NCBI GenBank assembly: GCA_013178415.1
Contig: JABLXA010000005.1
Coordinates: 71,369-135,368, forward strand
Length of the DNA stretch: 64,000 nucleotides
Origin: Bacillota bacterium
Lineage (GTDB): Bacteria; Bacillota; SHA-98; Ch115
Reading direction: 5' to 3'
Of this stretch, positions 1-64,000 are shown one piece after another (positions within the stretch are counted from its first letter, which is position 1; each line of letters starts with the position of its first letter). The notes below the pieces were generated by a model. That model did not search any database. It was given only the letters and a program-made list of their open reading frames with translations, and had not been told where the DNA came from. Position numbers and translations under genes: made by a program.

Positions 1-480
1 TTCCAGCTTATTGCTGCCCAACAGGAGGCTCCCGGTCCGCGCGCCAATGACCGCGGTTCCCCATATCCCGCGCCGTGACAACTCCTCGGCCAGAAACAGC
101 AGGGGAGCTACGCCAGTGCCGCCAGCCACCAGCAACACAGGCCCAGATACTCCATCGATGGTGAAACCGTTTCCCAGGGGACCCATGACATCAAGGAAAT
201 CCCCAGGCTTTCTTTCGGCAAGATAGCGGGTGCCCAAACCTCTTATCTGATAGATGATGTCAAAATACCCATTTCGTTGATTTGCGCCGGCGATGCTAAA
301 TGGCCGCCTCAGAAGAGGATCTGACGGGGCTTGCCAAAAGTCCGGCACTTTTGCCGAACACAAAATATGCACGAATTGCCCCGGCCTTGCGCTACTTGAG
401 ATCTTTTCAGATTCCAGTGTCATCTGAAAAAGTCCCGGCGCAACGGGAAAGCTGCGTATGATCTTTACTGGGTCTGCCAT
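1..480 (-). CDS. pyrK: dihydroorotate dehydrogenase electron-transfer subunit PyrK, N-terminal ~160 aa; gene runs off the left edge
   Basis: Manual minus-strand translation gives MADPVKIIRSFPVAPGLFQMTLESEKISSSARPGQFVHIL...LLRRPFSIAGAN...LDVMGPLGNGFT...LLVAGGTGVAPL, matching PyrK FAD/NAD-binding motifs. ATG at 480 is preceded by GGTGA. Absent from the ORF track because it is truncated. Confidence 0.75.
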   Translation of the reverse strand, partial: MADPVKIIRSFPVAPGLFQMTLESEKISSSARPGQFVHILCSAKVPDFWQAPSDPLLRRPFSIAGANQRNGYFDIIYQIRGLGTRYLAERKPGDFLDVMGPLGNGFTIDGVSGPVLLVAGGTGVAPLLFLAEELSRRGIWGTAVIGARTGSLLLGSNKLE

Positions 481-543
481 CAAAGCGCCATCACCGCCCT
501 AATGTAAACTCGCCCTCATGATTGCCCGGACGGCACAGCAGGT

Positions 544-1830
544 TTATGCCGGAAATACTATCCTTCCTCCAACTATGGTATAGCAGACTTTCCCCCGGAC
601 CTTCCTGCCTTGGAATGGGGAGTTCCTTGACATGGAACGAAAATCGCTGACATCTATAGTAAATTCTCTATCCAGATCGACCACAGTAATGTCTGCATCG
701 GCTCCCGGCCCGATCCATCCCTTGTTCTCGAGTCCGAGGATCCTGGCGGGCGCATATGACATGAGGCGCCCCAGGGCCACAAGTGATATTTCTCCTCTAT
801 GGATAAGCTCAGTTACGGCGAGCGGGACCGCTGTCTCAAGCCCTATGATGCCGAATGGCGCGAGATCGAATTCTACTTCCTTTTCCTCCAAGGTATGAGG
901 CGCATGATCAGTAGCGATCACATCAACCGTGCCATCTGCTATGGCCGCCCTTAAGGCCGCCACATCTCCTTCCGTCCTGAGAGGCGGGTTCATCTTAGTA
1001 TTGGTATCATAATCCCTGACGGCTTCCTCTGTCAAAGTGAAATGATGCGGAGTGACTTCACAGGTCACTTTGACGCCGCGTCCCTTGGCCTCTCTTATCA
1101 GCTCGATTGAACGCGCTGTAGATACATGGGCTATATGAATTCGTCCACCAGTCATCTCCGCCAGTATGAGATTCCGCGATACGGCTATCTCTTCACTGGC
1201 CGCGGGAATGCCGCGCAATCCCAGTTCAATGGAGAGAGCACCCTCATTCATCGCGCCGCCTGAGGAAAGATCGTTATCTTCAGCATGGGAGATAAATGGC
1301 ATATTGAACATCCTCGAATATTCCAGGACTCTCCGCACGACCTTTGAGCTAGATATGGGAAAGCCATCATCAGATAAGGCGACGGCCCCTGCCCGGAATA
1401 GCTCCCCGATCTCGGAGAGCTCTTCCCCTTGCATGCCGCGCGTTGCCGCGCCGATAGGAAATATGTTCGCCAGACCGCAAGCACTGCCCCTGACTTTTAT
1501 AAACTCTATGAGAGGGGCGCAGTCTAGGGGAGGATCTGTATTGGGCATGCATGCAATAGATGTGAATCCTCCAGACACGGCAGCCGCGCTGCCAGTCTCA
1601 ATGGTCTCTTCGTCCTCCCGGCCGGGTTCCCTGAGGTGGACATGCATATCAATGAACCCGGGGAAGATGACAAGCCCCGCGACATCTAGCGTTTCAGCCC
1701 CATCCATCACTAGATCATGCCCCACCTCGATGATTTTGCCATCTTCTATAGCTATGTCGGCTATGTCATCAGATCCGCTCCGAGGATCTACGACCTTACC
1801 ACCCTTAAGAAGTAATTTCACGTGGATCAC
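544..1830 (-). CDS. pyrC: dihydroorotase
   Basis: 428 aa. Has the [10 protein letters not shown] metal-binding HxH motif and an amidohydrolase fold. Sits in pyr synteny downstream of pyrB. Confidence 0.9.
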
Positions 1831-2746
1831 CCCCGCCAGAAAGGAGATATAATAATGCCATCCTCACAGCCACTCCATTTGTCACCTGTTCCCGTATGAC
1901 AGATTGAGGACTGGATGCCACTTCCTCTGTTATCTCAACGCCCAGGTTTGCGGGCCCGGGATGCATGAGCATGGCATCTTCCCGAGCAAGCTTGAGCCTT
2001 GTTGAATTCATCCCCCACAGCGCCGAATATTCCCTGAGGCTTGGCAAAAGTCCGCCCTGCTGGCGCTCCTTCTGTATCCTGAGCACATTTATGACATCCG
2101 CCCCCTGAAGGGCTTTATCCAGGTCATACTGCACCTCTGCGCCCATATGCTCAATATCAGGCGGCATGAGCGTCGGCGGTCCAGATAGGACGACCCTTGC
2201 TCCCAATTTGACCAGTCCCCAAATATCCGACTTTGCCACCCTGCTGTGCAAAATATCCCCTATAATCACCGCCTTGAGCCCTTCTATTCGCCCCTTATGC
2301 CTCCTTATTGTAAAAAGGTCCAGAAAGGCTTGGGTCGGATGCTCGTGCATACCATCACCGGCATTGATCACAGAAGCTTTTACTGTACGAGCCACGAAAT
2401 GCGGGGCGCCAGCCATCTGATGCCTCATGACGATTACATCTGCAGCCAGGGATTCCAGGGTCCTGACCGTATCTTTCAAGCTCTCGCCTTTGGCTACACT
2501 ACTAGCAGATACTGTGATATTTATCACGTCAGCGCTCATCCACTTGCCTGCCAGTTCAAAGGATGTCCTCGTCCGGGTGCTCGGCTCGTAAAAGAGATTT
2601 ACCATTGTCTTTCCCCTCAATGTCGGAAGCTTCTTGATTTCGCGAGCAAAGATCTCCCGGCACGGTTCGGCAGTATCCAGGACGAGCTCGATCTCCTCTC
2701 TGGAGAGCTCCCGGATGCCAAGCAAATCCTTATGTCTCCACATCAT
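1805..2746 (-). CDS. pyrB: aspartate carbamoyltransferase catalytic subunit
   Basis: 313 aa. Has the STRTRTSFE carbamoyl-phosphate motif and HPTQ. Overlaps the pyrC start by 26 nt. Confidence 0.9.
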
Positions 2747-2837
2747 ACTCTCACCTTGCTTTCGAATTCCAGTCTATGAGCCAGCCCCATTCTGATACTT
2801 GCACGGAATCAAGACGCCGGGTCATCCAAGACGCCGT

Positions 2838-2915
2838 ACACCAAAAGCTCCCTGCCGGCACAGGCCGACAAGGAGCGAACTCTTTGGTTCTTCCCTTGCC
2901 AGCCTCTCTGGACTG
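2838..2915 (-). promoter_or_regulatory. PyrR-binding loop plus intrinsic terminator (pyr attenuator) between pyrR and pyrB
   Basis: Minus-strand RNA just after the pyrR stop contains UCCAGAGAGGCUGGCAAGG, the conserved PyrR binding-loop sequence. It is followed by a 12-bp GC-rich hairpin CUCCUUGUCGGC-CUGU-GCCGGCAGGGAG and then CUUUUGGUGU. Confidence 0.65.
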
Positions 2916-2934
2916 ATTTAAAGGGTCTCTATTT

Positions 2935-3546
<612 letters not shown>

Positions 3547-4152
3547 CTAGTTTGTAGGCTTCTTACTCGCTGTCTTCTCTCCCAGACGATGCTCAGTGCC
3601 AGCGTGAATCCTCTGGATATTCTTCCAGTGTCGGATGACGATAAAGGCCCCGGCCACCACCGAAAAGACTATTATGGCGGCGGGGAGGTGAAGAGCATAT
3701 GAGATGAATGGGGCCAGCGCTGCAGCTGATACCGATCCCAGGGACACATACCTCGTCGCTGCCACCACAAACACGAAGACCAGTATGACCGCTACTGTTA
3801 GAGCTGGAGATAGCATCAAGGCAACCCCGAGGGAGGTCGCTACCCCCTTGCCACCTTTAAATCCGAGAAATATCGACCAGTTATGCCCCGCTATAGCCGC
3901 AAGCCCTGCCAACATTACGGCCCATTGATTCACCAGGATTCTCTTTGCCAGGAACATGGCCAGCAGCCCCTTTCCTACGTCTCCCACCAGCACCACGACG
4001 GCCGCCGGGATTCCCAGCACCCTGAGGACATTGGTGGCCCCGATGTTGCCGCTGCCATAACGACGCACATCCTTGCCCAGGACCTTACTTGCCAGCACAC
4101 CGAACGGTATCGACCCCAGAAGATACCCAAGGCATAGAACCAGTAGAGTCAT
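3547..4152 (-). CDS. plsY: glycerol-3-phosphate acyltransferase PlsY
   Basis: 201 aa polytopic membrane protein. Has LGSIPFG, YGSGNIGATNVLR and GGKGVAT motifs. Confidence 0.85.
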   Translation of the reverse strand: MTLLVLCLGYLLGSIPFGVLASKVLGKDVRRYGSGNIGATNVLRVLGIPAAVVVLVGDVGKGLLAMFLAKRILVNQWAVMLAGLAAIAGHNWSIFLGFKGGKGVATSLGVALMLSPALTVAVILVFVFVVAATRYVSLGSVSAAALAPFISYALHLPAAIIVFSVVAGAFIVIRHWKNIQRIHAGTEHRLGEKTASKKPTN

Positions 4153-5123
4153 AACGTCCCAGACTCCTCCTTACCAGCTCGCGCTCTCAAAAGAGAAACA
4201 ATTGTCATCATATCATCCGGAAGGCCAGATTCAAAGCTCACAGGCTCGCGAGTCCTTGGATGGTAAAATGAAAGCGACTTGGCATGAAGAGCCTGGCCCT
4301 GTATGTCTAGATCTCTCGTCTTCCCGCCATACAGAGGATCTCCGACGATCGGATGGCCGATGGACGCAAGATGAACCCTTATCTGGTGTGTACGCCCTGT
4401 CGCGGGATGGATCTCCAGGAACGAATATCCAGGGAATATCTCGATTGTCTTGTACCCCGTAATCGCAGGTCTCCCCTTCCCATCGGAAATAATAGCCATT
4501 TTCTTTCGATGAACCGGATGTCTGCCGATAGGCGCATTAATGACCCCGCTCCGGGGATGTACAACCCCGCGTACCAGCGCAACGTATACCTTTTTTACTT
4601 CCCTCGCTTTAAATTGACGGGCAAGCTCGAGATGGCTCATGTCGTTCTTTGCTATAACCATCACCCCTGAGGTATCCTTATCCAACCTGTGGACTATCCC
4701 CGGGCGGAGGACCCCCCCAATGCCCGATAAATCCTTGCAATGGCCAAGCAGGGCATTTACGAGGGTTCCTGAAGGCTTGCCGGCGCCGGGATGGACCGTC
4801 ATCCCCCTTGGCTTATTTATGACTATTATGTCTCCATCTTCGTAAAGCACATCCAATGCGGTCTTCTCAGCCTCGACCTTGAGCGGCTCTGGCTCCGGGA
4901 TTCTCCCGGATATCAAGTCCCCAGCCCGCACCCTGTAGCTGGGACGCCTGGAAACGCCATTGACGAATATCTGCCCATCATCTATCAGCTTCCGGATGAA
5001 AGATCTTGACAGATCGCCATAATCTGAGGAAAGACGTTCCGTCAGAAAGACATCAAGCCTCTCTCCATCATACTGGCCGACATTTATCTCAAAAGATCTG
5101 CCCTTAGTTATCATGAATATCAA
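4149..5123 (-). CDS. rluD: 23S rRNA pseudouridine synthase, RluA family (RluD-like)
   Basis: N-terminal S4 domain, HRLDKDTSGVMV catalytic Asp motif, TGRTHQIRVH. Same position as B. subtilis ylyB downstream of lspA. Confidence 0.8.
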   Translation of the reverse strand: MIFMITKGRSFEINVGQYDGERLDVFLTERLSSDYGDLSRSFIRKLIDDGQIFVNGVSRRPSYRVRAGDLISGRIPEPEPLKVEAEKTALDVLYEDGDIIVINKPRGMTVHPGAGKPSGTLVNALLGHCKDLSGIGGVLRPGIVHRLDKDTSGVMVIAKNDMSHLELARQFKAREVKKVYVALVRGVVHPRSGVINAPIGRHPVHRKKMAIISDGKGRPAITGYKTIEIFPGYSFLEIHPATGRTHQIRVHLASIGHPIVGDPLYGGKTRDLDIQGQALHAKSLSFYHPRTREPVSFESGLPDDMMTIVSLLRARAGKEESGTL

Positions 5124-5178
5124 TATCCTTCGAATTCGCCCGAAAATGCTCCCCGCCGTGAGCAGCTGATGCCGAGGA

Positions 5179-5949
5179 CTATCTGCCCTGCGCAGGTAAT
5201 TTCTCTTCCGGCTTCGCAGCCTGATTGCTCAAGATTGATATGCAGAGGAATGAACCCAACGCCAGGACGATACTTACCACTTGCGTTATGGACAATGGTC
5301 CCAGGAATCTCGGCACATCTCTGAAGATCTCCACCACAAACCGAAGTATGGAGTAGAGGAATACATAGAAAAACATGAGATATCCGGGAAAATGACGTGA
5401 CTTTCTGGAGATCATCAGGATCGCGAAGATCATGAGACTGCCGATGGCTGCATATATCTGCGTCGGGTGACGAAGGGATTGGTCATAGGCGGCGCACTTG
5501 AGCGCCCACGGGAGATTGGTTGTAACTCCAAAGCAGCATCCATTTAGAAAGCAGCCTATGCGGGCGATGGAATAACCCAATGCAACGCTGGGCGCAGCGA
5601 TATCAGCAATCTCCCAAGCCGAGACCTTGTGCCTCCTGCAATACCAGATGCCCACTAGAATAGCAGTGAATAGTCCTCCATGAAAGGACAGGCCCCCATC
5701 CCTGAGCCTTAAGATCTCCATAGGTTCACTTAGGTAAACAGGAAGATCCAAGAGCACATATACGATCCGCGCCCCAACGATCCCGGCAATGCAGCTGTAT
5801 AGGGCTATATCGATTATAGCCTCGATGCTGATCCCCCGTCTCTTGGCCTGGATAATGCCAAAGATTGTGCCGACGACAAAGGCGACTGCGACAAAGAAAC
5901 CATATGAATATACCGGCGCACTGCCAATATGAAACAGAATCGGCCTCAA
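5179..5949 (-). CDS. lgt: prolipoprotein diacylglyceryl transferase
   Basis: 256 aa polytopic protein with the Lgt signature GCFLNGCCFG. Confidence 0.85.
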   Translation of the reverse strand: MRPILFHIGSAPVYSYGFFVAVAFVVGTIFGIIQAKRRGISIEAIIDIALYSCIAGIVGARIVYVLLDLPVYLSEPMEILRLRDGGLSFHGGLFTAILVGIWYCRRHKVSAWEIADIAAPSVALGYSIARIGCFLNGCCFGVTTNLPWALKCAAYDQSLRHPTQIYAAIGSLMIFAILMISRKSRHFPGYLMFFYVFLYSILRFVVEIFRDVPRFLGPLSITQVVSIVLALGSFLCISILSNQAAKPEEKLPAQGR

Positions 5950-6015
5950 ATCAATTCCCCCAATTCGTGCATCGTGGCAATCATATCATACCGGGTGGCA
6001 ATCATATCATATTAA

Positions 6016-6519
6016 TCACTGCCGCCTCGAAGCTATGACCACGCCATACAGAATCAGCCCTGCTCCAAAAACTATCGCCACATCCGCGAAATTGAAGATA
6101 GGCCATACGCGAAAATCTATGAAATCAATGACCCTGCCTATCCGGATACGATCGATGAGGTTTCCGAGAGCCCCAGCCAGCACGCCGACGGCCCCGATCA
6201 GGAAAGATCCGTTCGTGAGGACCAACCGGCTCGTCAGGAGGACAAGAGCGGCGGCAATCAAGACCGTAATGATGAGCGCCAATCCATTGCTGCCAGCAAA
6301 GAGCCCGAAAGCTACGCCTGAGTTCTTCACATAAGTGAGATGAAGCACACCTCTGACAATTGGAATCGATTCCCCTGGCATAAGCTTGGCCATGACCCAG
6401 GCCTTAGTCATCTGATCCACAGCGATGATCAGGAGCCCAAATGGAAAATATCTTACAGCGCTGGACGCCAGTGCGCTCATGAGACTCCCCTGACTCTCAT
6501 CATTTATGTGTCGTTTCAT
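6016..6519 (-). CDS. lspA: lipoprotein signal peptidase II
   Basis: 167 aa with NSGVAFG and FNFADVAI motifs and four TM segments. Confidence 0.85.
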   Translation of the reverse strand: MKRHINDESQGSLMSALASSAVRYFPFGLLIIAVDQMTKAWVMAKLMPGESIPIVRGVLHLTYVKNSGVAFGLFAGSNGLALIITVLIAAALVLLTSRLVLTNGSFLIGAVGVLAGALGNLIDRIRIGRVIDFIDFRVWPIFNFADVAIVFGAGLILYGVVIASRRQ

Positions 6520-6613
6520 GCCCTCCTTATCTTAACACATAAGAACGCGACAGTCACCAGGTAGGGCTAAATGGACACATGGCTCCCGCTCCCCCTATGC
6601 GCCGAGAAAGATT

Positions 6614-7291
6614 TTACTTCGACCTTAGCCTATGCCGGTGCCTGTAGATATCAGGAAGCGGCGGGATTTCCTCACCTTCCTCATCGCCTTCAATGATAAG
6701 GTCAGTCTCTTCTGCCGCCCCCCGGAGTTCATCGCCTTCTATATAGCTATTCCCTATATCATCAGGACCACCAAGGTCCTGCGGCGTGTTGGAGGTGCCG
6801 TAGCGGGCGACATCCTGCCATATATCCTCCCCGTCAATCCCAGGCGTACGCCCATCCATGAAATGCCGATCATAGGACACTAGGGCGGATTCCTCTATCG
6901 GTCTATTGAATCTATCTGGCACGGAGATTTCCTGCTCTCTCGCGCATCCGGCACAGAGAGCTACATATGGCATGATCTTCAGCCTCTCCTCCTCGATTTC
7001 CCCGCCACAATGCTCACAAACACCATATGTGCCCTTCTCGATTCGTTCCAGGGCATCATTTACACGCTTGATCAATCCAGCAAGGTCAGCCCTTGTCCCG
7101 ACATCCCTCTCGCGTTCAGCAACATTCGAGCCCTCATCCGCCGGATGATTATCATAGCTGGAAAGCTCTCCAATCGCGTCTTTTGCCGCTATTCCGAGCC
7201 CTGTATCGTTTATCGAGTCTATCATCTCCTGAAGTCGAGCCTTTTCCTCAATGAGGGCGGCCTTGAAACCGGATAGTTTATCTTTATCCAT
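6614..7291 (-). CDS. DksA/TraR-family C4 zinc-finger protein (YteA/YlyA-like)
   Basis: CEHCGGEI...CAGC four-cysteine zinc finger, coiled-coil N-terminus, acidic C-terminal tail. Conserved position upstream of lspA, as ylyA in B. subtilis. Confidence 0.75.
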   Translation of the reverse strand: MDKDKLSGFKAALIEEKARLQEMIDSINDTGLGIAAKDAIGELSSYDNHPADEGSNVAERERDVGTRADLAGLIKRVNDALERIEKGTYGVCEHCGGEIEEERLKIMPYVALCAGCAREQEISVPDRFNRPIEESALVSYDRHFMDGRTPGIDGEDIWQDVARYGTSNTPQDLGGPDDIGNSYIEGDELRGAAEETDLIIEGDEEGEEIPPLPDIYRHRHRLRSK

Positions 7292-7361
7292 GCGCTTTCA
7301 CCCCTGCAGCAACTCCCGTAATGCCACCCCGGGGCGTGAAAAGAAATCATCGTAATAGACA

Positions 7362-7679
7362 TCAACGGAGGTGGAGCTGCACTATGCCAACTATCTCAGC
7401 GATGAATTTCCCGATCACCGGGAGATTCCACTTCACAACCAGGGTCATCAGGTAAAGAAACAAAGCGGCGAGTACCGTGGCACCCACGCCAATGCCGAAA
7501 CCTCGAGCAAGCCCACCCAGTAGATTGGCGTAAATGATCCTCCTGGGATTTCTCAGGAACTCCACGTATTCCGCAATGCTGGCCTTTTCCAGACGTGATG
7601 ATAGTTCATTTATCCGGATTATCAATGTCTCAACAGTTCCCTGGTCAAGTTCCTTCTTCATGCGCAAAGACGCCGGCAC
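7362..7679 (-). CDS. hypothetical small membrane protein (two C-terminal TM helices)
   Basis: 105 aa with a soluble N-terminal helix and hydrophobic C-terminal half. Occupies the slot where ylmG/divIVA would be expected. No recognisable DivIVA features. Confidence 0.45.
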   Translation of the reverse strand: MPASLRMKKELDQGTVETLIIRINELSSRLEKASIAEYVEFLRNPRRIIYANLLGGLARGFGIGVGATVLAALFLYLMTLVVKWNLPVIGKFIAEIVGIVQLHLR

Positions 7680-7813
7680 TGAAGTGCCTCGTTATGCCTC
7701 CTAACCCGGGGTCCGATATTCCTTTGACTTAAATAGTCTTTCCAGAAATCGCCCCCTGGTATCCTTGCGTATCTCTGGCGTCAGGCGGGGAAAGCGCTAT
7801 ATTTTGGGATCTA

Positions 7814-8122
7814 TTATAGATTCCCAATATCTTCCGGATGGCACTGGGATCTTGAAACCACTATGCCCAGACGCCCTTTCTTGGTCTGGCCCGTTACTTC
7901 CTCGAGCTTCACTAGTGTCCTGCGCCCTTTTGCGGTGATAGTATCTCCAAGTTTCACCGGCTTTGATGGGTCCGTCACTGGCACGGAATTTACGCGCACT
8001 CTTTCTGCCTTTATTTCCTCAGCTATCTTAGACCTCGATGTCGAGAAACCAAGCGCTGCCACTGCATCGAGGCGCAAGCTGGCCACCGTTCCCCTTATAA
8101 TGACTGGATCCATAGATATCAT
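7814..8122 (-). CDS. S4-domain RNA-binding protein (short YlmH-like)
   Basis: 102 aa. Its C-terminal S4-like segment reads ...VRVNSVPVTDPSKPVKLGDTITAKGRR. Lies immediately downstream of sepF as ylmH does in Bacillus, but is much shorter. Confidence 0.55.
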   Translation of the reverse strand: MISMDPVIIRGTVASLRLDAVAALGFSTSRSKIAEEIKAERVRVNSVPVTDPSKPVKLGDTITAKGRRTLVKLEEVTGQTKKGRLGIVVSRSQCHPEDIGNL

Positions 8123-8595
8123 CCCCTAAAAGGAGGTTTTGGCGAGAAAAATGGTGTCTCATCCTCGGCCTTATCATCGATCTCGCCAGTTACCTCGAAA
8201 TTGTTTGGGGTAAATAGAAAGATGCCGTCCCCTATCCTCTGCATAGCGCCATCAATGGCATAAGTCACTCCGCTCGCCACATCGAGAATGCGCCTCGCGA
8301 CATCCTTGCCCAACGCTGAAACATTCACAATTACCGGACGCCTGCTCTTGAGATTATTCGCTATCTCCTGCACATCATCAAAAGCCTTTGGCTCGGAGAT
8401 GACTAGCCTCGCCTGCCTAGCGGACCGGAGTGATACCAGCTTCCTGGATGATTTCGACTCGGGAAGATCCGCCAAGAACTCATCCTCATCGGCAGTCTCC
8501 ACTGGTTCGTCCACTGTTTCCTCCTTTGATTCTGCCGTCTCTCCCGCATCGCCAAATCCCATGAAATCGAGGACTCTATCGACAAAGCCCTTCAT
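8119..8595 (-). CDS. sepF: cell division protein SepF
   Basis: 158 aa, MKGFVDRVLDFMGF N-terminus, acidic linker and a conserved C-terminal domain VISEPKAFDDVQEIANNLKSRRPVIVN. Confidence 0.85.
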   Translation of the reverse strand: MKGFVDRVLDFMGFGDAGETAESKEETVDEPVETADEDEFLADLPESKSSRKLVSLRSARQARLVISEPKAFDDVQEIANNLKSRRPVIVNVSALGKDVARRILDVASGVTYAIDGAMQRIGDGIFLFTPNNFEVTGEIDDKAEDETPFFSPKPPFRG

Positions 8596-8609
8596 TTTTG
8601 ATCCCTCCG

Positions 8610-9302
8610 CTATGTTGTATCCCCTGAAAAGATCGCCCTGCCAATTCTCACCATATTCGCCCCTTCTGAAATAGCGACTTCAAAATCATGACTCATTCCC
8701 ATTGAGAGGTACTTCATCGAAATCCAGGGGAATTTCGTCTCACGCGCTTTATGAAAAAGATCCCGGGCCATAGCAAAATATGGCCTTGCTGCTTCAGGGT
8801 CGCCGAAATACGGAGCCATGGCCATAAGCCCTTCGATTTCAATGTGATCATAATGCGCGGCCTGTTCCAAAAACGCGAGAACTTCTTCACGCGGGAAGCC
8901 AAATTTCGTGGCTTCGTGAGATACCTTGACTTCAACAAAGGCCTTGACCTTTTTCCCGAGCTTCGCAGCAGTGATATTGAGGGCCTCGGCAAGCCTTACG
9001 CTATCAAGGGATTGAATCACATCAAACAGTTCGATGGCGCGTTTCACCTTATTAGTTTGTAGATGCCCTATCATGTGCCAACTGACGCCGGACCCAAGCG
9101 TTGTTATCTTCGGGTATGCCTCCTGCACCCTGTTCTCTCCCAGAATATCCACGCCGCAGGCCACAACCTCCCTGATGGAGGCCACATCCGCATTTTTCGT
9201 GACCACTACAAGGGCGACATCGCCGACCGGGAAGCGAGAATTTTGCCGGGCTTTCTCTATTCGTTCTCTCACTTTCATAAAGTTTTCTCTGATTCTTGAC
9301 AT
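8610..9302 (-). CDS. YggS/YlmE-family pyridoxal-phosphate homeostasis protein
   Basis: Alanine-racemase N-terminal-like fold with the VALVVVTK PLP-lysine region. The ORF extends to 9338, but the MSRIRENF start at 9302 avoids overlap with the upstream gene. Confidence 0.8.
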   Translation of the reverse strand: MSRIRENFMKVRERIEKARQNSRFPVGDVALVVVTKNADVASIREVVACGVDILGENRVQEAYPKITTLGSGVSWHMIGHLQTNKVKRAIELFDVIQSLDSVRLAEALNITAAKLGKKVKAFVEVKVSHEATKFGFPREEVLAFLEQAAHYDHIEIEGLMAMAPYFGDPEAARPYFAMARDLFHKARETKFPWISMKYLSMGMSHDFEVAISEGANMVRIGRAIFSGDTT

Positions 9303-9321
9303 TTTTCTCCCCCTGATGAGA

Positions 9322-10623
9322 TCATTTCCCCATACCATTCAGCATCCAGGGATTACAAATCACCCTGGAGCCTTCAGGAACCCCATTCAGGATCACGTAC
9401 TCCCCATCACTGGCCCCTGGCGATACTTTACGCTCGACCGCCCTTTCCCCACGAATTAAATATACATAATGATCCAGCCCCTTCTGGAATACCGCTTCGA
9501 CAGGCACTGCGACACCCTGAAAGATCCCTTTGACTAATTCCAGCCTCACCACGCGCTTATTATGAACCTCCGGCAGGAAAGCATCGATTCTCAGCGCGGC
9601 CGCCACCTGGCCGGAAGGGTTCCGGATTATCCTGGCCGGCCAACGAGACTGGCCAAATTCCGGAAATCTGACCCATACCTTTCCATTCTCACCTCTGTCT
9701 ATACTCAAATCTGCCAAGGGTATAGCAGTCATCCCCACAGTTTGTATGATCTTGAAGATCTCCTGCCCAGCATCTACTGCCTGTCCATCTATGACTCGCA
9801 TAGTCTTACTGCCCGAGCGCAGCCAAGATTCAATCTCCTGGGTCTTGCCGCCAGCGAGGATTTTACCTGTCATGCCTTCCATACCGTCAAAGGTGAAAGA
9901 AACTATCCCGGGGCTGTCGGACATGATCACCGAAGATACGAGTCCTAACATCTTTTCTTTTGAGTCTTTTTCCTTCTCCAGGCCCCTCGCGATTTTCCTG
10001 GCCTTGGCCTCTTCAACGGCCAGCCTTTGGGTGAGCTCGTCGATTCCCTCTTCGATCCGCCTGAGGGATTTCTCGAAAGACCGCGCTCCCCAGATATTAC
10101 GTTCGGCCCTACGCTGCCTGAGCTTTCTTTCAAGATCCTTCTTTTCCATTTGCAGCGCCAGAATCTGATCTTTTATCCTCTCTATATTGATAGTTGAGAC
10201 TAGCGTAAAATCGTCAAGAGTCCGCTTTGCCTCGATATATTCGCCCTCGACCCGAGATTGCGCCGGGTCATTCACGATCTGGGCAACAGGTGTGCCTACA
10301 CGCACAGCTGTTCCTTCGGGCACGATCTTTTCAAGATGCCCCTGAATAGGCGCGATAAAGACCTTCTCGTCCGCTGAAACAAAGGCATCGAAAGTCTCCG
10401 AAACTTCGATCACGCGCCTCTCGCATGTGGCGAGCTTGACTGCCTCCGGGACCAGCGTAGATTTCGTGCCGGTATATAGTGACCAGAATATTACTACGGC
10501 CCCCAGTAGGATAGCCCATGAGAAAACACTAGATAACACCTTTTTGCTGCGCCGCGGAGTTACCATCTTCCTGCGGCGATGCAGCCTCAAAGGACGGAGA
10601 TTCCTTGCTCCTATTTCCCTCAC
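9322..10623 (-). CDS. HlyD-family membrane-fusion-like protein (orphan periplasmic adaptor fold)
   Basis: 433 aa. Basic N-terminus, a single TM helix (VFSWAILLGAVVIFW), a long coiled-coil hairpin (ERIKDQILALQMEKKDLERKLRQRRAER...) and C-terminal beta-barrel-like segments. No ABC or RND partner is adjacent. Confidence 0.55.
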   Translation of the reverse strand: MREIGARNLRPLRLHRRRKMVTPRRSKKVLSSVFSWAILLGAVVIFWSLYTGTKSTLVPEAVKLATCERRVIEVSETFDAFVSADEKVFIAPIQGHLEKIVPEGTAVRVGTPVAQIVNDPAQSRVEGEYIEAKRTLDDFTLVSTINIERIKDQILALQMEKKDLERKLRQRRAERNIWGARSFEKSLRRIEEGIDELTQRLAVEEAKARKIARGLEKEKDSKEKMLGLVSSVIMSDSPGIVSFTFDGMEGMTGKILAGGKTQEIESWLRSGSKTMRVIDGQAVDAGQEIFKIIQTVGMTAIPLADLSIDRGENGKVWVRFPEFGQSRWPARIIRNPSGQVAAALRIDAFLPEVHNKRVVRLELVKGIFQGVAVPVEAVFQKGLDHYVYLIRGERAVERKVSPGASDGEYVILNGVPEGSRVICNPWMLNGMGK

Positions 10624-10641
10624 GCTCCCACATAGAAGAAA

Positions 10642-11112
10642 TCAATTCTGGTCATTCGGCCTTTCCTTCAACAGCCGCTGCAACTCCTCGAGAAATCTAT
10701 CAATATCTTTGAACTGCCTGTAGACCGAAGCAAATCTTACATAGGCCACCTCATCTAGTGATCGAAGCCTGTCCATGACCAGTTCACCGATTTCCTGACT
10801 TCTCACCTCTCCTTCTAGCTTTCCTCTGAGTTCCCTTTCAACTTCATCCACCAACGATTCAAGCTGCCTGAGGGAGACAGCCCGTTTCTCACAAGCCTTG
10901 ATGAGCCCGCCCATGATCTTGGCGCGGTCAAAAGGTTCACGCCGGCCATCTTTTTTGACAACGATCAGCGGAATTTCCTCGATGACCTCATATGTAGTAA
11001 AACGGCGCTCACATCTTATACACTCCCTCCGGCGCCTGATGGCGGTTCCATCATCGGTGGCCCTGGAGTCGATTACCTTACTGTCAGGAGCGCCACAATA
11101 GGGACATTTCAT
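10642..11112 (-). CDS. nrdR: transcriptional repressor NrdR
   Basis: [17 protein letters not shown] zinc ribbon followed by an ATP-cone. ATG at 11112 with an upstream AAGGCGAAG. The ORF track start (11130, TTG) adds 6 aa. Confidence 0.9.
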
Positions 11113-11283
11113 GGTGCGCTTCGCCTTCAATCACGATTGGCCAAATTAGAAACAGGCCGCTGCCAACATGATGATTTCGATGGTCACGGCACGGCTGTCT
11201 ACTTAAAGTATAAAGATTTGCCGCTGACAGCGCAACAACTCGGGCGGGCATAAAGTTGGCTGATAAGAGGCATATTATGATAG

Positions 11284-11553
11284 CTAGTCTACGAGAACGC
11301 CGCGGGGGTCCACAAGCTCATTCATCTCTACCAATATCACGTCCAACCCTATCTTCTTAATCCTTTCCCATGGGATGACATAATCTTTATACTTGCCAAG
11401 AGCCCTCAAAAACCTTCCGGGAGCAGGCACCATGATCGCCTTTATCCTCCCGGTCTCGAGATCAATCTCCAGGTCAGTGATCGGCCCAAGCCTTCGACCA
11501 TCAATGGTATTGACCACATCTCTCACCCGGAGCTCCGATGTTTTGACAATCAT
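11284..11553 (-). CDS. YlmC/YmxH-family PRC-barrel sporulation protein
   Basis: 89 aa, MIVKTSELRVRDVVNTIDGRRLG...IKAIMVP, the typical PRC-barrel signature of this family. Confidence 0.8.
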   Translation of the reverse strand: MIVKTSELRVRDVVNTIDGRRLGPITDLEIDLETGRIKAIMVPAPGRFLRALGKYKDYVIPWERIKKIGLDVILVEMNELVDPRGVLVD

Positions 11554-11615
11554 AGGTTCACCCCCGTGCAGCTCACACAGACATTATATGCTGCAGGGGT
11601 CGGCTGTGTTACCCA

Positions 11616-12332
11616 TCACTTATTATGTTTAACACTTGATATCACTAGGTCATGATAGAACAATGTAAGTGGGCTCATGAACCGGCTGAGGTTCTTGCTT
11701 GAAAAAATAAGGAGATTCTCTCGGGGCTGAAGGCCGGATGTGTTTACCATCGTCCCGAACCGCAGTTTGAGATCTTCAAGGTTGAGTTCGGGGCTGGCTC
11801 CGATCCTCATGCTTCCGGAATTCGCAGCTGTCTTCTTATCGCCATTTCTGTCCACAAAGCAAAGGGGTGGAAACAGAATGCACCACCAATTGGCGCCCTG
11901 CCCTTTTCCCAGAACGATGCGGAGGGCATCATAATCACCCTCAGGTAAAAAGACATCTCCATAGGCCTTCGCAGGAAAATGCATCCTGCCTATTTCAGCA
12001 CTTACAGGGTATTTGTCTCCCTGTTCATTCACTACCTGTGCAGCAGCCTGTGAGAATTCCTCGAGATGCTGCTGCAAAACCCTTTGAGCCTGCTCCTTGC
12101 TGCTTATTTCATCGAACAGATCATATGCCTTCTCCAGGACAGCATCCCGCACTTTCAGTTTCACCTCTTGATCGTGGGGAAGATTGCTATTGGCGACTAC
12201 ATGAAGACGGATGAGATTGTCCCAGGTGTAGGCACAGTCCGATGCGCTATTCGTTCCCGGACGGTATGTCAATATAATCAACGTCAAGGTTATGAAAAGA
12301 ATTAGTGCAGCCGTGACTACTCTGATTTTCAC
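11616..12332 (-). CDS. spoIIR: stage II sporulation protein R (SpoIIR)
   Basis: 238 aa with an N-terminal signal anchor. Has the LIRLHVVANSN and WWCILFPPLCF signature blocks of SpoIIR. Lies 34 nt downstream of sigG. Confidence 0.8.
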   Translation of the reverse strand: MKIRVVTAALILFITLTLIILTYRPGTNSASDCAYTWDNLIRLHVVANSNLPHDQEVKLKVRDAVLEKAYDLFDEISSKEQAQRVLQQHLEEFSQAAAQVVNEQGDKYPVSAEIGRMHFPAKAYGDVFLPEGDYDALRIVLGKGQGANWWCILFPPLCFVDRNGDKKTAANSGSMRIGASPELNLEDLKLRFGTMVNTSGLQPRENLLIFSSKNLSRFMSPLTLFYHDLVISSVKHNK

Positions 12333-12366
12333 GCCGACCTACCTCCATAGATGATTGCGCAGCCAC

Positions 12367-13140
12367 CTACATACACTTGCGCATATGTTTCAGAGCCGCT
12401 TTCTCGAGCCTCGAGACCTGGGCTTGCGATATTCCGATCTCTTCAGCTACCTCCATCTGTGTCTTGCCTTCAAAGAATCTGAGTCTCAATATGTTCTTTT
12501 CCCGCTCCGACAGTTTTTCCATTGCTTCTCGAATGGCAATTCCTTCAAGCCAGTTGTTGTCCTGATTCTTCTCATCTTTCACCTGATCCATCACGAAAAT
12601 CGGATCACCCCCATCATGATAGATAGGTTCAAAGAGAGAAATGGGATCCTGGATGGCATCCAGGGCATAGACCACTTCTTCCTCTGGGAGTCCTAGCTCA
12701 TTTGCGATCTCATTTACCGACGGTTCCCTAGAATTTCTTGTAACCAACTGATCTCGTACCTGCAGCGCCTTGTAAGCCGTGTCCCTCAGAGACCTGCTGA
12801 CCCTGATGGAATTATTATCCCTGAGATACCGTCTTATCTCGCCTATTATCATCGGAACGGCATAGGTAGAGAACTTGACATTTTGATTAAGATCAAAATT
12901 GTCAATCGCCTTTATGAGACCGATGCACCCTACCTGAAAGAGGTCATCCACATATTCTCCTCTGTTGTTGAACCTCTGGATGACGCTCAGCACAAGCCGG
13001 AGATTGCCATAAATCAGCTTGTCCCTGGCAGAAGTATCCCCTTTCTGGGCTCTGGCCAGTAATTCCCTCATTTTTTGGCTGGATAATACTGGAAGCCTTG
13101 AAGTATTAACACCGCAAATCTCTACTTTGCTGACCAGCAT
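12367..13140 (-). CDS. sigG: sporulation sigma factor SigG
   Basis: KVEICGVNTSRLPVLS...GNLRLVLSVIQRFNNRGEYVDDLFQVGCIGLIKAIDNFD is near-identical to the B. subtilis SigG N-terminus. The likely start MLVSKVEIC at 13140 follows GGAGGGGA. The track ORF to 13176 includes the sigma-F promoter transcript start. Confidence 0.85.
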   Translation of the reverse strand: MLVSKVEICGVNTSRLPVLSSQKMRELLARAQKGDTSARDKLIYGNLRLVLSVIQRFNNRGEYVDDLFQVGCIGLIKAIDNFDLNQNVKFSTYAVPMIIGEIRRYLRDNNSIRVSRSLRDTAYKALQVRDQLVTRNSREPSVNEIANELGLPEEEVVYALDAIQDPISLFEPIYHDGGDPIFVMDQVKDEKNQDNNWLEGIAIREAMEKLSEREKNILRLRFFEGKTQMEVAEEIGISQAQVSRLEKAALKHMRKCM

Positions 13141-13185
13141 ATTGGATCCCCTCCGGCCATTTCCAAAATCTCTCATTCATATTAC

Positions 13186-13215
13186 AAGTATTGCCTTTGA
13201 GAACCCTTTTTATAC
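13186..13215 (-). promoter_or_regulatory. putative sigma-F-type forespore promoter for sigG
   Basis: Minus strand reads GTATA-N15-GGCAATACTT, matching the sigma-F consensus GYATA-N15-GGnnAnAhTR, about 45 nt upstream of the sigG start. This is consistent with spoIIIG regulation in Bacillus. Confidence 0.45.
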
Positions 13216-13309
13216 TTTACAGCTGTAGAGAATAGGAGTGAATCGCGTGGGGAGGCTTCCCAACTGAGGATGAGGAAGGAAAGCGGGGAAGGCGGGCAGA
13301 AGATGGGCC

Positions 13310-14011
13310 CTATTCTGCTCGTCTTATCTCCCGCCGCAGCTTTCGAATAATTCTCTTCTCAAGGCGAGATATGTATGATTGAGATATTCCAAGGAGATCG
13401 GCTACCTCCTTCTGCGTCTTTTCAACTCCGTCACCAAGACCAAACCTGAGCTCCACTATCTTCTGTTCGCGCCCTGTGAGTCTCTTCATGGCAGTATTGA
13501 GCAAAGACTTCTCGAGCTCTTCCTCCAGCCTTCTATAAACTATATCGTTATCAGTCCCCATCACATCGGAAAGCAAGAGTTCATTTCCGTCCCAATCGAC
13601 GTTGAGTGGTTCATCAAAAGATACTTCTGAGCGTATCCTAGAATTTCTTCTGAGATACATCAAGATCTCATTTTCTATACAGCGCGACGCATAAGTGGCG
13701 AGCTTGATCCGCTTTCTCGGGTCGAAGGTGTTTACCGCCTTGATGAGGCCAATTGTCCCAATGGAAACAAGATCTTCAACCCCGATGCCTGTATTCTCAA
13801 ATTTACGCGCAATATATACAACCAGGCGCAAATTGCGCTCTATCAATTCTCCTCTGACACGCTTATCCCCGACAGCAAGGCGCCCCAGGAGCGCAACCTC
13901 CTCGTCAGGAGAAAGCGGCGGTGGCAGTGCCTCACTCGAGCCAATATATAGGATTATCGGCCTAGGCGCCAGTCCGCACCGCATGGCGAAAATGGTCAAT
14001 CTCAGTCGCAT
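13310..14011 (-). CDS. sigE: pro-sigma-E (sporulation sigma factor SigE)
   Basis: [38 protein letters not shown] pro-sequence followed by [42 protein letters not shown], near-identical to B. subtilis SigE. The track ORF extends to 14137, which is probably an over-call. Confidence 0.9.
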
Positions 14012-14120
14012 CGAGGGACCGATCTTCTTCACACGTTTTTTAATTCGCGAAAGGCTACGCGTAACCCATGCATAGACACGATATGCTGAATACATTTTGA
14101 TCTCCCCCCGACAATTCATG

Positions 14121-15026
14121 TCATGACGCTGACTCAAGCACCTCGGGGTGCAGCAACGCAGAAAAGCCCCCTTCAGATGACAGAGAACGCGTATGGATTC
14201 CGATCACTACATTACGGTTTACCATGCCTCTCCTTCCCTCTAGCAGTTTGACACTGTCGGCGCGGAACCCGACTAGCATCCCCTTTTCCTTGCCAATAGA
14301 AGAAAACGGTATCAAACGAAATCTAGATGACCATCCTGAAGAAAGGATGCACTCGGAGGCCGTTCCCAGGTCACCAGACTCAAAGGCCATAAAGGCTCTC
14401 CGTATCGCGTCCGGCAGGATATACACTATCGCCTGATATTCCAGGATTATCACAGGCGCCCCAGTGATAGGGTCACGCAGCCGGTTACCTGTATCAATTA
14501 AAGCGTTGACAGATATCTTTTGTTCGCCAAACCATATTTCTATGGGGACAAAGAAAAGCCAGTCCCGAATCCGTCGGTGGACCAGACCCCACCCTAACTC
14601 CGCTACGATGAGGATGGTCCCCAGCGCTCCTATGAACGCGGGTATGCTAGCTCCGCCGGTCAGATATGAAACGGCCATCCCACCTCCGCCGCCGATGATA
14701 CTGACTACATAGACATAAGCGCATGCCACGCAGAAGCGATCGATCCCCATGTAGCCGAGGCTGATCCACGTTGCGGGAATTATGGTCACAAGAGCCAGGA
14801 TAGCAGCAGGAGGTATTCCGATGATGTCCATAAAGATCAGAGAAAGCAATATCACATCTACTATAGACGCGAAAAGTGAGCCCAGCAGGAGAGAACCGCA
14901 TTTGGTTTTGAGTCCTAAGATCCCCGAGCTCGCCCACAGGACTAAATAGTGCATGATGAAGCTCAACCCGCCGCTAATAGAAATATCAGAGAAGAATGCC
15001 GGCACTCTACCGCCCCCAGTTGACAC
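14121..15026 (-). CDS. spoIIGA: sigma-E processing aspartic peptidase SpoIIGA
   Basis: 301 aa with five N-terminal TM helices and a C-terminal domain carrying the catalytic [25 protein letters not shown] motif. GTG start with a strong AGAGAGGAAG RBS. Confidence 0.85.
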
Positions 15027-15041
15027 CGACTTCCTCTCTTA

Positions 15042-15074
15042 ATTATACGGGTCGGCATACGCGAAATATGTCAT
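15042..15074 (-). promoter_or_regulatory. putative spoIIG-type promoter with an over-long spacer
   Basis: Minus strand reads ATGACA-N21-TATAAT, ending 12 nt upstream of the RBS of spoIIGA. This mirrors the Bacillus spoIIG promoter, which has a 22-nt spacer and needs Spo0A~P. No exact 0A box was seen. Confidence 0.4.
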
Positions 15075-15102
15075 TCGCTGAAGAGAGCCAGGACTTCAAA
15101 TT

Positions 15103-15133
15103 CAAACAAAAAGAGAGGCATGGATGCCTCTCC
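15103..15133 (-). terminator. intrinsic terminator downstream of ftsZ
   Basis: Minus-strand RNA GGAGAGGCAUCCAUGCCUCUCU forms a 10-bp perfect stem with a 2-nt loop, followed by UUUUGUUUG. Confidence 0.6.
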
Positions 15134-15191
15134 TCGCTATAATTCGATTATTCGGACTAACCTGCCGGATACCGGACTCGAGGCCTATCTT

Positions 15192-16232
15192 CTATCTACG
15201 ACCTCGCCTCAAGAAGGCCGGGATCTCAAGATCATCCGTGGCAAAAGGCTTTATCTGAACCTCCTCGAGCCCGATATCATCGCTCCTTCGCTCCTCAAAT
15301 CCCGTGGCTATCACGGTAACTCGGACTTCATCGCGAAGACTCTCATCTATCATAGCCCCAAAGATTATATTGGCATCAGGGTCGGCCGCCTCTGCCACTA
15401 TTTGCGCAGCGTCATTGACCTCGAACAGCCCGAGATTCGACCCGCCGGTGATATTCAGAAGAACACCCTTGGCGCCCTCTATCGACGCCTCGAGGAGCGG
15501 ACTCGATATAGCTGCACGGGCCGCCTGCACTGCGCGATCGTCGCCGCTTGCGACTCCAATGCCCATGATGGCAGAACCTGCATTGCTCATGATAGTGCGA
15601 ACATCAGCAAAGTCCACGTTGATCAGGCCGGGTACAGTTATAAGGTCAGAGATTCCCTGCACTCCCTGACGCAGAACATCATCGGCAATTCTGAAAGCTT
15701 CGAGCATCGATGTCTTTTTCTCCACTACCTGAAGAAGGCGATCGTTAGGGATCGTTATCAATGCATCAACCTTATCGTGCATATTGTCATACCCCTTCTG
15801 CGCTTGAGCCATACGCCGCCGTCCTTCAAACGAAAAGGGTTTGGTCACCACGCCTACCGTGAGACAGCCGATCTCCCTTGCAATAGCCGCGATCACTGGC
15901 GCAGCCCCGGTGCCCGTTCCCCCGCCAAGGCCCGCCGTGAGAAAGATCATATCAGCGCCTTCCATGGCACGCTTAAGGACTTCCTTCGATTCCTCCGCAG
16001 CCTCTTGACCTATCTCGGGATTCGATCCAGCACCCAGGCCCTTCGTACGTTTCTCTCCTATTTGTATCTTCGTCGGAGCTTTGGAAAGAGTAAGAGCCTG
16101 GGCGTCTGTATTGACTGCTATGAATTCTACTCCTGTCAATTCCGACTCTATCATTCGATTTACTGCATTGGACCCTCCACCGCCGACGCCAATAACCTTT
16201 ATGTTTGTGAACTGTTCCATCTGTAATTCCAT
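15192..16232 (-). CDS. ftsZ: cell division GTPase FtsZ
   Basis: [13 protein letters not shown] tubulin signature and [15 protein letters not shown]. The start [10 protein letters not shown] at 16232 is preferred over the track start 16280, which overlaps ftsA. Confidence 0.95.
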
Positions 16233-16258
16233 ATCGAACACGACCCTACCCCTCCCGA

Positions 16259-17521
16259 TCAAAAAAGCTCCTTGAGCCAATCAAGGAATTGATCGAAGAT
16301 ATTCCCCGCCCTGGCGCGAGCCAGGGGCCCGGTATTATTGCCTGCATGCATGCGGGCGCCATATTTGGCAACCCCGATCCCCCCTGCAAGAGAAGGATCC
16401 GACGCTAAATCAGAAAAGCCTATGACATTTCTGGGAGTGCCCAATCTCACCGGCAGGTGGAACACCTCTTGGATCAGTTCCAGCGCGCCGGGCGTATTCA
16501 CGACGCCGCCCACCGCCAACACTCCACATGGGACCATACCACGGACTATGAAGGAATGCACTTGCTGTTCAGCCATTTCCACCAATTCCCTGAGCCTGGC
16601 TTCAATGATATAAGAGAGCATCTCGCCCTTTCCGGCCGGCTGCTGCCTGCCCCTACCTTTGGGAATAAAGTCGCTTCTACCATGATCTGGCTCATTCACG
16701 ACCAGAGACGAATCAATGATCCTTTGCCTGGCAGACGCTATCTCCTCTTGCGCCCGACGATATTCGCGCTTGAGCCGCTCTGCATCCGCCAAAGGGATAC
16801 GGAGCCCGACAGCTAGATCGCTTGTGATATTCTGACCGCCGGCAGGAATCACGGATTGATGCAGGAGACGCCCGTCACCCAGCACAGCCACGTGGGTAGC
16901 GCCCCCGCCTATATCCAGAATGATTACACCGGCATCCTTTTCCTCAGGATCCAAGATCGCTTCGCCGGTGGCCATTATCTGGAGCACCTTCCCATAAACC
17001 TCAAGCCCGGCCAGCTCAACGCTCTTCTGGATATTCTGCGCCATAGTGAGCATTCCCGTGATGATCTGGACCTCCACCTCGAGTCTGGTGCCCTTCATCC
17101 CGACAGGTTCCCTTATTCCTCTACATCCATCGATTATGTATTCTGAAGGCAAGATATGTAAAATCTCACGATCCGGCGGCACCAAAGAAAGCTTTGCCGC
17201 ATGCAATACCCTCTCCACGTCCCTGGAGCTGATCTCATGGTTATCATGGGTAATGGCTATCATGCCATGGCTGTCCTGGCATGTCACATGCAAAGAAGGA
17301 ACGCCCACATAGACGCCTTCGATATCGACGCCTGACATGCGCTCAGCTAGCTCCACAGCTTCGGAGATTGCCTGAGCGGCAGATGCCAGCTCTACCACGA
17401 TGCCCTTCTTGACGCCTTTGGAAGGGGCGACACCGATGCCGATGATTTCCGCGTCTCCTGTCTGCCCTGACTCGATTATAACAACTGCAGTCTTCGTGGT
17501 TCCGATATCCAGTCCCGCCAT
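16259..17521 (-). CDS. ftsA: cell division protein FtsA
   Basis: Actin-like ATPase with [15 protein letters not shown] and the SHS2 insert. ATG at 17521; the track uses a TTG at 17539. Confidence 0.9.
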
Positions 17522-17590
17522 TATTTCCCTGCCAGGCAAATCAAGCCCCCCCTGGCCAGACTCACATCAAAGACTACATTCAACAAGGCC

Positions 17591-17935
17591 TTATGATTTC
17601 CTTCTGCTGCCCTCCAGGAGGTGTCTCCTTATGTAGCCCACATTAGTGAATATTCGAATGCTGAATGCCACCGTTGCCCCCAGAAGCAGGTCAACACCCA
17701 GCTTATCGCCAGCATATGTCAACAGCGCGGCAAGGAATGTATTAGTAAAAAAACCGCTAAGAAATATAACTCCATCAAATGTCCCCTCTTGCCCGGATCT
17801 TATGCCGCCGAAAATCGAATCCAGAGCCGCAAGGATGGCTATGGCCATATAATCAGCATAGCCAGTGGGAAGTTGGACGGGGGTAAATATGCCGATGATG
17901 ATACCAATAATGAGACCCAGAACCGCAAGGATCAT
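17591..17935 (-). CDS. sbp: small basic protein Sbp (DUF1290)
   Basis: 114 aa fully hydrophobic membrane protein located between the DUF881 gene and ftsA, as Bacillus sbp is. Confidence 0.7.
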   Translation of the reverse strand: MILAVLGLIIGIIIGIFTPVQLPTGYADYMAIAILAALDSIFGGIRSGQEGTFDGVIFLSGFFTNTFLAALLTYAGDKLGVDLLLGATVAFSIRIFTNVGYIRRHLLEGSRRKS

Positions 17936-18672
17936 TGAACCTCGCCCCCTGGACTAACAGGTTTCGCATACTTGAAATAAAGACTTCCGTTGTAACCCGG
18001 GACAGTGATACTAGCTGATTGCGTTATCTTGACTTGGATACCCCAGGCCTTGAGAGTGTCAATTATGCCATCTCGCATATGAAGCGCGCTATCTAGGGTC
18101 TTCGGGTCTCCAATGGCCATTATCAAATAAGGGGGCCCGATACGAGTATTGTTTACTGATATGGTAGGCCCGGCACAGCGGATCTCACTGGTCGCGATGA
18201 GTCTCTGGCCATTGACCGAAATCGCCTCGGCCCCTGCTGCAAAGAGTTCATTTGTCACCTTCAGGATATCTTCGTCGTGGACAAGGAAAAGATCGGCGCC
18301 TTCCCCGGGCTGAGCCTGTTTCCTGCTATCATCCAGGGTTACGATGACGCCCGGTCCCGTCACTTTCACAAGCCCCGCCACCATTTCCACCCTTGCCAAC
18401 TCCTGGCGGACCGTCTCGACCGCATGCTCACCTTCCCAGGATTTGACCAGCTGCTGTCTCAGGACAGCTACCTCGTTCTCCAACGCCTCTCGCTGCGATT
18501 CGGCCTTTCTCAGCATATCGGTCAAATCCTCGAGCCGCCTTGTAGGGACCATACTGGTCTCGATATATTCCTGGGTGCGAATCTGTGCAACAAGCAAGAC
18601 TCCTAAGACTATGCAAACAATGGCGACATATAACTGCCATTTTTTAGCGCCCACTCCCGGTACCCTCCCCAA
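17932..18672 (-). CDS. DUF881 family protein (YlxW/YlxX-like division-associated)
   Basis: 246 aa with an N-terminal TM helix, a coiled coil, then the DUF881 region. Conserved position between ftsQ and sbp. Confidence 0.7.
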   Translation of the reverse strand: MGRVPGVGAKKWQLYVAIVCIVLGVLLVAQIRTQEYIETSMVPTRRLEDLTDMLRKAESQREALENEVAVLRQQLVKSWEGEHAVETVRQELARVEMVAGLVKVTGPGVIVTLDDSRKQAQPGEGADLFLVHDEDILKVTNELFAAGAEAISVNGQRLIATSEIRCAGPTISVNNTRIGPPYLIMAIGDPKTLDSALHMRDGIIDTLKAWGIQVKITQSASITVPGYNGSLYFKYAKPVSPGGEVQ

Positions 18673-18760
18673 AGAAAGAGAGATTGCTCACTTGAACTAA
18701 TTATATCGTTCCAGGAGCTTTTGTCGAGGGGAAATGAAGGGGAAGATATGAGGCCCGAGC

Positions 18761-19534
18761 CTATCTCTCCCTTACCACCGGCCTATCTGTGGCTCTAAGG
18801 TCTATCAACCTCACGCTCCGCCCTTCTTCATGTATCTTCGACAAAAGCGCCTCAAAAATGACGGCCTTCCGTTTCATCTCCGAAGCCGGGGCCAAGCCGA
18901 ATATTGCCCGGACGCCTTCAGGAAGTATCACTTCCACCCCACCGGCATCGGTCACACAGACCTGCGAGATTCTCGAACGAAATGAAGGAGTAAAAGAATC
19001 GAGCAAGGACAACGCCTCCTTGTCTCCATGAAATCTGATTTGCGCGCCAACCCTGGCGCTTTCCACATTCACTCCTGCCAGAATAGGCATGGTGGCAAGC
19101 TTCACGGTGCTGGATACGCCTAGGACCACGCCATCAGAAGCGATTTCAAGATAATATCCACCATGAGGGACCATTAGCAACGGGTAGCGCTCCTTGATGG
19201 TGACCAGAATAGTAGAAGGAAGCTTCCTCCTCACGCTGGCGCTGGAAATGCGAGGGTTTTTCATCAAAAGAGAGGCTACTTTGCTAGGGCTCACTTCAAG
19301 GATATTCTGCCCCATTTTCAGCGAGGAATCCAGGATCACTTCCTCTCGGGATAGAAAGCTTGTCCCATTCACTTGTATCTTTGAAATATTGAATAATGGA
19401 GAACGGAGAAAACTGAACAAGGCAAGAACGCCCAGGGAAATGATGGTAAGCCTTATCATGCCACTCTTACGATCTTTGCGCCTAGAGATGCCAGTTTCTC
19501 TGCCATACGTTCGTATCCGCGTTCGATGTGCCAT
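18761..19534 (-). CDS. ftsQ: cell division protein FtsQ/DivIB (POTRA domain)
   Basis: 257 aa with an N-terminal TM anchor (MIRLTIISLGVLALF) and POTRA plus beta domains. The true start may be the internal ATG near 19459, which abuts the murA stop. Confidence 0.75.
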   Translation of the reverse strand: MAHRTRIRTYGRETGISRRKDRKSGMIRLTIISLGVLALFSFLRSPLFNISKIQVNGTSFLSREEVILDSSLKMGQNILEVSPSKVASLLMKNPRISSASVRRKLPSTILVTIKERYPLLMVPHGGYYLEIASDGVVLGVSSTVKLATMPILAGVNVESARVGAQIRFHGDKEALSLLDSFTPSFRSRISQVCVTDAGGVEVILPEGVRAIFGLAPASEMKRKAVIFEALLSKIHEEGRSVRLIDLRATDRPVVRER

Positions 19535-20706
19535 ATATTACTCACCCTCGTCACGCCATCAGCTGCAAGGCCTGCTAACACAAGAGCAGCGCCTCCGCGC
19601 AGGTCTGGGGCCTCCACATCCGCCCCGAGAAGCTTGCTTTTGCCATGTATTATCGCAACCCGGCCCTCGAGCTTTATGTCAGCACCCATCCGCCTGAGCT
19701 CTTCAATATATCTGAACCTGTTTGGGAAGATATTTTCCGTGATGATGCTCGTTCCCTGGGCAAACGATAGGAGGGCCGACATCTGGGGCTGCATGTCAGT
19801 AGGGAAACCAGGGTATGGTAGAGATCGGATGCTTATGGCCTTTATGGGTCCCCTTGCCATCACCCTCATCCTTGAATCTTCTTCTATTATTTCGACCCCT
19901 GCTTCCCTGAGCTTTGATGTTACCGCGTTTACATGCTCTGGTATGACATTTTCAACCCAGGCATCTCCGCCGGTGATGGCAACAGCAACCACCATTGTAC
20001 CCGCTTCGATCCGGTCCGGAATCGGCTGGTACTCTGTTCCAATAAGCCGTTTTACACCATGGATCTTGATAGTATCGGTTCCCGCCCCCTGCACCTTCGC
20101 TCCCATTTTATTGAGGAAGTTCTGCTGGTCGACGATCTCCGGCTCGCGGGCGGCGTTACGTATTATGGTGGTACCTTCTGCAAGACATGCTGCCATCATA
20201 ATGTTCTCCGTGGCGCCAACACTGGGGAAATCTAAGTGGATCTCGGCGCCGGTAAGCTTGCTGGCAGACGCGCAGATGAATCCTCTCTCATCATTAATGT
20301 TCGCTCCAAGTGCCCGAAACCCTTTCAGGTGAAGATCTATAGGACGGGGTCCGATATCACAGCCGCCGGGCTGTAAAACCCTGGCTCTGCCGAGACGAGC
20401 TAGGAGTGGCCCTAATACCTGGATCGAGGCCCTCATCTCACGCACGAGATTCTCTGGAGCCTCCCATGACGATAGCGCCGAGGGATCGACTATGATTGTA
20501 TCACTGCCTTTGTATTCTACCTTGGCCCCCAAACCACGCAGCACTCCTATCATAGTCTTGACATCTGTTATATCAGGCATGTTCGAGATCATCGACGGGC
20601 TCTCAGCAAGAAGAGAAGCAGCCATCAATTTGAGCGCCGAATTCTTGGCGCTGCTCACCCTGACCGCGCCATGAAGTGGAGCGCCCCCAGAAATTTCATA
20701 TCGCAT
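19456..20706 (-). CDS. murA: UDP-N-acetylglucosamine 1-carboxyvinyltransferase
   Basis: 416 aa, MRYEISGGAPLHGAVRVSSAKNSALKLMAASLLAE N-terminus, active-site Cys region. EPSP-synthase fold. Confidence 0.9.
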   Translation of the reverse strand: MRYEISGGAPLHGAVRVSSAKNSALKLMAASLLAESPSMISNMPDITDVKTMIGVLRGLGAKVEYKGSDTIIVDPSALSSWEAPENLVREMRASIQVLGPLLARLGRARVLQPGGCDIGPRPIDLHLKGFRALGANINDERGFICASASKLTGAEIHLDFPSVGATENIMMAACLAEGTTIIRNAAREPEIVDQQNFLNKMGAKVQGAGTDTIKIHGVKRLIGTEYQPIPDRIEAGTMVVAVAITGGDAWVENVIPEHVNAVTSKLREAGVEIIEEDSRMRVMARGPIKAISIRSLPYPGFPTDMQPQMSALLSFAQGTSIITENIFPNRFRYIEELRRMGADIKLEGRVAIIHGKSKLLGADVEAPDLRGGAALVLAGLAADGVTRVSNIWHIERGYERMAEKLASLGAKIVRVA

Positions 20707-20725
20707 TTGATATTCGCACCTCCGG

Positions 20726-21655
20726 TCAAGTCCCTGGAACTCTCAATTTGGGCCCAACCAATCTGATCTCCGGCTGCAATGTCACACCAAAGCGCTTTCG
20801 CACGGTTTCTATGGCGAAAGACATTAATTCCAGGACATCTTGACAGGTGGCATTCCCCAGATTGACTATGAAGTTGGCATGTTTCTCTGAAATCTGAGCA
20901 CCGCCTATTCTGAAACCCTTGAGACCAGCCCAATCGATATACCTTCCGGCGCCGCCCTCGGTCGGGTTTTTAAAGACGCAGCCAGCGCTCGGATACTCGA
21001 TAGGCTGCTTCTCGCGCCTGATATCAGAGAGCCGTTTCATCTCCGCTTCGATTTCTTCCCTGATCCCTTTTTCCATCTGGAAGGTAGCTGATATGATCGT
21101 CTCATCGCTGTCCTGAAAACGGCTTCCTTTTGTGCGAAATCCAATGGAAGCGCGGTCCAGGATCAAGAAGTCACCTTTGGATGTGAGAACTTCGCATGAG
21201 ATAACCACATCTTGCATGAATTTCCCATAGGCCCCTGCATTCATAGAGATAGCCCCGCCAACGCTTCCGGGAATCCCTGAGGCAAACTCGAGCCCTGTCA
21301 GCGAATGCTCTGCCGCGATCCTACACAAATGAGGAAGGCCGACGCCAGCCTGAGCAATGATGCGAGTCCCCTGTACCTCGATACCATTCAAGAGGCCGCC
21401 AGTCCTTATGACGGCGCCCCTGATCCCATCATCAGAGACCAGCAGGTTCGTGCCATTCCCAAGAACCATGAAAGGCATACTAATGCTACTGAGATACAGG
21501 ATACACTTCTGGAGGTCGGCGACATCCTTGGGTTCGATGAATAGATCCGCGGGGCCTCCGATGCGGAATGATGTATGATCGGACATGGGCTCTGATGTGA
21601 TGACTTTGCCCCTGATCAATTTTCGTAGTTCCTGGGCTGCTGTTTCAAATTCCAC
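20726..21655 (-). CDS. murB: UDP-N-acetylenolpyruvoylglucosamine reductase
   Basis: 309 aa with an FAD-binding PCMH domain (RIGGPADLF) and a MurB C-terminal domain. Confidence 0.85.
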   Translation of the reverse strand: MEFETAAQELRKLIRGKVITSEPMSDHTSFRIGGPADLFIEPKDVADLQKCILYLSSISMPFMVLGNGTNLLVSDDGIRGAVIRTGGLLNGIEVQGTRIIAQAGVGLPHLCRIAAEHSLTGLEFASGIPGSVGGAISMNAGAYGKFMQDVVISCEVLTSKGDFLILDRASIGFRTKGSRFQDSDETIISATFQMEKGIREEIEAEMKRLSDIRREKQPIEYPSAGCVFKNPTEGGAGRYIDWAGLKGFRIGGAQISEKHANFIVNLGNATCQDVLELMSFAIETVRKRFGVTLQPEIRLVGPKLRVPGT

Positions 21656-23090
21656 TATGATTCCCCCGGACAGAGAATCGGTTCCTTTTTAGCATCTCAG
21701 CTAGACGAAGGCCCGCCTTCCATATATCTCCAGCACCCATGGTTACTACCAGATCTCCGGGTTTTACAATCTGAAGAATTTTTGAGATCAGATCTGAAAA
21801 ATTTGGAGAAAAAAAGACCTCCCGCTTCTCATATTCGCGTACGGCCTGAGCCAATCGTTCCCCCGATACCCCGGGTATTGGAGATTCTCCCGTGCCGTCA
21901 CTATAGATCTCGGTTATGAAGATCTTATCTGCATCCGAAAAAGCTCGAGCAAACTGGTACATCAAAAGCCCGGTCCTTGTGTAACGTTGGGGCTGGAAAA
22001 CGGCCAAGATCCGGCGATTGGCGCCATGTCTCAGAGCTGCCAGGGTAGCCATGATCTCCGTAGGATGATGAGCATAGTCGTCTACTATCATCACACCCCC
22101 AACTTCATCGATGAGCTGACATCTGCGCTTCGCTGCGCGGAAACCCTCAAGAGAGGATGCCACCTTTTTGAAATCGATGCCCAATTCCATCGAAACCGCT
22201 ATACATGCCAGGGCGTTAGATATATTATGCAATCCAGGCACATTGAGTGACACCGATCCAAGTTCCTGGCTTCCTCTCCTTACAGAGAACCTGGACCCAA
22301 ATCCAAGGGTGGATATGGAATCCGCCGTGAACTCGACCGGCTGCTTCAAGCCAAAAGAGACGATTCGCCGTGGGAGATCCTGCATGATCTCCCTCAACCT
22401 CGCATCGTCTGCGCACAGGACTGCACATCCATCCTGCGGTAGATTCAACAGGAACGTCCTAAATGCCTGTATGAGGGTCTCCACATTCCCGTAATAATCA
22501 AGATGATCGTTATCGACATTCGTTACCACCGCTATTGTAGGATACATCTTCAGGAAAGATCCGTAGGCCTCATCTGCTTCAACAACCATATAGCGACTTT
22601 TGCCGAAACGGGCTCCTATACCGAGGTTGCTGATTTCTGCGCCGATCAATGTGGTAGGGTCAAGTCCTGCATCTATCAAGACCGTGGCGATCATGGCGGT
22701 GGTAGTCGTCTTGCCATGGCTGCCAGTCACTGCTATCGAGAATCTGTCCTTCATGAGAGATCCCAGAAATTCCGCGCGGGACACGACTGGAATGCCGAGT
22801 TCCTTTGCCCTCACCACCTCCACATTGCCCTGGGAGACCGCATTGGTCACCACGACCAGATCAGCGTCACCGATGTTTCCTGCATTATGCCCTACTGCCA
22901 CTTTTGCGCCGAGTTTACCCAATTGCTGCAACCTGGGTGAATCCTTCATGTCCGACCCGGTAACCTCATACCCCATTTCAAGAAGGATCCGGGCCAGAGA
23001 ACTCATCCCGTATCCACCTATTCCAACAAAGTGAATCTTTCTGTGCACGCGGCTCTCCCCTTCCCCTAAAACTAATGGAAACCGCCTCAT
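21645..23090 (-). CDS. murC: UDP-N-acetylmuramate--L-alanine ligase
   Basis: IHFVGIGGYGMSSLARILLEMGYEVTGSD Mur ligase N-terminus typical of MurC, plus the central GTHGKTTTT P-loop. Confidence 0.85.
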   Translation of the reverse strand: MRRFPLVLGEGESRVHRKIHFVGIGGYGMSSLARILLEMGYEVTGSDMKDSPRLQQLGKLGAKVAVGHNAGNIGDADLVVVTNAVSQGNVEVVRAKELGIPVVSRAEFLGSLMKDRFSIAVTGSHGKTTTTAMIATVLIDAGLDPTTLIGAEISNLGIGARFGKSRYMVVEADEAYGSFLKMYPTIAVVTNVDNDHLDYYGNVETLIQAFRTFLLNLPQDGCAVLCADDARLREIMQDLPRRIVSFGLKQPVEFTADSISTLGFGSRFSVRRGSQELGSVSLNVPGLHNISNALACIAVSMELGIDFKKVASSLEGFRAAKRRCQLIDEVGGVMIVDDYAHHPTEIMATLAALRHGANRRILAVFQPQRYTRTGLLMYQFARAFSDADKIFITEIYSDGTGESPIPGVSGERLAQAVREYEKREVFFSPNFSDLISKILQIVKPGDLVVTMGAGDIWKAGLRLAEMLKRNRFSVRGNHSGI

Positions 23091-23138
23091 GCCTTATGAC
23101 CTGATTTTATGTTCAGGCCCCGGTCGGTATATCTCATC

Positions 23139-24299
23139 CTATGATCCCTTTTTCTGATGTGTGCTAGAAGACCGGGCGCGGCTTGTCCTGGAAATGATTT
23201 TCTCCACAGCATCCACTATCTGCCACACCGAATCCGGCCTGCCTATAGCCTTGCTGGCCGAGGCCATCCGGGAGAGCCTGGAGGGGTCCATAAAGAGGGA
23301 GACAATGGTTGATGCCAGGACCTCCCCTGAAAGCCTCTCCTGAGGGATTACGATAGCCGCCCCAGCCTTTTCGAGAACCTGGGCATTACGTTCTTGATGA
23401 GCGCCAGGCGCTCCTGCAAGCGGTATCAGTATAGCCGGAAGTCCCCGGGCAGTCACCTCTGCGACACTGCCCCCGGCGCGCATCACCACCAAATCCGCTG
23501 CGGCAAATGCAGATGGTATATCATACAAATACGGCGTCAGTACAATATCTCCACCAGGTCCTGCATTTATTCCCTTTTCCTGAAGCACTCCCTTCACCCG
23601 TTCAAAGTCCCTAGGCCCGGTTTGGTGGATTATCTGTATCCGGGGGATCTTGAGGATGTCAGGGTAAGCATCACATATGGCATTATTTATTGCTGCCGCG
23701 CCAAGGCTGCCTCCATAGACGAGGATCGTGGGGCGATCGGGTTTGAGGCCCAAAGATGATGCCCCATCTCCACGTTTCCGCAGGATGATCTCGGGCCTCA
23801 CCGGGTTCCCAACCACAAGGACCTTGCGCGGATCAGGGAAATAGCTTTTGGACTCCTCGAAGCTCGCGAACACCACCTTCGCGATACGCGATAAAACTCT
23901 GTTGGTAAATCCAGGCACTACATTCTGTTCCTGTATCACAACAGGAATTGACAACACCCTGGCTACCGGCAGCACCGGGCCACAGATATACCCTCCGGTG
24001 CCGATCACTATATCTGGGCGAAATCTCAAGAGAAGGCTTACGGCGCTTATTAAGCCCAGGGATGCCTTTCCCAGGGCCGCCAGAGACTTCGCCGACACAC
24101 GGCGTTCAAGCCCCATCATATCTATAGTGGTTATCTCAAATCCTTCTCTTGTCACGAGATCCCTGTCCGGCCCCCTGCGGGAACCGATGAAGTGTATCTC
24201 GGCATCTGGATGGCGAGATTTGATGGCTTTAGCGATGGTGAGAGCCGGGTATACATGCCCCCCGGTCCCCCCACCAGCAAATAGTATTCGCAAGGTCAT
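23139..24299 (-). CDS. murG: UDP-GlcNAc:undecaprenyl-PP-MurNAc-pentapeptide GlcNAc transferase
   Basis: MTLRILFAGGGTGGHVYPAL GT28 signature. Confidence 0.9.
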   Translation of the reverse strand: MTLRILFAGGGTGGHVYPALTIAKAIKSRHPDAEIHFIGSRRGPDRDLVTREGFEITTIDMMGLERRVSAKSLAALGKASLGLISAVSLLLRFRPDIVIGTGGYICGPVLPVARVLSIPVVIQEQNVVPGFTNRVLSRIAKVVFASFEESKSYFPDPRKVLVVGNPVRPEIILRKRGDGASSLGLKPDRPTILVYGGSLGAAAINNAICDAYPDILKIPRIQIIHQTGPRDFERVKGVLQEKGINAGPGGDIVLTPYLYDIPSAFAAADLVVMRAGGSVAEVTARGLPAILIPLAGAPGAHQERNAQVLEKAGAAIVIPQERLSGEVLASTIVSLFMDPSRLSRMASASKAIGRPDSVWQIVDAVEKIISRTSRARSSSTHQKKGS

Positions 24300-25426
24300 G
24301 ACCTTCCCCTCACATATCGCGAGATATTGAGCAGAATTCCTATCGAAGACAGGGTCACTACCAGTGATGATCCCCCAAAGCTTATAAGGGGAAGAGGTAT
24401 CCCGGTGATCGGAAGTATCCCGGAGACTACCCCGATATTTATCACCGCCTGGAGGACCACCATCGATGTAATGGCTGTAGCCAGGAGGCTGGCAAAAGGA
24501 TCTGATGTAGCCAGGGCGACCCTGAACCCTCGCCAGGCGAAAATGAAAAACAGAATTACAACTGTCGCTGCGCCGACAAAGCCTAATTCCTCCCCGAGCA
24601 CGGCAAAGATAAAGTCGGTATGCTGTTCAGGCAGGTATAGAAACTTCTGCCTGCTACGTCCAAGGCCAAGACCGAATATTCCACCAGATCCCAAGGCAAG
24701 CAGTGATTGGATGATATGAAAACCTGATCTCAAGGGATCATCCCATGGATGAAGGAAGGCCAGAAATCTCCTCCTCCGATAGTCTTCGGCGAAGACAGCC
24801 GCGATAAATGCTGGAATCCCCACAATCCCAAGCCCGATCAGGTGACTTGTGCGTGCTCCGGCGACGAACAGCATGACCAGAGTGACTCCGGCGATGGAGG
24901 TGGCAGTTCCAAGGTCTGGTTCGAGCATTATCAGTCCGAAGACGATTCCAAGGAGCAACAGCACAGGGACTACCCCTTTGAGAAAGCTCTTTACTTCTTC
25001 GGGATCTCGGGAAAGATAAGATGATAAAAAAACCATCATGCCTACCTTTGCCAGTTCCGATGGCTGGAAAGTGAAGATCCCCCTCACCCCTAACCAGCGT
25101 CTCGATCCACTGATCATCAGGCCGACTCCGGGAATGAGCACCACTATCAAGAGAACCAATGTCACCACCAGTATAGGGGCGGCGAACCTCCTAAGAAGCC
25201 GGTAATCAATATGCATCATGAATATCATGGCGATTACCCCGATCACCGACCAGAGTAACTGGCGCTTCAGGAAATAATAAGAGTCACGATAGTATTCATA
25301 GGCCCTCACCGAACTTGCGGAAAAAACCATGACTACACCGATTCCCAGGAGGATAAGAGTAACCATGAAGAGTGTCAAATCGGGCGCAGCGCCAGGCGCG
25401 GCCACCCTATTCCGATGTCGCCTCAC
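24296..25426 (-). CDS. ftsW: SEDS-family peptidoglycan glycosyltransferase FtsW/SpoVE
   Basis: 376 aa, 10 TM helices, SEDS family. Sits between mraY and murG as in B. subtilis spoVE/ftsW. Confidence 0.85.
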   Translation of the reverse strand: MRRHRNRVAAPGAAPDLTLFMVTLILLGIGVVMVFSASSVRAYEYYRDSYYFLKRQLLWSVIGVIAMIFMMHIDYRLLRRFAAPILVVTLVLLIVVLIPGVGLMISGSRRWLGVRGIFTFQPSELAKVGMMVFLSSYLSRDPEEVKSFLKGVVPVLLLLGIVFGLIMLEPDLGTATSIAGVTLVMLFVAGARTSHLIGLGIVGIPAFIAAVFAEDYRRRRFLAFLHPWDDPLRSGFHIIQSLLALGSGGIFGLGLGRSRQKFLYLPEQHTDFIFAVLGEELGFVGAATVVILFFIFAWRGFRVALATSDPFASLLATAITSMVVLQAVINIGVVSGILPITGIPLPLISFGGSSLVVTLSSIGILLNISRYVRGRS

Positions 25427-25431
25427 TCATC

Positions 25432-26406
25432 TCACCTCCCAAGGCCTTTCGTTGCAATGATCCCGAGGACGGCAAAAACTGCGGATATGATCCAAAAACG
25501 AACCACCACCTTCGGCTCGAGCCATCCCGATAGTTCAAAGTGGTGATGAATGGGGCTCATCTTGAAGATCCTTCTGCCTTTCGTCACCTTAAAGAATGCA
25601 ACCTGAATCATGACAGATAGGGCTTCAAGCACAAAGACGCCCCCCACAATAGCTAGCGCCAATTCTGTTTTCGAGAGAAGCGCGATGGCCCCAAAGGCGC
25701 CTCCCAATGCCAGAGATCCCGTGTCACCCATGAATACCTGAGCTGGATGGGCATTGAACCATGAAAAGCCCAGGCAAGCCCCCGCGATACTGGCAGCAAA
25801 CGCGGCGAGGCCTGTGTATCCCAAGGAATGGCATATTACCACGTAGGCCAGAGCTGCTATCGCAGAAGTGCCTGCAGCCAGTCCATCCAGACCATCTGTA
25901 AGATTCACGGCATTTGACGATCCTACGACTGCAAAAATGGCAAGAGGAATATAAAACCATCCGAGATCTATAGTCTGATTGATAAATGGTATCCAAATGG
26001 CAGAGCCAAGCTCAGGTCTGGAAAGACAGTAGAGAGAGAGTATGCCTGCCAGGAACACCTGGCTCGCCAGTTTCGCCCGTGCCCTGAGTCCCAGGGAACG
26101 ATGGGTAATGATAGCAAGGAAATCATCCGCCAGACCAATTATGCCAAATCCCAGAGTAATAAAGAGAGCCCAGAGCACGGATGTATCATCACGCGCCACA
26201 GCCAAAATGGCGGCAGCGATGCTGAATAGAATTATGACCCCGCCCATAGTAGGGATCCCTGATTTCTTCAGATGCTCTTTGGGGCCGTCAAGTCTTACAT
26301 TCTGGCCAAATTTGAGTATAGTAAGCCTCCTGATGACAGGAGGCCCCAGAAGTAGACTGATGATGAAAGCAATCGAGGCCGAGATGAGAGCCTTATCCAA
26401 TCTCAT
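25432..26406 (-). CDS. mraY: phospho-N-acetylmuramoyl-pentapeptide transferase
   Basis: 324 aa polytopic protein with MraY motifs (DDFLAI, NAVNLTDGLDGLA, HHHFEL). Confidence 0.9.
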   Translation of the reverse strand: MRLDKALISASIAFIISLLLGPPVIRRLTILKFGQNVRLDGPKEHLKKSGIPTMGGVIILFSIAAAILAVARDDTSVLWALFITLGFGIIGLADDFLAIITHRSLGLRARAKLASQVFLAGILSLYCLSRPELGSAIWIPFINQTIDLGWFYIPLAIFAVVGSSNAVNLTDGLDGLAAGTSAIAALAYVVICHSLGYTGLAAFAASIAGACLGFSWFNAHPAQVFMGDTGSLALGGAFGAIALLSKTELALAIVGGVFVLEALSVMIQVAFFKVTKGRRIFKMSPIHHHFELSGWLEPKVVVRFWIISAVFAVLGIIATKGLGR

Positions 26407-27853
26407 CGCCGCCCTTCAGATACCGTATTACGCTATCCGCTACCTCGTCTAGATGGAGCTTCCGTGATGCCTTTACAAGGACTACATCCCCGGGCTCCAG
26501 GATCCTGATAAGCATCGACGCAGCATCAGACGGCACATCGAAGGAATAGGCATTCCCAGAGAAAGCAGGAAATTCGCCAGACTTCATCGCGTCCGTATAC
26601 CCCTGGGCCATTCCGCGCCCTCGCTCCCCAACTGTTATGAGCACATCCACCCGCAGCTCGGCCGCCAGACGTCCTGCCTCAATGTGGGCCATTTCGCTTG
26701 CCGCGCCAAGCTCGAGCATGTCCCCCAAGACCGCGATCCTCCTCCTGCCCTTCCCAAACTCCGCTTGAGTTTTCAGGGCAGCCTCCAGCGACGCGGGGCT
26801 CGAATTATATGCGTCATTAATGATCATGATGTTCCGAGGAAGCTCGGTGATCTCCATCCTCATCTTGCTAGGAAGGAAATTCATGAGCCCCTCCTCGACC
26901 TCCTGAGCGCCAAACCCTAGGGCAAAGGCTGCAGCTGCCGCTGCTAACGCATTCACAACATTGTGGACTCCCGGCATAGGTATTCTAAACCTCCCGGACC
27001 AGAGAGGAGTGACAAATGTGGCTATGCTCCCCGCCTTCCCCGCGCTTTGAACATCCTTCGCTCTTATATCAGCCATTTCACTCATTCCATAAGACAGGAC
27101 CCTCGCTGCCGTGCGATTTCGCATGGCAAGGACCCTGGGGTCATCGGCATTTAGTATGGCAAATCCATCGTGGGGCAAGGATTCCACAAGCTCTGATTTC
27201 GCCCTTGCGATATTCTCTATGCTTCCAAGGAGTTCTAAATGCGTCAAACCGACATTAGTCACAACCCCAACCTTGGGGCATGCGATCTCCGCCAGCGCCC
27301 GGATTTCACCAAGTCCCCGCATTCCCATCTCCACCACGCAGCAATCCGTTGCCCTATCGAGACGAAGGAGTGTGAGAGGCAGCCCGATTTCATTGTTGAA
27401 ATTGGCCTCGTTCTTGATCACGTTGAATCTTGTGCCGAGAATGGCTGCGATCATGTCCTTCGTCGTGGTCTTTCCAGTGCTTCCCGTAACGCCGATAGTG
27501 AGGATATCAAGCTGTTTCCTTATATATTGGGCCAGAAGCTGAAGAGCCTTAAGAGTATCCGAGACCCGAATCATACATGGGCCGGCCGTAGAAGCCCCCA
27601 CCCCGATATATTGACCCATTCCGGGGATATCCTGAAGCTCGCGGGAGATTACTGCCCCAGAAGCTCCCCTTTGGAGCGCGCTATGGACATAATCATGCCC
27701 ATCATGCTTCTCACCGCGAAGGGCAAAGAAAAGATCCCCACATCTCAGCGTACGAGAATCTATGGAGACACCCTTGATTTGCCCCTCCATATCTCCAGAT
27801 ATGAGCCTACCATTGACTGCATCCAGCAGCTGCGAAATAGTGATCTCCAGCAT
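26393..27853 (-). CDS. murF: UDP-MurNAc-tripeptide--D-alanyl-D-alanine ligase
   Basis: GVSIDSRTLRCGDLFFALRGEKHDGHDY MurF N-terminus and a Mur ligase central P-loop GVTGSTGKTTT. Confidence 0.85.
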   Translation of the reverse strand: MLEITISQLLDAVNGRLISGDMEGQIKGVSIDSRTLRCGDLFFALRGEKHDGHDYVHSALQRGASGAVISRELQDIPGMGQYIGVGASTAGPCMIRVSDTLKALQLLAQYIRKQLDILTIGVTGSTGKTTTKDMIAAILGTRFNVIKNEANFNNEIGLPLTLLRLDRATDCCVVEMGMRGLGEIRALAEIACPKVGVVTNVGLTHLELLGSIENIARAKSELVESLPHDGFAILNADDPRVLAMRNRTAARVLSYGMSEMADIRAKDVQSAGKAGSIATFVTPLWSGRFRIPMPGVHNVVNALAAAAAAFALGFGAQEVEEGLMNFLPSKMRMEITELPRNIMIINDAYNSSPASLEAALKTQAEFGKGRRRIAVLGDMLELGAASEMAHIEAGRLAAELRVDVLITVGERGRGMAQGYTDAMKSGEFPAFSGNAYSFDVPSDAASMLIRILEPGDVVLVKASRKLHLDEVADSVIRYLKGGDEIG

Positions 27854-27916
27854 AGCACGTGAGCTGCCTCAAACCCTTCCTGTATCTTCCCAGGTTCGCG
27901 GGTCATCCAGCGGAAC

Positions 27917-29410
27917 TCAGACCCTCCCCTCCTGCAATATCTCTCTGGCAACCAATCGATCATCAAAGTCAATGGTGCGATCCCGGAAGATCTGGTAGGT
28001 TTCATGTCCTTTACCGGCGATGATAACCGTATCCCGGGCCGCTGCCAGGCCGATGGCCCTCCGGATGGCTTCTTTCCTATCCAGGATGATCTCATAATCT
28101 TCAGGGCTCTTTCCTGCAGAGACTACGCCAATCTCTATCTCTTTCGCAATTGCCTCCGGGTTCTCGCTTCGGGGGTTGTCTGAGGTTATGACAATATGAT
28201 CCGCCAGGCGGGACGCTATTGCTCCCATTATTGGGCGCTTCCCCCTATCACGGTCCCCCCCGCAGCCAAAGACGACGATTACCTTTCCTCTCGTAAACTC
28301 CCTGGCCGATCTCAAGATATTCTCCAATCCATCAGGAGTATGAGCATAATCAACTATCACGGTGAAATCCTGGCCGTTATCCACTGTTTCGAAACGACCG
28401 GGAACGCCGGCAGCCCCGTGGAGACCCTTTTCTATATCAGCCAACGGGATTCCCAATGTGACCCCCGATGCCACCGCGGCAAGGGAATTATAGACATTGA
28501 AACGCCCGGCCAGTTTCATATCTATCTGTACCTGGCCCTGAGCCGTCTTTGCCTTATAGGATAGCCCATGCATGGACAATCTCACATCTTCAGCCACCAC
28601 ATCCGCTGATCTTTCCAGGCCATATGTCACCACAGGAACGGTCGCGCGCTTCATGATAGTATCACTGTTAGGATCATCGACATTGACGATAGCATATTTC
28701 TTTCCGGACTTGCTGCCCTCCTGGGTTCCGAGATCTTGAAAGAACCTGGCCTTAGCATCGAGATAATTCTCGAATGTGCCATGGAAGTCCAGATGATCTT
28801 GAGTGATGTTGGTGAAGACGCCGATATCGAAGTCCAGGCCTCGTATTCGCTCCAGGACTATTGAATGCGAGGAAACCTCCATCACAGCATGGCTGATCCC
28901 GAGATCCAGCATCCGCCGGAGAAGGGCCTGGAGGTCTGAAGACTCCGGTGTCGTATGGATGGCCTTTTCTACTCTATCTCCCAGCATATTGTGTATGGTG
29001 CCTATCAATCCAGTGGGGTGGCCACCTGCTTCAATAATGGCTTTGATAAGATGCGTGGTAGTAGTCTTGCCATTGGTCCCGGTAACACCGATGAGTTTCA
29101 TTTTGCTAGAAGGATTATCCCAAAAGGACGCAGATAGATCAGCCAGGGCCTTCCGGGAATCCCCGACCTTGACCACCGTGACTGATTCGGGGACTGAAAC
29201 GTCCCGCTGGACCGCTACTGCAACCGCCCCCCGGCCTACCGCCTGGTCGACAAAATCATGCCCATCACGCTTTTCCCCGGGGATGGCCACAAATAGGTAG
29301 CCCTGCTCGACTCTACGTGAATCATATGTTATTCCCTGGATGGGCACATCCTTGTCCCCGGATACATGGACCACATCTGCATTCCCCAGTATCTCATGCA
29401 AGAGTTTCAT
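27917..29410 (-). CDS. murE: UDP-MurNAc-L-Ala-D-Glu--2,6-diaminopimelate ligase
   Basis: ITYDSRRVEQGYLFVAIPGEKRDGHDF plus the DNPR DAP-specificity motif (ITSDNPRSE). The likely start MKLLHEILG at 29410 avoids overlap with the PBP gene; the track ORF extends to 29506. Confidence 0.85.
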   Translation of the reverse strand: MKLLHEILGNADVVHVSGDKDVPIQGITYDSRRVEQGYLFVAIPGEKRDGHDFVDQAVGRGAVAVAVQRDVSVPESVTVVKVGDSRKALADLSASFWDNPSSKMKLIGVTGTNGKTTTTHLIKAIIEAGGHPTGLIGTIHNMLGDRVEKAIHTTPESSDLQALLRRMLDLGISHAVMEVSSHSIVLERIRGLDFDIGVFTNITQDHLDFHGTFENYLDAKARFFQDLGTQEGSKSGKKYAIVNVDDPNSDTIMKRATVPVVTYGLERSADVVAEDVRLSMHGLSYKAKTAQGQVQIDMKLAGRFNVYNSLAAVASGVTLGIPLADIEKGLHGAAGVPGRFETVDNGQDFTVIVDYAHTPDGLENILRSAREFTRGKVIVVFGCGGDRDRGKRPIMGAIASRLADHIVITSDNPRSENPEAIAKEIEIGVVSAGKSPEDYEIILDRKEAIRRAIGLAAARDTVIIAGKGHETYQIFRDRTIDFDDRLVAREILQEGRV

Positions 29411-29424
29411 AGTCACGACGCTTC

Positions 29425-31569
29425 TCAATCTCCTTCCTGAAAATATGCGCGTATCGTCGATTTTCGGGGAACCATGACCCCAGGGACAGGATCTTGTCGT
29501 TGGCACCAGCCGGCACCCTCAGGCTGGACCCGGAGATCAGAGCTACCGGCAACAATTATGGCTGAACGCATGTCGAGCCCCTTGAGATCCGGCACCTTGA
29601 CCTCCTGGTTCTCCTTATCATTATATGGTAGAGCGTCATTGAAATAAAGAATGATACAGGTTTTTTCTGCCACCTTCACTCCAGGTTTGGGAACTTGCTC
29701 TGCCACTATCTCTCCTTCGCCTTCCGTGCGCACGAGGAATCCTTTAGAGGTAAGGACCTCCTTGGCTTCATTGAAGGTCAATCCGCGCACATTGGGCACC
29801 TCAACTTGCTCCTGTTCTTTCCCTTCATCTTCTTTGACGATCGCCGCTGGAACCTTCAAATATCTCAGGGAGTCCTCGACTATGCTCTTGAAAACAGGGG
29901 CAGCTATTACACCGCCATAGGATATTCCACAATCGGGTTCATCGAGGACCACCAACACGGCTATTCTCGGGTCGTCCACCGGAGCGAATCCCAGGAACGA
30001 TGATATTCTTTTTTCACCATAGCGCCCCGCCTCAGGCTTCTCCGCCGTCCCAGTCTTGCCTGCCACCCTGTAACCCTTAATCTGCGCACGGGTGCCAGAC
30101 CCATTTACTACCACCGACTCCAATATCACCGAGAGTTCCTTAGCGGTCTCCGGACTTATAACCTGGCGAACGGGCACAGGCTGAAATTCCTTTACCAGAT
30201 CTCCATTCGAATCTACTATCTTTTGAACCAAATACGGCCGCATGAGCATCCCGTTGTTAGCAATGGTGCACAGCGCGCTTAGCAATTGAAGAGGTGTTAC
30301 AGAAATGCCCTGGCCAAAGGAAATATTTGCAATCTCTACAAGACCTACCTTCTTTTCCTGTTGTAGCATACCCGAAGCTTCGCCGGGAAAATCCACATTC
30401 GTTCTCTCTCCGAATCCAAAAGCGCGAATATACTGGTAAAATTTCTCCTTCCCCAGCTTAAGTCCTATGCTGGCAAATACGGGGTTGCAGGAGTTCTCAG
30501 TGGCTTCGACGAAAGTCTGGCTTCCATGGCCACCAGCCAGCCAACACCTGACATACCTATCTTCCACCTTTATGTAACCTGGATCGAAAAACGGCGTTTC
30601 GGGACGGACCACTCCCTCATTAAGGGCCGCAGCTGCCGTTACGATCTTGAATGTAGAGCCGGGCTCATATGCATCAGTCAAGGCTATATTACGGCGATTG
30701 ACTGCCGGGTAATCAGAGTATCTATTGGGGTCATATGTGGGCCTGCTGGCCATTGCTAGGATTCCGCCGGTCTTGGGATCCATCGCAATGATTATGCCTC
30801 TCTTTGACTTTGTTTCCTTCATGGCCCTATCCAATTCACGCTCGGTTATATATTGTATGACTTCATCTATCGTCAGGTAAATATCACAACCATCAACTGG
30901 AGGAACAAATCTATGGATCCCTCCGGGGATTTCTCGGCCAGTGGCATCGCGTTCAGCCTCTATCTCGCCTCTCTTCCCCGAGAGGTATCTGTCATATTCC
31001 AATTCCAGCCCTTCCAGGCCCTGGTTATCAATGCCTGCAATACCCAGGACATGGGCGCACAGGCTTCCTTTGGGGTAAAATCGCTGCCCCTTTTCTGTAA
31101 ATCCAATGCCCGGAAGCTCTAGTTGTTTCACTGCATGAGCCTTGTCCTCATCTACCTTACGTTCAATCCAGACGGTAGCCTGTTTCCGGGTGAGCTTATC
31201 GAGGATCTCCGCCCGTGGTAGCCCAAGGGCTCTTGAGAGAGCCTCAGCTGCGGCATCGGGATTCTTCACCTCTGCAGGCACCGCATATATGGAATCAGCG
31301 CTGACGCTGACCGCCAGCTCGCGTCCGTGACGGTCGCGAATAGTCCCTCTCCGCGCGTCAACAGGCACAGGGTAAAGCCTTTGGTCGAGGGCAAGGCCCT
31401 TGAAATGGTCATATTGTATGACCTGTACATAAAACAGACGTCCCTCCAATATCGCCATGAAAAGGACGACCCCTAGAAATAAATAGGCTGTACGCCTTCG
31501 CATCAACAAGGTCGTGTACATGATAACCCCACCCACTTCGAGAGTCCATGAGGGCGGAAGATTCTCCAT
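29425..31569 (-). CDS. class B penicillin-binding protein with two C-terminal PASTA domains (SpoVD/PBP2B-like)
   Basis: N-terminal TM anchor and a dimerisation domain. Transpeptidase motifs STFK, SCN and KTGTA are present. Two PASTA repeats lie at the C-terminus. The true start may be MYTTLL at 31521. Confidence 0.85.
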   Translation of the reverse strand: MENLPPSWTLEVGGVIMYTTLLMRRRTAYLFLGVVLFMAILEGRLFYVQVIQYDHFKGLALDQRLYPVPVDARRGTIRDRHGRELAVSVSADSIYAVPAEVKNPDAAAEALSRALGLPRAEILDKLTRKQATVWIERKVDEDKAHAVKQLELPGIGFTEKGQRFYPKGSLCAHVLGIAGIDNQGLEGLELEYDRYLSGKRGEIEAERDATGREIPGGIHRFVPPVDGCDIYLTIDEVIQYITERELDRAMKETKSKRGIIIAMDPKTGGILAMASRPTYDPNRYSDYPAVNRRNIALTDAYEPGSTFKIVTAAAALNEGVVRPETPFFDPGYIKVEDRYVRCWLAGGHGSQTFVEATENSCNPVFASIGLKLGKEKFYQYIRAFGFGERTNVDFPGEASGMLQQEKKVGLVEIANISFGQGISVTPLQLLSALCTIANNGMLMRPYLVQKIVDSNGDLVKEFQPVPVRQVISPETAKELSVILESVVVNGSGTRAQIKGYRVAGKTGTAEKPEAGRYGEKRISSFLGFAPVDDPRIAVLVVLDEPDCGISYGGVIAAPVFKSIVEDSLRYLKVPAAIVKEDEGKEQEQVEVPNVRGLTFNEAKEVLTSKGFLVRTEGEGEIVAEQVPKPGVKVAEKTCIILYFNDALPYNDKENQEVKVPDLKGLDMRSAIIVAGSSDLRVQPEGAGWCQRQDPVPGVMVPRKSTIRAYFQEGD

Positions 31570-31597
31570 AGGTCAATGCTCCGCCGCGCTCCCGGCA

Positions 31598-32113
31598 TCA
31601 AAACCATCTGGCGACAAAGACCGACATGAGGCCCAGGATCGAATCTCTGGATGAGGAGCCGAGAACCGTCAAAAGGTGGGCGACCAGCGGTCTCTGGTTC
31701 TTTCTCGCCTCGCTGGCAATGGCTGTATTTCCATTTGACGGTGGGGAGATCACGATGTATTCAACCTTATCTGGATCAATCATGCCGAGCCGAGCGCGAG
31801 CCTCTCTTTCGACCCGCTCGAGAGAAGATAATTGAGATGCTAGAAACCTTAAACGCTCATGTTCTGTCCTGACTTCATGGAGCTTTCTCTCCACCTGGGC
31901 AAGACGATACCCTTCCACGATAGTTGCCGCTTCTATGGATAAGAAGGATAGAGCAAGGGCCGCGCATAGCCCAATGGCGACTCCTCGTACGACCATAGGA
32001 TTGAGTCTGATACTGGTTGCGGGCTTTGCCCGTCTTAGACCACCTTCAGTTCGACGAATCGGTTGCTGCACCATATCCAGAGTTCTCAGCTGAGCAGCAT
32101 TAGCCCTACCCAT
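31598..32113 (-). CDS. ftsL: FtsL-like septum-formation protein
   Basis: Single TM helix (VAIGLCAALALSFLSI) followed by a coiled coil. Lies between rsmH and the PBP gene. The true start is probably internal (MVQQPIRR). Confidence 0.7.
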   Translation of the reverse strand: MGRANAAQLRTLDMVQQPIRRTEGGLRRAKPATSIRLNPMVVRGVAIGLCAALALSFLSIEAATIVEGYRLAQVERKLHEVRTEHERLRFLASQLSSLERVEREARARLGMIDPDKVEYIVISPPSNGNTAIASEARKNQRPLVAHLLTVLGSSSRDSILGLMSVFVARWF

Positions 32114-32115
32114 AA

Positions 32116-33027
32116 TTATTCCTCCTCAAAAGCTGGTAGAACCCTTTCCGCAACCCTTAGCCTGGCGCTGCGAGCCCTGGGGTTCTGGCTTGACTCGTCC
32201 GGACTCGGGGTCACAGGCTTCTTAGTAATGGGAGACAAGAGGGGTTCTGCAAGAAATGCTCTCTTCACGATCCTATCTTCAAGAGAATGATACGAGATCA
32301 CTACAATACGTCCACCCGGGAACAATAGGCCAGGCGCTGATTTCAGAGTCTCCTCCAAAGCCCCGAGTTCGTCATTTACCGCGATTCTGAGAGCCTGGAA
32401 GGTGCGTCTTGCCGGATGAGGACCTCTCCTCCGATATGCCGCCGGGATGGCCGCCTTGATGATGTCTACCAACTGCCCTGTGGTCGAAATCTCATGAAAC
32501 CTGCGCTTCTCCACGATGAACCTCGCTATACGACGCGCAAATCTCTCCTCCCCGTATTTATCTATGATCCTTGCCAGCTCTTCCTCCGGAAGGCTGTTCA
32601 CTAAGTCCCTGGCAGTCACAGACGCCTCTTGATTCATTCGCATGTCCAGAGGTGCGTCAGTGCTGAAAGAAAAGCCTCTATCAGGCTTGTCCACTTGATG
32701 AGATGAGATACCCAGGTCCATCAATATCCCATTTACATATTTGAACCCGAGTTGCTCAAGTATCGAAGGCAGACGCCTGAAATCCCCATGGATGAGCCGC
32801 GCTCTGCCGCCAAACTGAGCCAGGGATTCAGTCGCCGCCTCTATTGCCTCCCTATCTCGATCGATGCCAACCAGAATCGTATCTTCAGGGGTTGCACGAA
32901 GAATCGCCTCTGAATGACCGCCCCCGCCTACCGTGCAATCAACATAGACTTCATTTGCCCCATGCGTCCTCTTGCCGAAGACCAGAAAGTCCAGGACCTC
33001 ATTTGTCATGACCGGGATATGATACAA
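32116..33027 (-). CDS. rsmH: 16S rRNA (cytosine1402-N4)-methyltransferase
   Basis: MYHIPVMTNEVLDFL...YVDCTVGGGGHSEAIL SAM-binding signature. Confidence 0.9.
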   Translation of the reverse strand: MYHIPVMTNEVLDFLVFGKRTHGANEVYVDCTVGGGGHSEAILRATPEDTILVGIDRDREAIEAATESLAQFGGRARLIHGDFRRLPSILEQLGFKYVNGILMDLGISSHQVDKPDRGFSFSTDAPLDMRMNQEASVTARDLVNSLPEEELARIIDKYGEERFARRIARFIVEKRRFHEISTTGQLVDIIKAAIPAAYRRRGPHPARRTFQALRIAVNDELGALEETLKSAPGLLFPGGRIVVISYHSLEDRIVKRAFLAEPLLSPITKKPVTPSPDESSQNPRARSARLRVAERVLPAFEEE

Positions 33028-33053
33028 TTGCCTCAGCCACCCTTTATGTCAAA

Positions 33054-33482
33054 TCAACCCGGGCTTACCAGGTGTTCAGCTATCTCCTCGTAGGATGCCT
33101 CAGCACGCTTAGAATACTCATCCCAGATCGGCGCGCTCCAGATTTCTATCCTTGATGAGACTCCAATTATAACCACTTCCCGATCAAGCTTCGCATATTC
33201 TCGCAGGTGTGCCGGGATCATGATCCTGCCCTGCTTGTCCAGCTCACACTCCGAAGCGCCTGCGAAGAACAAACGGCTGTAAGCCCTAGCATCACCCTTT
33301 GACAGCGGAAGCAAGGCCAGCTCCTGGCTCCTCTTTTCCCACTCCTGAATGGGAAATAGGAAGAGACATTGATCGAGGCCTTTGGTGACCACCGAGTGCT
33401 GCCCCAGCTCGTCCCTAAAGCGAGAGGGAATGATGACTCGCCCCTTTTCATCTATGGCATGTTGGTATGATCCTATAAACAC
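33054..33482 (-). CDS. mraZ: transcriptional regulator MraZ
   Basis: Two tandem MraZ (SpoVT/AbrB-like) domains with DEKGR(V/I)IIP motifs. GTG start at 33482 (VFIGSYQHAIDEKGRVIIP). The upstream extension in the track ORF overlaps the operator repeats. Confidence 0.85.
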   Translation of the reverse strand: MFIGSYQHAIDEKGRVIIPSRFRDELGQHSVVTKGLDQCLFLFPIQEWEKRSQELALLPLSKGDARAYSRLFFAGASECELDKQGRIMIPAHLREYAKLDREVVIIGVSSRIEIWSAPIWDEYSKRAEASYEEIAEHLVSPG

Positions 33483-33524
33483 ATTATCGGCCCCAATCCA
33501 CCACAATGCCCCACTTTGCTCCAC
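33483..33524 (-). promoter_or_regulatory. putative MraZ operator (three GTGG[AGT]G direct repeats at 10-nt period)
   Basis: Minus strand reads GTGGAGcaaaGTGGGGcattGTGGTGgattGGGG directly upstream of the mraZ GTG start. This matches the known MraZ TGGGN direct-repeat operator architecture. Confidence 0.5.
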
Positions 33525-33728
33525 TATGACAATTTTTCTCTTCTATAAAGATCCTGCAATTCCTTCTTTCTGTGACCAAAGAAATAGAAATAATCGCGAG
33601 GTCCATTCCGGCAGATTGCTCCATGCCGGGCGTACACGACTAAGGCAGGAGCCTGGGGCTCCTGCCTATAATCCGAGCAGACCATATTCTACGTAGACCC
33701 ACATGCTGCCGTCGCCATAGTCGCAATC

Positions 33729-34367
33729 TTATTGGCCCACGGCAGCCTGGATGGGGCCTTTTCGCCTTGGACGGCCTGATCTCTGGGATACTCGCCTCTC
33801 TATCGACATGAGATATACGGTCTTTGTGCCAGAATCGAAACTGCGGCTTACAAAACCTTCCTTTGCAAAACCACAGCTTTCGTAACATTTGATGGCTCTT
33901 ATATTATCTCTATAGACCCTAAGGTAGATGCGCTTGAGTCCAAGCTCATTAAACGCAAATGCAACCAGAGCAGACACAGCATCGCGACCATAGCCTTGAT
34001 TCCAGTAATCCTTATTCGCGATCCTGATGATCAACTCGGCCTCCCCAGCCCTCCAGCTGATCTCGGCTAGGCCGATATCCCCAATCATCTGGCCGTCCTT
34101 CGTCCAGACACCAAAAATCTTGCTATTCCGACCATTGATCATTCGCCTATACCATTCATCATGGGTAAAATGCCCTTTCGAATCCCAACCGATCAGACCC
34201 TTTATCTCCTCGTCCTCGTTCCACGCGGTGACTATCTTGATATCTTCCTCGGTGAGGGGGCGTAGCGCCACCTTTGCTCCAGAAATCAATTCCGTGACAC
34301 CTCTTCCTCCAGAGCAACCCACCTCACATCCCTGGTTAAGACTAATTCGCCAACAGAGCCATATCAC
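33729..34367 (-). CDS. GNAT family N-acetyltransferase
   Basis: Acetyl-CoA binding motif region NQGYGRDAVSALVAFAFNELGLKRIYL and an overall GNAT fold pattern. The start is uncertain. Confidence 0.7.
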   Translation of the reverse strand: MIWLCWRISLNQGCEVGCSGGRGVTELISGAKVALRPLTEEDIKIVTAWNEDEEIKGLIGWDSKGHFTHDEWYRRMINGRNSKIFGVWTKDGQMIGDIGLAEISWRAGEAELIIRIANKDYWNQGYGRDAVSALVAFAFNELGLKRIYLRVYRDNIRAIKCYESCGFAKEGFVSRSFDSGTKTVYLMSIERRVSQRSGRPRRKGPIQAAVGQ

Positions 34368-34436
34368 CTTTATGTAATTCTATCCGGTTTCGGGAGAAGA
34401 GCCCAACATGATCAACAAGAAATACGCTTGTCAACG

Positions 34437-34697
34437 CTAGCGCGGCTGGACAATGAGCTTTATGGCGGTCCTCTCCTCACCATCGATCTCGACGTCTGTG
34501 AAAGCAGGTATCATGACCAAATCAACACCGCTAGGCGCCACAAATCCCCGGGCAATGGCCACGGCTTTCACGGCCTGATTGAGGGCACCCGCTCCAATCG
34601 CCTGGATTTCCGCGCTACCCCTTTCCCGAACGACACCTGCAAGCGCACCGGCTACCGAATTTGGATTTGACTTCGCTGATACCTTTAGGACATCCAT
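34437..34697 (-). CDS. spoVS: stage V sporulation protein S
   Basis: 86 aa, MDVLKVSAKSNPNSVAGALAGVVRERGSAEIQAIGAGALNQAVKAVAIARGF, near-identical to Bacillus SpoVS. Confidence 0.9.
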   Translation of the reverse strand: MDVLKVSAKSNPNSVAGALAGVVRERGSAEIQAIGAGALNQAVKAVAIARGFVAPSGVDLVMIPAFTDVEIDGEERTAIKLIVQPR

Positions 34698-34771
34698 TCT
34701 TCAGCAAGCCTCCTTTATCTATCCGACATTCTCTGGCATGTGTTGCTCCCCGCGTGATCCCGCCGAATCAT

Positions 34772-35557
34772 CTAATCATCCAGAACCTGATTTATCCTGG
34801 TTATATTGATCGCCTGGCCTGTTTCGTCACAGGCATCGATGATGACTCCCCCGAGGACCACCGGCCCCTGCGCCACCTCGAATTTGACAGGGAGCTGGGA
34901 CGTGAATCTTTCGATCACAAGCTCCTTCTTGAACCCGATTATCGAATCCCGAGGCCCCGTCATCCCCACATCTGTTATGTACGCTGTCCCGTTAGCAAGT
35001 ATCCTCTCGTCCGAAGTTTGAATATGGGTGTGGGTACCAATAACGGCCGTGACCTTACCATCGAGAAACCACCCCATCGCTGCTTTCTCAGAAGTGGCCT
35101 CTGCGTGGAAATCCACCACGATCACCCGGCATAGAGGAGAAAGCCTCTCAAGGATTTCCCCTGCGACACGGAAGGGAGAGTCAAGGGGATCCATAAAAGT
35201 TCTTCCGGCCAGGTTGATGATACCTACGTCCCTTCCATCCTGTAGATGGAATACGCAGTCCCCGCGACCGGGAGCCCCAGGTGGATAATTGGCTGGTCGA
35301 AGGACCCTAGGATCTGATTCAAGAAATCCCGTGAACTCCTTCTTCTTCCATACATGATTCCCGGTAGTTAGTATATGAACGCCAGCCTTGAACATTTCCT
35401 CCGCCGTCTCTGCCGTAAGCCCCATTCCTCCTGCCGCATTTTCACCATTTACAGCCACAAAATCTATTTCATGTTCTGTGATGAGTCGCGGCAAGATTTT
35501 CGCAAGGGCTCTCCTGCCTGGCCTGCCTATAACGTCGCCTATAAAAAGAATTCTCAC
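34772..35557 (-). CDS. ymdB: YmdB-family metallophosphoesterase (2',3'-cNMP phosphodiesterase)
   Basis: MRILFIGDVIGRPGRRAL...NGENAAGGMGL...GNHVWKKKE. Conserved rny-ymdB-spoVS synteny. Confidence 0.85.
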   Translation of the reverse strand: MRILFIGDVIGRPGRRALAKILPRLITEHEIDFVAVNGENAAGGMGLTAETAEEMFKAGVHILTTGNHVWKKKEFTGFLESDPRVLRPANYPPGAPGRGDCVFHLQDGRDVGIINLAGRTFMDPLDSPFRVAGEILERLSPLCRVIVVDFHAEATSEKAAMGWFLDGKVTAVIGTHTHIQTSDERILANGTAYITDVGMTGPRDSIIGFKKELVIERFTSQLPVKFEVAQGPVVLGGVIIDACDETGQAINITRINQVLDD

Positions 35558-35588
35558 TCAACAAAACACCGCCTGCGAAATAAACTCG

Positions 35589-36152
35589 CTACCTGCGTCC
35601 CTGTGCGAGTTTATTGAAGATCACGACCCGCCCTTCCTCTCTAAACCCTATGAGCTTGGCCCCTTCCCTCGATTCTCTCAGATCATCCAACATATTTGCG
35701 ATCATTTCGTCCTGCGCCATCCGTTCCTCTTCCATCAACGCAGCCTCATGGTCTACCACGAGGTTCCTGGCGAGGACTTCATTGGCCAGGTCAATTATCA
35801 GGGAGATCTCATCGTGGGTGAGTGTCATGACGTCCCGTCGTATCGTAATGAGACAGAAATTGCCGGCCTCAGTTTTATCTACTTCAAACTGGGAAGGCTC
35901 TATATCGATGAGAGATTGATAGCTGGAAAGGCTTTCACGAAGCTTCTTCTCAAATGCATCAAGAAGCTCTTTGAACGACCTCTCTTTTTCAGGCTTACCG
36001 GCATGTTTTCTGATTATGAGAGTGAACTTGAGACACCTGCCGCGGGGATCGAATCTCACCGTTGCAATCTCGGGGTAGCGAACCAAAATGGACATGAGCA
36101 AGTTAACACTGGTTTGTGCCCGATCATCTAGTTCATGCCTCGGCCATCCCAT
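35589..36152 (-). CDS. hypothetical protein inserted between rny and ymdB
   Basis: 187 aa soluble protein with good ORF length and a tight 31-nt gap to ymdB. I recognise no family. The likely start is the internal MSILVRYPE. Confidence 0.4.
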   Translation of the reverse strand: MGWPRHELDDRAQTSVNLLMSILVRYPEIATVRFDPRGRCLKFTLIIRKHAGKPEKERSFKELLDAFEKKLRESLSSYQSLIDIEPSQFEVDKTEAGNFCLITIRRDVMTLTHDEISLIIDLANEVLARNLVVDHEAALMEEERMAQDEMIANMLDDLRESREGAKLIGFREEGRVVIFNKLAQGRR

Positions 36153-36225
36153 TGCTGCATCCCCTTTCTAGCACCCGATGCCGCTGGCCGGGGTTTACCC
36201 CCCGCCAGCGAGATCAGGCTTCCCA

Positions 36226-37806
36226 TTACTTTGCCCAGTCCACTGCACGTGTTTCTCGTATGACTGTGACCTTGATCTGTCCAGGATATTCTAAATCCTC
36301 CTCCACTTTCTTGACAATATTCTTAGCGAGCCGTATGATGCCGAGGTCATCAACCTTCTCGGGTTTCACGATGATTCTTACTTCTCTACCCGCTTGAATA
36401 GCATACGCCTTTTCGACACCATCAAATGAGTCCGCTATTCTCTCAAGTTTCTCAAGGCGCTTTATATAAGCATCAAGAGTCTCACGCCGCGCTCCCGGCC
36501 TCGCGGCCGAGATAGCATCGGCTGCCTGAACCAAGACCGCTTCAACAGTCCTTGGCTCCTCATCTCCGTGGTGAGCGCAGATAGCATGAATGACCTCGGG
36601 ACTCTCCTTATATTTCCTTGCCAGTTCAGCGCCTATCTGCACATGCGGGCCTTCGACATCATGGTCCACGGCCTTTCCGATATCATGCAGCAACCCTGCC
36701 CTTTTTGCCAGCGCTATATCCGCGCCCAGCTCGGCAGCCATTACCGACGCAAGATTCGCGACCTCCATAGAATGCATGAGCACATTCTGTCCATAACTGG
36801 TCCTGTACCTAAGCCTTCCGAGAAGCTTAATGAGTTCAGGATGGAGGCCGATCACCCCGGTTTCGACCGCGGCCCGTTCACCCTCTTCCTTTATTGTATT
36901 CTCAACTTCCTTCTGGGCCTTTTCCACCATTTCCTCTATCCGTGCCGGGTGGATCCGGCCGTCGCTCACCAGTTTTTCGAGGGCGATACGGGCGACCTCT
37001 CTTCTCACAGGATCAAATCCCGAGAGAATTACAGCTTCAGGGGTGTCGTCGATGATGACATCTATGCCAGTCAATGTCTCCAAGGTCCGGATATTTCTTC
37101 CTTCACGCCCTATGATTCGGCCCTTCATCTCGTCATTCGGTAAGGCCACCACGGATGCAGTAGCCTCAGCCACTTGTTCCGCCGCAGACTTCTGAATGGC
37201 GAGCGAGATCACCTCTCGAGCGCGCTTATCAGCTTCCTCCCTCGCGCTCGCTTCGATCTCCCTGATCATCATGGCAGCCTCATGTCGGACTTCATTCTCT
37301 ATCTCCTTCAACAAGAGCTCTCGGGCCTGCTCAGAGGAAAGTCCGGAGATTCTTTCTAATTCGGCCCTCTGCCTGGCAAGGAGTTCGTCCAGCTCCTGCC
37401 GCGAGCGGTCAAGTTCCTGAGATCTGCGATTGATGCTCTCTTCCTTTTTTTCAATAGCATCCGATTTTCGATCGAGCTGTTCCTCCTTCTGCAGAAGCCG
37501 CCGCTCGATCCTTTGCAGCTCAATTCTTCTATCCCGAATCTCCCGGTCAAGCTCAGCCCTGATCTTGTGACTTTCTTCCTTAGCTTCAAGCGTAGCCTCA
37601 CGGATCCTCGCCTCAGCAGCCCTTTCCGCCTCTTCAACTATCTTCTTGGCGGCCGTCTCTGCTGACGCAATCTTCGCCTCGGCGCTAAGTTTACGTAGAA
37701 AATAACCGATAGCAATACCGGCAATGAACAAAAAAATCATGCCTACGCCGATCCCAATTACATTAATACTCTCTCCACCTCCAATCCCCTTGAAAGGGCT
37801 CAACAT
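36226..37806 (-). CDS. rny: ribonuclease Y
   Basis: N-terminal TM helix ending GYFLRK, a coiled coil, a KH domain and an HD domain ([12 protein letters not shown]). Start MLSPF at 37806 gives 526 aa; the track ORF extends to 37908. Confidence 0.85.
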
Positions 37807-37916
37807 ATGCCGATGAAGATGTCCTCTTGAGGATCCATCAATATTCGGCTGAAATCTCTCAAAATCGGCCAGAATCGCCGATTCAAGCCCGCTACTGTCG
37901 AGCCTCAAGGCAGATT

Positions 37917-38453
37917 TTACTTGTTTCCACTATCAGTGTCAAGCAAACTCGAAAAGATCTCATTTGTGACCTTCTCAATGGTCGGAAATTCGAAACCTCG
38001 CCGGGCTAGGCAGGAAATGAGACGCCTTCTCGCGGTTTCAGGATCCAGGCCTCGATATGCCTTGGAGCGTCCAGCAGCTACATGGCGTGCGAGTTCAAAC
38101 TCATCTACCGTGGAAAACACCTCTTCGAGAACCTCATCAACCAGAGACGGTTTGATCCCCTTTTTTATGAGCTCAAATCGAATGAGGGCCCTACCATATC
38201 CTTTCAATTCCACCCTTTCAAGGGCCCAGTCACGAGCAAATTGCATATCATTTAGGTAGCCCAGCTCCTTGAGTCGCGCCAGCACCGATGCCACAACGCT
38301 ATCGGCGAAACCGAGCCTCAAAAGACGATCTTTGAGCTCCTCTTCGGTGCGAGCACGCATGGTAAGGAGTCTAAGCGCCTTTGACATACACTTGGACCTG
38401 GAACGCGCCTCTGCCTCCCCTGAGACCTGTGGCAATACTTCGCCTCCTACCAT
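37917..38453 (-). CDS. recX: recombination regulator RecX
   Basis: Three-helix repeat pattern [15 protein letters not shown]..., immediately downstream of recA. The start may be internal. Confidence 0.8.
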
Positions 38454-38501
38454 TCGATCATCTATGGATAACGTTTCTGCAAAAACCCGCGGAATCCTCT
38501 A

Positions 38502-39560
38502 TCATTCGGCCTTGCCGTCACCTGTCTCCGCATCTTTGCCGCTTTCAGCAGCCGCGGTCGATCCCGGACGGGCGGGAAGGCCAAGGCTCTGCCTTATCCT
38601 GCTCTCGATCTCATCCCTGATCTGTATGTTTTCCTTAAGGAATTGCCTGGCATTCTCACGACCTTGCCCTAGCCTCACATCACCATATGAATACCATGTC
38701 CCGGCTCGCGAGACGACATTGTAAGCTTCCCCAAGGTCGAGTATGTCCCCTTCCTTGGAGATCCCTTCTCCATAAAGTATATCGAATTCCGCTTCCTTGA
38801 ATGGGGGCGCGATTTTATTCTTGACAACTTTGGCCTTGGTCCGGCTCCCTATGGTATCCCCACCCTGCTTCAAGACTTCGACCCTCCGTATTTCGAGCCT
38901 TATAGTGGCATAGAATTTGAGCGCTCGGCCTCCGGGCGTGGTCTCGGGGTTACCGAACATCACCCCGACCTTCTCACGCAATTGGTTTATGAATACAGCC
39001 GATGTCTTGGATTTGGAAATAGCGCCCGTAAGCTTCCTCAAAGCCTGGGACATGAGCCTTGCCTGCAGGCCTACATGTGCGTCCCCCATCTCCCCCTCTA
39101 TCTCAGCCCGGGGCGCCAGTGCCGCCACAGAATCCACCACCACGACATCAACCGAACCGCTCCTCACCAAAGCCTCAGCGATTTCAAGGGCCTGCTCTCC
39201 TGTGTCCGGCTGCGAAATCAGAAGGTTATCTACATCAACCCCAAGTTTGCGAGCATATACCGGATCGAGGGCATGTTCAGCATCGATGAATGCCGCTATC
39301 CCGCCCAATTTCTGGGCCTCCGCTATTATATGAAGCGCCACCGTCGTCTTACCTGAGGATTCGGGTCCGTAAATCTCCACGACTCTTCCTCTGGGAACCC
39401 CTCCGACCCCAAGGGCGATGTCCAGAGCAAGGGACCCTGTAGGGATCACCTCCACGGCCAGTCTCGCGTTGGCCTCCCCTAGACGCATTATGGAACCCTT
39501 GCCAAACTGGCGCTCGATTTGAGAGATCGCCATTTCTAGAGCTTTCTGTTTTTCCATCAA
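38502..39560 (-). CDS. recA: recombinase RecA
   Basis: 352 aa with Walker [10 protein letters not shown], the [11 protein letters not shown] region and an acidic C-terminus. Confidence 0.95.
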
Positions 39561-39664
39561 TGTCCACCCGGGTAGGACGCCCTACCTCAAAGCGGCCCTC
39601 CTCCCTTCATTTCCCCATCTATCTCCATTGCATATGAAGATTTATACAGAAATATTTTACCATA

Positions 39665-39676
39665 GAACACTTGTTC
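39665..39676. promoter_or_regulatory. LexA (Cheo/DinR) box GAACAAGTGTTC upstream of recA
   Basis: Palindrome GAAC-N4-GTTC on the recA coding strand about 105 nt upstream of the start. It is followed by TGGTAAAAT, an extended -10-like element. Confidence 0.55.
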
Positions 39677-39746
39677 CCGCAATTAAACCCAGATGTCGGA
39701 CGTCGTAAAGCCAAAATAGACGGATATGGGGCCGCCTGGCCCGCCC

Positions 39747-40361
39747 TCACTTGCCTTGTTTTGTAAGCCGAACGCATTCTAGCACTGTATAGACAGGCCC
39801 GCTCCTCTTGAGATCGCTCCGCATGAGGCAGATTTCGGACACCCTGGTGATGCCCACCTCGACGCTGGCAAGGCGTTGAATGGTCTCCGCCAGACCGCGG
39901 AGGCCATGGTCTGACTTTACCCTCCCAAGGGTCAGATGAGGGACAAAGACCTTCCCTTCTTTCGGTATACCATATGATGCCGACATCTCTTCAATCTCGC
40001 GAGCCAATGCCCTCAGTTTTTCCTTACCATTACCTGTACCCAGCCATATGACTCTCGGCCGGCTTACACTGGGGAATGCCCCAAGCCCTGAGATGGCCAG
40101 ATCAAAAGACGAAGCGGACTCGGCGACCCCCATGATCCCTTCCCTGATATTCGCGATAATACCCTCATCGATCTCCCCGAGGAATTTGAGTGTAAAGTGA
40201 AGGTTCTCCGGATCGATCCATTTTACCCCTGCACTGTCGCTCTCGGCCTTCAAAGTATCCTGGATCTCCCTGATCCTCGGCACCAGCGCCTGATCAATGC
40301 CACAAGCAATAAAACTTCGTACGAATCCCAAAGGCATCATCCTTCCTTTATGATATATCAT
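39747..40361 (-). CDS. thpR: RNA 2',3'-cyclic phosphodiesterase ThpR/LigT (2H family)
   Basis: Two H-x-T-x motifs (HFTLKFLG, HLTLGRVK) at the typical spacing. Confidence 0.75.
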   Translation of the reverse strand: MIYHKGRMMPLGFVRSFIACGIDQALVPRIREIQDTLKAESDSAGVKWIDPENLHFTLKFLGEIDEGIIANIREGIMGVAESASSFDLAISGLGAFPSVSRPRVIWLGTGNGKEKLRALAREIEEMSASYGIPKEGKVFVPHLTLGRVKSDHGLRGLAETIQRLASVEVGITRVSEICLMRSDLKRSGPVYTVLECVRLTKQGK

Positions 40362-40397
40362 TCGACGTCAGGAAGAATTTCCCTTCAAACTCATTCA

Positions 40398-41849
40398 TCA
40401 AAAGTGCTTTTCTCTCTGTATATCTCCGGCAATTATCCTGCGTTCCAGGGTAAGCCCTCCTGTCTGCTGGGAGACTGTTATGGTGTCAACGGCTATCAGC
40501 CTCACCTGTTCTGGAGAACTAGAAGAGTCACGGGACCTTGAAAAATGCAGCAGCGCCAGAGTCATAGGAACGCCGCCTGTCTTTTCCAGTCCCCTGATGC
40601 CTGCTCCTCCTGTGGATCCAGCGTCTATGAGTATGCTATTCCTTCTTTCCTGGACTCTGAGTCTATGATCATGGCCATATAGAATCACCGGCGCCCTCCC
40701 GATCAAAGCCTCAGCTTGCCGGGGGTCGTGAACGGCAATAATATCAGGCGCCTTTTGCAGTCGACTCATTATACTCATAGCTTTCTCATTCGAAGCCATG
40801 ATTTCCTCGTCAGTTGAAGCATCCATCGTGACCCTAGAAGCCCCCGGATCGTCTATTCCGAATATAGTGATCCCATTAATGGAAAGAAATCTCCCGCCAG
40901 CCAGGCGTACATTGGGGTGGACCGCCATGGCCTCCAGCACAGAGGGCGAATCATGGTTCCCGCCCACGAAAACATAAGGAACCGAGAGCGCCGAAACCGG
41001 AGACATGAGTCTTGCTTCCAGATATGTCCCATAATCAGTGAAATCGCCAGTATCTACCACAATATCAACCTTGAAACTTTTTACGATTTGATCTAGGAAG
41101 TTCACGGCCTCGGCGTTATTGTGCAGATCCGAAATATGAAGGACCCTTATGAATTTCCCTTCAGCTGTAATCGGCTGCAAAGCCTCGATCTGCCCGAAGA
41201 TCTTGCTGGAATTATCTGCAATGGCCATTATGCTATCTTTTAGTTCTCCTACCTTGCCAACACTTTTATCTAGCACGCCGAGCATCCACGGGGCAGCTTC
41301 TATCACTCCTGTATACCTGGCCTGTTCAAAGGACTTCGCGTCGAAGGTGACATATGTTCCCACCATGAGGGAAACGGCGAATAATATGCCAGCCAGGGAT
41401 CCGCCGATTATCCGGCGCACTCTGGCAGGTCTGATAAAGATATATACAAACGCCGCCCCCCCTAAACCACCAAGCATCAAAACCAAGAGACAGAGCCGGT
41501 AGAGCATGCTAGTCGCAGCTTCCTGTATGATGCTGGAGAAGGCGAGATTCTCGCCGGAAGACATAGCCACAAGTCGACTTATAGCATCCGGATCTATGCC
41601 GTCTAATCGTAGTAAGATAGCCAGGGGGAATTTATGAGTTGGAGCAGTGGCTGACCCCAGAGGGGGCAGGGCTAGAGTAGTGCCAGGGCGACCAATGCCC
41701 ACTCTTATGCTGAAGTTAAGCCCTGCCACCTGGTAGCTGAATTTGCCCCAGATTCCGATGAAGACTGAAGCGCCTATGATGGCTACCAGAATATAGATAA
41801 AAGGCAACAGGTGAACTGGAGGGAACCTCCCATGCGACCTCATTCTCAC
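40398..41849 (-). CDS. membrane-anchored calcineurin-like metallophosphoesterase
   Basis: About 5 N-terminal TM helices, then an MPE domain (VLHISDLHNN, DTGDFTDYG, GGNHD, GHDH). Confidence 0.7.
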   Translation of the reverse strand: MRMRSHGRFPPVHLLPFIYILVAIIGASVFIGIWGKFSYQVAGLNFSIRVGIGRPGTTLALPPLGSATAPTHKFPLAILLRLDGIDPDAISRLVAMSSGENLAFSSIIQEAATSMLYRLCLLVLMLGGLGGAAFVYIFIRPARVRRIIGGSLAGILFAVSLMVGTYVTFDAKSFEQARYTGVIEAAPWMLGVLDKSVGKVGELKDSIMAIADNSSKIFGQIEALQPITAEGKFIRVLHISDLHNNAEAVNFLDQIVKSFKVDIVVDTGDFTDYGTYLEARLMSPVSALSVPYVFVGGNHDSPSVLEAMAVHPNVRLAGGRFLSINGITIFGIDDPGASRVTMDASTDEEIMASNEKAMSIMSRLQKAPDIIAVHDPRQAEALIGRAPVILYGHDHRLRVQERRNSILIDAGSTGGAGIRGLEKTGGVPMTLALLHFSRSRDSSSSPEQVRLIAVDTITVSQQTGGLTLERRIIAGDIQREKHF

Positions 41850-43111
41850 ACTCCCCGAATCCTGACATTCCTTGACAACCAGATACGTAAGAGATTTAGG
41901 GCAGCCCGCGCTGATCTTTCCTTTATGGTCTCACGGTCTCCAACAAGGAAAAATCTCGATGACATGGCATCATTTCGCGAAGTCAAGGCGACGAACACAA
42001 GGCCAACGGGTTTCCCCGGGGTCGCGCCTGAAGGGCCTGCTATCCCTGTGGTGGCGATACCCACATCAGCCGAAGATGCCCTCATGACACCCCTCGCCAT
42101 AGCCAGGGCACACTCCCGGCTGACAGCCCCATACTTGGCTATGATCTCATGAGGCACCCCTAATATCTCCTCTTTCGCCGAATTACTGTAACTTACCACG
42201 CCGAGCAAGAAAGCCTGTGATACACCAGGGACATTGGTCAACCTGTGAGATATCAACCCGCCCGTGCACGATTCTGCTACTGCCACCTTGATGTTGTTCC
42301 TTATTGCGAGCTCCGCGACAACTGCCTCGAGAGTCTCATCGTCCACCCCCATCACCGCGTCCCCCAGGCGCCTCCGGATCTCCTGCTCAATAGGCTCGAT
42401 CAGGGCCTGAGCCTCCCTCTGATCAGAGGCCCTGGCCGTCAGTCTGAGACGCACCTCCCCGGGATAAGCCAGAGGGGCTATCGTAGGGTTTGTCTGTTTC
42501 TGGATCAGATCCATGATTTCATTTTCTACTGCCGATTCCCCTATCCCAGTGATCTTCAATGTCCTAGAATATATAATTCCAGCCTCGCCGCGCTCCGCCA
42601 GCCTTTGCTTGAGATATGGAACCACAGACTGCTCAAACATCGTCTTCATCTCACTAGGAACTCCGGGAAGCAGAATGACCGCCTTCTGTCCATCCTCAAA
42701 CAAAACGCCAGGCGCTGTCCCCACGGGATTGGGAATGGGACGCGCTCCCTTGGGCAATTCGGCCTGACGCAGGTTATTGGGTGTCATAGCCCTCCCCATC
42801 CTGGCAAAGCGGTCCTGGATCTCCTTTGCCAGCGATTGATCAAGCACGAGTTCCCTGCCGGTAACCCTCGATAGCGCTTCCTTAGTGATATCATCGCCGG
42901 TGGGTCCGAGCCCGCCAGTGACGATGACCACATCCGACCGTGCCATGACAGTCCGCAAAACCTCTGTGATCCGTCCCAGGTTGTCACCTACCGAAGACTT
43001 GAAGTATAGATTGACTCCCAGCTCTGATAGACGCGTTCCGATGTAAGCGGAATTCGTGTCAATTACATGGCCCAGCAAGAGTTCGGTGCCCACGGTGATA
43101 ATTTCTGCATT
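41846..43111 (-). CDS. cinA: competence/damage-inducible protein CinA (MocF plus nicotinamide-nucleotide amidase domains)
   Basis: MNAEIITVGTELLLGHVIDTNSAYIG N-terminus. A C-terminal CinA domain. Located upstream of recA as in Bacillus. The track ORF extends to 43174. Confidence 0.85.
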   Translation of the reverse strand, partial: NAEIITVGTELLLGHVIDTNSAYIGTRLSELGVNLYFKSSVGDNLGRITEVLRTVMARSDVVIVTGGLGPTGDDITKEALSRVTGRELVLDQSLAKEIQDRFARMGRAMTPNNLRQAELPKGARPIPNPVGTAPGVLFEDGQKAVILLPGVPSEMKTMFEQSVVPYLKQRLAERGEAGIIYSRTLKITGIGESAVENEIMDLIQKQTNPTIAPLAYPGEVRLRLTARASDQREAQALIEPIEQEIRRRLGDAVMGVDDETLEAVVAELAIRNNIKVAVAESCTGGLISHRLTNVPGVSQAFLLGVVSYSNSAKEEILGVPHEIIAKYGAVSRECALAMARGVMRASSADVGIATTGIAGPSGATPGKPVGLVFVALTSRNDAMSSRFFLVGDRETIKERSARAALNLLRIWLSRNVRIRGV

Positions 43112-43204
43112 CATATGATTATGCGCCTCCTGTTTCTTGAGGAACAACTGTCCTTGGCGCTTTTGATTCTTCATTTCAAAGCGGTATCCTGCATGCCGCA
43201 GTCT

Positions 43205-44707
43205 TCAACAACTGCTTATAGAGGCAAGTTCCGCTCTCACATCATCGCCTTCAAGTCTCTCACTTTCTAGCAGCTGATGCGCGAGTCTCTCGACTGCAGG
43301 CCACGATCTTATCAGGATCTGTTTCGCCCTCTGGTCGAGGTCTGCGATCATCTCACTTACTACCTCGTGCTGCAGCTTCTGAGGGACATCCTTGAAACCG
43401 ACGATTCCCAGAGGGGACATTCCTGCCGATATGATCTCCTTTGCTATATTTAGGGCATGTTCATAGTCGCCTTTTGCCCCAGTGCTTCTCTCCCCAAAGG
43501 CTATTTCCTCACATACGGCGCCTGCGAGAGCTATGACGATTTGATTCTCAAGCTCACATTTGGTGTAAAGGTATCTATCGTCCTGCTGCGCTTGACGCAT
43601 ATAGCCCATCGCGTTTCCCCTGGGTGTTACAGTGACTGATTTCACAGAACCTGCCTGCAGGGTTTCGCTCACTACTGCATGGCCTATTTCATGGTAGCTA
43701 ACGCGCTCCAACTCCGCCTGCGCTGGACGCCGGTCGAGTTTCTCTCCCAGCATGACCTTTTCAAGGGCCTCCTTGAACTCCTCCCTGCCGATCTCATCCT
43801 TGCCTTGACGCATAGCTAGAATCGCAGCCTCGTTTGTAAGGCTTTCAAGGTGAGCCCCAGAAAACCCAAAGGTTTCACGGGCGATATCCTCCAGATTCAC
43901 ATCCGCCGCAAGGGGTTTACCCCTGGTATGAATATTCAATATGGAAAGCCTGCCGTCTTTATCTGGAAGATCCGCTTTCACTACCCTATCGAATCGACCG
44001 GGGCGAAGTAAAGCAGGGTCAAGCAGATCGACCCGATTCGTGGCGCCAATGACGAGTATCCTTACCCTGTCATCAATGGTAAGCCCATCCATCTCCACCA
44101 GGAGTTGATTCAACGTCTGATCATACTCGAGGTGGCTGCTATGCTGACCACGCTTCCCGCCAAGGATCTCTATTTCATCTATGAATATGACCGCGCTGGT
44201 CTTGTGTTTCGCCTCGGCCATAGATCTCGCCTTGGCGAAGAGCTGCCGGACTCTTTGGGCCCCAACTCCTGCGTACATCTCAATGAATTCGGAGCCCGAG
44301 GCAGAAATGAATACGGAACCCATGAAACCCGCGGCAGCCTTGGCAAGGAGGGTTTTGCCCGTGCCCGGGGGTCCTGTAAGAAGGATCCCCTTGAGGGGCC
44401 GTATCCCCAGATGCTTCACCTTGTCTATATTCCTTACAAACTCCAGCGCTTCTAGCAGCTCCCTTTTTGCAACCTCCTGCCCGCCGATATCATCAAATGA
44501 AACCAGAGGGCAGTCCTTCATTTCATCTCCTGAATTCACTACCTTGAACCTCTTCCCTATAGCTCCTCCGAGCTGCATGTGCAAAAGCAAGACCGCTGCT
44601 CCGGCCAATACCAGCAATGGAACGATGTTGATCCCGCCCCAGGCTAGAAATGCCAACAACCCGAGAGCGCAACCTATGCCTATTTCACGACCATATCTTT
44701 TCACCAA
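43205..44707 (-). CDS. FtsH-like AAA+ zinc metalloprotease lacking the extracytoplasmic domain
   Basis: Two N-terminal TM helices with a very short loop. AAA module (GPPGTGKT, Walker B DEIE, SRH). M41 protease module with HEIGHAV (HEXXH) and a downstream GDYEHA third ligand. 500 aa, versus about 600+ for canonical FtsH. Confidence 0.7.
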   Translation of the reverse strand: MVKRYGREIGIGCALGLLAFLAWGGINIVPLLVLAGAAVLLLHMQLGGAIGKRFKVVNSGDEMKDCPLVSFDDIGGQEVAKRELLEALEFVRNIDKVKHLGIRPLKGILLTGPPGTGKTLLAKAAAGFMGSVFISASGSEFIEMYAGVGAQRVRQLFAKARSMAEAKHKTSAVIFIDEIEILGGKRGQHSSHLEYDQTLNQLLVEMDGLTIDDRVRILVIGATNRVDLLDPALLRPGRFDRVVKADLPDKDGRLSILNIHTRGKPLAADVNLEDIARETFGFSGAHLESLTNEAAILAMRQGKDEIGREEFKEALEKVMLGEKLDRRPAQAELERVSYHEIGHAVVSETLQAGSVKSVTVTPRGNAMGYMRQAQQDDRYLYTKCELENQIVIALAGAVCEEIAFGERSTGAKGDYEHALNIAKEIISAGMSPLGIVGFKDVPQKLQHEVVSEMIADLDQRAKQILIRSWPAVERLAHQLLESERLEGDDVRAELASISSC

Positions 44708-45336
44708 AGGCTAGAACCTCCCTTTTGCCCGGGGGAGGCGCCCACCGGAGGGCCCGACTGGCGCGCTGGCGCCAGGTACGAATATCGAGGCACCACCTGG
44801 TAAAGATGATGTCCGTCCTTTTCAAGCTGAACATACACGTTGTCTCTATCAACAGATACACCGAATTTCTGGATCCCATGACGTTCAGCCGTGGCTGTAA
44901 GCCTGGCGTTCATCATGGTGAAATCGCCCTGCATGATGGCTTCTTCTATCGCGAAATGCATCTCATGGTATACATTCATAAGCAAAGCGTCGCGATTGTC
45001 TGCGATTGAAAGCTCTACAGACCTTCCACCAGAAATCGCTTGAAGCCCATCCATCAGATCCCTGTAAGCCGCGCCAAGGTCTTCGCCCTCCTTGAGCTTG
45101 ACACTTATATCGATCTTCCCTCCGGTCTCAGAGATCTTGTAATCTGCCACGTGTGGATTCGCCTCCAGGAAACCACGTAAGGGGCGATCCACCTTGACCA
45201 TATAATTGAGATTAGACGCCGCCACCAGCAGCGTGAAGGTCAAGGCGAAGGCCAGCACGATTATTGAAATGTCGAGTCCTTTGATCTTCCTCACGGCGTA
45301 CACCCCGACGAGAACATTTGCCCAGCTAAAGGGCAC
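44701..45336 (-). CDS. hypothetical membrane-anchored protein, translationally coupled to the FtsH-like gene
   Basis: 211 aa with one N-terminal TM helix. Has a 7-nt overlap with the downstream FtsH-like ORF. No family recognised. Confidence 0.4.
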   Translation of the reverse strand: MPFSWANVLVGVYAVRKIKGLDISIIVLAFALTFTLLVAASNLNYMVKVDRPLRGFLEANPHVADYKISETGGKIDISVKLKEGEDLGAAYRDLMDGLQAISGGRSVELSIADNRDALLMNVYHEMHFAIEEAIMQGDFTMMNARLTATAERHGIQKFGVSVDRDNVYVQLEKDGHHLYQVVPRYSYLAPARQSGPPVGASPGQKGGSSLW

Positions 45337-45429
45337 TTTTTACAGTAAAATTATAACATAAGGCCCCCCGATACGCGAGGGGCCTGACCGATCCAAAACA
45401 CTCCAGATAGTGTAGGGGATCCCATTAGT

Positions 45430-46173
45430 CTATAATATGATGGAAAGGGCTCTCTCACCCGCTTGCCGAAGTTCCTCTACTGCTTTGCGGGGATCAGCAG
45501 CCCCAAAAACGGATGTGCCGGCAACCAATATCCTGGCCCCGGCCTTTACCACGGCAGGCGCGGTTCCCATCGCGATCCCACCATCTACTTCTATCAAAGC
45601 AGGCGATCCCACGCGCGCGAGCATTTTCTTTACATCACAAATCTTGGGCACCATGGATTCAATGAATCTCTGACCGCCAAATCCAGGTTCCACCGTCATA
45701 ACAAGCACGACGTCCACCAGGTCGAGAACATGTTGAATAGCACACGCCGGCGTAGCCGGATTCAGCGCGACACCTGCTTTCATGCCTTTCTGCTTGATGC
45801 CCTCTAGCAAACGATAGAGATGATCAGTGGCCTCAGCGTGGACAGTGAGGATATCGCTTCCCGCCTCAGCAAAGGCCTCTATGTAATTTTCTGGTTGTTC
45901 GATCATAAGATGAACATCCATAACCATGGGTTTAGGGATCACGCGCCTCAAGGAAGCGACCACTGGCGGCCCTATGGTGATATTGGGCACAAATCGCCCA
46001 TCCATGACATCCACATGTATCATATCAGCTGATGAGACCTTCTCGATTTCCGAAGCCAGCATCGCGAAATTGGCCGACAAGATGGAAGGAGCAATCTTGA
46101 CATGGTTGGAAGTAAAGATCCTGTCATTCAAGAACGTTGCGGCCCCCCTTTCCTTTGTCATACTTCTTTTCAT
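45430..46173 (-). CDS. rpe: ribulose-phosphate 3-epimerase
   Basis: VKIAPSILSANF, HVDVMDGRFVPN, TIM-barrel Rpe motifs. The N-terminal extension (about 24 aa) is uncertain and overlaps the rsgA 3' end. Confidence 0.85.
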   Translation of the reverse strand: MKRSMTKERGAATFLNDRIFTSNHVKIAPSILSANFAMLASEIEKVSSADMIHVDVMDGRFVPNITIGPPVVASLRRVIPKPMVMDVHLMIEQPENYIEAFAEAGSDILTVHAEATDHLYRLLEGIKQKGMKAGVALNPATPACAIQHVLDLVDVVLVMTVEPGFGGQRFIESMVPKICDVKKMLARVGSPALIEVDGGIAMGTAPAVVKAGARILVAGTSVFGAADPRKAVEELRQAGERALSIIL

Positions 46174-47038
46174 ATCCGATCGCAGAGATCTCCTCGAGGA
46201 ACTGGATATAATGGTCGTATCGTGAACGGGCTATCTCCCCGGATTGCAGCGCCGCCCTCACCGCGCAATCGGGTTCCCGGTAATGCAGGCACCCCAGAAA
46301 TCTACAAAGCCCTTCATATCTTAGAAATTCCGGAAAGTAGAACCTCAGTTCCTCTTTTTCGATTCCGTCAAGAGAGAGCTTGCTGAACCCCGGGGTATCC
46401 ACTAAAAAGCCCCCCGCCTGAAGAGCAAGCAGCTGAGCGTGTCTTGTGGTATGCCGGCCTCTTCCCAGCTTTTCGCTGATCTCACCAGTCTCGAGGGTGA
46501 GGCCTGGTTCTATGGCATTCGCCAGCGCAGACTTCCCGACCCCGGAAGGACCCGCAAAGACCGAAATCTTACCCTTAAGAAAAGATCTTAATCTCTTAAC
46601 CCCTTTTCCCGTCATGGCACTGGTCACCAGAGCGGTATAACCAGCCTTTCGATATGGGCGGGCTATCTTCCGGCCCATATACTCAGATACAAGATCAGCC
46701 TTGTTGAAACAAAGAATCGCCCCGACCCCTTCCCTACCGACCACCACCAAAAGCCGGTCCAGAAGGTTCAAATCGGGTTCGGGCTGGGTCAGGGCACAGA
46801 CTATAACCGCCTGGTCTACATTGGCTACCCTTGGACGGATGAGCTCAGACTTTCTTGGGAGGACCGTCTCGATCACGCCGACGCCAGGCCTTACCTCTTC
46901 CCCTTGAACACGATCTCCGACCGTCACGATGGTATCATCTTTGCGCAATCGGCCCCGCAATGAGCATACAAATTGGCCAGATTCGGACTGGACTGTATAG
47001 TATCCTGATGTAGCCTTGATTACGATACCTTCAAACAT
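46124..47038 (-). CDS. rsgA: ribosome small-subunit-dependent GTPase A
   Basis: OB-fold N-terminus, circularly permuted GTPase (AGPSGVGKSAL) and a C-terminal zinc finger CRFLGCLHYREPDC. Confidence 0.85.
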   Translation of the reverse strand: MFEGIVIKATSGYYTVQSESGQFVCSLRGRLRKDDTIVTVGDRVQGEEVRPGVGVIETVLPRKSELIRPRVANVDQAVIVCALTQPEPDLNLLDRLLVVVGREGVGAILCFNKADLVSEYMGRKIARPYRKAGYTALVTSAMTGKGVKRLRSFLKGKISVFAGPSGVGKSALANAIEPGLTLETGEISEKLGRGRHTTRHAQLLALQAGGFLVDTPGFSKLSLDGIEKEELRFYFPEFLRYEGLCRFLGCLHYREPDCAVRAALQSGEIARSRYDHYIQFLEEISAIGYEKKYDKGKGGRNVLE

Positions 47039-47053
47039 ACAAGCCCTGCCTGA

Positions 47054-48991
47054 TCACCCCTGCGGGTGGATTTCCTCATCCTTGAATAATACGCCATCAA
47101 TGAATACCTTGACGTGGATGTTGTCACCATATCCTACTACATGCTGCTCAACTCGTTCGCCAGGCGACGCAAAGGATCTGAAAACCTCGCGTTCCCCGTA
47201 GAAATCATCTACCTTTATCACTACCTCTTGCGAGGATTTTCCCTGGGGAACCGTAACTGTTACCCAGGTCACTGTCGGGGTGGTGGCCGCATCCCGTCCT
47301 TGGGTCGCAAACCCTGGTGTCGTCCCCTGAGGCCTTGAGACAACAAGATCTACACTGCTCTGCGGCTGGACCATGCTTCCTGACTCAGGGTATTGCTGCA
47401 CTACCTCACCGTCCGGCCTTCCTGCGTCCGCCTTGCTCAACTCAGAGCCTACCACGAGTCCCGCAGCCTCGATAGCCTTTTTGGCCGAATCTATATTCAT
47501 CCCCACGACATTAGGCACCTGGACGCCGGGGGGCATCGGCCCTTTACTTATCACTATATCGACGGGCAACCCCCTTTCCAAACGCTGACCAGGATCCGGC
47601 ACCTGCCCAATGATAGCGCCCGCCTGCATATCAGGGCTATAATCCTCGGTTTTCGTTCCCATAGCTAACCCCGCCCTTTCTAGGGCCAGCTGGGCTTCAC
47701 GCACAGTGAGACCAACCAGATCAGGGACAGAGACCATCTCTTTACCTTGACTTACGATCACCCTCACCTTGGTATTGATCTTTACCTTTGTCCCAGCCTT
47801 CGGGCTCTGGGAAATGATATGGTTAACCTCGACTTTATCATCATACCTGGTATCGGCCACTTCGAGCGCGAGTTGACTCTGCGGCAATAAGAGCCTTGCC
47901 TCATCCAGATTCTTGCCGGTTATATCCGGCACTTCAGTCTCGGGGACATATAGTATGGAAGGAAGCTTGAGAAGTCCAAAAACAGTCCCTGAGACCAGGA
48001 TAAGAAAGAAGGTGACCACAGCAACAGCAAGGCCGCCACGTCTCCTTGGCCTGGCCACCTGATCAGGTCTCTTGACGGCCGTGCTTCCGGACTCCAGACT
48101 TTCCCGCCACCTGCGCAGGTCTTCTCCTGTCATGATAGCTGTCGGGGCTTCATCATCTATCGAAGCAATATCAGGAGGAGTGGCAAATGGATCAAGGGCT
48201 CGTGCCATATCCTCAGCTGTCTTGAATCTCTTGGATGGATCCTTCTCCAACGCCCGCATCACCACTCGTTCCAACCCTTCAGGGACATCAGGGTTCAAGG
48301 TACGGGGTGGGACAGGCTTTTCCTGGATATGCTGAATAGCCACTGCAATAGGGCTATCTCCCCGGAAGGGCACACGCCCGCAAAGCATTTCATAGAGGAC
48401 GATCCCGAGGGAATAGATGTCTGATTGTGGTGAAACTTGTCCCCCCCTAGCCTGCTCGGGAGAAAAGTAGCTTACTGTCCCTATTACAGTGCCCGTTTCC
48501 GTAATCGTGTTGGTGCTTGCAGCATGCGCTATGCCGAAGTCAGCGACCTTGACCATGCCATCCTGAGTTACAAGGATGTTATGGGGTTTGACATCACGAT
48601 GAACGATATTGTTTCTATGGGCATGTTCCAGCGCATGACAGATCTCCCGGGCAATCCAGGCGGCATAACCGGGAGGGATGCATCCCTCCCGCTTTATGAT
48701 CTCTTTCAAGGTGGCGCCCTTCACATATTCCATCACAATATAATGCTTATCCCCATCCCGTCCAACGTCATAGATATTGACCACATTTGGATGGGACAGG
48801 CTTGCAGCCGCCCTGCCCTCACGCCGAAAACGTTCCACAAACTCTTCGTCACAAGCAAATTGCGGCCTTAATATCTTGAGTGCGACAATGCGATTGAGAA
48901 CCGAACACCTAGCTTTATAAACCTCGGCCATACCTCCTTCGCCGAGTTTCTCTAATATTGTATATCTCCCTCCTAAGATCTGACCAACCAC
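47054..48991 (-). CDS. prkC: Ser/Thr protein kinase with three PASTA domains (PrkC/PknB-type)
   Basis: Hanks kinase motifs (GEGGMAEVYKA, HRDVKPHN, DFGIA), a TM helix, three PASTA repeats and a C-terminal beta domain. Confidence 0.9.
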   Translation of the reverse strand: MVGQILGGRYTILEKLGEGGMAEVYKARCSVLNRIVALKILRPQFACDEEFVERFRREGRAAASLSHPNVVNIYDVGRDGDKHYIVMEYVKGATLKEIIKREGCIPPGYAAWIAREICHALEHAHRNNIVHRDVKPHNILVTQDGMVKVADFGIAHAASTNTITETGTVIGTVSYFSPEQARGGQVSPQSDIYSLGIVLYEMLCGRVPFRGDSPIAVAIQHIQEKPVPPRTLNPDVPEGLERVVMRALEKDPSKRFKTAEDMARALDPFATPPDIASIDDEAPTAIMTGEDLRRWRESLESGSTAVKRPDQVARPRRRGGLAVAVVTFFLILVSGTVFGLLKLPSILYVPETEVPDITGKNLDEARLLLPQSQLALEVADTRYDDKVEVNHIISQSPKAGTKVKINTKVRVIVSQGKEMVSVPDLVGLTVREAQLALERAGLAMGTKTEDYSPDMQAGAIIGQVPDPGQRLERGLPVDIVISKGPMPPGVQVPNVVGMNIDSAKKAIEAAGLVVGSELSKADAGRPDGEVVQQYPESGSMVQPQSSVDLVVSRPQGTTPGFATQGRDAATTPTVTWVTVTVPQGKSSQEVVIKVDDFYGEREVFRSFASPGERVEQHVVGYGDNIHVKVFIDGVLFKDEEIHPQG

Positions 48992-49047
48992 ATCCAGTCA
49001 CCATCCTTATGCCACGCAGGGGTCCTTGTATCTTCATGCGTGGGGGT

Positions 49048-51786
49048 CTATGACTTTTCTAGGATGCCAACCTGCTCAAGCCAGTATTTCATCAATTCTC
49101 TAGCTATTGGGGCTGCCACGAGCCCACCTGAGCCCCCATTCTCCACCACAACGGACACCGCAATCTGTGGGTCACGGGCAGGCGCAAAACCGATGAACCA
49201 GGCATGGGGCGGACCTGCTGGATTCTGTGCCGTTCCGGTTTTGCCAGCCACCTCGATACCTGGAATCGCGGCTAGCCTCCCTGTACCTTTCGAAACCACA
49301 TCAACCATCATATCACGAATCACCCCGGTAGCGGTAATGGAAGATACCCGCCTGAAATGAGGCCCAATCTTCGCAGCCGAACCAGGCCGGCGTCCGTGTG
49401 GCACTATATCCATGATTATTCTAGGTTCTGGCATCATCCCACCCATTGAGATAGCCGCGGCCACCTGAGCCATAAACAGTGGGGTCACCAGTGTCTCTCC
49501 CTGCCCTATGCCGCTCTCGGCTATGAGACTCCTGGACATGGCCTTCTCCAAAGGGAACCTGGGAGCTGATGCCGGTATTTCTAGAGTTGGCTTCATATGG
49601 AAACCCCATGCTTTCATGGCCTCTTTGAGCGTTGCCTCACCGCATATCTCGGCGATCTCTACAAACGCGACATTGCATGAGCGGGCCAGGGCCATATCCA
49701 GGGTTACCTTTCCATGCCCCTTGCCGTTCCCGCCGGGACCAGGGCAAGATATGACCTGCCCGTCAATCATGATGCTTCCGTTACATTCAAAGGTATCATC
49801 AGCCCTGATCTTGCCTGCATCAAGAGCTGCTATCGCGATAATGGGCTTTAAAGCTGAACCAGGTGGATAGAGCCCTTGAGTAGCCCTATTCAGCAAGGCC
49901 CTCCTTGGGTCGCTCGCGAGCTCATTCCAGGTTTCATCAAGCCTGCATGGATCAAAACCAGGCTCGCTCACACAAGCAAGTATATCCCCTGTGGCTGGAA
50001 AAATGGCCACTATTGCGCCTGGCCTGCCCCGGAGCAGTCTCTCACCTAATTTTTGGAGACCGAGGTCGATGGTGAGAAGAACATCTTTTCCTCGATGCGG
50101 CGGCTGGATCAGAAAATCATCCAGGCCGAGAAGCTCCTTGTTATATGCGGCCTCTATGCCGCTTTTCCCATACCTCGAATGACTATATCCAATGACCTGC
50201 GCAAGAGACTCGGGCACGGTATATCTCCTGATAGGTTTATCTCCTATGACCTCTGAAAACGCAAGGATCTCCCCCCGGCGCGCAAGGATCGAACCCCTTA
50301 TGATCCTTTCTTCCGCGCGCGCCATTCTAGGGTTCTGTGGATCCGCGGCTAGATAGCGGAAACCTGCGCCAGCATAATAGGCCATCACGACAGCGACTAT
50401 GGCAAGTCCACCTGCAGTGAAACCCAAAAACCTCCGGCATGCCTCTTGTATCCCGGGACGGTCGTATCCAGCTTGTTCAACTGCCCCGCTACCCACGCCC
50501 CCAATCCTCGCCAAGATTCCCAGCGCCCCGAAGCATGTTACCATGGAGCTTCCGCCATAGCTGATGAAGGGAGTCGTAACTCCTGTCATAGGAATGATCC
50601 TGAAAACCCCGCCCAATATGATGAGTGTCTGCAGGGAAAATAAGACGCTTATCCCCCCGGCCAAAAGGGCCCCAAATTCGTCAGAGGAGTTCATCGCCCG
50701 GCCAATTCCTTCGGCTGCAAGATAGAAGTATGCCATTAATACCGGAGCTCCCACGATGATGCCAAACTCCTCTAGCAGCGCAGAGAATATGAAGTCCGTC
50801 TCCACTGCCGGTATGGCACGGGGCAGTCCCGCTCCTGGTCCAACTCCTGTGATGCCTCCGGCAGCGATAGCATAGAGTGATTGAATCATCTGGTAACCGG
50901 CTCCCTTGGGGTCTCTCCAGGGATTCAGCCAGACGAGAACACGGTTTCGCACGTGCCCAAAGAGGAGATAGCTCAAAACTCCTCCACAGGCTATCAAAAA
51001 CAGGCCCAGCGCCAAATAAGATGATCTGCCGCTGGCAAGGTAGAGCATCGAAAGATAGACAGCGAATAGCAACAGGGCCGTGCCGAGGTCGCGTTGGAAC
51101 ATAAGGAGCAAAAGGGAGATTCCCCATATGAGAAACATGGGTCCCACATACCCAATCTCTGGCACGAGAACCCCCATTATCCGGCGAGTAGGCGCAGATA
51201 AAAGCCTTCGCGCCTCTGTCAGATACCCGGCTAAGAATATTACCATCAGGGGTTTGGCAGGTTCCGATGGCTCAAGGCTCACCCCGAAGAGCTGGACCCA
51301 GGACTTAGCGCCTCCTATTTCGCGTCCGAAAAGAGGGCCAAGCGCCAAGAGAATGCAAGCAGCCACTCCTATGACATACCGGTATTGCTGCAGCCACGTA
51401 TAGTCTCTTGCCACGCTGGCAACGATGAAGAATACGGCCAGACCGAGGGATATCCATGATAATTGACGCCATATGAGATCCGGCCTCAATCGATATATCT
51501 CAAATAAGCTGATACCACAGAGAAATATGGCGATAGGCAGCAGCGCCTTATCCCTTACCTTGAGCACCTTTTCCTCGATGCTAAGGGCTATAAGGGATGC
51601 CAAGGCAAATATGACCGGTATTGTCCAGTGCCAGCCATCCCCCGTGGCCCCCTGGGCTATCTTTACGCAGATAAAACCTATTGTTCCGGGGAGTATGCAC
51701 AGTCCTGCCAGATTCCATCCGGCAACCTTCCCATTAGACCATAGACCCAACTTCAAGACCCCCGCGCCATCGCATATGCGGTTCAA
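49048..51786 (-). CDS. natural in-frame fusion: SEDS glycosyltransferase (RodA/FtsW-like, aa 1-430) plus class B PBP transpeptidase (aa 453-912)
   Basis: Single 912-aa ORF. The N-terminal half has SEDS hallmarks through PFISYGGSSMV. A 20-aa cytoplasmic linker (about nt 50430-50496) leads into a new TM helix (FLGFTAGGLAIVAVVMAYYAGAGF). Then comes a PBP dimer domain and a transpeptidase with SALKP (SxxK), SCN (SxN) and KTGT. Confidence 0.8.
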   Translation of the reverse strand: MNRICDGAGVLKLGLWSNGKVAGWNLAGLCILPGTIGFICVKIAQGATGDGWHWTIPVIFALASLIALSIEEKVLKVRDKALLPIAIFLCGISLFEIYRLRPDLIWRQLSWISLGLAVFFIVASVARDYTWLQQYRYVIGVAACILLALGPLFGREIGGAKSWVQLFGVSLEPSEPAKPLMVIFLAGYLTEARRLLSAPTRRIMGVLVPEIGYVGPMFLIWGISLLLLMFQRDLGTALLLFAVYLSMLYLASGRSSYLALGLFLIACGGVLSYLLFGHVRNRVLVWLNPWRDPKGAGYQMIQSLYAIAAGGITGVGPGAGLPRAIPAVETDFIFSALLEEFGIIVGAPVLMAYFYLAAEGIGRAMNSSDEFGALLAGGISVLFSLQTLIILGGVFRIIPMTGVTTPFISYGGSSMVTCFGALGILARIGGVGSGAVEQAGYDRPGIQEACRRFLGFTAGGLAIVAVVMAYYAGAGFRYLAADPQNPRMARAEERIIRGSILARRGEILAFSEVIGDKPIRRYTVPESLAQVIGYSHSRYGKSGIEAAYNKELLGLDDFLIQPPHRGKDVLLTIDLGLQKLGERLLRGRPGAIVAIFPATGDILACVSEPGFDPCRLDETWNELASDPRRALLNRATQGLYPPGSALKPIIAIAALDAGKIRADDTFECNGSIMIDGQVISCPGPGGNGKGHGKVTLDMALARSCNVAFVEIAEICGEATLKEAMKAWGFHMKPTLEIPASAPRFPLEKAMSRSLIAESGIGQGETLVTPLFMAQVAAAISMGGMMPEPRIIMDIVPHGRRPGSAAKIGPHFRRVSSITATGVIRDMMVDVVSKGTGRLAAIPGIEVAGKTGTAQNPAGPPHAWFIGFAPARDPQIAVSVVVENGGSGGLVAAPIARELMKYWLEQVGILEKS

Positions 51787-52490
51787 ACTCGGGCTATAAC
51801 TACCGTGATATTATCATGGCCTCCCCTTTCATTGGCGAGATCTACGAGAAAATCCGCAAGTTCTTGTGGATCCTCGATTCTCTTCAGAGCGCCCAGGATT
51901 TCTCCGTCAGAGACCATGCCCGTAAGCCCATCGGTGCAGAGAATTACTCGATCATCTTTCCCGATTTCCACTTTTAAGAGGTCCGGGATCAAGACGGGCT
52001 CCACCCCAAGGGCCTTTGTAATGATATTACGATGAGGATGAAATCTTGCCTCCTCTTCTGTAAGGCTTCCGCTCCTCACAAGCTCCGCGACGATTGAGTG
52101 ATCATCTGTGACCCTCTTCAAAACCCCATGAGATTCAATGTAGGCGCGGCTATCACCCACATGTCCCAAGTAAATGTAACCGTCCGTCAGCGCAGCTGCT
52201 GTGAGAGTGGTTCCCATTCCCCGCCTTTGAGGGTTACTGAGAGATAGCTCATAAACTTTAGCATTTGCATAATGAATGGCCTCATTCAGCCATCCTTCCG
52301 GATCACCAGACCAGACTGGCAGCCTGTCTTTCATCGTCTGGCAAGCTATCTGGCTTGCCACCTCCCCAGCCTGATGCCCCCCCATGCCATCAGCGACCAC
52401 CAGCAAGGATTCACTTACAAAATATGAATCTTCATTTACTTCCCTTACCCGGCCTATGTCGGAGCGCACGCCCAGTTTCATGGCACTCAC
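51783..52490 (-). CDS. prpC: PP2C-family Ser/Thr phosphatase (PrpC/Stp/PstP-like)
   Basis: MKLGVRSDIGRVREVNEDSY...VADGMGGHQAGEVAS, typical PPM motifs. Confidence 0.85.
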   Translation of the reverse strand: MSAMKLGVRSDIGRVREVNEDSYFVSESLLVVADGMGGHQAGEVASQIACQTMKDRLPVWSGDPEGWLNEAIHYANAKVYELSLSNPQRRGMGTTLTAAALTDGYIYLGHVGDSRAYIESHGVLKRVTDDHSIVAELVRSGSLTEEEARFHPHRNIITKALGVEPVLIPDLLKVEIGKDDRVILCTDGLTGMVSDGEILGALKRIEDPQELADFLVDLANERGGHDNITVVIARV

Positions 52491-52972
52491 TCCTTGAGTT
52501 CAAGCATTGTATCCCCTATCAGCAATTGATCGCCTGGTTTGAGAATGGTTCTGCGCCTGAGTCTGCGACCATTGACCAGCGTGCCATTCTTGCTGCCATT
52601 ATCCTCTATGAAGAATTTCCTACCTTTTCGGTAAAGAATGGCATGCCGCCATGACGCGAAAATATCTTTGATTACTATGTCACAGTCCGGCGCCCTACCT
52701 ATGACCATCCTGTCTGCCAAGAAAAACGTTGCGCCGGCTGGAGGATCTCCAGAGGTGCTTATTACAACGATCCTGGGCCCGGATTCCTCCCCGGCTATCC
52801 CCTCCCTGCCGGCTCCGCGCCATGTTCGTATGTGATCGGAAGCATTCTCTGAATGGAAATGGACTGACGTTCCCGTCACGCCAGCCATCACCTCGCGGGC
52901 GAGCCGCCACAAAAATGCGTATATTACGGCAATCAAGAGGAAGCGCCACGCTACCATCAGAAGGGCTAGCAT
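52487..52972 (-). CDS. FHA-domain membrane protein (FhaB/FipA-like)
   Basis: N-terminal TM helix and a C-terminal FHA domain (VIGRAPDCDIVIKD...SWRHAIL...EDNGSKNGTLVNGRRL). Confidence 0.75.
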   Translation of the reverse strand: MLALLMVAWRFLLIAVIYAFLWRLAREVMAGVTGTSVHFHSENASDHIRTWRGAGREGIAGEESGPRIVVISTSGDPPAGATFFLADRMVIGRAPDCDIVIKDIFASWRHAILYRKGRKFFIEDNGSKNGTLVNGRRLRRRTILKPGDQLLIGDTMLELKE

Positions 52973-53791
52973 TCATGATCCCTCCTGGCGCCCAACTCCA
53001 TTCCTGAATTCAAGCAAGACCCCGCCGAGTTTGATGGAATCCCCCGGGCTTAGAACATGCTCGCCCACTCGTCGTTCATTGACAAATGTGCCATTCATGC
53101 TGTTGAGGTCCCGCAAGATGAAAGCCCCTTGTCTATGCAGGATTTCCGCGTGTTCCCGCGAGACGCCAGGGTCAGGTATGACTATGTCATTGGATCTAGA
53201 ACGTCCCAGGCTGACTCGATCTTCGCTGAGCGGATACTGGCTGCCTGAGAGTTCGCCAGACATTATAATCAAGTAGGGACTATCTTCCCTTATTGCCTGC
53301 CCGGGCTGTGCGGGTGGCACACGGTTGAATTCCTTTGTGATCTCTCCCGACCTGGATGTAGCTCCATCTGCATCCACGGGCCCCCCATCTGGATACGCCC
53401 CGATCTCGAGGAGAGTTGCATCTTCCACATACGCAGGCTCTACCTTTATCTCACCGGCCTTCAGGGAGCTTTCCTCAATAAAGGAAATCTCCCGGGGCCC
53501 CACAAATGAATAGCCTCGCCTTTTTGCCTGCATTTCGATGTACGAGCAAAGCTCACGCGAGACAGTGCGCTCAAGGGGTCTGATTTTCTCGACACTGTGA
53601 GGGTGCATCATCACCTTGTAGCAATTTGGAACATATATCCTTGATACACTGACCCGTTTTTCATCTTCCATAGCTCTCATTATGTGCCGCGCAATCTCGA
53701 TAGGATGTGTGCTATAACGATCCCCGCTGTAGAAGAGCTTCCTCATGGCTTCCTCAATGCCTCGTTCTATTTTCTTGAAGAAACCACTCAT
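52973..53791 (-). CDS. FhaA-like protein (DUF3662 N-domain plus C-terminal FHA)
   Basis: N-terminal MSGFFKKIERGIEEAMRKLF... resembles the FhaA N-domain. C-terminal FHA (VSLGRSRSNDIVIPDPGVSREHAEIL...NSMNGTFVNERRV). Confidence 0.75.
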   Translation of the reverse strand: MSGFFKKIERGIEEAMRKLFYSGDRYSTHPIEIARHIMRAMEDEKRVSVSRIYVPNCYKVMMHPHSVEKIRPLERTVSRELCSYIEMQAKRRGYSFVGPREISFIEESSLKAGEIKVEPAYVEDATLLEIGAYPDGGPVDADGATSRSGEITKEFNRVPPAQPGQAIREDSPYLIIMSGELSGSQYPLSEDRVSLGRSRSNDIVIPDPGVSREHAEILHRQGAFILRDLNSMNGTFVNERRVGEHVLSPGDSIKLGGVLLEFRNGVGRQEGS

Positions 53792-54975
53792 TGCAATTCC
53801 TTCCCCGGCATATTATGGCTCCCATACGAGACACCGGCATGTTCACCGGCATCTACGGAATAAAATCTACGCCGTAGCTGCCCGCATGCAGCATCGATGT
53901 CCTCTCCAAGGGCGCGTCTGACCGTGACATTGATTCCGCTGGCTCTCAACACCTGGGCAAATGCCCTGATTCGTTCGGGACTGGACCTTTCAGGTTCCCC
54001 TCCATTTACCGGATTCACAGGTATAAGATTCACATGGCACAGCATACCAGATAAAAGCGCGGCGAGTTCACGCGCGTGGTTTAGGCCATCATTTAGCCCT
54101 CTCATGAGGGAGTATTCGAAAGTCACCCGCCTCCCGGATGCGGCTATGTATTCCTTACACGCTTCAAGGAGCAGCGCTATTGGATATCGCCTGTTTATAG
54201 GCATTATCTCATCACGAATATCATCAGATGGAGCATGGAGCGATACTGAAAGGGTAATCGGGAGTCCCTCTCTGGCCAGTTTATTGATCCCCGGCACGAT
54301 TCCGCAAGTAGATATGGTCATGCGCCTGAAACCAATGTCTAATCCCATCGGCTCGTTCATGAGCTTCAAAAACCTCAAGACATTATCGTAATTATCCAAG
54401 GGCTCACCCGAACCCATCATCACGATATTGCGAACCCGGCCTCCGATTTCTCGTACATCTTTGTCTATGATACCCATAAGATCCACCATCTCTCCAGCAC
54501 GGAGGTTTCTCACAAAACCGGACATCCCGCTGGCACACATTCTACAGGCCATCTTGCACCCAATCTGACTAGAGATACATGCCGTGATGCCATACTCATA
54601 TTTCATTCGAGCGGCTTCCACCGCATTCCCATCATCAAAGCCAACAAGGTACTTAACCGTACCGTCCCTAGATTCCTGCTTTGCTAGCACACGTGCGGGT
54701 CGAACATCGACCAGACTCGAAAGCTCCTCTCTGAGGTCCAGGGGCAGATCGGTCATCGAGTAAAATGAAGTCTCATGGTTTCTGTGGATCCACCTGAAGA
54801 CCTGACGTCCTCTATAACGTGGCAACCCCAGCCGGTCAAAGAGATCTTCTAGCTCACCCGGGAAGAGCCCCATAAAATCCACCGACCTGAGATCAAAATC
54901 CTGTTGCATTCTTGTCCCCTCTCGCAAGCCTGCTCCCTCGGGCACAGGATGGCTTATGCCATTCGATTCATACAT
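53788..54975 (-). CDS. rlmN: 23S rRNA/tRNA (adenine-C2)-methyltransferase RlmN (radical SAM)
   Basis: CKMACRMC CX3CX2C radical-SAM motif, RYRGRQVFRWI N-domain and C-terminal GQLRRR. The true start is probably internal (MQQDF near 54909). Confidence 0.85.
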   Translation of the reverse strand: MYESNGISHPVPEGAGLREGTRMQQDFDLRSVDFMGLFPGELEDLFDRLGLPRYRGRQVFRWIHRNHETSFYSMTDLPLDLREELSSLVDVRPARVLAKQESRDGTVKYLVGFDDGNAVEAARMKYEYGITACISSQIGCKMACRMCASGMSGFVRNLRAGEMVDLMGIIDKDVREIGGRVRNIVMMGSGEPLDNYDNVLRFLKLMNEPMGLDIGFRRMTISTCGIVPGINKLAREGLPITLSVSLHAPSDDIRDEIMPINRRYPIALLLEACKEYIAASGRRVTFEYSLMRGLNDGLNHARELAALLSGMLCHVNLIPVNPVNGGEPERSSPERIRAFAQVLRASGINVTVRRALGEDIDAACGQLRRRFYSVDAGEHAGVSYGSHNMPGKELQ

Positions 54976-55056
54976 ATGAATTATACCCTAAATCTCGCCC
55001 AAGGAGGAATAATGTACAATGCAAAGAACCTTTCTGGAGAAGGGAGAGAAGAATCA

Positions 55057-55683
55057 ATGAGGACATCCCTTTTTTTAGTAAGACATGCGGAAACAGAATG
55101 GAATAAGTCTAACAGATATCAGGGACACCTGGACATCGAGCTCTCCCAGAAGGGCAAGGAGCAAGCGAAGCAACTGGCTCTTCATCTGGCGCATGCCAGA
55201 TTTGATGCGATCTATGCTAGTGACCTTGCGAGAGCCAGTGATACTGCGCGTGCTATAGCTGAAGTCCAGCGACTGAACGTTTTCTATTCCCCCGAATTGA
55301 GGGAGATAAATGTGGGAGCCTGGGCGGGACTGACGCGAGAAGAAATCGTGGCCAGGGATCCGGAAGCTTTCAAGCGATGGCTTTCGGATAGCACCGACGT
55401 TCCCTTCCCCGGAGGCGAATCGTATACCATGGTCCAGGCACGAGTGATGCCATTCATACACAAGATCATTCAGGCGCATCAGGGTAGTCGGATCCTCGTG
55501 GTGAGCCATTCCGGCCCCCTCAAAGTGATCATCCTGAGCCTCCTGGGCCTTAGTCTTGATCTGAGGAAGATCATCTACCTGGGAAATGCCAGCATAAGTA
55601 TGATATCCATCACTGATGGCAACCCTCGCCTGGAGCTCCTCAACGCGAATGGATGCAAGGAACTGATCGCTTCAGAGCGGTGA
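55057..55683 (+). CDS. histidine phosphatase family protein (phosphoglycerate-mutase-like)
   Basis: MRTSLFLVRHAETEWN RHG catalytic motif. A second His is present in VVSHSGPLKV. ATG at 55057 is preceded by GGGAGAGAAGAA. This is the only convincing plus-strand gene in the window. Confidence 0.75.
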   Translation: MRTSLFLVRHAETEWNKSNRYQGHLDIELSQKGKEQAKQLALHLAHARFDAIYASDLARASDTARAIAEVQRLNVFYSPELREINVGAWAGLTREEIVARDPEAFKRWLSDSTDVPFPGGESYTMVQARVMPFIHKIIQAHQGSRILVVSHSGPLKVIILSLLGLSLDLRKIIYLGNASISMISITDGNPRLELLNANGCKELIASER

Positions 55684-55687
55684 CTTG

Positions 55688-55875
55688 CCGGGGTGCGACG
55701 GTATCCCTTCCGCCGGACGCAGCATGACCGGGGTATGGATACTCCTCCCGGCGGACGCAGCCTTGCTGCGAGGCTGCTCAGTGATCCTCGGCCCTCAGGT
55801 TATATGGCCTCGGATCAATGCCGCCGATCGGAGTATCTTAACCCCGGATCTGCCGACCACGGATCAATGCCATCC
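55688..55875. repeat. imperfect tandem direct repeats in a convergent intergenic region
   Basis: A 34-36 nt unit occurs twice at about a 40-nt period: 55688-55723 and 55728-55761 (CCGGGGT..CC(G)CCGGACGCAGC). A CGGATCAATGCC unit occurs at 55811 and 55860, with a related CCCCGGATCTGCC between them. Confidence 0.45.
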
Positions 55876-57359
55876 TAAAGCGCGATGCCTAGAAGCGCTA
55901 CCACCGCTAGGAGGATTTTGAGGAGTCCATTTTCTTTGCGAAGCCCTTGGATATCTTTAGCTACGCCGGCCTTGTATGTCTCAAAATCCGAGGAAAGCTG
56001 CCCAAGCTTGGCGTCTATGGCACCATCGGCAGAGATCCTGGCAGCGCGTTCATTCGCTATAACATCTTGCAGGCTCTTCTCAAATCCAGCAACTTGGTTT
56101 CCGATTGCATCCATCCTGCTATTCAAGTCTGCAATCTTTTGGCTCAGCTGAGTGATGCTCTCATTTGCGCTGGCTAGCTCTTTATCTAATCTTTCGCCTA
56201 GAGCGCGAGACTCGCTAGCTGTGTCGGAAAGGCCCTTTTCCAGCGCATCGACTCGACCGGACACCCCGGAAAGGTCCTGTTTGGCATTGGCTAGATCCTG
56301 GGTGACGGCCTTGAGATCTTGAGCGGTAGACTCAAGCTTGGCGGAGAGGTCGGCAAGCTGCGTGCCATGAGCATCTTGTTTTGCCTTGATGTCATCCTGC
56401 TTTGTCCTGATATCGTCTATCTGGGATGAGAGAGCGTCTGCGCGTCCAGAAAGCTCATCGACCTTCGTCGTAAGATCCCTTATGGCGGTCTCTGCCTGAT
56501 TGGCCCGGTTCGCCAACTCCTTCGCGGTTTCCTCCGTTTGATCAGCCCGGCTCGCCAGAGCCTTCGACTCCTTATCCAGGCTGACTACAGCGCCCTGGAG
56601 ATTATCTACTCTTGCCTGCGTCTCAGTGGATTTAGACTCCAAGGCATCGACGCGCCCAGTCAGACTGTTCAAGCCATCATCTAGCTGGCCTGTCTGTTCT
56701 GAAAGCTTATCCACCCGGCTGGAAAGATCAGCCTGGCCCCGGGACAACTCAGCGGACTTTGCCGCCAAAGCCCTCAGTTGATCCTCATGAGAAACATCTG
56801 CAGCGGCCATCTTGCTTTCCAGAGCGGCTATCCTCTCCTCTGCACCGGTCTTTGTGGCCTTCAACTCTTCCCTCAAAGCCTGCAGATCTTTGACTATCTT
56901 TTGAGCTTGCTTCTGTGCCTCTTGCGCATCATAGGTAGCCTTCAGGACATCCTCCTTCATGACACTCAGTACTTTGTTCTGGGACTCAATCTGTTTATCC
57001 ATATTTTCAAGCTGAGTCCCCATTGATACAAGTTCCTGACGAAATTCAGATGAAAGCTGCCTTAGAAGCTGGACATCGCCGGTGGACGCGGCAACCTTGC
57101 CGCTGGCAATCTCATTTAACATCCGCGCGATTACTACGGCCAGGGTATAGCGGTCCACTGGCTTGTTCCCCTGGAATGTCCCATCCTGATATAAAGATAT
57201 GTACCCTTTGTCCACCAGTAGCTTGACGCTTGAATATGCCCAATGATCTGGCGGGACATCCTTGATTTGTTCAGCCATGGCCATAGATCCTGCTAGAAAT
57301 ATTGTCAGCGAAATGATCAACCACATGAATATGTGCTTATGCCTTGTAAATGCTCCCAC
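55875..57359 (-). CDS. Omp-alpha-like envelope spacer protein: signal peptide, SLH domain, about 380 aa coiled coil, C-terminal TM anchor
   Basis: SLH motif IKDVPPDHWAYSSVKLLVDKGYISLYQDGTFQGNKPVDRYTLAVVIARML. A long repetitive heptad-rich region rich in L/A/E/K/Q/S/D. The extreme C-terminus LLKILLAVVALLGIAL is hydrophobic. Confidence 0.7.
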   Translation of the reverse strand: MGAFTRHKHIFMWLIISLTIFLAGSMAMAEQIKDVPPDHWAYSSVKLLVDKGYISLYQDGTFQGNKPVDRYTLAVVIARMLNEIASGKVAASTGDVQLLRQLSSEFRQELVSMGTQLENMDKQIESQNKVLSVMKEDVLKATYDAQEAQKQAQKIVKDLQALREELKATKTGAEERIAALESKMAAADVSHEDQLRALAAKSAELSRGQADLSSRVDKLSEQTGQLDDGLNSLTGRVDALESKSTETQARVDNLQGAVVSLDKESKALASRADQTEETAKELANRANQAETAIRDLTTKVDELSGRADALSSQIDDIRTKQDDIKAKQDAHGTQLADLSAKLESTAQDLKAVTQDLANAKQDLSGVSGRVDALEKGLSDTASESRALGERLDKELASANESITQLSQKIADLNSRMDAIGNQVAGFEKSLQDVIANERAARISADGAIDAKLGQLSSDFETYKAGVAKDIQGLRKENGLLKILLAVVALLGIAL

Positions 57360-57375
57360 AAAAACACTCCTCCCT

Positions 57376-59481
57376 TCATTTTGATACCATCACGACTCCA
57401 TTTATGGCTCGCACAGGCACTTCACGCCCGTCAGCATTCAGTATGCGCGCATTGCTGATGGTAATGGTGGCCTTACCCACTGTCCTGGCAAGGAAATTGA
57501 TACATGCAAAGGTTCCGAAGACGTCTGCCGGCGCAGAGAGACGCCCCCCAATTGCATGCACCTGCCCGGGGACTTCAGATATGGTCCCGCCTCTCCACTC
57601 AGAGAGTTTGTCACCCTCGACGAATACCGTGCCCCTGGACACGCTGATCATCTGCAGGATATCCGGGTCATAGGCTATATCAAGCGTCCCCTTGAGGAAG
57701 TTCTTCACATTAGTGATCCGTATGTAGACAGGGAAGAAACTGCCTGCCTTGACAGGATTCTCGGGCGGCATCACTTCGATCCTGGGCTCGAGCCGTGGCA
57801 CTGCTATCCTGTAATCCATGAAGACTCCTTCTGTATTGTACGCCTCCACCTTTACCCCGCACTCAGCAAAAGAACCAGAATCTCTGGGTTCAAGCTGCCA
57901 CACTACCTTGTAGGACTGCTGGGGGTCCAATGGCCCAAGGAACCTTGAGGCTTTCTCATGGGGAGCCGGACCCAGGAGTGCCCCCCAGGACATCCTCGCC
58001 TGGACCCCATATGCTGTAGACCCGCCCACATTCTTGATGGTAGCGTAAATCTTGAATGGATCAGGGGAAAGCCGCTGATCGACAATCGATAGTTCTCTGG
58101 GGCCGCTCAAGGTGACCTGGAATTTCGGGGCCTCAAGAATGCGCACCTCTCTCGTAACCTGGTTCGGTTCAGCATTTTCGGCCTCTACCCTGACAGAATA
58201 CGAAAGAGTCTCTCCCGGCCTTCCTTTCGGGACCACATCCCAGACTACCTGAGACAATTCTCCCACCTTGAGAATCCCTAGGTCGCGGACCGGGGATTGT
58301 CCGGATTTCAAGCTGAGTCCCTCTGGTAGAGTTATGCTGACTCGTGTGCCAATGGCATCACCCTTCCCTGAATTTTCCACATAACATACAACAGGGAATG
58401 TTTTGGGCTGATCTTTGCCCACAGCCACCTCTGCAGGGGAACTTACCCCAAGAGAGAGATCCCCTGGCGATATACTTATCCCGCCAAGGCCATAGAGAGT
58501 GACATATTCACGTGACTCTCCGGGCGCAAGAGGTTTCGGATCCCAGAATAGAGCTATGGCACTATCCGGTTCATATTCTCCTTTCCTGATGAATTCCCGT
58601 CCGGGAGAAAAGTCGAAATCCCAGACCCCATCGGCAAGGCTCCCCCAATTAGATAGATAGACTCTGTCAGGAGGCGTGGCTCCTTGGCCAGATAATGTTC
58701 CCTGGCTTGTTACGCTTGGGGCGCTAAGTGAATCAAAGGCCTGCCAAAATTCAGGAATATCCGAGACTGTATATGCCGTGTCAGAAATTATGGCATCGCC
58801 CCTCACGCGGAAAGGAGCGCCGTCATTTGCGCCCAACATGGTATCCAACAGGATACGGACCCCTATCTCCCTGGGACTTGTCCCCTCATTAGTCACTACA
58901 TACCGAATCTCTGCAGTATCAAAAAGCCCCGTGGTGCTGCTCCGGACTATCCTGAGGGATTGGATCGCCTCGATATCCTTACTGTCGCCCAGTCTACAAA
59001 TGCTAACAATTTCCTTGCCGTCGACTATATGGGGCCGTGATATCATATCACCATATAAGCCCTTCTCGCCCGCACGCTTTTTTGTGGCTCCTCCATAACA
59101 ATAATCTTTACCATCGATCCGGATGGTGGTGAATGAGGTCCATGGGACCGGTCTGCCATATATTAAAGGCTTATTGTCATCCTCTGATTTTGTGGGATCC
59201 CCGCCTGTTGTATCAAGGGCAAACCTGCACGTGGCATCATCGGTATTATTGACGAACACACGAACATAGTCGTTTGAAAGGGAAACCAGTTCCCCGCCCT
59301 GAGCGCCGGCGCCACCAGAAAAGGCATCCAGCAAGATGAATATGAAAACGAGGATAATCAAGGCCCATTTGGCTCCAGATCGCCCTCCCCTGCAGTTCCT
59401 TCCCCGGGGCCGCGATTTTGTGAGCAGGTTATCGAACCAGGCCAGATCCCCTGAGTTTAAACATATACTTGCAGCCAGCAT
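57376..59481 (-). CDS. large secreted multi-domain beta-sandwich protein with a C-terminal cohesin-like module
   Basis: N-terminal signal anchor (WALIILVFIFILLDAF). Middle CARDB/DUF11-like beta-sandwich repeats (VSITLPEGLSLKSG...YSVRVEAENA; YATIKNVGGS...). The last ~135 aa show a cohesin-like pattern (PVKAGSFFPVYIRITNV...GTLDIAYDPDIL...ITISNARILNADGREVPVRAINGVVMV). Confidence 0.5.
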   Translation of the reverse strand: MLAASICLNSGDLAWFDNLLTKSRPRGRNCRGGRSGAKWALIILVFIFILLDAFSGGAGAQGGELVSLSNDYVRVFVNNTDDATCRFALDTTGGDPTKSEDDNKPLIYGRPVPWTSFTTIRIDGKDYCYGGATKKRAGEKGLYGDMISRPHIVDGKEIVSICRLGDSKDIEAIQSLRIVRSSTTGLFDTAEIRYVVTNEGTSPREIGVRILLDTMLGANDGAPFRVRGDAIISDTAYTVSDIPEFWQAFDSLSAPSVTSQGTLSGQGATPPDRVYLSNWGSLADGVWDFDFSPGREFIRKGEYEPDSAIALFWDPKPLAPGESREYVTLYGLGGISISPGDLSLGVSSPAEVAVGKDQPKTFPVVCYVENSGKGDAIGTRVSITLPEGLSLKSGQSPVRDLGILKVGELSQVVWDVVPKGRPGETLSYSVRVEAENAEPNQVTREVRILEAPKFQVTLSGPRELSIVDQRLSPDPFKIYATIKNVGGSTAYGVQARMSWGALLGPAPHEKASRFLGPLDPQQSYKVVWQLEPRDSGSFAECGVKVEAYNTEGVFMDYRIAVPRLEPRIEVMPPENPVKAGSFFPVYIRITNVKNFLKGTLDIAYDPDILQMISVSRGTVFVEGDKLSEWRGGTISEVPGQVHAIGGRLSAPADVFGTFACINFLARTVGKATITISNARILNADGREVPVRAINGVVMVSK

Positions 59482-59500
59482 AAGCGGAATCCTCCGTCAG

Positions 59501-60586
59501 TCATTCCGAGACGAGGGTTATGCCCCCAAATTGAACTGTTACCTTTTCCTTATCGAAACTGAATGCGACCCGGAGTCGGTAGGGAACTCCTATCCCCTTG
59601 AAAGACCAGCTTCCCTGCATCGTCCTGAGTGCTATAGTATCAATCCGCGCATCGCCAGACGAACTCGCTATCTTGACCCCCAGTAATTTGCCGTTTTGAT
59701 CTATCTCGGCAAGAGCCTCGACAACTCCCCCCACACCTTCATTTTGTGCGTCCTTTGGGTAGACTGGACGGACGCGGGATATTGCAAGCCCCTCACCAGT
59801 GCCGAAATCAGCGACATCAAGGCCCCTCCCGGCCGCATCTTCTTTGCCATTGCCTGCCCCCGGAGTTGTGTTCCCATTAGCGCCGGCTTTGCCGATCCCA
59901 GAACTCGCGCCCGGGCTGCCGTTTGCCGAGCCACCCTTCGCGCCGACACCAGCGCCTCCTTGTCCGGCGCCAGCTCCCGATGCGGCGGCAGGCTTCCCTC
60001 CACCCTCAGCAGGGCCGCTCGCTATGGTCTCCTCTCCGCCAGGGCTTGTCAGCACCTCAGGCTGCTGAACACGTTGTCCCGAAACCTGCCGCTCCACTGG
60101 AGCCTTCGCTGCTACAGGCGCAGGCCCGGCCTTATGTCTTCCTTCACCCTCAAATTTCGGTTCAGGCTGTGACTCGCGCTGTGTTTCAACCCTCGGGCTT
60201 GGCTCTGGTTCTGGTTCCTGTTTCATCACCGGCTCTTGTCCCGCTGCCTGATCCATCTTCTGTTTGGATTCAGGTTTCGGAACCGGCTCTTGGGATGGCG
60301 CCGCTGGTCCGGCAACCTTCTCCCTTTTCACTACAACAGTCGTAGAACCTTTTGAGCCTGATTTTTCAGCTACCCGCGAACCTTTGACTGAAACCGCCGG
60401 CAAAGAAGATTCCGGGCTCGCCTCGGCCAGGATGGCCTCCACAGTCGCCCCATACTCCACCGGATAAATATCCACAGGTGCCCTGAATCCGACCGGCGCC
60501 AAGAATATCACCAATATATGGAGGATTATGGAGACAGCTGTAGAGATACCCATCCGCCGGCCATATCCTGACTGCAGAGATCTCAT
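59501..60586 (-). CDS. tonB: TonB-family energy transducer
   Basis: N-terminal TM helix (ISTAVSIILHILVIFLAPV) and a Pro/Glu/Lys-rich then Gly/Ala-rich linker. C-terminal TonB-like domain (VRPVYPKDAQNEGVGGVVEALAEIDQNGKLLGVKIASSSGDARID...). Follows exbD with a 6-nt gap. Confidence 0.7.
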   Translation of the reverse strand: MRSLQSGYGRRMGISTAVSIILHILVIFLAPVGFRAPVDIYPVEYGATVEAILAEASPESSLPAVSVKGSRVAEKSGSKGSTTVVVKREKVAGPAAPSQEPVPKPESKQKMDQAAGQEPVMKQEPEPEPSPRVETQRESQPEPKFEGEGRHKAGPAPVAAKAPVERQVSGQRVQQPEVLTSPGGEETIASGPAEGGGKPAAASGAGAGQGGAGVGAKGGSANGSPGASSGIGKAGANGNTTPGAGNGKEDAAGRGLDVADFGTGEGLAISRVRPVYPKDAQNEGVGGVVEALAEIDQNGKLLGVKIASSSGDARIDTIALRTMQGSWSFKGIGVPYRLRVAFSFDKEKVTVQFGGITLVSE

Positions 60587-60592
60587 CTTCCA

Positions 60593-61003
60593 TCACCTCG
60601 CAGGCCGTCGATCGGCGGCCAGGGCGATACGAGAAGCTCCAACGTCGCGGGCAGTGTCCATGACTGCTATGATATCCTCATACAATACCTGGCGGTCAGC
60701 GCGAATTATGACTGTCTCACCCGGGTCTCGTGAAACATGCTCCTTGATCTGATCCCTAAGCTCGGGAATGGTAGTCCTCCTGCCATTGAAATATAGACGC
60801 CCGGTCCGGTCTATGCTGACTATCATCTGACCTGCCCTATATGGCGCTGCAGTAACCGCTCTGGGAAGATTGATCTGCAGGCCCGTGGGAGCGGTCTTGA
60901 AACTGGTAAAAAGTATGAAGAAGACGATGAGAAAAGTCATGACATCCATCAACGGTATGAGATTAATGGCCGGCAGCCTGCGCTTGCTTCGTTGAAACCT
61001 CAA
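60593..61003 (-). CDS. exbD: ExbD/TolR biopolymer transport protein
   Basis: 136 aa with INLIPLMDVMTFLIVFFIL TM helix and a conserved Asp. A periplasmic domain follows. Confidence 0.8.
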   Translation of the reverse strand: MRFQRSKRRLPAINLIPLMDVMTFLIVFFILFTSFKTAPTGLQINLPRAVTAAPYRAGQMIVSIDRTGRLYFNGRRTTIPELRDQIKEHVSRDPGETVIIRADRQVLYEDIIAVMDTARDVGASRIALAADRRPAR

Positions 61004-61586
61004 CAGGCCTCACCTCACCTGACAGGAGATTCACCAGTTCTGACGCAAAATCGCTCATGTCCCTCGCTCGTCGATCTATCATCCCGGAGATCCAGGTATG
61101 AAGAAGGACGGTCGGAGCTGCTATCATGAGACCGGCCGCTGTCGTTATCAAAGCTTCTGCGATCCCTGCGCTCAGGGCAGCAGGTTCAAGTAGATGAGCC
61201 TGAGTCGAAAGGACTTTGAATGAATCTATTATGCCAAGGACAGTTCCGAGGATTCCGAAGAGCGGGGCCACCGCGGCAATGGCTTCAAGCCACGACAGCC
61301 CGCGTTCCATCAAGTATATCTCCCTTTCTCCAGCGGAACGCAGCTGCTCCTCGATTTCTGATCTGGGTTTGCCATACATCATCAAGCCGGTGGTCATGAG
61401 AGCACCCATCTGGCCCCTGAACTGCTCGACTGCCGCTATTGCGTCACCGATCTTTCCATGCTCAAGGGCGATCGTCACTGCCCTCAGGGCACGATCTGGA
61501 TCTGATCTTGTGCGAATTAAGTAGTAGAGTCTTTCGAGAGTGATAGCAACGGCGAAAATAGAGCATAAAAGCAGCGGGACCATCAT
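60963..61586 (-). CDS. exbB: MotA/TolQ/ExbB proton-channel protein
   Basis: Three TM helices and the TolQ/ExbB C-terminal region. The start MMVPLLLCSIFAVAITLERL at 61586 follows GGGTGGA. The track ORF (to 61754) runs through an upstream TATAAT. Confidence 0.75.
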   Translation of the reverse strand: MMVPLLLCSIFAVAITLERLYYLIRTRSDPDRALRAVTIALEHGKIGDAIAAVEQFRGQMGALMTTGLMMYGKPRSEIEEQLRSAGEREIYLMERGLSWLEAIAAVAPLFGILGTVLGIIDSFKVLSTQAHLLEPAALSAGIAEALITTAAGLMIAAPTVLLHTWISGMIDRRARDMSDFASELVNLLSGEVRPVEVSTKQAQAAGH

Positions 61587-61779
61587 GGGTCCACCCATAA
61601 TCAAAATATCCACCATATTATACATAGCATGATGCCGCAAAGGTACATGCCCCCACCTGCATGGCGACAACCGGAGCCGAATGGGGCAGCGGCCTATCTC
61701 CCCCCTCATTGACTTTCTTCGACACCCTGTCCCAAGTTCCTGCAAAAATACCAAGCTTAATAGCCAGTGGTAAACTTTT

Positions 61780-63123
61780 CTAATCTATGACCTCGCCTAT
61801 GAGGTCATAATCACTTGAGTCGATGATCTTCACTGTCCGGAAGGTGCCTGGAGCCAGGGTCGCATCGCCGATGAATATGGAGCCGTCGATTTCAGGAGCC
61901 TCTTTCTGGGAGCGCCCGCGAGACACAAGTTCACTTTCCTCGGACAAGCCTTCGATAAGAACCCTCGTCACCTCTCCGATCCTTTCCCTGAGCCTCTCCC
62001 GCGAGATTCTCTGCTGCAGGAGCATGGCCTGGTGATACCTGTCTTCCGCTACATCTTGAGGCACCTTACCCGGAAGGTTTTCGGCAGGACTCCCCTCCTC
62101 TTCAGAATAGACAAAAATGCCAACGCGGTCCAACCTCATGTCCTCCAGGAAATGAAGCAGATTGTCGAAAGCTTCCTTGATCTCCCCGGGAAACCCTACA
62201 ATGAAGGTACTTCTTATGCATACCCCTGGAATCTGCTCCCTCAGCCTCTGAATGAGTTCACGGGCATCTCGGCATGTATTGCGCCGTCCCATGAGCCTCA
62301 AAATGCCGTCATCCGCATGTTGCAAAGGCACATCAAAATATTTGCAGACCTTCGGCTCACTGGCTACCACTGAAATGAGCTCATCAGTTATGCGAGTTGG
62401 ATAGGTATAAAGAAATCTCACCCATTCCACACCATTGATGGAGGCGAGATCCCGCAAAAGCTCCGCCAGTGCCCACCGGCCATATAGGTCTTCGCCGTAA
62501 CGGGTAGTATCCTGAGCCACAAGCACTAATTCTTTGACTCCATTCGAGACGAGCCGTTGGGCTTCCATTACAATAGATTCGATGGCCCTGCTACGAAATC
62601 GTCCTCTTATGGAGGGAATGACACAATAAGAGCAGCGATTATCGCAGCCCTCAGCGATCTTGATGTAAGCAGTGTATGGAGGGGTCAACAAAAGACGCGG
62701 TGTCTCATGCCCATAAATATAACGAGGCTCGGGGATCTGGATGGGCTTCTCTACCCGGCCCTGCTCAAGGATCTCTCTTATGACGCGGACTATCGCCGGA
62801 ATCTGGTCCGGCCCTAGGAAAGCGTCCACCTCCGGCATCTCTTTCGCCAGCTCATCGGCATAACGCTGCGGCAGGCACCCGGTCATTATAAGGGCTTTGA
62901 GTTTTCCTGCATTTTTGAGCTCCGCGAGTTTTAATGTCTCGCCGATTGATTCCTCCTTCGCAGGCAAGATGAACCCGCAAGTATTGACTATAGCGATATC
63001 AGCCTCTTCTCCCTCCGGAACTATCTCAAATCCTGCCTCCTTGAGCATACCCAGCATTACCTCTGAATCAACCAGATTTTTGGCGCATCCGAGGGAGACG
63101 AGTCCGATTCTTACTGCGCTCAA
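61780..63123 (-). CDS. rimO: ribosomal protein S12 methylthiotransferase RimO
   Basis: VSLGCAKNLVDSE MTTase N-domain, radical-SAM CDNRCSYC motif, C-terminal TRAM domain. Confidence 0.8.
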   Translation of the reverse strand: MSAVRIGLVSLGCAKNLVDSEVMLGMLKEAGFEIVPEGEEADIAIVNTCGFILPAKEESIGETLKLAELKNAGKLKALIMTGCLPQRYADELAKEMPEVDAFLGPDQIPAIVRVIREILEQGRVEKPIQIPEPRYIYGHETPRLLLTPPYTAYIKIAEGCDNRCSYCVIPSIRGRFRSRAIESIVMEAQRLVSNGVKELVLVAQDTTRYGEDLYGRWALAELLRDLASINGVEWVRFLYTYPTRITDELISVVASEPKVCKYFDVPLQHADDGILRLMGRRNTCRDARELIQRLREQIPGVCIRSTFIVGFPGEIKEAFDNLLHFLEDMRLDRVGIFVYSEEEGSPAENLPGKVPQDVAEDRYHQAMLLQQRISRERLRERIGEVTRVLIEGLSEESELVSRGRSQKEAPEIDGSIFIGDATLAPGTFRTVKIIDSSDYDLIGEVID

Positions 63124-64000
63124 AGGGTTCCAATCCTTCCAAGAATGGTGGCCCGGGCCGCGGTGGAGGCGATCCCGCGCGGGCGATCAAAGGTGACCCC
63201 ACAGCCGATCCCGGACCATGCAGCATCATCTTGAAACGCAATCCTTGCCCCGGGACCGGATATCACCGCAAGGGCTTGTTTCTTGATTTGGAAATGAAAT
63301 CTTGAGGTCGAGGCTATCTCTCCGTCCATATGGAGATATATCGGACGATCGGCTTCTATCATGACCTCGCTGGCCCTATAGATCTTCACCTTCGGCACTT
63401 TGACGTGGGTCCCAGTGAAGACCTTGGGAAGGGCGAAAAGCGTCTCCAATGATCTCATCTTTTCTATAACACACACCTCGAACATCCCGTCATCCATGAT
63501 GGCATCCGGCGTAATCTTCATACCGCCCCCATACGTAGGGGCATTGGTCACGGCAACCAGGAGGGATTCCAGGGATAACTCCTTATGATCAAGTTTGACT
63601 TTTATGCGGGGAGCCTTATATGTGAAAAGAACCCTTAGCAATGCAAGGACATAAACCACAGGGCCACGAAGGAGCGGAATGCTCTGGTTGGCCTGCCGCG
63701 CAACTGTGGCATCAAAGCCCACTCCAACAGAACTCACGAAAAATCGATCCAATACCCTTCCAACATCCAGGTGCGCTATGCGGCCTGTCATGAGCAGTTG
63801 GCACGCTTTTGCGGGGTCGCGCGGGATATCGAGGCCTATGGAGAAATCATTGCCTGTCCCACAAGGAATGACTCCAAGGATCACATTAGATCCAATGATG
63901 CCATTGGCCACTTCGTTGACTGTGCCGTCTCCCCCCGCTGCCACAACAACATCATAGCCAGATGATACAGCCTCAGAAGCAAGCCTGGTGGCATCGCCAG
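63120..64000 (-). CDS. diacylglycerol/lipid kinase (DAGK_cat, YegS/DgkA-like), N-terminally truncated by the window edge
   Basis: GGDGTVNEVANG catalytic-domain motif. The reading frame stays open upstream of the GTG at 63944 (...GYDVVVAAGGDGTV), so the gene continues past position 64000. Confidence 0.75.
   Translation of the reverse strand, partial: GDATRLASEAVSSGYDVVVAAGGDGTVNEVANGIIGSNVILGVIPCGTGNDFSIGLDIPRDPAKACQLLMTGRIAHLDVGRVLDRFFVSSVGVGFDATVARQANQSIPLLRGPVVYVLALLRVLFTYKAPRIKVKLDHKELSLESLLVAVTNAPTYGGGMKITPDAIMDDGMFEVCVIEKMRSLETLFALPKVFTGTHVKVPKVKIYRASEVMIEADRPIYLHMDGEIASTSRFHFQIKKQALAVISGPGARIAFQDDAAWSGIGCGVTFDRPRGIASTAARATILGRIGTL

Follow-up and report, generated by a model that had tools for sequence, protein, structure and literature searches.

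The minus strand of the window, a 64,000-nt stretch of contig JABLXA010000005.1, carries a fhaA-fha-PP2C-[rodA::pbpA]-pknB(PASTA) cassette in an uncultured, spore-forming Bacillota. Its genes stand on one strand in the order FHA, FHA, PP2C, SEDS, PbpA and PASTA kinase, with the SEDS and PbpA parts joined in one ORF (Table 1). The cassette lies between rlmN and rsgA, an interval that in Bacillota usually holds stp-prkC. The TTG start codon of the fusion overlaps the stop codon of the upstream PP2C gene (GTTTGA), and the same 4-nt start/stop overlap occurs in the relative loci L083, L086 and L087. A PknB-PASTA neighbour is also found at L081, L082, L084, L085 and L087, and at least one of FHA, PP2C and PknB-PASTA adjoins the fusion gene in each of L081 to L087.

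Table 1. Features of the fused ORF and its neighbours, in window coordinates.
Feature	Position	Strand	Description
Fused ORF	49048..51786	(-)	912 aa, ~97 kDa; SEDS glycosyltransferase, linker, TM anchor, PbpA-type N-domain, transpeptidase
N-terminal extension (residues 1-78)	51553..51786	(-)	two predicted extra TM helices (19-45, 51-75); hydropathy, AlphaFold2
SEDS core, canonical 10-TM (residues 79-430)	50497..51552	(-)	PSE..K motif (E175, K178), ECL4 loop, D331, SYGGSS loop; PF01098
Cytoplasmic linker	50458..50496	(-)	interhelical residues 431-443; alignment columns 431-452 give 22 residues
bPBP N-terminal TM anchor (helix 444-474)	50365..50457	(-)	preceded by R451-R452, cytoplasmic side; AlphaFold2, hydropathy
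PbpA-type non-catalytic N-domain (PF21922)	50020..50364	(-)	small, replaces canonical pedestal; PF21922 above cut-off, fold match
Transpeptidase domain	49051..50019	(-)	S644xxK647 (S644 codon 49855-49857), S703xN705, K849-T-G
PP2C Ser/Thr phosphatase	51783..52490	(-)	soluble, 235 aa; translationally coupled to fusion
FHA-domain proteins, two	52487..53791	(-)	FhaA_N + FHA (52973-53791); small FHA protein (52487-52972)
PknB-type Ser/Thr kinase	47054..48991	(-)	three PASTA repeats; immediately downstream of fusion

The original prediction, made from the DNA sequence, was of one uninterrupted reading frame joining a SEDS glycosyltransferase to a class B PBP. The ORF indeed runs through all 912 codons with zero internal stops. 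According to Pfam, it comprises FTSW_RODA_SPOVE (PF01098) at residues 104–428 (237.4 bits against a cut-off of 26.4, E = 3e-70), PBP_dimer_2 (PF21922) at residues 497–559 (38.9 bits against 27, E = 1e-9) and Transpeptidase (PF00905) at residues 590–900 (194 bits, E = 4e-57). The occurrence of PF01098 and PF00905 in one ORF, with the SEDS domain N-terminal and PF21922 between them, is the architecture of a natural SEDS-bPBP fusion. The motifs named earlier were likewise found: PFISYGGSS occupies residues 406–414 of the SEDS half, and the bPBP set is complete and intact, with SxxK as S644-A-L-K647, SxN as S703-C-N705 and KTG at K849. The SEDS catalytic aspartate is D331 (codon 50794–50796), which aligns with D262 of Escherichia coli RodA and D255 of Thermus thermophilus RodA. 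In an alignment of 47 natural fusions, every protein has D331, E175, G411 and G412.

The PBP half has the arrangement of a class B PBP, namely a single N-terminal TM anchor (residues 444–474) followed by a non-catalytic domain (PF21922, residues 497–559). The canonical pedestal, PBP_dimer (PF03717), scored 18.1 bits, below its cut-off of 24.4, and the PBP2 equivalog TIGR03423 scored 284 bits against a cut-off of 455. The predicted fold of the N-domain matches those of Mycobacterium tuberculosis PbpA and of a domain from Eggerthella lenta. Judged by these sequence and fold matches, the PBP half is of the PbpA subtype rather than PBP2 or FtsI.

A full-length structure prediction, as had been proposed, was run with AlphaFold2 on all 912 residues (mean pLDDT 89.1, pTM 0.80) and returned 12 helices, the linker and the anchor. 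The 10-TM SEDS protein described earlier is present as a canonical core (residues 82–430), but 12 helices precede the linker according to both AlphaFold2 and hydropathy. The difference is due to a two-helix N-terminal extension that is family-wide: its median length across the fusions is 67 aa, and two hydrophobic segments occur in 33 of 47. The full protein is thus predicted to have 13 TM helices. The in/out parity first proposed survives this recount, with the SEDS C-terminus cytoplasmic, the PBP outside and the N-terminus inside. In this topology, the PSE motif, ECL4 with D331 and the SYGGSS loop all fall on outside loops. By contrast, the helix that had been taken for an additional one (444–474) is the normal N-terminal anchor of the PBP itself, and is homologous to the K/R-rich N-terminus and TM segment with which the separately encoded PbpA of split relatives begins.

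Based on domain content, motifs and the predicted fold, we consider the product of this ORF to be a true single-chain peptidoglycan synthase, of the RodA-PbpA type, with a probability of roughly 0.85. In such an enzyme, the chain would begin inside the cell, cross the membrane in 12 SEDS helices, pass through a cytoplasmic linker of ~13–22 residues and return through the PBP anchor, which would place the N-domain and transpeptidase outside. The SEDS half would build glycan strands from lipid II, D331 serving as catalytic base, and the tethered transpeptidase would crosslink stem peptides, with S644 as the nucleophile. The covalent linkage would hold the pairing at 1:1. By homology to RodA-PBP2 complexes, and in keeping with the pTM of the model, packing of the PBP's TM helix and N-domain against the SEDS core is expected, with a regulatory effect on that core. 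The PBP half may also be acylated by beta-lactams, as homologous domains have been crystallised with these compounds (4N1X, 4QJG, 3UPO). The fusion gene is probably co-transcribed and translationally coupled with the PP2C gene, within a cell-wall signalling cassette like the actinobacterial one, and the synthase may be under phosphorylation control.

We infer that the cellular role of this synthase is that of an elongation-type or accessory enzyme, distinct from the divisome pair. None of the NCBIfam SEDS equivalog models reached its cut-off (FtsW, 249.2 against 337.5; RodA, 218.1 against 336.7; SpoVE, 207.3 against 448.8), and the sequence therefore does not decide between a RodA-type and an FtsW-type protein. 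A division enzyme resembling FtsW-FtsI, or one specific to sporulation or germination, is an unlikely identity for the fusion. In favour of such an identity, the FtsW score is slightly above that of RodA (249 vs 218 bits, both below cut-off), the organism carries spoIIGA-sigE-sigG and spoIIR, and SpoVD/SpoVE-type genes, too, typically have kinase and phosphatase genes next to them (PMC12516126). Against it, the SpoVE and SpoVD models score lowest, and the dcw cluster in the same window, the usual place of FtsW/FtsI or SpoVE/SpoVD, already has its own FtsW-type SEDS gene and its own bPBP gene, the latter PASTA-bearing. The fused family is also common in Coriobacteriia and Anaerolineae, which are not known to form endospores, and the PBP half here is PbpA-type.

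The linker is the only sizeable dip in confidence inside the AlphaFold2 model (10-residue block mean of 56), with a shorter dip at residues 802–806. In 80 natural fusions, linker length ranges from 11 to 89 residues (median 26). An alignment of the junction in 47 proteins, all in one frame, showed a variable linker, a TM helix that is conserved and a likewise conserved PBP start motif. Unlike the Thr/Ser-rich linkers of the Coriobacteriia fusions, that of the window protein contains no Thr and one Ser. The absence of Thr makes it unlikely that PknB and FHA act directly on this linker as a phospho-switch.

The region of the linker and anchor also bears on whether the one ORF has two products, with a free, TM-anchored PBP made in addition to the fusion or in its place by internal initiation before the anchor or by proteolysis of the linker. 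We regard this as improbable. The window has a GGAGG followed, after 3 nt, by an in-frame TTG at codon 454 (nt 50425–50436), but a 3-nt spacer is poor for initiation. At the homologous site of the 57% identical relative (L081), an in-frame ATG is preceded, at a distance of 6 nt, by GGAGGAGG, which makes a canonical ribosome-binding site. When the DNA of four more fused relatives was compared, however, three had no internal-start motif (P0003, P0004 and P0009), and the fourth (P0008) had only a GGAGG abutting an in-frame GTG ~25 codons upstream, away from the homologous site. AGG is the commonest Arg codon (33%), and GGAGG occurs by chance in the codons of 12 of the window's 68 Arg-Arg dipeptides; Arg codon usage thus accounts for such a motif in the linker. 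An internally initiated product would, moreover, lack the K/R residues found ahead of the anchor in all separate PbpA proteins. As for proteolysis, cleavage affects a small proportion of engineered RodA-PBP2 fusion protein (PMC6207328). On a weaker reading, an internal ribosome-binding site may have been retained in the window gene and its 57% relative, yielding free PBP as well as the fusion.

The preferred reading, a single-chain synthase, supposes that the two halves are joined in the organism and not in the assembly. In split relatives, the SEDS and PBP genes meet at an ATGA or GTGA stop/start overlap, or at an in-frame TAG followed by ATG. Given this 4-nt overlap or direct adjacency, a single base error, as an assembly frameshift or a lost stop, could merge adjacent rodA and pbpA genes and mimic a fusion. 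Such an artefact is effectively refuted by an independent assembly and by many fused relatives. Contig k127_60530 of ERZ925058, independently assembled from a biogas fermenter metagenome, contains a 2739-nt ORF of 98.5% nucleotide identity, with the same 912 codons and zero indels. The two ORFs differ in 41 codons, of which 22 are synonymous and 19 nonsynonymous changes, and 22 of the 41 nucleotide differences are at third codon positions. The original prediction was to fall if all close relatives had two separate genes; instead, the closest relatives are all fused, at 98%, 57% (syntenic), 44%, 42% and 40% identity. The linker also aligns in one frame across 47 proteins.

Contrary to the rarity that the original prediction had implied, fusions of this kind proved to be common: they are widespread in several bacterial phyla, annotated in databases and published. 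In all 120 matches listed (90%-identity clusters), both domains are in one protein; most of these are 800–990 aa long and a few are partial. Among 59 distinct species-level GTDB genome loci examined, 33 are fused, including all sampled Coriobacteriia loci and most sampled Anaerolineae loci. Nor does the fusion establish obligate 1:1 pairing in general, as had further been suggested: sister lineages keep two separate, translationally coupled genes. A neighbour-joining tree has at least three separate fused clades. In this rough tree, the window protein belongs to a separate fused clade with Armatimonadota-labelled and unclassified MAG proteins. The fusion probably originated when the stop codon separating two neighbouring, translationally coupled genes was lost, an event that has probably occurred several times independently in bacteria.

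The architecture is accordingly already known: it is catalogued in databases, was published in 2025 and is partly crystallised. Natural GTase(FtsW/RodA/SpoVE)-PBPA_dimer-TPase chimeras have been described as 'bifunctional class B PG synthases', with 117 in InterPro and a 931-aa protein of Senegalimassilia faecalis as an example (PMC12516126, 2025). This was the only earlier mention of natural fusions found in the literature searched. Like these chimeras, the window protein has the same three Pfam domains in the same order, a similar size, Ser/Thr kinase and phosphatase neighbours, and canonical SEDS and bPBP genes in the same genome. Unlike them, it comes from an uncultured Bacillota lineage, and it shares only 31–46% identity with the fusions from Coriobacteriia and others in the databases. 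Since 2013, the PDB has included structures that very closely match the PBP halves of such fusions. Among them are 4MNR, titled 'D,D-transpeptidase domain of peptidoglycan glycosyltransferase from Eggerthella lenta', and 4JBF, both of which correspond to PBP halves from fused ORFs of related Coriobacteriia, and structures from Atopobium parvulum have bound beta-lactams (4JBF, 4N1X, 4QJG, 4R0Q and others). The structures of the 4MNR/4JBF group share ~30% sequence identity with the window protein and cover the extracellular half only; the searches made found no full-length structure of a natural fusion.

The cassette resembles the actinobacterial locus fhaA-fhaB-pstP-rodA-pbpA-pknB (PMC6554272). 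In the M. tuberculosis locus, fhaA-fhaB-pstP-rodA-pbpA-pknA-pknB, RodA (Rv0017c) and PbpA (Rv0016c) are separate genes, whereas in the window they are fused; the window also has one kinase rather than two, and a short soluble PP2C.

The likeness to engineered RodA-PBP2 fusions that had been pointed out is borne out in detail: the order is the same, and a SEDS C-terminus is joined through a short cytoplasmic linker to the N-terminal anchor of the PBP. Such fusions include E. coli RodA-PBP2 with a (GGGS)x3 linker (PMC6207328), a RodA-PBP2 construct with a TSGSGSGS linker used for the cryo-EM structure 8TJ3 (PMC10449877) and a SpoVE-SpoVD fusion cited in PMC6207328. Engineered proteins with the SEDS half first are active in vivo and in vitro and keep both activities, which proves this topology workable (PMC6207328, PMC10449877). 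They differ from the window protein in being artificial, in containing a PBP2 with a pedestal and in having a 10-TM RodA that lacks the N-terminal extension. Class A PBPs, in which both activities also reside in one polypeptide, are functional analogues whose glycosyltransferase is a soluble GT51 domain, of a fold unrelated to the polytopic SEDS. The ORF is not itself such a GT51-transpeptidase enzyme, an identity refuted by its domain content: its NCBIfam PBP_1a_fam match (108 bits against a cut-off of 508.75) is limited to the transpeptidase (protein residues 590–903, profile positions 260–533), GT51 has no Pfam match in the protein and the N-terminal half has the polytopic SEDS fold.

The conceptual gain is small because the architecture is catalogued, published and partly crystallised, and because engineered fusions had already settled its feasibility. 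The window protein adds a further phylum-level lineage in which a SEDS protein and a class B PBP work as a 1:1 unit and can be joined permanently in a single chain. The fusion also seems to arise easily, as one mutation at a 4-nt stop/start overlap suffices. For full-length structural and biochemical work, this ~97 kDa synthase, a natural single chain from a Bacillota of anaerobic digesters, could offer a convenient target.

A Chloroflexota clade of 38 sequences, including those of Leptolinea sp. HRD-7 and a Chloroflexus sp., has fused PBPs that lost SxxK, SxN and KTG together. The literature searched held no description of this degenerate transpeptidase. It is conceivable, if doubtful, that the fusion family represents an evolutionary series in which the bPBP module is kept for a non-enzymatic role, as an allosteric activator or scaffold of the SEDS half, with the window protein as a member that is catalytically intact by its motifs. 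Covalent fusion may be what permits the transpeptidase to degenerate in Chloroflexota. If so, these proteins would be a natural demonstration of non-enzymatic bPBP retention. Despite the loss of the transpeptidase motifs, the SEDS catalytic aspartate is invariant in the Chloroflexota fusions.

The open reading frame at window positions 49048–51786 on the minus strand comprised 912 codons without an internal stop, confirming the uninterrupted frame of the original prediction. It started with a TTG that overlaps the upstream gene's stop codon (GTTTGA), and this start/stop overlap recurred in relatives. According to Pfam, the product contained SEDS glycosyltransferase, PBP_dimer_2 and transpeptidase domains, the E-values of the first and last indicating that these matches are not due to chance. 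The motifs originally read from the sequence, PFISYGGSS, SxxK, SxN and KTG, were each found in the protein. In an alignment, D331 of the fusion corresponded to D262 of E. coli RodA and D255 of T. thermophilus RodA, and was invariant across the fusion family. The non-catalytic domain was of the small PbpA type rather than the canonical pedestal, PF03717 scoring under its cut-off.

Features of the fusion protein (residues), its surroundings (window nucleotides) and members of the Chloroflexota clade
Feature	Position	Strand	Evidence or detail
N-terminal extension	51553–51786	−	~78 residues, two predicted extra TM helices
N-terminal extension helices	residues 19–45, 51–75		predicted, two
Canonical ten SEDS TM helices	residues 82–430		predicted
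FTSW_RODA_SPOVE	residues 104–428		Pfam, 237 bits, E 3e-70
PFISYGGSS	residues 406–414		SEDS motif
Short cytoplasmic segment	residues 431–443		predicted
PBP anchor helix	residues 444–474		predicted
PBP_dimer_2	residues 497–559		Pfam, 38.9 bits
Transpeptidase	residues 590–900		Pfam, 194 bits, E 4e-57
Transpeptidase motifs	S644-A-L-K647, S703-C-N705, K849-T-G		
PP2C phosphatase	51783–52490	−	235 aa, short, soluble
PknB-type kinase	47054–48991	−	single
Separate SEDS, dcw cluster	24296–25426	−	376 aa
Separate class B PBP, dcw cluster	29425–31569	−	714 aa, canonical pedestal, PASTA
spoIIR, sigG, sigE, spoIIGA	11616–15026	−	directly downstream of ftsZ
Chloroflexota clade, loci	L024:5845–8451, L051, L019–L049		L024, Leptolinea sp. 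HRD-7
Chloroflexota clade, proteins	P0014, P0015, P0019, P0020, P0024, P0026, P0048–P0117		

The natural SEDS–class B PBP fusion is real, as supported by an independent contig, relatives and domain content. The 2739-nt ORF recurred, 98.5% identical in nucleotides and in an identical gene order, on a biogas-fermenter metagenome contig (ENA ERZ925058). The two ORFs differed at 41 codons (22 synonymous, 19 nonsynonymous), with 22 of the 41 nucleotide differences at third codon positions and no indels. Comparison with relatives showed the fusion to be conserved. The NCBI MAG GCA_012842565.1 (“Firmicutes bacterium”) encoded a relative of 57% identity with all three domains in one product, downstream synteny running through PknB-PASTA, RsgA, Rpe, an unknown ORF, an AAA/M41 protease and CinA. 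Both domains likewise lay on one protein in all 120 matches listed by the protein search, mostly of 800–990 aa with a few partial. Across an alignment of 47 fusions from these matches, the junction kept its order: SEDS TM10, a linker varying in both length and sequence, a hydrophobic helix and the conserved PBP start motif YWQV..A..L...P.NPR. The same indel-free ORF in ERZ925058 and the fused relatives exclude a sequencing or assembly artefact.

An AlphaFold2 model of the full-length protein, built on this 47-sequence alignment, was confident (mean pLDDT 89.1, pTM 0.80). Inside the model, confidence fell sizeably only across the linker, to a 10-residue block mean of 56; residues 802–806 formed a shorter dip. 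Thirteen TM helices were predicted. The ten-helix SEDS core originally proposed therefore stood, but not as the total, two further N-terminal helices being predicted. The helix after the linker was also present; judging from split relatives, it is the PBP's own anchor rather than an addition. With the N-terminus inside, the model predicts that the PSE motif, ECL4 with D331, the SYGGSS loop and the PBP all lie outside, in keeping with the self-consistent topology first proposed. The N-terminal extension was a family trait (median 67 residues; two hydrophobic segments in 33 of 47 fusions), also found in split relatives with SEDS ORFs of 408–470 aa.

In Bacillota, the genes are normally ordered rlmN-stp-prkC-rsgA where the window has an fhaA-to-pknB cassette. 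On the minus strand, RlmN was followed by two FHA proteins, the first with an FhaA_N domain and the second small, then PP2C, the fusion, a PknB-type kinase carrying three PASTA repeats, and RsgA. PstP is membrane-anchored in mycobacteria, which also pair pknA with pknB, whereas the window encoded a short soluble phosphatase and one kinase. The cassette corresponds to the actinobacterial fhaA-fhaB-pstP-rodA-pbpA-pknB locus (PMC6554272). The best explanation is a single-chain RodA–PbpA-type synthase, which would be controlled by the local Ser/Thr signalling module; we infer its activities, interface and regulation.

That the ORF also yields a separate TM-anchored PBP is of low probability. A Shine-Dalgarno-like GGAGG lies 3 nt upstream of an in-frame TTG at the start of the PBP anchor (50425–50436, minus strand), and the locus of the 57% relative (L081, codons 160–164) has a canonical GGAGGAGG 6 nt upstream of an ATG at the homologous site. 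However, four other fused relatives lacked the motif at this position, and GGAGG is explicable by codon usage, as it spells 12 of the 68 Arg-Arg pairs in the window.

The single-chain synthase may serve elongation, division or a process linked to sporulation; the fusion scored under every cut-off of the NCBIfam equivalog profiles. A divisome role is argued against by the separate SEDS/class B PBP pair in a full dcw cluster (~15.2–33.5 kb; MraZ, RsmH, DivIC-like, PBP, MurE, MurF, MraY, SEDS, MurG, MurC, MurB, MurA, FtsQ, FtsA, FtsZ). In this genome, the fused pair and a split one thus lie within 30 kb. The presence of spoIIGA-sigE-sigG and spoIIR indicates an endospore-forming Bacillota. RecA shared 99% identity with one from a “Firmicutes bacterium” MAG and 75–84% with those of unclassified Bacillota, Thermincola and Limnochordales.

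The fusion is a further example of a published, fairly common architecture: 117 InterPro entries have been listed, among them a 931-aa protein of Senegalimassilia faecalis with exactly the same TPase/PBPA_dimer/GTase content, whose gene has Ser/Thr kinase and phosphatase genes as neighbours on its flanks (PMC12516126). Engineered fusions of the same SEDS-linker-PBP order are active (PMC6207328, PMC10449877). PDB entries titled as domains of “peptidoglycan glycosyltransferase” (4MNR, 4JBF/4N1X/4QJG and others) aligned to fused ORFs of an Eggerthella sp. and an Olsenella sp. over their C-terminal halves (553 and 585 bits). Based on these alignments, soluble halves of such fusions, with bound β-lactams, have most likely been available since 2013.

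Fusion in one frame was seen at 33 of 59 distinct species-level genome loci, the other 26 having two ORFs. In split loci, the SEDS stop and PBP start overlapped as ATGA or GTGA or, in locus L003, were adjacent in frame (TAG ATG), so that one point mutation or 1-nt indel suffices for fusion. The natural linker corresponded to the SEDS C-terminal tail and the K/R-rich PBP N-terminus, spanning 11–89 residues with a median of 26 (window fusion, 22). A rough neighbour-joining tree showed at least three separate fused clades; the count of independent fusion events is indicative only, because the tree is distance-based and its sampling biased to matches of a fused query. One clade, placed within split Actinomycetota, held every sampled Coriobacteriia, Collinsella aerofaciens, Olsenella and Denitrobacterium being cultured members; the second comprised most Chloroflexota; and the third joined the window protein with search matches P0003–5 and P0008–10. 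A few fused Clostridia were placed among split Thermoanaerobacterium, Thermovenabulum and Tissierella.

In the Chloroflexota clade, represented in the set analysed by 36 fused and 2 split sequences, SxxK, SxN and KTG were lost together and the SEDS catalytic Asp was invariant. The Leptolinea sp. HRD-7 transpeptidase domain scored 43 bits versus 194 in the window protein, and pairwise alignment showed both the S and the K of SxxK replaced by T; two FHA genes lay near this fusion. With this pattern, the Chloroflexota proteins resemble an active polymerase that carries a tethered pseudo-transpeptidase. A literature search found no description of this motif-less clade.

Elsewhere in the window, the stretch upstream of rlmN (55875–61754, minus strand) encoded an SLH-domain coiled-coil protein, a 701-aa cohesin-domain protein, one protein with a TonB_C domain and another of ExbB/MotA type; rsmB, fmt, def and priA are the usual genes at this place in Bacillota. 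The TonB/ExbB genes may point to a diderm envelope. Two minus-strand ORFs, of 187 aa (35589–36152) and 211 aa (44701–45336), had no Pfam match; the latter kept its position between rpe and the AAA/M41 protease gene in L081 and in a further locus, L087. The sole match in an Rfam search of the window was the PyrR binding-site RNA element RF00515 (2841–2928, minus strand), at 56.3 bits versus a gathering score of 54.

What the first reader, a model, noticed from the sequence alone, without database searches (positions are those of the whole stretch)
55875..61586. exbB-exbD-tonB operon fused to an Omp-alpha-like SLH/coiled-coil spacer and a cohesin-like surface protein in a sporulating Firmicute
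Five minus-strand genes with 6-19 nt gaps form one transcription unit: ExbB, ExbD, TonB, a 701-aa secreted multi-beta-sandwich protein, and a 494-aa protein built as signal peptide + SLH domain + ~380 aa coiled coil + C-terminal hydrophobic anchor. TonB/ExbBD classically energise outer-membrane receptors in diderm bacteria. Here they sit beside textbook endospore genes (spoIIGA, sigE, sigG, spoIIR, spoVS), and no TonB-dependent beta-barrel receptor is present. The last protein has exactly the architecture of Thermotoga Omp-alpha, which spans the periplasm from peptidoglycan to the outer sheath. This points to a PMF-energised, envelope-spanning assembly. It is possibly evidence for an outer-membrane or toga-like layer in this spore-former, or a novel TonB-powered surface display or uptake system in a monoderm.
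Basis: partly seen in the sequence, partly recalled or inferred. Interest (0 to 1): 0.8.

Follow-up and report, generated by a model that had tools for sequence, protein, structure and literature searches.

The report
Receptor-less TonB envelope operon, diderm Firmicutes
A five-gene operon joining a proton-driven TonB-type motor to a sugar-binding-type periplasmic protein and a wall-anchored coiled-coil tether is real, is conserved in hundreds of double-membraned Firmicutes and in Margulisbacteria that seem to lack the usual TonB receptors, and may be their stand-in for the Tol-Pal envelope system.

Summary
Five tightly packed minus-strand genes (55875-61616) encode ExbB/TolQ, ExbD/TolR, a TonB/TolA-type transducer, a 701-aa secreted beta-protein ("X") and a 494-aa protein built as signal peptide, SLH, coiled coil and hydrophobic tail. 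All domain calls pass curated thresholds or are backed by a confident AlphaFold model.

Three points are new. X has an N-terminal galactose-mutarotase-like supersandwich with no Pfam model, two Ig-like domains and a true cohesin. The same five genes, in the same order, occur in every one of 80 GTDB species loci with enough contig: Limnochordia, Halanaerobiales and unnamed Bacillota. They also occur in 6 of 6 Margulisbacteria-type loci examined.

These are diderm lineages, so the "spore-former with TonB" paradox dissolves. This genome most likely belongs to a Limnochordia-like diderm sporulating clade, and such outer membranes are already known.

The module itself is undescribed. Its ExbBD-TonB part was noted as receptor-less in Halothermothrix in 2009. 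The two partner genes appear in no paper I could find.

Best reading (inferred): a receptor-independent force-transduction system acting on an SLH-type wall tether, functionally analogous to Tol-Pal, which Terrabacteria lack. It is a new variant of a known kind. Interest 0.7.

The parts
   Evidence: Pfam MotA_ExbB 100.3 bits. NCBIfam best hits are TolQ (87 bits) then ExbB (65 bits), both below the equivalog cutoffs. The TM2 motif PLLGlLGTV and the TM3 motif GIAeALitTA are conserved in at least 60-90% of 68 orthologues. The start at 61616 rests on the conserved N-terminus MVDxLIxGGP.
60593..61003 (-). exbD/tolR-like stator subunit (136 aa), with the transmembrane Asp20 (codon 60944-60946)
   Evidence: Pfam ExbD 106.1 bits. 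NCBIfam best hits are TolR (71 bits) then ExbD (47 bits), both below cutoffs. The motif P-m-i-D-v, with its Asp, is conserved in at least 90% of 62 orthologues.
59501..60586 (-). TonB/TolA-type force transducer (361 aa), made of four parts. TM helix, residues 13-33 (60488-60550), with S-x3-H. A beta-prone D-box-like segment, about residues 38-53 (60428-60475). A Pro/Gly/Ala-rich linker. TonB_C domain (59504-59770).
   Evidence: TonB_C 41.0 bits against a cutoff of 24.6; TIGR01352 36.7 against 27.1. The S..lH motif in the TM helix is conserved in at least 80% of 66 orthologues. It is also present in Margulis-type proteins. The D-box comparison uses Loll 2024, PMC10907165, and is a positional resemblance only.
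57376..59481 (-). Protein X (701 aa), made of five parts. Signal peptide or anchor, residues 37-59 (59305-59373). GalM-like beta-supersandwich, residues 63-345 (58447-59295). Ig-like domain 1, residues 348-450 (58132-58440). Ig-like domain 2, residues 454-561 (57799-58122). Cohesin, residues 567-700 (57382-57783).
55875..57359 (-). Omp-alpha-like tether (494 aa), made of four parts. Signal peptide, residues 1-29, AMA|EQ (57273-57359). A single SLH plus the conserved start of the stalk, residues 32-111 (57027-57266). Coiled coil, residues 93-470 (55950-57083). C-terminal hydrophobic tail, residues 478-494 (55878-55928).
   Evidence: SLH 34.6 bits against a cutoff of 20.8, plus many coiled-coil family hits. 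Residues 30-124 match the SLH-plus-stalk end of the SomB porin model at E 3e-13. AlphaFold2 helices 93-229, 233-327 and 334-493, pLDDT 70.5. The architecture is conserved in 66-81 orthologues with total length 158-839 aa.
61617..61779 (-). Intergenic region between the rimO stop and exbB; the likely promoter region of the operon
   Evidence: A 163-nt gap lies here, against gaps of 19 nt or less inside the cluster. No promoter was established: consensus scans do not exceed shuffles.

Best explanation
This is a receptor-independent TonB/TolA-type force-transduction module of diderm Terrabacteria. It works like Tol-Pal, not like nutrient-importing Ton.

**Shown by homology and conserved motifs.**
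- ExbB5-ExbD2-type stators in the inner membrane convert proton flow into movement.
- The stators hold a TonB-like protein through its S-x3-H transmembrane helix.
- A long Pro-rich linker carries a TonB_C domain across the periplasm.

**Shown by strict co-inheritance.** The partners of that domain are not barrels but the two downstream products:
- X, a secreted protein with a carbohydrate-binding-type supersandwich, two Ig spacers and a cohesin.
- A tether with one SLH per chain. By analogy with OmpM it would trimerise, its SLH end would bind wall-linked polymer, and a coiled-coil stalk would end in a hydrophobic helix, presumably in the outer membrane as proposed for Thermotoga Omp-alpha.

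**Inferred mechanism.**
1. X binds the tether and/or cell-wall glycan.
2. The TonB_C domain captures a beta-strand of X or of the tether.
3. Motor-driven pulling releases, repositions or loads the SLH tether on the wall.
4. Outer-membrane-to-wall attachment can thus be remodelled during growth and division.

Gene by gene the layout parallels tolQ-tolR-tolA-tolB-pal.

**The organism.** It is most likely a Limnochordia-like, outer-membrane-bearing spore-former.
For: **Intact motor.** Curated-threshold hits. Conserved ExbD Asp, ExbB TM2/TM3 motifs, TonB S-x3-H and TonB_C across orthologues.

**Obligate linkage.**
- exbB and exbD are present in 71 of 71 loci with room upstream.
- A TonB-like ORF is present in all 71.
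- The SLH/cc gene is present in 77 of 77 loci with room downstream.
- Each locus is a different GTDB species.
- The same five genes occur in 6 of 6 Margulisbacteria-type loci despite 33-45% identity.
- The X gene tree recovers Halanaerobiales as one clade, which fits vertical descent.

**No barrel receptor.**
- None in the window and none among the recurrent neighbours.
- Halothermothrix orenii has ExbB, ExbD and a putative TonB together but no detectable receptor (PMC2626281).
- Among Firmicutes, Ton systems with receptors were found only in Negativicutes, and Tol-Pal only in Gracilicutes (PMC12204202).

**Partner properties.**
- X is secreted and has a GalM-like fold and a cohesin.
- The tether's N-terminus resembles the OmpM/Som SLH-plus-stalk, a trimeric wall-binding unit in OmpM (PMC10628300).
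- Omp-alpha homologues with the same SLH-plus-coiled-coil architecture are abundant in the toga and have been proposed to act like the SlpA/OmpM tether (PMC10160955).

**Other.**
- The best NCBIfam matches of the stator are TolQ and TolR rather than ExbB and ExbD.
- Envelope genes (LptF/G, Lnt) flank the Margulis-type clusters.
- The lengths of the TonB linker and the tether correlate weakly (rho 0.45).
Against: - No interaction among TonB_C, X and the tether has been shown or modelled.
- X has nothing in common with TolB (no propeller), and the tether is not an OmpA-like lipoprotein. The Tol-Pal parallel is positional and functional only.
- The membrane that holds the C-terminal helix is unknown. 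A Sec-exported protein with a C-terminal hydrophobic helix would by default stay in the inner membrane.
- Tether length varies five-fold (158-839 aa), which is odd for a fixed periplasmic spacer.
- The TolQ/TolR preference is below all equivalog cutoffs.
- The length correlation is not corrected for phylogeny.
- The absence of receptors was not checked genome-wide here. It rests on two papers and on local context.
- The outer membrane of this particular organism is inferred from relatives. No outer-membrane biogenesis gene lies in the 64-kb window.
- Presence or absence in Negativicutes, Cyanobacteria and other diderm Terrabacteria was not determined.
Confidence: 0.45

Rival explanations
1. 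Glycan capture or import. X uses its supersandwich to bind an oligo- or polysaccharide, and TonB energises its delivery or release. Passage would be through OmpM-type porins or the wall. This would be a Ton system with a soluble binding protein instead of a plugged barrel.
For: The N-domain has a carbohydrate-enzyme-associated fold with many invariant Asp/Arg/Trp/Tyr/Asn residues. Homologous N-domains occur in secreted and surface proteins of other phyla. Classical TonB function is uptake.
Against: No transporter, hydrolase or regulator is co-inherited with the cluster. The flanks are housekeeping, sporulation or envelope genes. A universal, single-copy, vertically inherited module fits a core envelope role better than a substrate-specific uptake system. 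The SLH tether has no obvious role in uptake.
Confidence: 0.15
2. Surface-display or S-layer/sheath anchoring system. The cohesin of X docks dockerin-like partners and the SLH protein fixes the assembly to the wall, as in cellulosome-anchoring scaffoldins. The motor drives export or positioning.
For: The cohesin is genuine, with best sequence matches to type II anchoring cohesins. Public annotation calls X a 'cellulosome anchor protein'. Cohesin-plus-SLH is the logic of anchoring scaffoldins. S-layers have been seen in cultivated Limnochordia.
Against: No dockerin gene is linked. The Pfam cohesin model finds no cohesin in two Margulis-type X proteins tested, while the N-domain is the conserved core. 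In diderms the SLH domains of OmpM-type proteins face the periplasm. No route to the surface is encoded.
Confidence: 0.12
3. Sporulation- or germination-linked machine, or a motility/deposition machine. One version: a Glt/Nfs-like machine that uses a TolQR-type motor and TonB-like proteins to move polymer or complexes around the cell or spore. Another: a helper for inner-to-outer-membrane remodelling in diderm sporulators.
For: In many Limnochordia the cluster lies between dacF-spoIIAA-spoIIAB-sigF-PHP and spoVAC/D/E. In Halanaerocella a Hydrolase_2-family (PF07486) gene follows it. The window also carries spoIIGA-sigE-sigG-spoIIR. From my own knowledge, Myxococcus Agl-Glt/Nfs shows that TolQR-type motors with TonB-like proteins can drive such processes.
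Against: Margulisbacteria carry the module; to my knowledge they do not sporulate. So does Halanaerobium (L075). The flanks differ between clades. No sporulation promoter could be recognised. No Glt/Nfs-like partners are linked.
Confidence: 0.08
4. Decaying remnant of an ancestral Ton system whose receptors were lost. The two downstream genes would be unrelated neighbours.
For: Williams-Jones 2025 regard Ton components in lineages without receptors as likely non-functional.
Against: Catalytic and coupling motifs are conserved in at least 80-90% of orthologues. Gene order has been kept across two phyla and more than 400 species. There are no frameshifts. The gaps are tight, with ribosome-binding sites.
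Confidence: 0.03

Closest known systems
Tol-Pal system (tolQ-tolR-tolA-tolB-pal-cpoB) of Gracilicutes
   Same: The operon logic and order match: stator pair, TonB/TolA-type transducer with an S-x3-H helix, a secreted beta-rich adaptor, then a non-covalent wall-binding protein that I presume is anchored in the outer membrane. There is no barrel receptor. It is near-universal and vertically inherited within its host clades. The stator's best NCBIfam matches are TolQ and TolR.
   Different: X is not a TolB: it has a GalM-like supersandwich, Ig domains and a cohesin rather than an alpha/beta domain plus beta-propeller. The tether binds the wall through SLH rather than an OmpA-like domain, and it has a helical tail rather than a lipid anchor. 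No CpoB or YbgC is present. Tol-Pal is reported only in Gracilicutes.
Canonical Ton system (ExbB-ExbD-TonB plus TonB-dependent transporters), e.g. E. coli or Veillonella parvula
   Same: The ExbB, ExbD and TonB_C domains are above curated thresholds. The TM Asp, S-x3-H and Pro-rich linker are present, as is a beta-prone segment at the D-box position.
   Different: No plugged 22-strand barrel is present in the window or among the conserved neighbours. Related genomes are reported to lack such barrels. Instead, two dedicated non-barrel partners are co-inherited.
Thermotoga Omp-alpha, and the OmpM/SlpA tether superfamily
   Same: It has an N-terminal single SLH followed by a long coiled coil, and it probably trimerises. 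Like Omp-alpha it lacks a barrel in the same chain and ends in a hydrophobic segment. Its N-terminal ~95 residues match an SLH-plus-stalk porin model.
   Different: No sequence homology to Omp-alpha was retrieved. No Omp-beta-like barrel gene is in the operon. Unlike OmpM/SlpA it has no C-terminal beta-barrel. It is always encoded behind a TonB-type motor, which to my knowledge and in the papers read is not described for Omp-alpha or OmpM.
Receptor-less motor-transducer families described by Williams-Jones et al. 2025 (vWA-domain transducers next to tolQR-like genes), and Myxococcus AglRQS-GltG/J
   Same: TolQR/ExbBD-type motors are coupled to non-TBDT outputs. This illustrates that 5:2 motors power diverse trans-envelope processes.
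   Different: Here the transducer keeps a genuine TonB_C domain. The output proteins (X and the SLH tether) and the host lineages (Terrabacteria) are different.
Cellulosome-anchoring scaffoldins (SdbA, OlpB, ScaB types)
   Same: A type-II-like cohesin fold and an SLH wall anchor appear in one functional unit.
   Different: The cohesin and the SLH are on separate proteins. No dockerin or cellulosomal genes are present. The unit is motor-linked and the hosts are diderm. The public name 'cellulosome anchor protein' is a similarity-based label.

Membership tests
MotA/TolQ/ExbB proton-channel family | Pfam PF01618 above the gathering score; conserved TM2/TM3 Thr-containing motifs | tested here: met
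   100.3 bits against 22.9. The motifs PLLGlLGTV and ALitTA are conserved in 68 orthologues.
ExbB or TolQ equivalogs (NCBIfam TIGR02797 / TIGR02796) | Score above the equivalog cutoff | tested here: not met
   TolQ 87.1 bits against a cutoff of 221; ExbB 65.4 against 206. The subfamily is unassigned.
ExbD/TolR family | PF02472 above the gathering score; protonatable Asp in the TM helix | tested here: met
   106.1 bits against 25.4. Asp20, in the motif PmiDv, is conserved in at least 90% of orthologues. The TolR and ExbD equivalog cutoffs are not reached.
TonB/TolA force transducers | N-terminal TM helix with the S-x3-H (SHLS-type) motif, an extended linker and a C-terminal TonB_C fold | tested here: met
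   TonB_C 41.0 bits against 24.6; TIGR01352 36.7 against 27.1. S..lH is conserved in at least 80% of 66 orthologues and is also present in Margulis-type proteins. The linker is Pro/Gly/Ala-rich. The E. coli TonB equivalog models are far below cutoff.
Canonical Ton uptake system | At least one TonB-dependent 22-strand plugged barrel with a Ton box | tested here: not met
   None is among the window's ORFs or the conserved neighbours in 80 loci. Literature reports none in H. orenii and none in non-Negativicute Firmicutes.
Tol-Pal system | TolB (TolB_N plus a six-bladed beta-propeller) and Pal (a lipoprotein with an OmpA-like wall-binding domain) encoded after tolA | tested here: not met
   X has no TolB, WD40 or PD40 hits, and its model is all beta-sandwich. 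The fifth protein has SLH, no OmpA domain and no lipobox. It is an analogue, not a member.
Cohesin domain family | Nine-strand jelly-roll recognised by PF00963; binds a dockerin | tested here: met
Galactose-mutarotase-like supersandwich (N-domain of X) | Fold similarity to aldose-1-epimerases and GH-associated N-domains; catalytic or sugar-binding residues | tested here: inconclusive
Thermotoga Omp-alpha | N-terminal SLH, a ~45-50 nm coiled-coil rod, a C-terminal hydrophobic segment, abundance in the toga/outer membrane, and association with a barrel partner | tested here: inconclusive
   The architecture criterion is met. Sequence homology was not retrieved: the search gave 16 hits, all from the same Bacillota clade. 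No barrel gene is in the operon. Localisation is not testable here.
OmpM/SlpA tether superfamily | [quoted passage not shown] | tested here: not met
   The SLH and stalk are present, and the SomB-model N-terminal match has E 3e-13. The remainder is helical to the C-terminus, with no barrel.
Diderm Firmicutes (host assignment) | Outer-membrane biogenesis genes (BamA, Lpx, Lpt, OmpM) in the same genome | not testable with these tools
   None lies in the 64-kb window. Host assignment is inferred from the restriction of named orthologues to Limnochordia, Halanaerobiales and Margulisbacteria and from the gene tree.

The most novel reading that the evidence does not exclude
The five-gene module is the Terrabacterial counterpart of Tol-Pal. 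It would be an ancient PMF-driven machine in which a TonB-like arm, through the glycan-binding/cohesin adaptor X, loads, releases or relocates SLH-type outer-membrane-to-wall tethers during growth and division. Motor-driven envelope maintenance would then not be a Gracilicute invention. It would have existed in a different mechanical form at or before the split of Firmicutes and Margulisbacteria/Cyanobacteria-line bacteria. Loss of this module could be one step in the diderm-to-monoderm transition.
Probability: 0.3. Interest if true: 0.85.

Novelty: new variant of a known kind. Interest (0 to 1): 0.7.

Why it matters
Tol-Pal is considered essential for outer-membrane integrity and constriction, but it is confined to Gracilicutes. 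How diderm Terrabacteria coordinate their OmpM/SLH-type tethers with growth and division is an open question.

Recent surveys concluded two things. Halanaerobiales and Limnochordia have no Ton system, and receptor-less Ton genes are probably vestigial.

The evidence here points the other way. These lineages and Margulisbacteria keep a strictly conserved motor-transducer operon with two dedicated non-barrel partners. That gives a concrete, testable candidate for a missing envelope machine.

It also offers:
- a possible marker for outer-membrane-bearing Terrabacteria in metagenomes;
- a new output type for ExbBD/TolQR 5:2 motors;
- a widespread unannotated secreted domain (the X N-domain, about 2,700 clusters at 50% identity);
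- evidence that the public label 'cellulosome anchor protein' for X is probably misleading.

Tried and rejected
1. **AlphaFold-database fold search.** The library was unavailable.
3. **Homology search with the 494-aa protein.** It returned 16 hits, all from the same clade, and nothing from Thermotoga.
4. **Promoter and terminator consensus scans, and an alignment of the regions upstream of exbB.** These gave no recognisable sigma-70 or sporulation promoter and no internal terminators above chance.
5. **Sporulation linkage.** I considered it because of the spoIIA/spoVA flanks in Limnochordia. I rejected it as a general explanation because the module is present in Margulisbacteria and Halanaerobium.
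6. **Coiled-coil length as a periplasmic ruler.** Lengths range from 158 to 839 aa. The correlation with TonB length is only weak and not corrected for phylogeny (rho 0.45). The AlphaFold monomer suggests three helical segments but has pTM 0.35, so the geometry cannot be trusted.
7. **Looking up names for 30 distant representatives**. Few carry names. This yielded the Margulisbacteria lead but no information on Negativicutes or Cyanobacteria.
8. **Literature searches** for any paper linking cohesin or SLH genes with ExbD/TonB, for Margulisbacteria plus TonB, and for UBA4981/UBA6811. These returned nothing relevant.
9. **Rfam.** It found nothing in or next to the cluster.

Full report

Yes. The minus strand between 55875 and about 61616 holds five ORFs. 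exbB and exbD overlap by 41 nt, and the other gaps are 6, 19 and 16 nt. A GGAGGA ribosome-binding site precedes the fourth gene.

- Profile searches place the first three products in MotA/ExbB (100.3 bits), ExbD/TolR (106.1 bits) and TonB_C (41.0 bits; TIGR01352 36.7 bits). All are above curated cutoffs.
- The fourth product hits Cohesin above threshold (28.8 against 24.1). It hits CARDB only below threshold.
- The fifth product hits SLH (34.6 against 20.8) plus dozens of coiled-coil families.
- An identical five-gene contig exists in a public read-set assembly, SRR6186653.
- Sporulation genes are present as claimed. spoIIR, sigG and sigE are above the NCBIfam cutoffs, spoIIGA has E 6.5e-43, and SpoVS has E 7.8e-40.
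- None of the roughly 60 genes in the window is a TonB-dependent barrel.
- Consensus scans find no excess of internal promoters or terminators.

One boundary correction is needed. Relatives conserve the N-terminus MVDxLIxGGP, so exbB most likely starts at 61616 rather than 61586.

**2. Anatomy of the parts**

*Motor.* ExbD keeps its transmembrane Asp, and ExbB keeps the Thr-containing TM2/TM3 motifs, in at least 60-90% of 62-68 orthologues.

*Transducer.*
- The TonB-like protein has a transmembrane helix with S-x3-H, the coupling motif shared by TonB and TolA. This motif is conserved in at least 80% of orthologues.
- A beta-prone segment sits at the position of the D-box described by Loll et al. 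2024 (PMC10907165).
- Then come a ~220-residue Pro/Gly/Ala-rich linker and TonB_C.
- NCBIfam ranks TolQ and TolR above ExbB and ExbD, but all four are far below the equivalog cutoffs. The subfamily is therefore open.

*Protein X.* I predicted its structure from an 87-sequence alignment. The model has pLDDT 90.1 and pTM 0.80.
- There are two Ig-like sandwiches in the middle.
- This N-domain holds most of the invariant residues. It has no Pfam or NCBIfam model.
- It is widespread: 2,674 clusters at 50% identity have E<1e-3. In other phyla it is fused to RHS toxins or to proteins with T9SS sorting tails.

*Fifth protein.*
- It has a cleavable signal peptide (AMA|EQ).
- It has one SLH and a conserved stalk start (D..LLr.Ls.EFR.ELV). 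This region matches the SLH-plus-stalk end of a cyanobacterial Som porin model at E 3e-13.
- It has about 380 helical residues in three segments (AlphaFold pLDDT 70.5, pTM 0.35).
- It ends in a 16-residue hydrophobic tail.
- One SLH per chain followed by a coiled coil is how OmpM forms a trimeric wall-binding unit (Silale 2023, PMC10628300).

**3. Relatives and distribution**

The 701-aa protein has 665 detectable homologues. Every named one among the best 120 is from Halanaerobiales (Frackibacter, Fuchsiella, Selenihalanaerobacter, Sporohalobacter, Halanaerobaculum, Halanaerocella, Halanaerobacter), from Limnochordia, or from an unnamed Bacillota/Firmicutes MAG.

A scan of one genome per GTDB species found relatives in 403 species. 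I analysed the best 80 loci.
- tblastn with the window's proteins found exbB and exbD in all 71 loci with room upstream.
- A TonB-like ORF fills the slot between exbD and X in all 71. It is found by tblastn in 53 and by the SxxxH and YPKNA...SSG..LD motifs in the other 18.
- The SLH/coiled-coil gene directly follows X in all 77 loci with room downstream.
- The flanking genes differ between clades.

Distant orthologues of X (~620-685 aa) led to Candidatus Marinamargulisbacteria and other Margulisbacteria.
- All six such loci I opened carry the same order: ExbB, ExbD, TonB_C (163-218 aa), X, then a 158-169-aa protein with signal peptide, SLH-like domain, short coil and hydrophobic tail.
- These loci sit next to LOG, RlmN, HolB, S21, LptF/G, a large TPR protein and Lnt.

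A neighbour-joining tree of X rooted on the Margulis-type sequences gives a monophyletic Halanaerobiales. It places the window's clade (50-62% identity; L002, L013, L003-L014, L031) beside the Limnochordia-type groups. That is the pattern expected for vertical descent.

**4.

The apparent paradox was a TonB system next to endospore genes. It is resolved by taxonomy. Halanaerobiales and Limnochordia are sporulating Firmicutes with LPS outer membranes (Antunes 2016; Witwinowski preprint; TEM of cultivated Limnochordia in Karnachuk 2024).

The window's organism most likely belongs to such a lineage. I could not confirm this directly, because no outer-membrane biogenesis gene lies in the window. 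The monoderm reading is not supported.

'Omp-alpha-like' is a fair architectural description (Sexton 2023, PMC10160955). No sequence homology to Omp-alpha was retrievable, however, and there is no partner barrel in the operon.

**5. Prior knowledge of the module**

- The Halothermothrix orenii genome paper noted ExbB, ExbD and a putative TonB side by side with no detectable receptor. It suggested 'a different function' (Mavromatis 2009, PMC2626281).
- Williams-Jones et al. 2025 (PMC12204202) found Tol-Pal only in Gracilicutes. Among Firmicutes they found Ton systems (tonB plus a receptor) only in Negativicutes. They regard receptor-less Ton genes as likely non-functional.
- Veillonella has canonical Ton clusters with receptors (Poppleton 2017).
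- I found no paper that links the cohesin-bearing protein or the SLH/coiled-coil protein to ExbBD-TonB.
- Public annotation calls X a 'cellulosome anchor protein' or 'cohesin domain-containing protein'.

**6. Mechanism**

*Shown.*
- The motor and transducer are intact and motif-complete.
- Two secreted partners are co-inherited with them across two phyla.
- No barrel receptor is linked.

*Inferred.* The TonB_C domain acts on X and/or the tether rather than on a barrel. The arrangement mirrors tolQ-tolR-tolA-tolB-pal position by position:
- stator pair;
- transducer;
- secreted beta-rich adaptor;
- non-covalent wall-binding protein, presumably anchored in the outer membrane.

I therefore favour a Tol-Pal-like role: PMF-dependent remodelling of SLH-type outer-membrane-to-wall tethering.

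*Weaknesses.*
- No interaction has been shown.
- X is unrelated to TolB and the tether is unrelated to Pal.
- The membrane that holds the tether's tail is unknown.
- Tether length varies five-fold.
- The correlation between TonB length and tether length is weak (rho 0.45) and is not corrected for phylogeny.

*Rivals.*
- Glycan capture or import via X.
- A cohesin-based surface-display or S-layer anchoring system.
- A sporulation- or deposition-linked machine. This is suggested by the spoIIA/spoVA flanks in Limnochordia but contradicted by the presence of the module in Margulisbacteria and Halanaerobium.
- A decaying remnant, which the conservation data contradict.

**7. Verdict**

- The module is not a member of canonical Ton (no receptor), Tol-Pal (no TolB or Pal) or OmpM (no barrel).
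- It is best filed as a new variant of the TonB/TolA-type force-transduction systems, with a novel and strictly conserved output pair.
- It is of real interest to envelope biologists because it supplies a candidate for the missing Tol-like function in diderm Terrabacteria.
- It also contradicts the view that Ton genes in these lineages are absent or vestigial.
- The function remains inferred.

Noticed in passing
window 47054-53791 (minus strand): This is an actinobacterial-style cell-wall signalling cluster. It holds FhaA (272 aa, FhaA_N plus FHA), FhaB-like FHA (161 aa), a PP2C phosphatase (235 aa), a single 912-aa ORF that fuses FtsW/RodA/SpoVE to a PBP transpeptidase, and a PASTA kinase (645 aa). 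The RodA-PBP fusion and this gene order in a Firmicute are unusual. RlmN and FHA genes also follow the TonB cluster in the window's clade (L003-L014).
   Followed up: partly
L083 1-15340 (Peptococcaceae bacterium 1109), and 24-32 other loci: In many Limnochordia the five-gene cluster, preceded by a PHP-domain gene, sits exactly between the dacF-spoIIAA-spoIIAB-sigF operon and the spoVAC/D/E operon. These are spoIIA- and spoVA-type operons. In Halanaerocella (L082) a PHP gene precedes the cluster and a Hydrolase_2-family (PF07486) gene follows it.
   Followed up: partly
window 58447-59295 (N-domain of the 701-aa protein); P0246, P0251, P0252: The N-terminal supersandwich is a widespread secreted domain with no Pfam or NCBIfam model: 2,674 clusters at 50% identity have E<1e-3. 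In other phyla it heads RHS-repeat toxins, and it also heads a protein with a dockerin and a T9SS sorting tail.
   Followed up: partly
window 61586-61625: There are four in-frame ATG codons (61625, 61616, 61598, 61586) at the start of exbB. Relatives conserve MVDxLIxGGP, which favours 61616. A perfect TATAAT lies at 61617-61622, immediately upstream of that ATG.
   Followed up: partly
window 55811-55822 and 55860-55871: A 12-nt direct repeat, GGCATTGATCCG as read on the minus strand, occurs twice 49 nt apart. It lies in the convergent intergenic region between the operon's last gene and the histidine-phosphatase gene. No Rfam family matches there, and there is no obvious terminator.
   Followed up: no
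L084-L089 and window 53788-54975: RlmN lies next to the cluster in both lineages. In Margulis-type loci it is divergent and upstream, after a LOG-family gene. In the window's Bacillota clade it lies about 1 kb downstream. This may be a remnant of ancient synteny. Margulis-type loci also keep HolB, S21, LptF/G, a ~800-aa TPR protein and Lnt downstream.
   Followed up: no
L004 (JBLNCC010000096.1) and L086 (GCA_042576685.1): These public records look mislabelled. A 'Betaproteobacteria bacterium' MAG carries the Bacillota-type cluster at 51% identity with the same rlmN/FHA synteny. A 'Thermoproteota archaeon' assembly carries the Margulis-type cluster beside bacterial FliF, FliG and Lnt genes.
   Followed up: no
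window 2841-2928 (minus strand): A PyrR-binding attenuator (Rfam RF00515, 56.3 bits against a gathering score of 54) lies upstream of the pyrimidine genes. It is the only Rfam match in the window.
   Followed up: no
loci L002-L089, TonB-like and SLH/coiled-coil genes: The two periplasm-spanning proteins change size together across lineages. In Margulis-type loci TonB is 163-218 aa and the tether 158-169 aa. In Halanaerobiales they are about 310-360 and 223-312 aa. In Limnochordia-type loci they are about 300-376 and 340-536 aa. Spearman rho is 0.45 over 57 loci, not corrected for phylogeny.
   Followed up: partly

Follow-up and report, generated by a model that had tools for sequence, protein, structure and literature searches.

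Does a Bacillota gene encoding one SLH domain, a long coiled coil, and a hydrophobic C-terminal helix specify a tether between the cell wall and an outer membrane, and with which partners might such a tether act? The gene lies in a 64,000-nucleotide stretch of DNA (the window) from a Firmicute that carries RNase Y and genes for sporulation. We regard the host, from biogas reactors, as a spore former of the diderm Bacillota type, with relatives labelled Limnochordia and Halanaerobiales; the presence of two membranes is suggested by these relatives and by TonB/ExbBD genes. The tether gene (55875..57359, minus strand; stop codon 55875-55877, minus strand) was delimited using the list of open reading frames (ORFs), a Pfam SLH match, and homology to SlpA and OmpM, and encodes 494 amino acids from a GTG start. 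A ribosome-binding site, GGGAGGAG, was read from the sequence at 57367..57374 (minus strand), 7 nt 5' of the GTG and directly past the stop of the upstream gene, here called Coh701; the short 16-nt gap implies co-transcription of the two genes. Promoter and terminator scans gave counts not exceeding shuffle expectation. The downstream neighbor of the tether gene is a convergent histidine phosphatase gene, as assigned by Pfam.

Inspection of the sequence predicted a signal peptide at residues 1-29 (57273..57359, minus strand), with a basic n-region, the hydrophobic core WLIISLTIFLAG, and cleavage after A-M-A and before E. AxA-type cleavage sites were retained among the aligned homologues, and residues 7-25 were predicted as helix by AF2. 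The protein contains no Cys, and hence no lipobox, indicating that it is not a lipoprotein. A single SLH domain occupies residues 30-92 (57084..57272, minus strand; Pfam PF00395 at 32-70, E = 1.9e-8). It aligns with the SLH domains of SlpA, OmpM, and Bacillus anthracis Sap, and shows 71% mean identity over the tether family. This domain would be the head that binds the wall or its secondary cell-wall polymer. The tether is the sole SLH-bearing ORF within the 64-kb window, and besides SLH it matched dozens of coiled-coil families in Pfam.

The head is followed by a coiled-coil rod of 386 residues (93-478; 55926..57083, minus strand), supported by hydrophobic periodicity, heptad register, and AF2. 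The rod contains neither Pro nor Cys, and its hydrophobic periodicity peaked at 3.52 residues, with a power of 7.4 compared with 2.1 for the 99.9th percentile of shuffles. Viterbi heptad assignment revealed only five register discontinuities in 386 residues, four of them 4-residue stutters and one a skip, and the register was unbroken over residues 194-393. Full extension at 0.148 nm per residue would give a rod of ~57 nm. Three R-h-x-x-h-E trimer motifs were present in register (residues 176, 236, and 369, with R at heptad position g; 0.08 expected), one of which aligns with RIAALE of SlpA; together with the solved homotrimeric homologues described below, they suggest that the tether is probably a trimer. 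Blocks of the type R[VA]DxL recur five times (215, 236, 250, 306, and 369). Offsets of 7, 14, and 21 residues gave a self-similarity of z ~7.5, and the recurring blocks are attributable to heptad periodicity rather than to recent duplication. AF2 modelled residues 93-493 of the monomer as helix, interrupted briefly and at low confidence at 225-240, 331-340, and 425-434. A bundle folded back at the breaks was set aside, as the heptad register is in phase across 231-236 and 330-334; the extended conformation is our reading of the rod, and a shorter, folded-back form remains a caveat, given these breaks in the model. A Foldseek search of the monomeric model against the PDB was uninformative, the top match being an SLH domain with an E-value of 0.17, as expected of a lone helix model.

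The protein ends in a hydrophobic anchor, LLKILLAVVALLGIAL, identified from the sequence at residues 479-494 (55878..55925, minus strand). These 16 residues show 64% identity over the tether family. Nearly all syntenic orthologues end in an equivalent uncharged stretch of 13-32 residues, and most homologues keep the terminal Lys. In the subfamily of the window protein, the uncharged core comprises just 13 residues, between Lys481 and the C-terminus. The protein has no C-terminal β-barrel: the AF2 model contains no strands outside the SLH domain and the sequence no β-signal. The tether lacks Trp and has only five aromatic residues in the rod, and the aromatic content of its syntenic orthologues is ~2-4%, compared with 10-16% in barrel-type matches, which end in a C-terminal Phe or Tyr whereas the tether ends in a hydrophobic helix. 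The initial annotation had proposed an Omp-alpha-like layout, with an SLH head at residues ~30-85 and about 380 heptad-like residues with recurring amino acid blocks forming a 50-55 nm rod, and the layout, the head, the rod, and the blocks were all borne out here. The last 16 residues, which it described as purely hydrophobic, are hydrophobic apart from one Lys. A C-terminal sorting signal, which it had named as an alternative role for this tail, was looked for and is absent, there being no LPXTG motif and no NCBIfam match for the C-terminal 58-59 residues at E<=10.

Residues 29-244 of the tether matched residues 30-253 of Deinococcus radiodurans SlpA (7zgx) with a phmmer E-value of 5e-16, and the stalk and SLH of Veillonella OmpM (8bys, 8bz2, and 8bym) with E-values of 1.6e-10 to 6.6e-10, establishing clear homology in the SLH domain and, after it, the initial ~200 residues of the coil. 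Both SlpA and OmpM were solved as homotrimers, with one SLH per chain and three chains needed for a binding head, and OmpM stalks adopt compact and extended states (PMC10628300). Both proteins end in an outer-membrane β-barrel where the window tether ends in a helix, and the OmpM stalk is several times shorter than the rod reported here. OmpM-type barrel tethers have been reported for Limnochordia and Halanaerobiales in published surveys (PMC9388160), so the window protein is perhaps not the main tether of its cell.

A closer parallel in layout is Omp-alpha (OmpA1) of Thermotoga maritima, which likewise consists of a signal peptide, a single N-terminal SLH, a coiled coil of 45-50 nm, and a transmembrane helix at the C-terminus instead of a barrel, and is a predicted trimer (PMC10160955; PMC9388160). 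Omp-alpha is enriched in the Thermotoga toga fraction (PMC10160955), and ~50-nm fibres between peptidoglycan and toga have been assigned to it (PMC10160955; PMC9388160). The homologue search run for the tether also yielded two proteins of this layout from Thermotogae metagenome-assembled genomes (L066 and L071). Beyond the SLH and the proximal coil, the Omp-alpha-type Thermotogae proteins show 25-28% similarity to the tether, over low-complexity coil. The Thermotogae protein is paired with a barrel gene, Omp-beta, while the tether has no adjacent β-barrel gene, although the Omp-beta neighbor is itself poorly conserved in Thermotogae (PMC10160955). The two also differ in phylum, the tether belonging to Bacillota; the Witwinowski preprint names only Thermotogae, Bipolaricaulota, and Fraserbacteria as carriers of the split Omp-alpha-type system. 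Moreover, the Thermotogae loci lack the TolQ/TolR/TonB-like and Ig/cohesin neighbors that accompany the window tether.

These neighbors, all on the minus strand, form with the tether a module in the order exbB/tolQ-like, exbD/tolR-like, tonB-like, Coh701, and tether last. The ExbB/TolQ-like motor subunit (60963..61586; Pfam MotA_ExbB, E = 1.4e-28) has a longest ORF extending to 61754, and a likely start giving 207 residues, as called in the near-identical contig L081. The ExbD/TolR-like motor subunit (60593..61003) matched Pfam ExbD with an E-value of 1.7e-30. The best NCBIfam models for the two proteins were tolQ (87 bits compared with 63 for exbB) and tolR (71 bits compared with 47 for ExbD), all under the curated cut-offs. 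The TonB/TolA-like protein (59501..60586; Pfam TonB_C, E = 2.6e-10; NCBIfam tonB_Cterm) comprises an N-terminal transmembrane helix, a Pro/Glu/Lys/Gly-rich linker of ~230 residues, and a C-terminal TonB_C domain at residues 273-361. Coh701 (57376..59481; Pfam Cohesin / CARDB) is an exported, all-β protein of 701 residues, modelled by AF2 (pLDDT 88) as an N-terminal helix, a β domain at 65-340, a pair of Ig-like domains, and a cohesin at the C-terminus. Foldseek returned generic Ig and cohesin matches only, and its conserved N-terminal β domain had no family match in Foldseek, Pfam, or NCBIfam.

The linkage was recovered from both ends of the module. Searching from the SLH side, it was found in ~50 genome loci; searching from the Coh701 side, among metagenome loci, 64 of 66 distinct downstream ORFs carried an SLH and a hydrophobic tail, and upstream of Coh701 were ExbB in 43/43, ExbD in 42/43, and TonB in 39/43. 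Coh701, with 665 homologues at 38-62% identity, cultured Halanaerobiales among them, is immediately upstream of the tether in every module-bearing locus examined. In the cultured Selenihalanaerobacter shriftii, the module adjoins a gene for a SurA-like chaperone; 'Peptococcaceae bacterium 1109' carries the module as well. The window tether is the end gene of this conserved module and not part of a free-standing Omp-alpha/Omp-beta pair, a context absent from the initial annotation. In a full-text literature search, with some subscription papers outside its scope, neither the module nor any Omp-alpha-type tether from Firmicutes was found described.

Conservation along the tether family is concentrated at the ends. 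The middle of the rod (161-430) showed 14% identity and 41% gaps, and the C-proximal rod (431-478) 46% identity. Indels among closely related orthologues were of 11, 14, 28, 32, 42, 56, and 70 residues, sizes fitting heptad or hendecad periodicity, with one further 3-residue indel in a single orthologue. This pattern suggests that the ends are the specific parts, and that the middle is a spacer which may evolve by gain or loss of whole heptads or hendecads. Tethers at this one syntenic position vary in length between 184 and 886 residues, corresponding to rods of roughly 11-100 nm across species, and 38-100 nm in most carriers. The S. shriftii protein, of 221 residues, would have a rod of ~16 nm, and those of other Halanaerobiales would measure 26-31 nm. 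Tandem repeats of 42 nt were present in the orthologues L015 and L007. In the window gene, TRF detected only a weak 21-nt repeat of 2.2 copies, and other short pairs were chance-sized; with no DNA repeats found by TRF or repeat search, length change by recombination within this gene was ruled out. Comparison with one near-identical strain revealed 98.4% identity, 28 mismatches, and no indels. The suggestion that the gene carries internal DNA repeats is accordingly not upheld, and the predicted length variability holds between species, with no support for it in the one close strain compared. The length of the TonB-like protein did not scale with that of the tether (r = -0.24, n = 34 loci, some with uncertain ORF starts; not significant), and this, with the range of 184-886 residues at one position, weakens the earlier idea of a ruler.

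We consider it fairly probable that the protein is a Sec-exported, probably homotrimeric tether between wall and outer membrane, of the SlpA/OmpM/Omp-alpha kind, in a diderm Bacillota. The grounds are its architecture, the homology of head and proximal coil, the periodicity, the conservation pattern, and the gene linkage. Three chains would zip into one parallel coiled coil, and their three single SLH domains would assemble into a head that attaches to peptidoglycan or to the secondary polymer on it. The extended rod would cross the periplasm, and three short C-terminal helices would be embedded in the outer membrane or abut it, replacing the OmpM β-barrel. The tether would then be the wall- and outer-membrane-binding end of a five-gene envelope system.

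The location of the tail in the outer membrane is a proposal. The signal peptide, the C-terminal hydrophobic helix, and the terminal Lys, the last present in most homologues, could equally describe a type I inner-membrane protein, held in the cytoplasmic membrane by a stop-transfer helix with the Lys inside, its rod linking that membrane to the wall via the SLH. The three inner-membrane proteins encoded alongside (ExbB, ExbD, and TonB) would suit such a protein, and we know of no established pathway by which such a helix would be delivered to the outer membrane as an anchor. We judge this arrangement unlikely, since the 13-residue uncharged core is short for an inner-membrane span and the gap between inner membrane and wall is small for the rods of most carriers. 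The only studied protein so built, Omp-alpha, is moreover enriched in the toga, that is, the outer-membrane fraction (PMC10160955).

A further reading keeps the SLH attachment and lays the rods oblique or parallel to the wall, as a mesh below the outer membrane in which the rod would not set the width of the gap. Such a periplasmic scaffold would accommodate the nine-fold length variation at a fixed syntenic position, and the ~80-nm rods of L033 and L036 exceed the possible span of their 256-258-residue TonB; rods of 11-100 nm without co-varying TonB length are indeed hard to square with a simple perpendicular spacer. It appears improbable all the same, because both tether ends are conserved around a middle behaving as a pure spacer, and because Thermotoga Omp-alpha fibres were seen joining wall and toga (PMC10160955). 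It is highly improbable that the tether is an ordinary S-layer or surface-display component of a Gram-positive cell with a single membrane, or that it is sorted by its C-terminus (by sortase, exosortase, or the like). Gram-positive surface proteins often contain SLH domains, but conventional Gram-positive S-layer and SLH surface proteins carry three in tandem with a large surface or lattice domain, whereas the tether has one, of SlpA/OmpM type, followed by coil and lacking any self-assembly domain or sorting signal, and it is constantly linked to TolQ/TolR/TonB-like genes, in a module also present in the bona fide outer-membrane-bearing Halanaerobiales.

For the wall-to-outer-membrane tether, the five roles of the module and their order recall those of tolQ-tolR-tolA-tolB-pal, with two motor subunits, a TonB/TolA-type force transducer, an exported periplasmic protein, and a protein binding the wall and, by our reading, the outer membrane. 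The tolQ and tolR models were the top NCBIfam matches for the motor subunits in 6/6 loci each, with scores of 83-119 and 58-85 bits, far below the curated cut-offs of 221 and 127. The outer half differs: TolB is a β-propeller, whereas the fourth protein here combines a β domain with two Ig-like domains and a cohesin, and Pal is a lipoprotein with an OmpA-like domain, whereas the fifth is an SLH coiled coil without a lipobox and is not Pal. Halanaerobiales and Limnochordia reportedly have neither Pal nor TonB-dependent receptors. No TonB-dependent receptors were detected in H. orenii (PMC2626281), and Ton systems among diderm Firmicutes were found only in Negativicutes (PMC12204202). By analogy, the module may tentatively be viewed as an unrecognised, pmf-driven Tol-Pal analogue in Halanaerobiales and Limnochordia that would regulate outer-membrane attachment or constriction. 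The TolQ/TolR-like motor and the TonB/TolA-like arm would act through the Ig/cohesin protein, in the place of TolB, on the SLH coiled-coil tether, in the place of Pal; the tether may be the end of a Tol-like system that corresponds to Pal, coupled to the system's motor. If true, Terrabacteria would have replaced the outer half of Tol-Pal convergently, with non-homologous parts.

Attachment of the outer membrane to the wall bears centrally on the debate over how Gram-positives descended from ancestors with two membranes, and current accounts of this attachment in Firmicutes rest on the barrel-type tether OmpM. The locus described here would represent a second, helix-anchored, Thermotoga-type tether in two lineages of diderm Firmicutes, situated in a Tol-like motor operon in organisms reported to lack TonB-dependent receptors and Pal. 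It offers a candidate answer to the role of the 'orphan' TonB/ExbBD genes in Halanaerobiales, and to the question of whether Terrabacteria possess an energised system for stabilising the outer membrane. The natural series of tethers of 184-886 residues at one position, cultured species included, could show whether such rods set the width of the periplasm.

The tether gene (ORF 55875–57359, minus strand; GTG start) encodes a 494-aa protein. Sequence inspection revealed a strong ribosome-binding site, GGGAGGAG, 7 nt 5' of the start, 16 nt separating the stop of the preceding gene from that start, and an N-terminus resembling a Sec signal peptide, in which basic residues precede a hydrophobic core and an A-M-A|E site. 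The protein contains no cysteine and is therefore not a lipoprotein. The near-identical metagenome contigs L081 (12198–13607) and L082 (5209–6618) keep the GTG start and strong ribosome-binding site, and the tether is called there as 469 aa from Met26, with loss of the signal peptide; given start calls of this kind, database entries of the family may look non-secreted. Pfam identified a single SLH domain at residues 32–70 (E 1.9e-8), the remainder being matched by dozens of unrelated coiled-coil families. Residues 93–478 (386 aa) lack proline, are composed mainly of Ala, Leu, Asp, Ser, Gln, Glu, and Lys, and display a sharp hydrophobic periodicity peak at 3.52 residues (power 7.4 vs 2.1 for the 99.9th percentile of shuffles). 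Viterbi heptad assignment gave only five register discontinuities in this 386-residue rod (four 4-residue stutters and one skip), the longest unbroken register running from 194 to 393, with positions a and d occupied mainly by Leu, Val, Ile, and Ala. An AlphaFold2 monomer run with a 14-sequence alignment (pLDDT 66) predicted residues 93–493 to be helical, interrupted by short breaks of low confidence. A rise of 0.148 nm per residue would give a rod of ~57 nm, close to the ~50–55 nm of the initial annotation; the protein ends in a hydrophobic stretch of 16 residues, LLKILLAVVALLGIAL, and no sorting signal was found in the tether. The layout proposed earlier, which resembles the Thermotoga SLH coiled-coil protein Omp-alpha in its SLH head, coiled-coil rod, and hydrophobic C-terminal end, was borne out by the Pfam match, the periodicity, and the predicted helix, and the proline-free stretch, periodicity power, and few discontinuities confirmed its coiled-coil propensity.

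The recurring peptide blocks described in the initial annotation were present, R[VA]DxL recurring at 215, 236, 250, 306, and 369, with a z of about 7.5 for self-similarity at offsets of 7, 14, and 21. The internal DNA repeats suggested along with them were not: Tandem Repeats Finder reported one weak 21-nt x 2.2 array in the tether gene, and a repeat-pair search returned short pairs of chance size only. The blocks represent heptad periodicity, not recent DNA duplication. The proposed length variability held between species but not between close strains, the one close strain compared, a biogas-fermenter metagenome contig, differing by 28 mismatches and 0 indels (98.4% nucleotide identity). Indels among relatives at least 60% identical measured 11, 14, 28, 32 (21 + 11), 42, 56, or 70 residues, all of which keep coiled-coil phase, plus a single 3-residue case. 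Orthologous tether genes at loci L015 (5549–5754, about 5 copies) and L007 (8810–8901, 2.2 copies) contain 42-nt tandem repeats, equivalent to 14 residues or two heptads, a visible rod-lengthening mechanism that is missing from the window gene. Conservation is concentrated at both ends, with mean identity to the window tether across the family of 71% in the SLH domain, 46% in the C-proximal rod, and 64% in the tail; identity falls to 14%, with 41% gaps, in the middle of the rod.

In a search of solved structures, tether residues 29–244 aligned with residues 30–253 of Deinococcus radiodurans SlpA (E 5e-16), and the SLH domain and coil onset matched Veillonella OmpM (8bys, 8bym, and 8bz2; E about 1e-10). 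Both SlpA and OmpM are homotrimers, with a wall-binding head built from three single SLH domains, one per chain (PMC9388160, PMC10628300). Three R-h-x-x-h-E motifs with Arg at heptad position g occur in the rod (RIAALE at 176, RVDALE at 236 and 369), compared with 0.08 expected by chance, and one of them is aligned to the RIAALE of SlpA. This is reportedly the trimerisation motif of Kammerer and colleagues. Homology to SlpA and OmpM, together with the in-register motifs, makes a parallel trimer the best inference from the sequence. Unlike SlpA and OmpM, the window tether lacks a beta-barrel. Scanning one genome per species separated SLH proteins into two classes: aromatic-poor proteins with a hydrophobic helix end (about 2–8% aromatics, 2–4% in the closest relatives; L001–L052 and the Thermotogae loci L066 and L071), and aromatic-rich proteins (10–16%) with a C-terminal Phe or Tyr, which represent the OmpM-type barrels from Negativicutes, Wallbacteria, Armatimonadota, and other groups. 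The helix-anchored architecture is already known from Omp-alpha, which is enriched in the toga fraction and assigned to fibres joining wall and toga (PMC10160955, PMC9388160); a split Omp-alpha system was reported in Thermotogae, Bipolaricaulota, and Fraserbacteria, while diderm Firmicutes were credited with OmpM (Witwinowski preprint).

Upstream of the tether gene, the same strand carries, in this order, genes for ExbB/TolQ-like, ExbD/TolR-like, and TonB-like proteins and Coh701 (57376–59481, minus strand), an exported protein of 701 aa with weak cohesin and CARDB matches. In the TonB-like protein, a linker of about 230 aa, rich in Pro, Glu, Lys, and Gly, connects an N-terminal helix to a TonB_C domain. 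This five-gene order was the same in about 50 of 80 loci found via the SLH motif, even with a tether 27% identical, and was absent from the barrel-type and Thermotogae loci among these 80. To remove the SLH-selection bias, metagenome contigs were searched in reverse with the Coh701 family. The ORF directly downstream encoded an SLH protein with a hydrophobic C-terminal tail in 64 of 66 distinct cases, the other two being SLH proteins interrupted by masked bases, and upstream were ExbB (43/43 loci), ExbD (42/43), and TonB (39/43). Module carriers include 'Peptococcaceae bacterium 1109' (tether 440 aa) and the cultured Halanaerobiales Selenihalanaerobacter shriftii (tether 221 aa), in which a SurA-like periplasmic chaperone gene (L084, 4441–5490) is directly upstream of the module; in the window, genes for a MiaB-like radical-SAM enzyme and a diacylglycerol-kinase-like protein occur there. 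Coh701 is conserved far above the tether, with 665 homologues at E<=1e-10 (38–62% identity). Its model (pLDDT 88) comprises an N-terminal helix, a beta domain (65–340), two Ig-like domains, and a cohesin domain, and Foldseek returned Ig and cohesin folds only. Conservation within the module peaks in the beta domain, which has dozens of invariant positions and gave no Pfam or NCBIfam family match and no specific Foldseek match. The database label of the family, 'cellulosome anchor protein', is probably misleading.

The window carries Firmicutes-type genes (RNase Y, CinA, RsgA, PASTA-kinase), nearly all genes being on one strand. At 11616–17539 (minus strand), sporulation genes directly follow ftsZ/ftsA, which belong to a division and cell-wall cluster: spoIIGA, a pair of sigma factor genes (presumably sigE and sigG), and spoIIR. 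This marks the host of the outer-membrane-type module as an endospore former. At 9322–10623 (minus strand) is a gene for an HlyD-family periplasmic adaptor, a type of component usually tied to trans-envelope export. The genes at 47054–53791 (minus strand) encode an FhaA-like FHA protein, a second FHA protein, a PP2C phosphatase, FtsW/RodA and a class-B penicillin-binding protein fused as a single 912-aa protein, and a PASTA Ser/Thr kinase, an order that mirrors the actinobacterial fhaA-fhaB-pstP-rodA-pbpA-pknB cluster, with rodA and pbpA fused here and a Firmicute as host. This cluster is kept in the closer relatives L002–L007, L010, L014, and L015. Uncultured 'Bacillota bacterium' genomes from anaerobic digesters are the closest relatives, and carriers further away are labelled Limnochordia, Limnochordales, and Halanaerobiales; for the window tether, no counterpart in the species-representative genome set was closer than 43% identity.

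The best-supported reading is a trimeric wall-to-outer-membrane tether, in which the SLH head would bind the wall, the middle of the rod would serve as a spacer, and the short C-terminal helices would engage the outer membrane in the manner proposed for Omp-alpha. The suggestion that the rod is a ruler was weakened, as rods at the common syntenic position span 76 to 684 residues (about 11–102 nm; whole proteins 184 to 886 aa) and TonB-like length does not scale with tether length (r = -0.24, n = 34 loci). Loci L033 and L036 combine a rod of ~80 nm with a TonB of 256–258 aa, implying that rods are not perpendicular or that TonB need not reach the outer membrane. The rod may not always be extended, as suggested by the low-confidence breaks in the AlphaFold2 monomer and by OmpM stalks reported as both compact and extended (PMC10628300), although heptad phase continues through the breaks at 231–236 and 330–334. 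The C-terminal helix may instead sit in the inner membrane with type I topology, but an outer-membrane location is favoured by the shortness of the uncharged core that follows Lys481, only 13 residues, and by the precedent of Omp-alpha.

The best NCBIfam models for the motor subunits, in the window and five other loci each, were tolQ (83–119 bits vs 52–74 for exbB) and tolR (58–85 bits vs 42–63 for ExbD), all far under curated cut-offs. ExbB, ExbD, and a putative TonB are encoded together on the Halothermothrix orenii chromosome, where no TonB-dependent receptor was detectable and a different function was suggested (PMC2626281). Among diderm Firmicutes, Ton systems were confined to Negativicutes in a 2025 survey, which detected Tol-Pal in Gracilicutes only and remarked that further outer-membrane stabilising systems are still to be found (PMC12204202). 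The module follows the role order of tolQ-tolR-tolA-tolB-pal, with two motor subunits, a force transducer, an exported periplasmic protein, and a wall- and, by inference, membrane-binding protein. However, Coh701 lacks the propeller of TolB, and the tether lacks the lipobox of Pal and has an SLH domain in place of its OmpA-like domain, both pairs being non-homologous. On such sequence comparisons, the Tol-like nature of the module is a lead, not a demonstration. The literature searched, with subscription papers beyond its reach, contained no description of an Omp-alpha-type tether across Halanaerobiales and Limnochordia-type Bacillota, or of an invariant tether linkage to a Tol-like motor and an Ig/cohesin protein. 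The interest of the finding rests mainly on this conserved five-gene module, of which the tether is probably the distal component.
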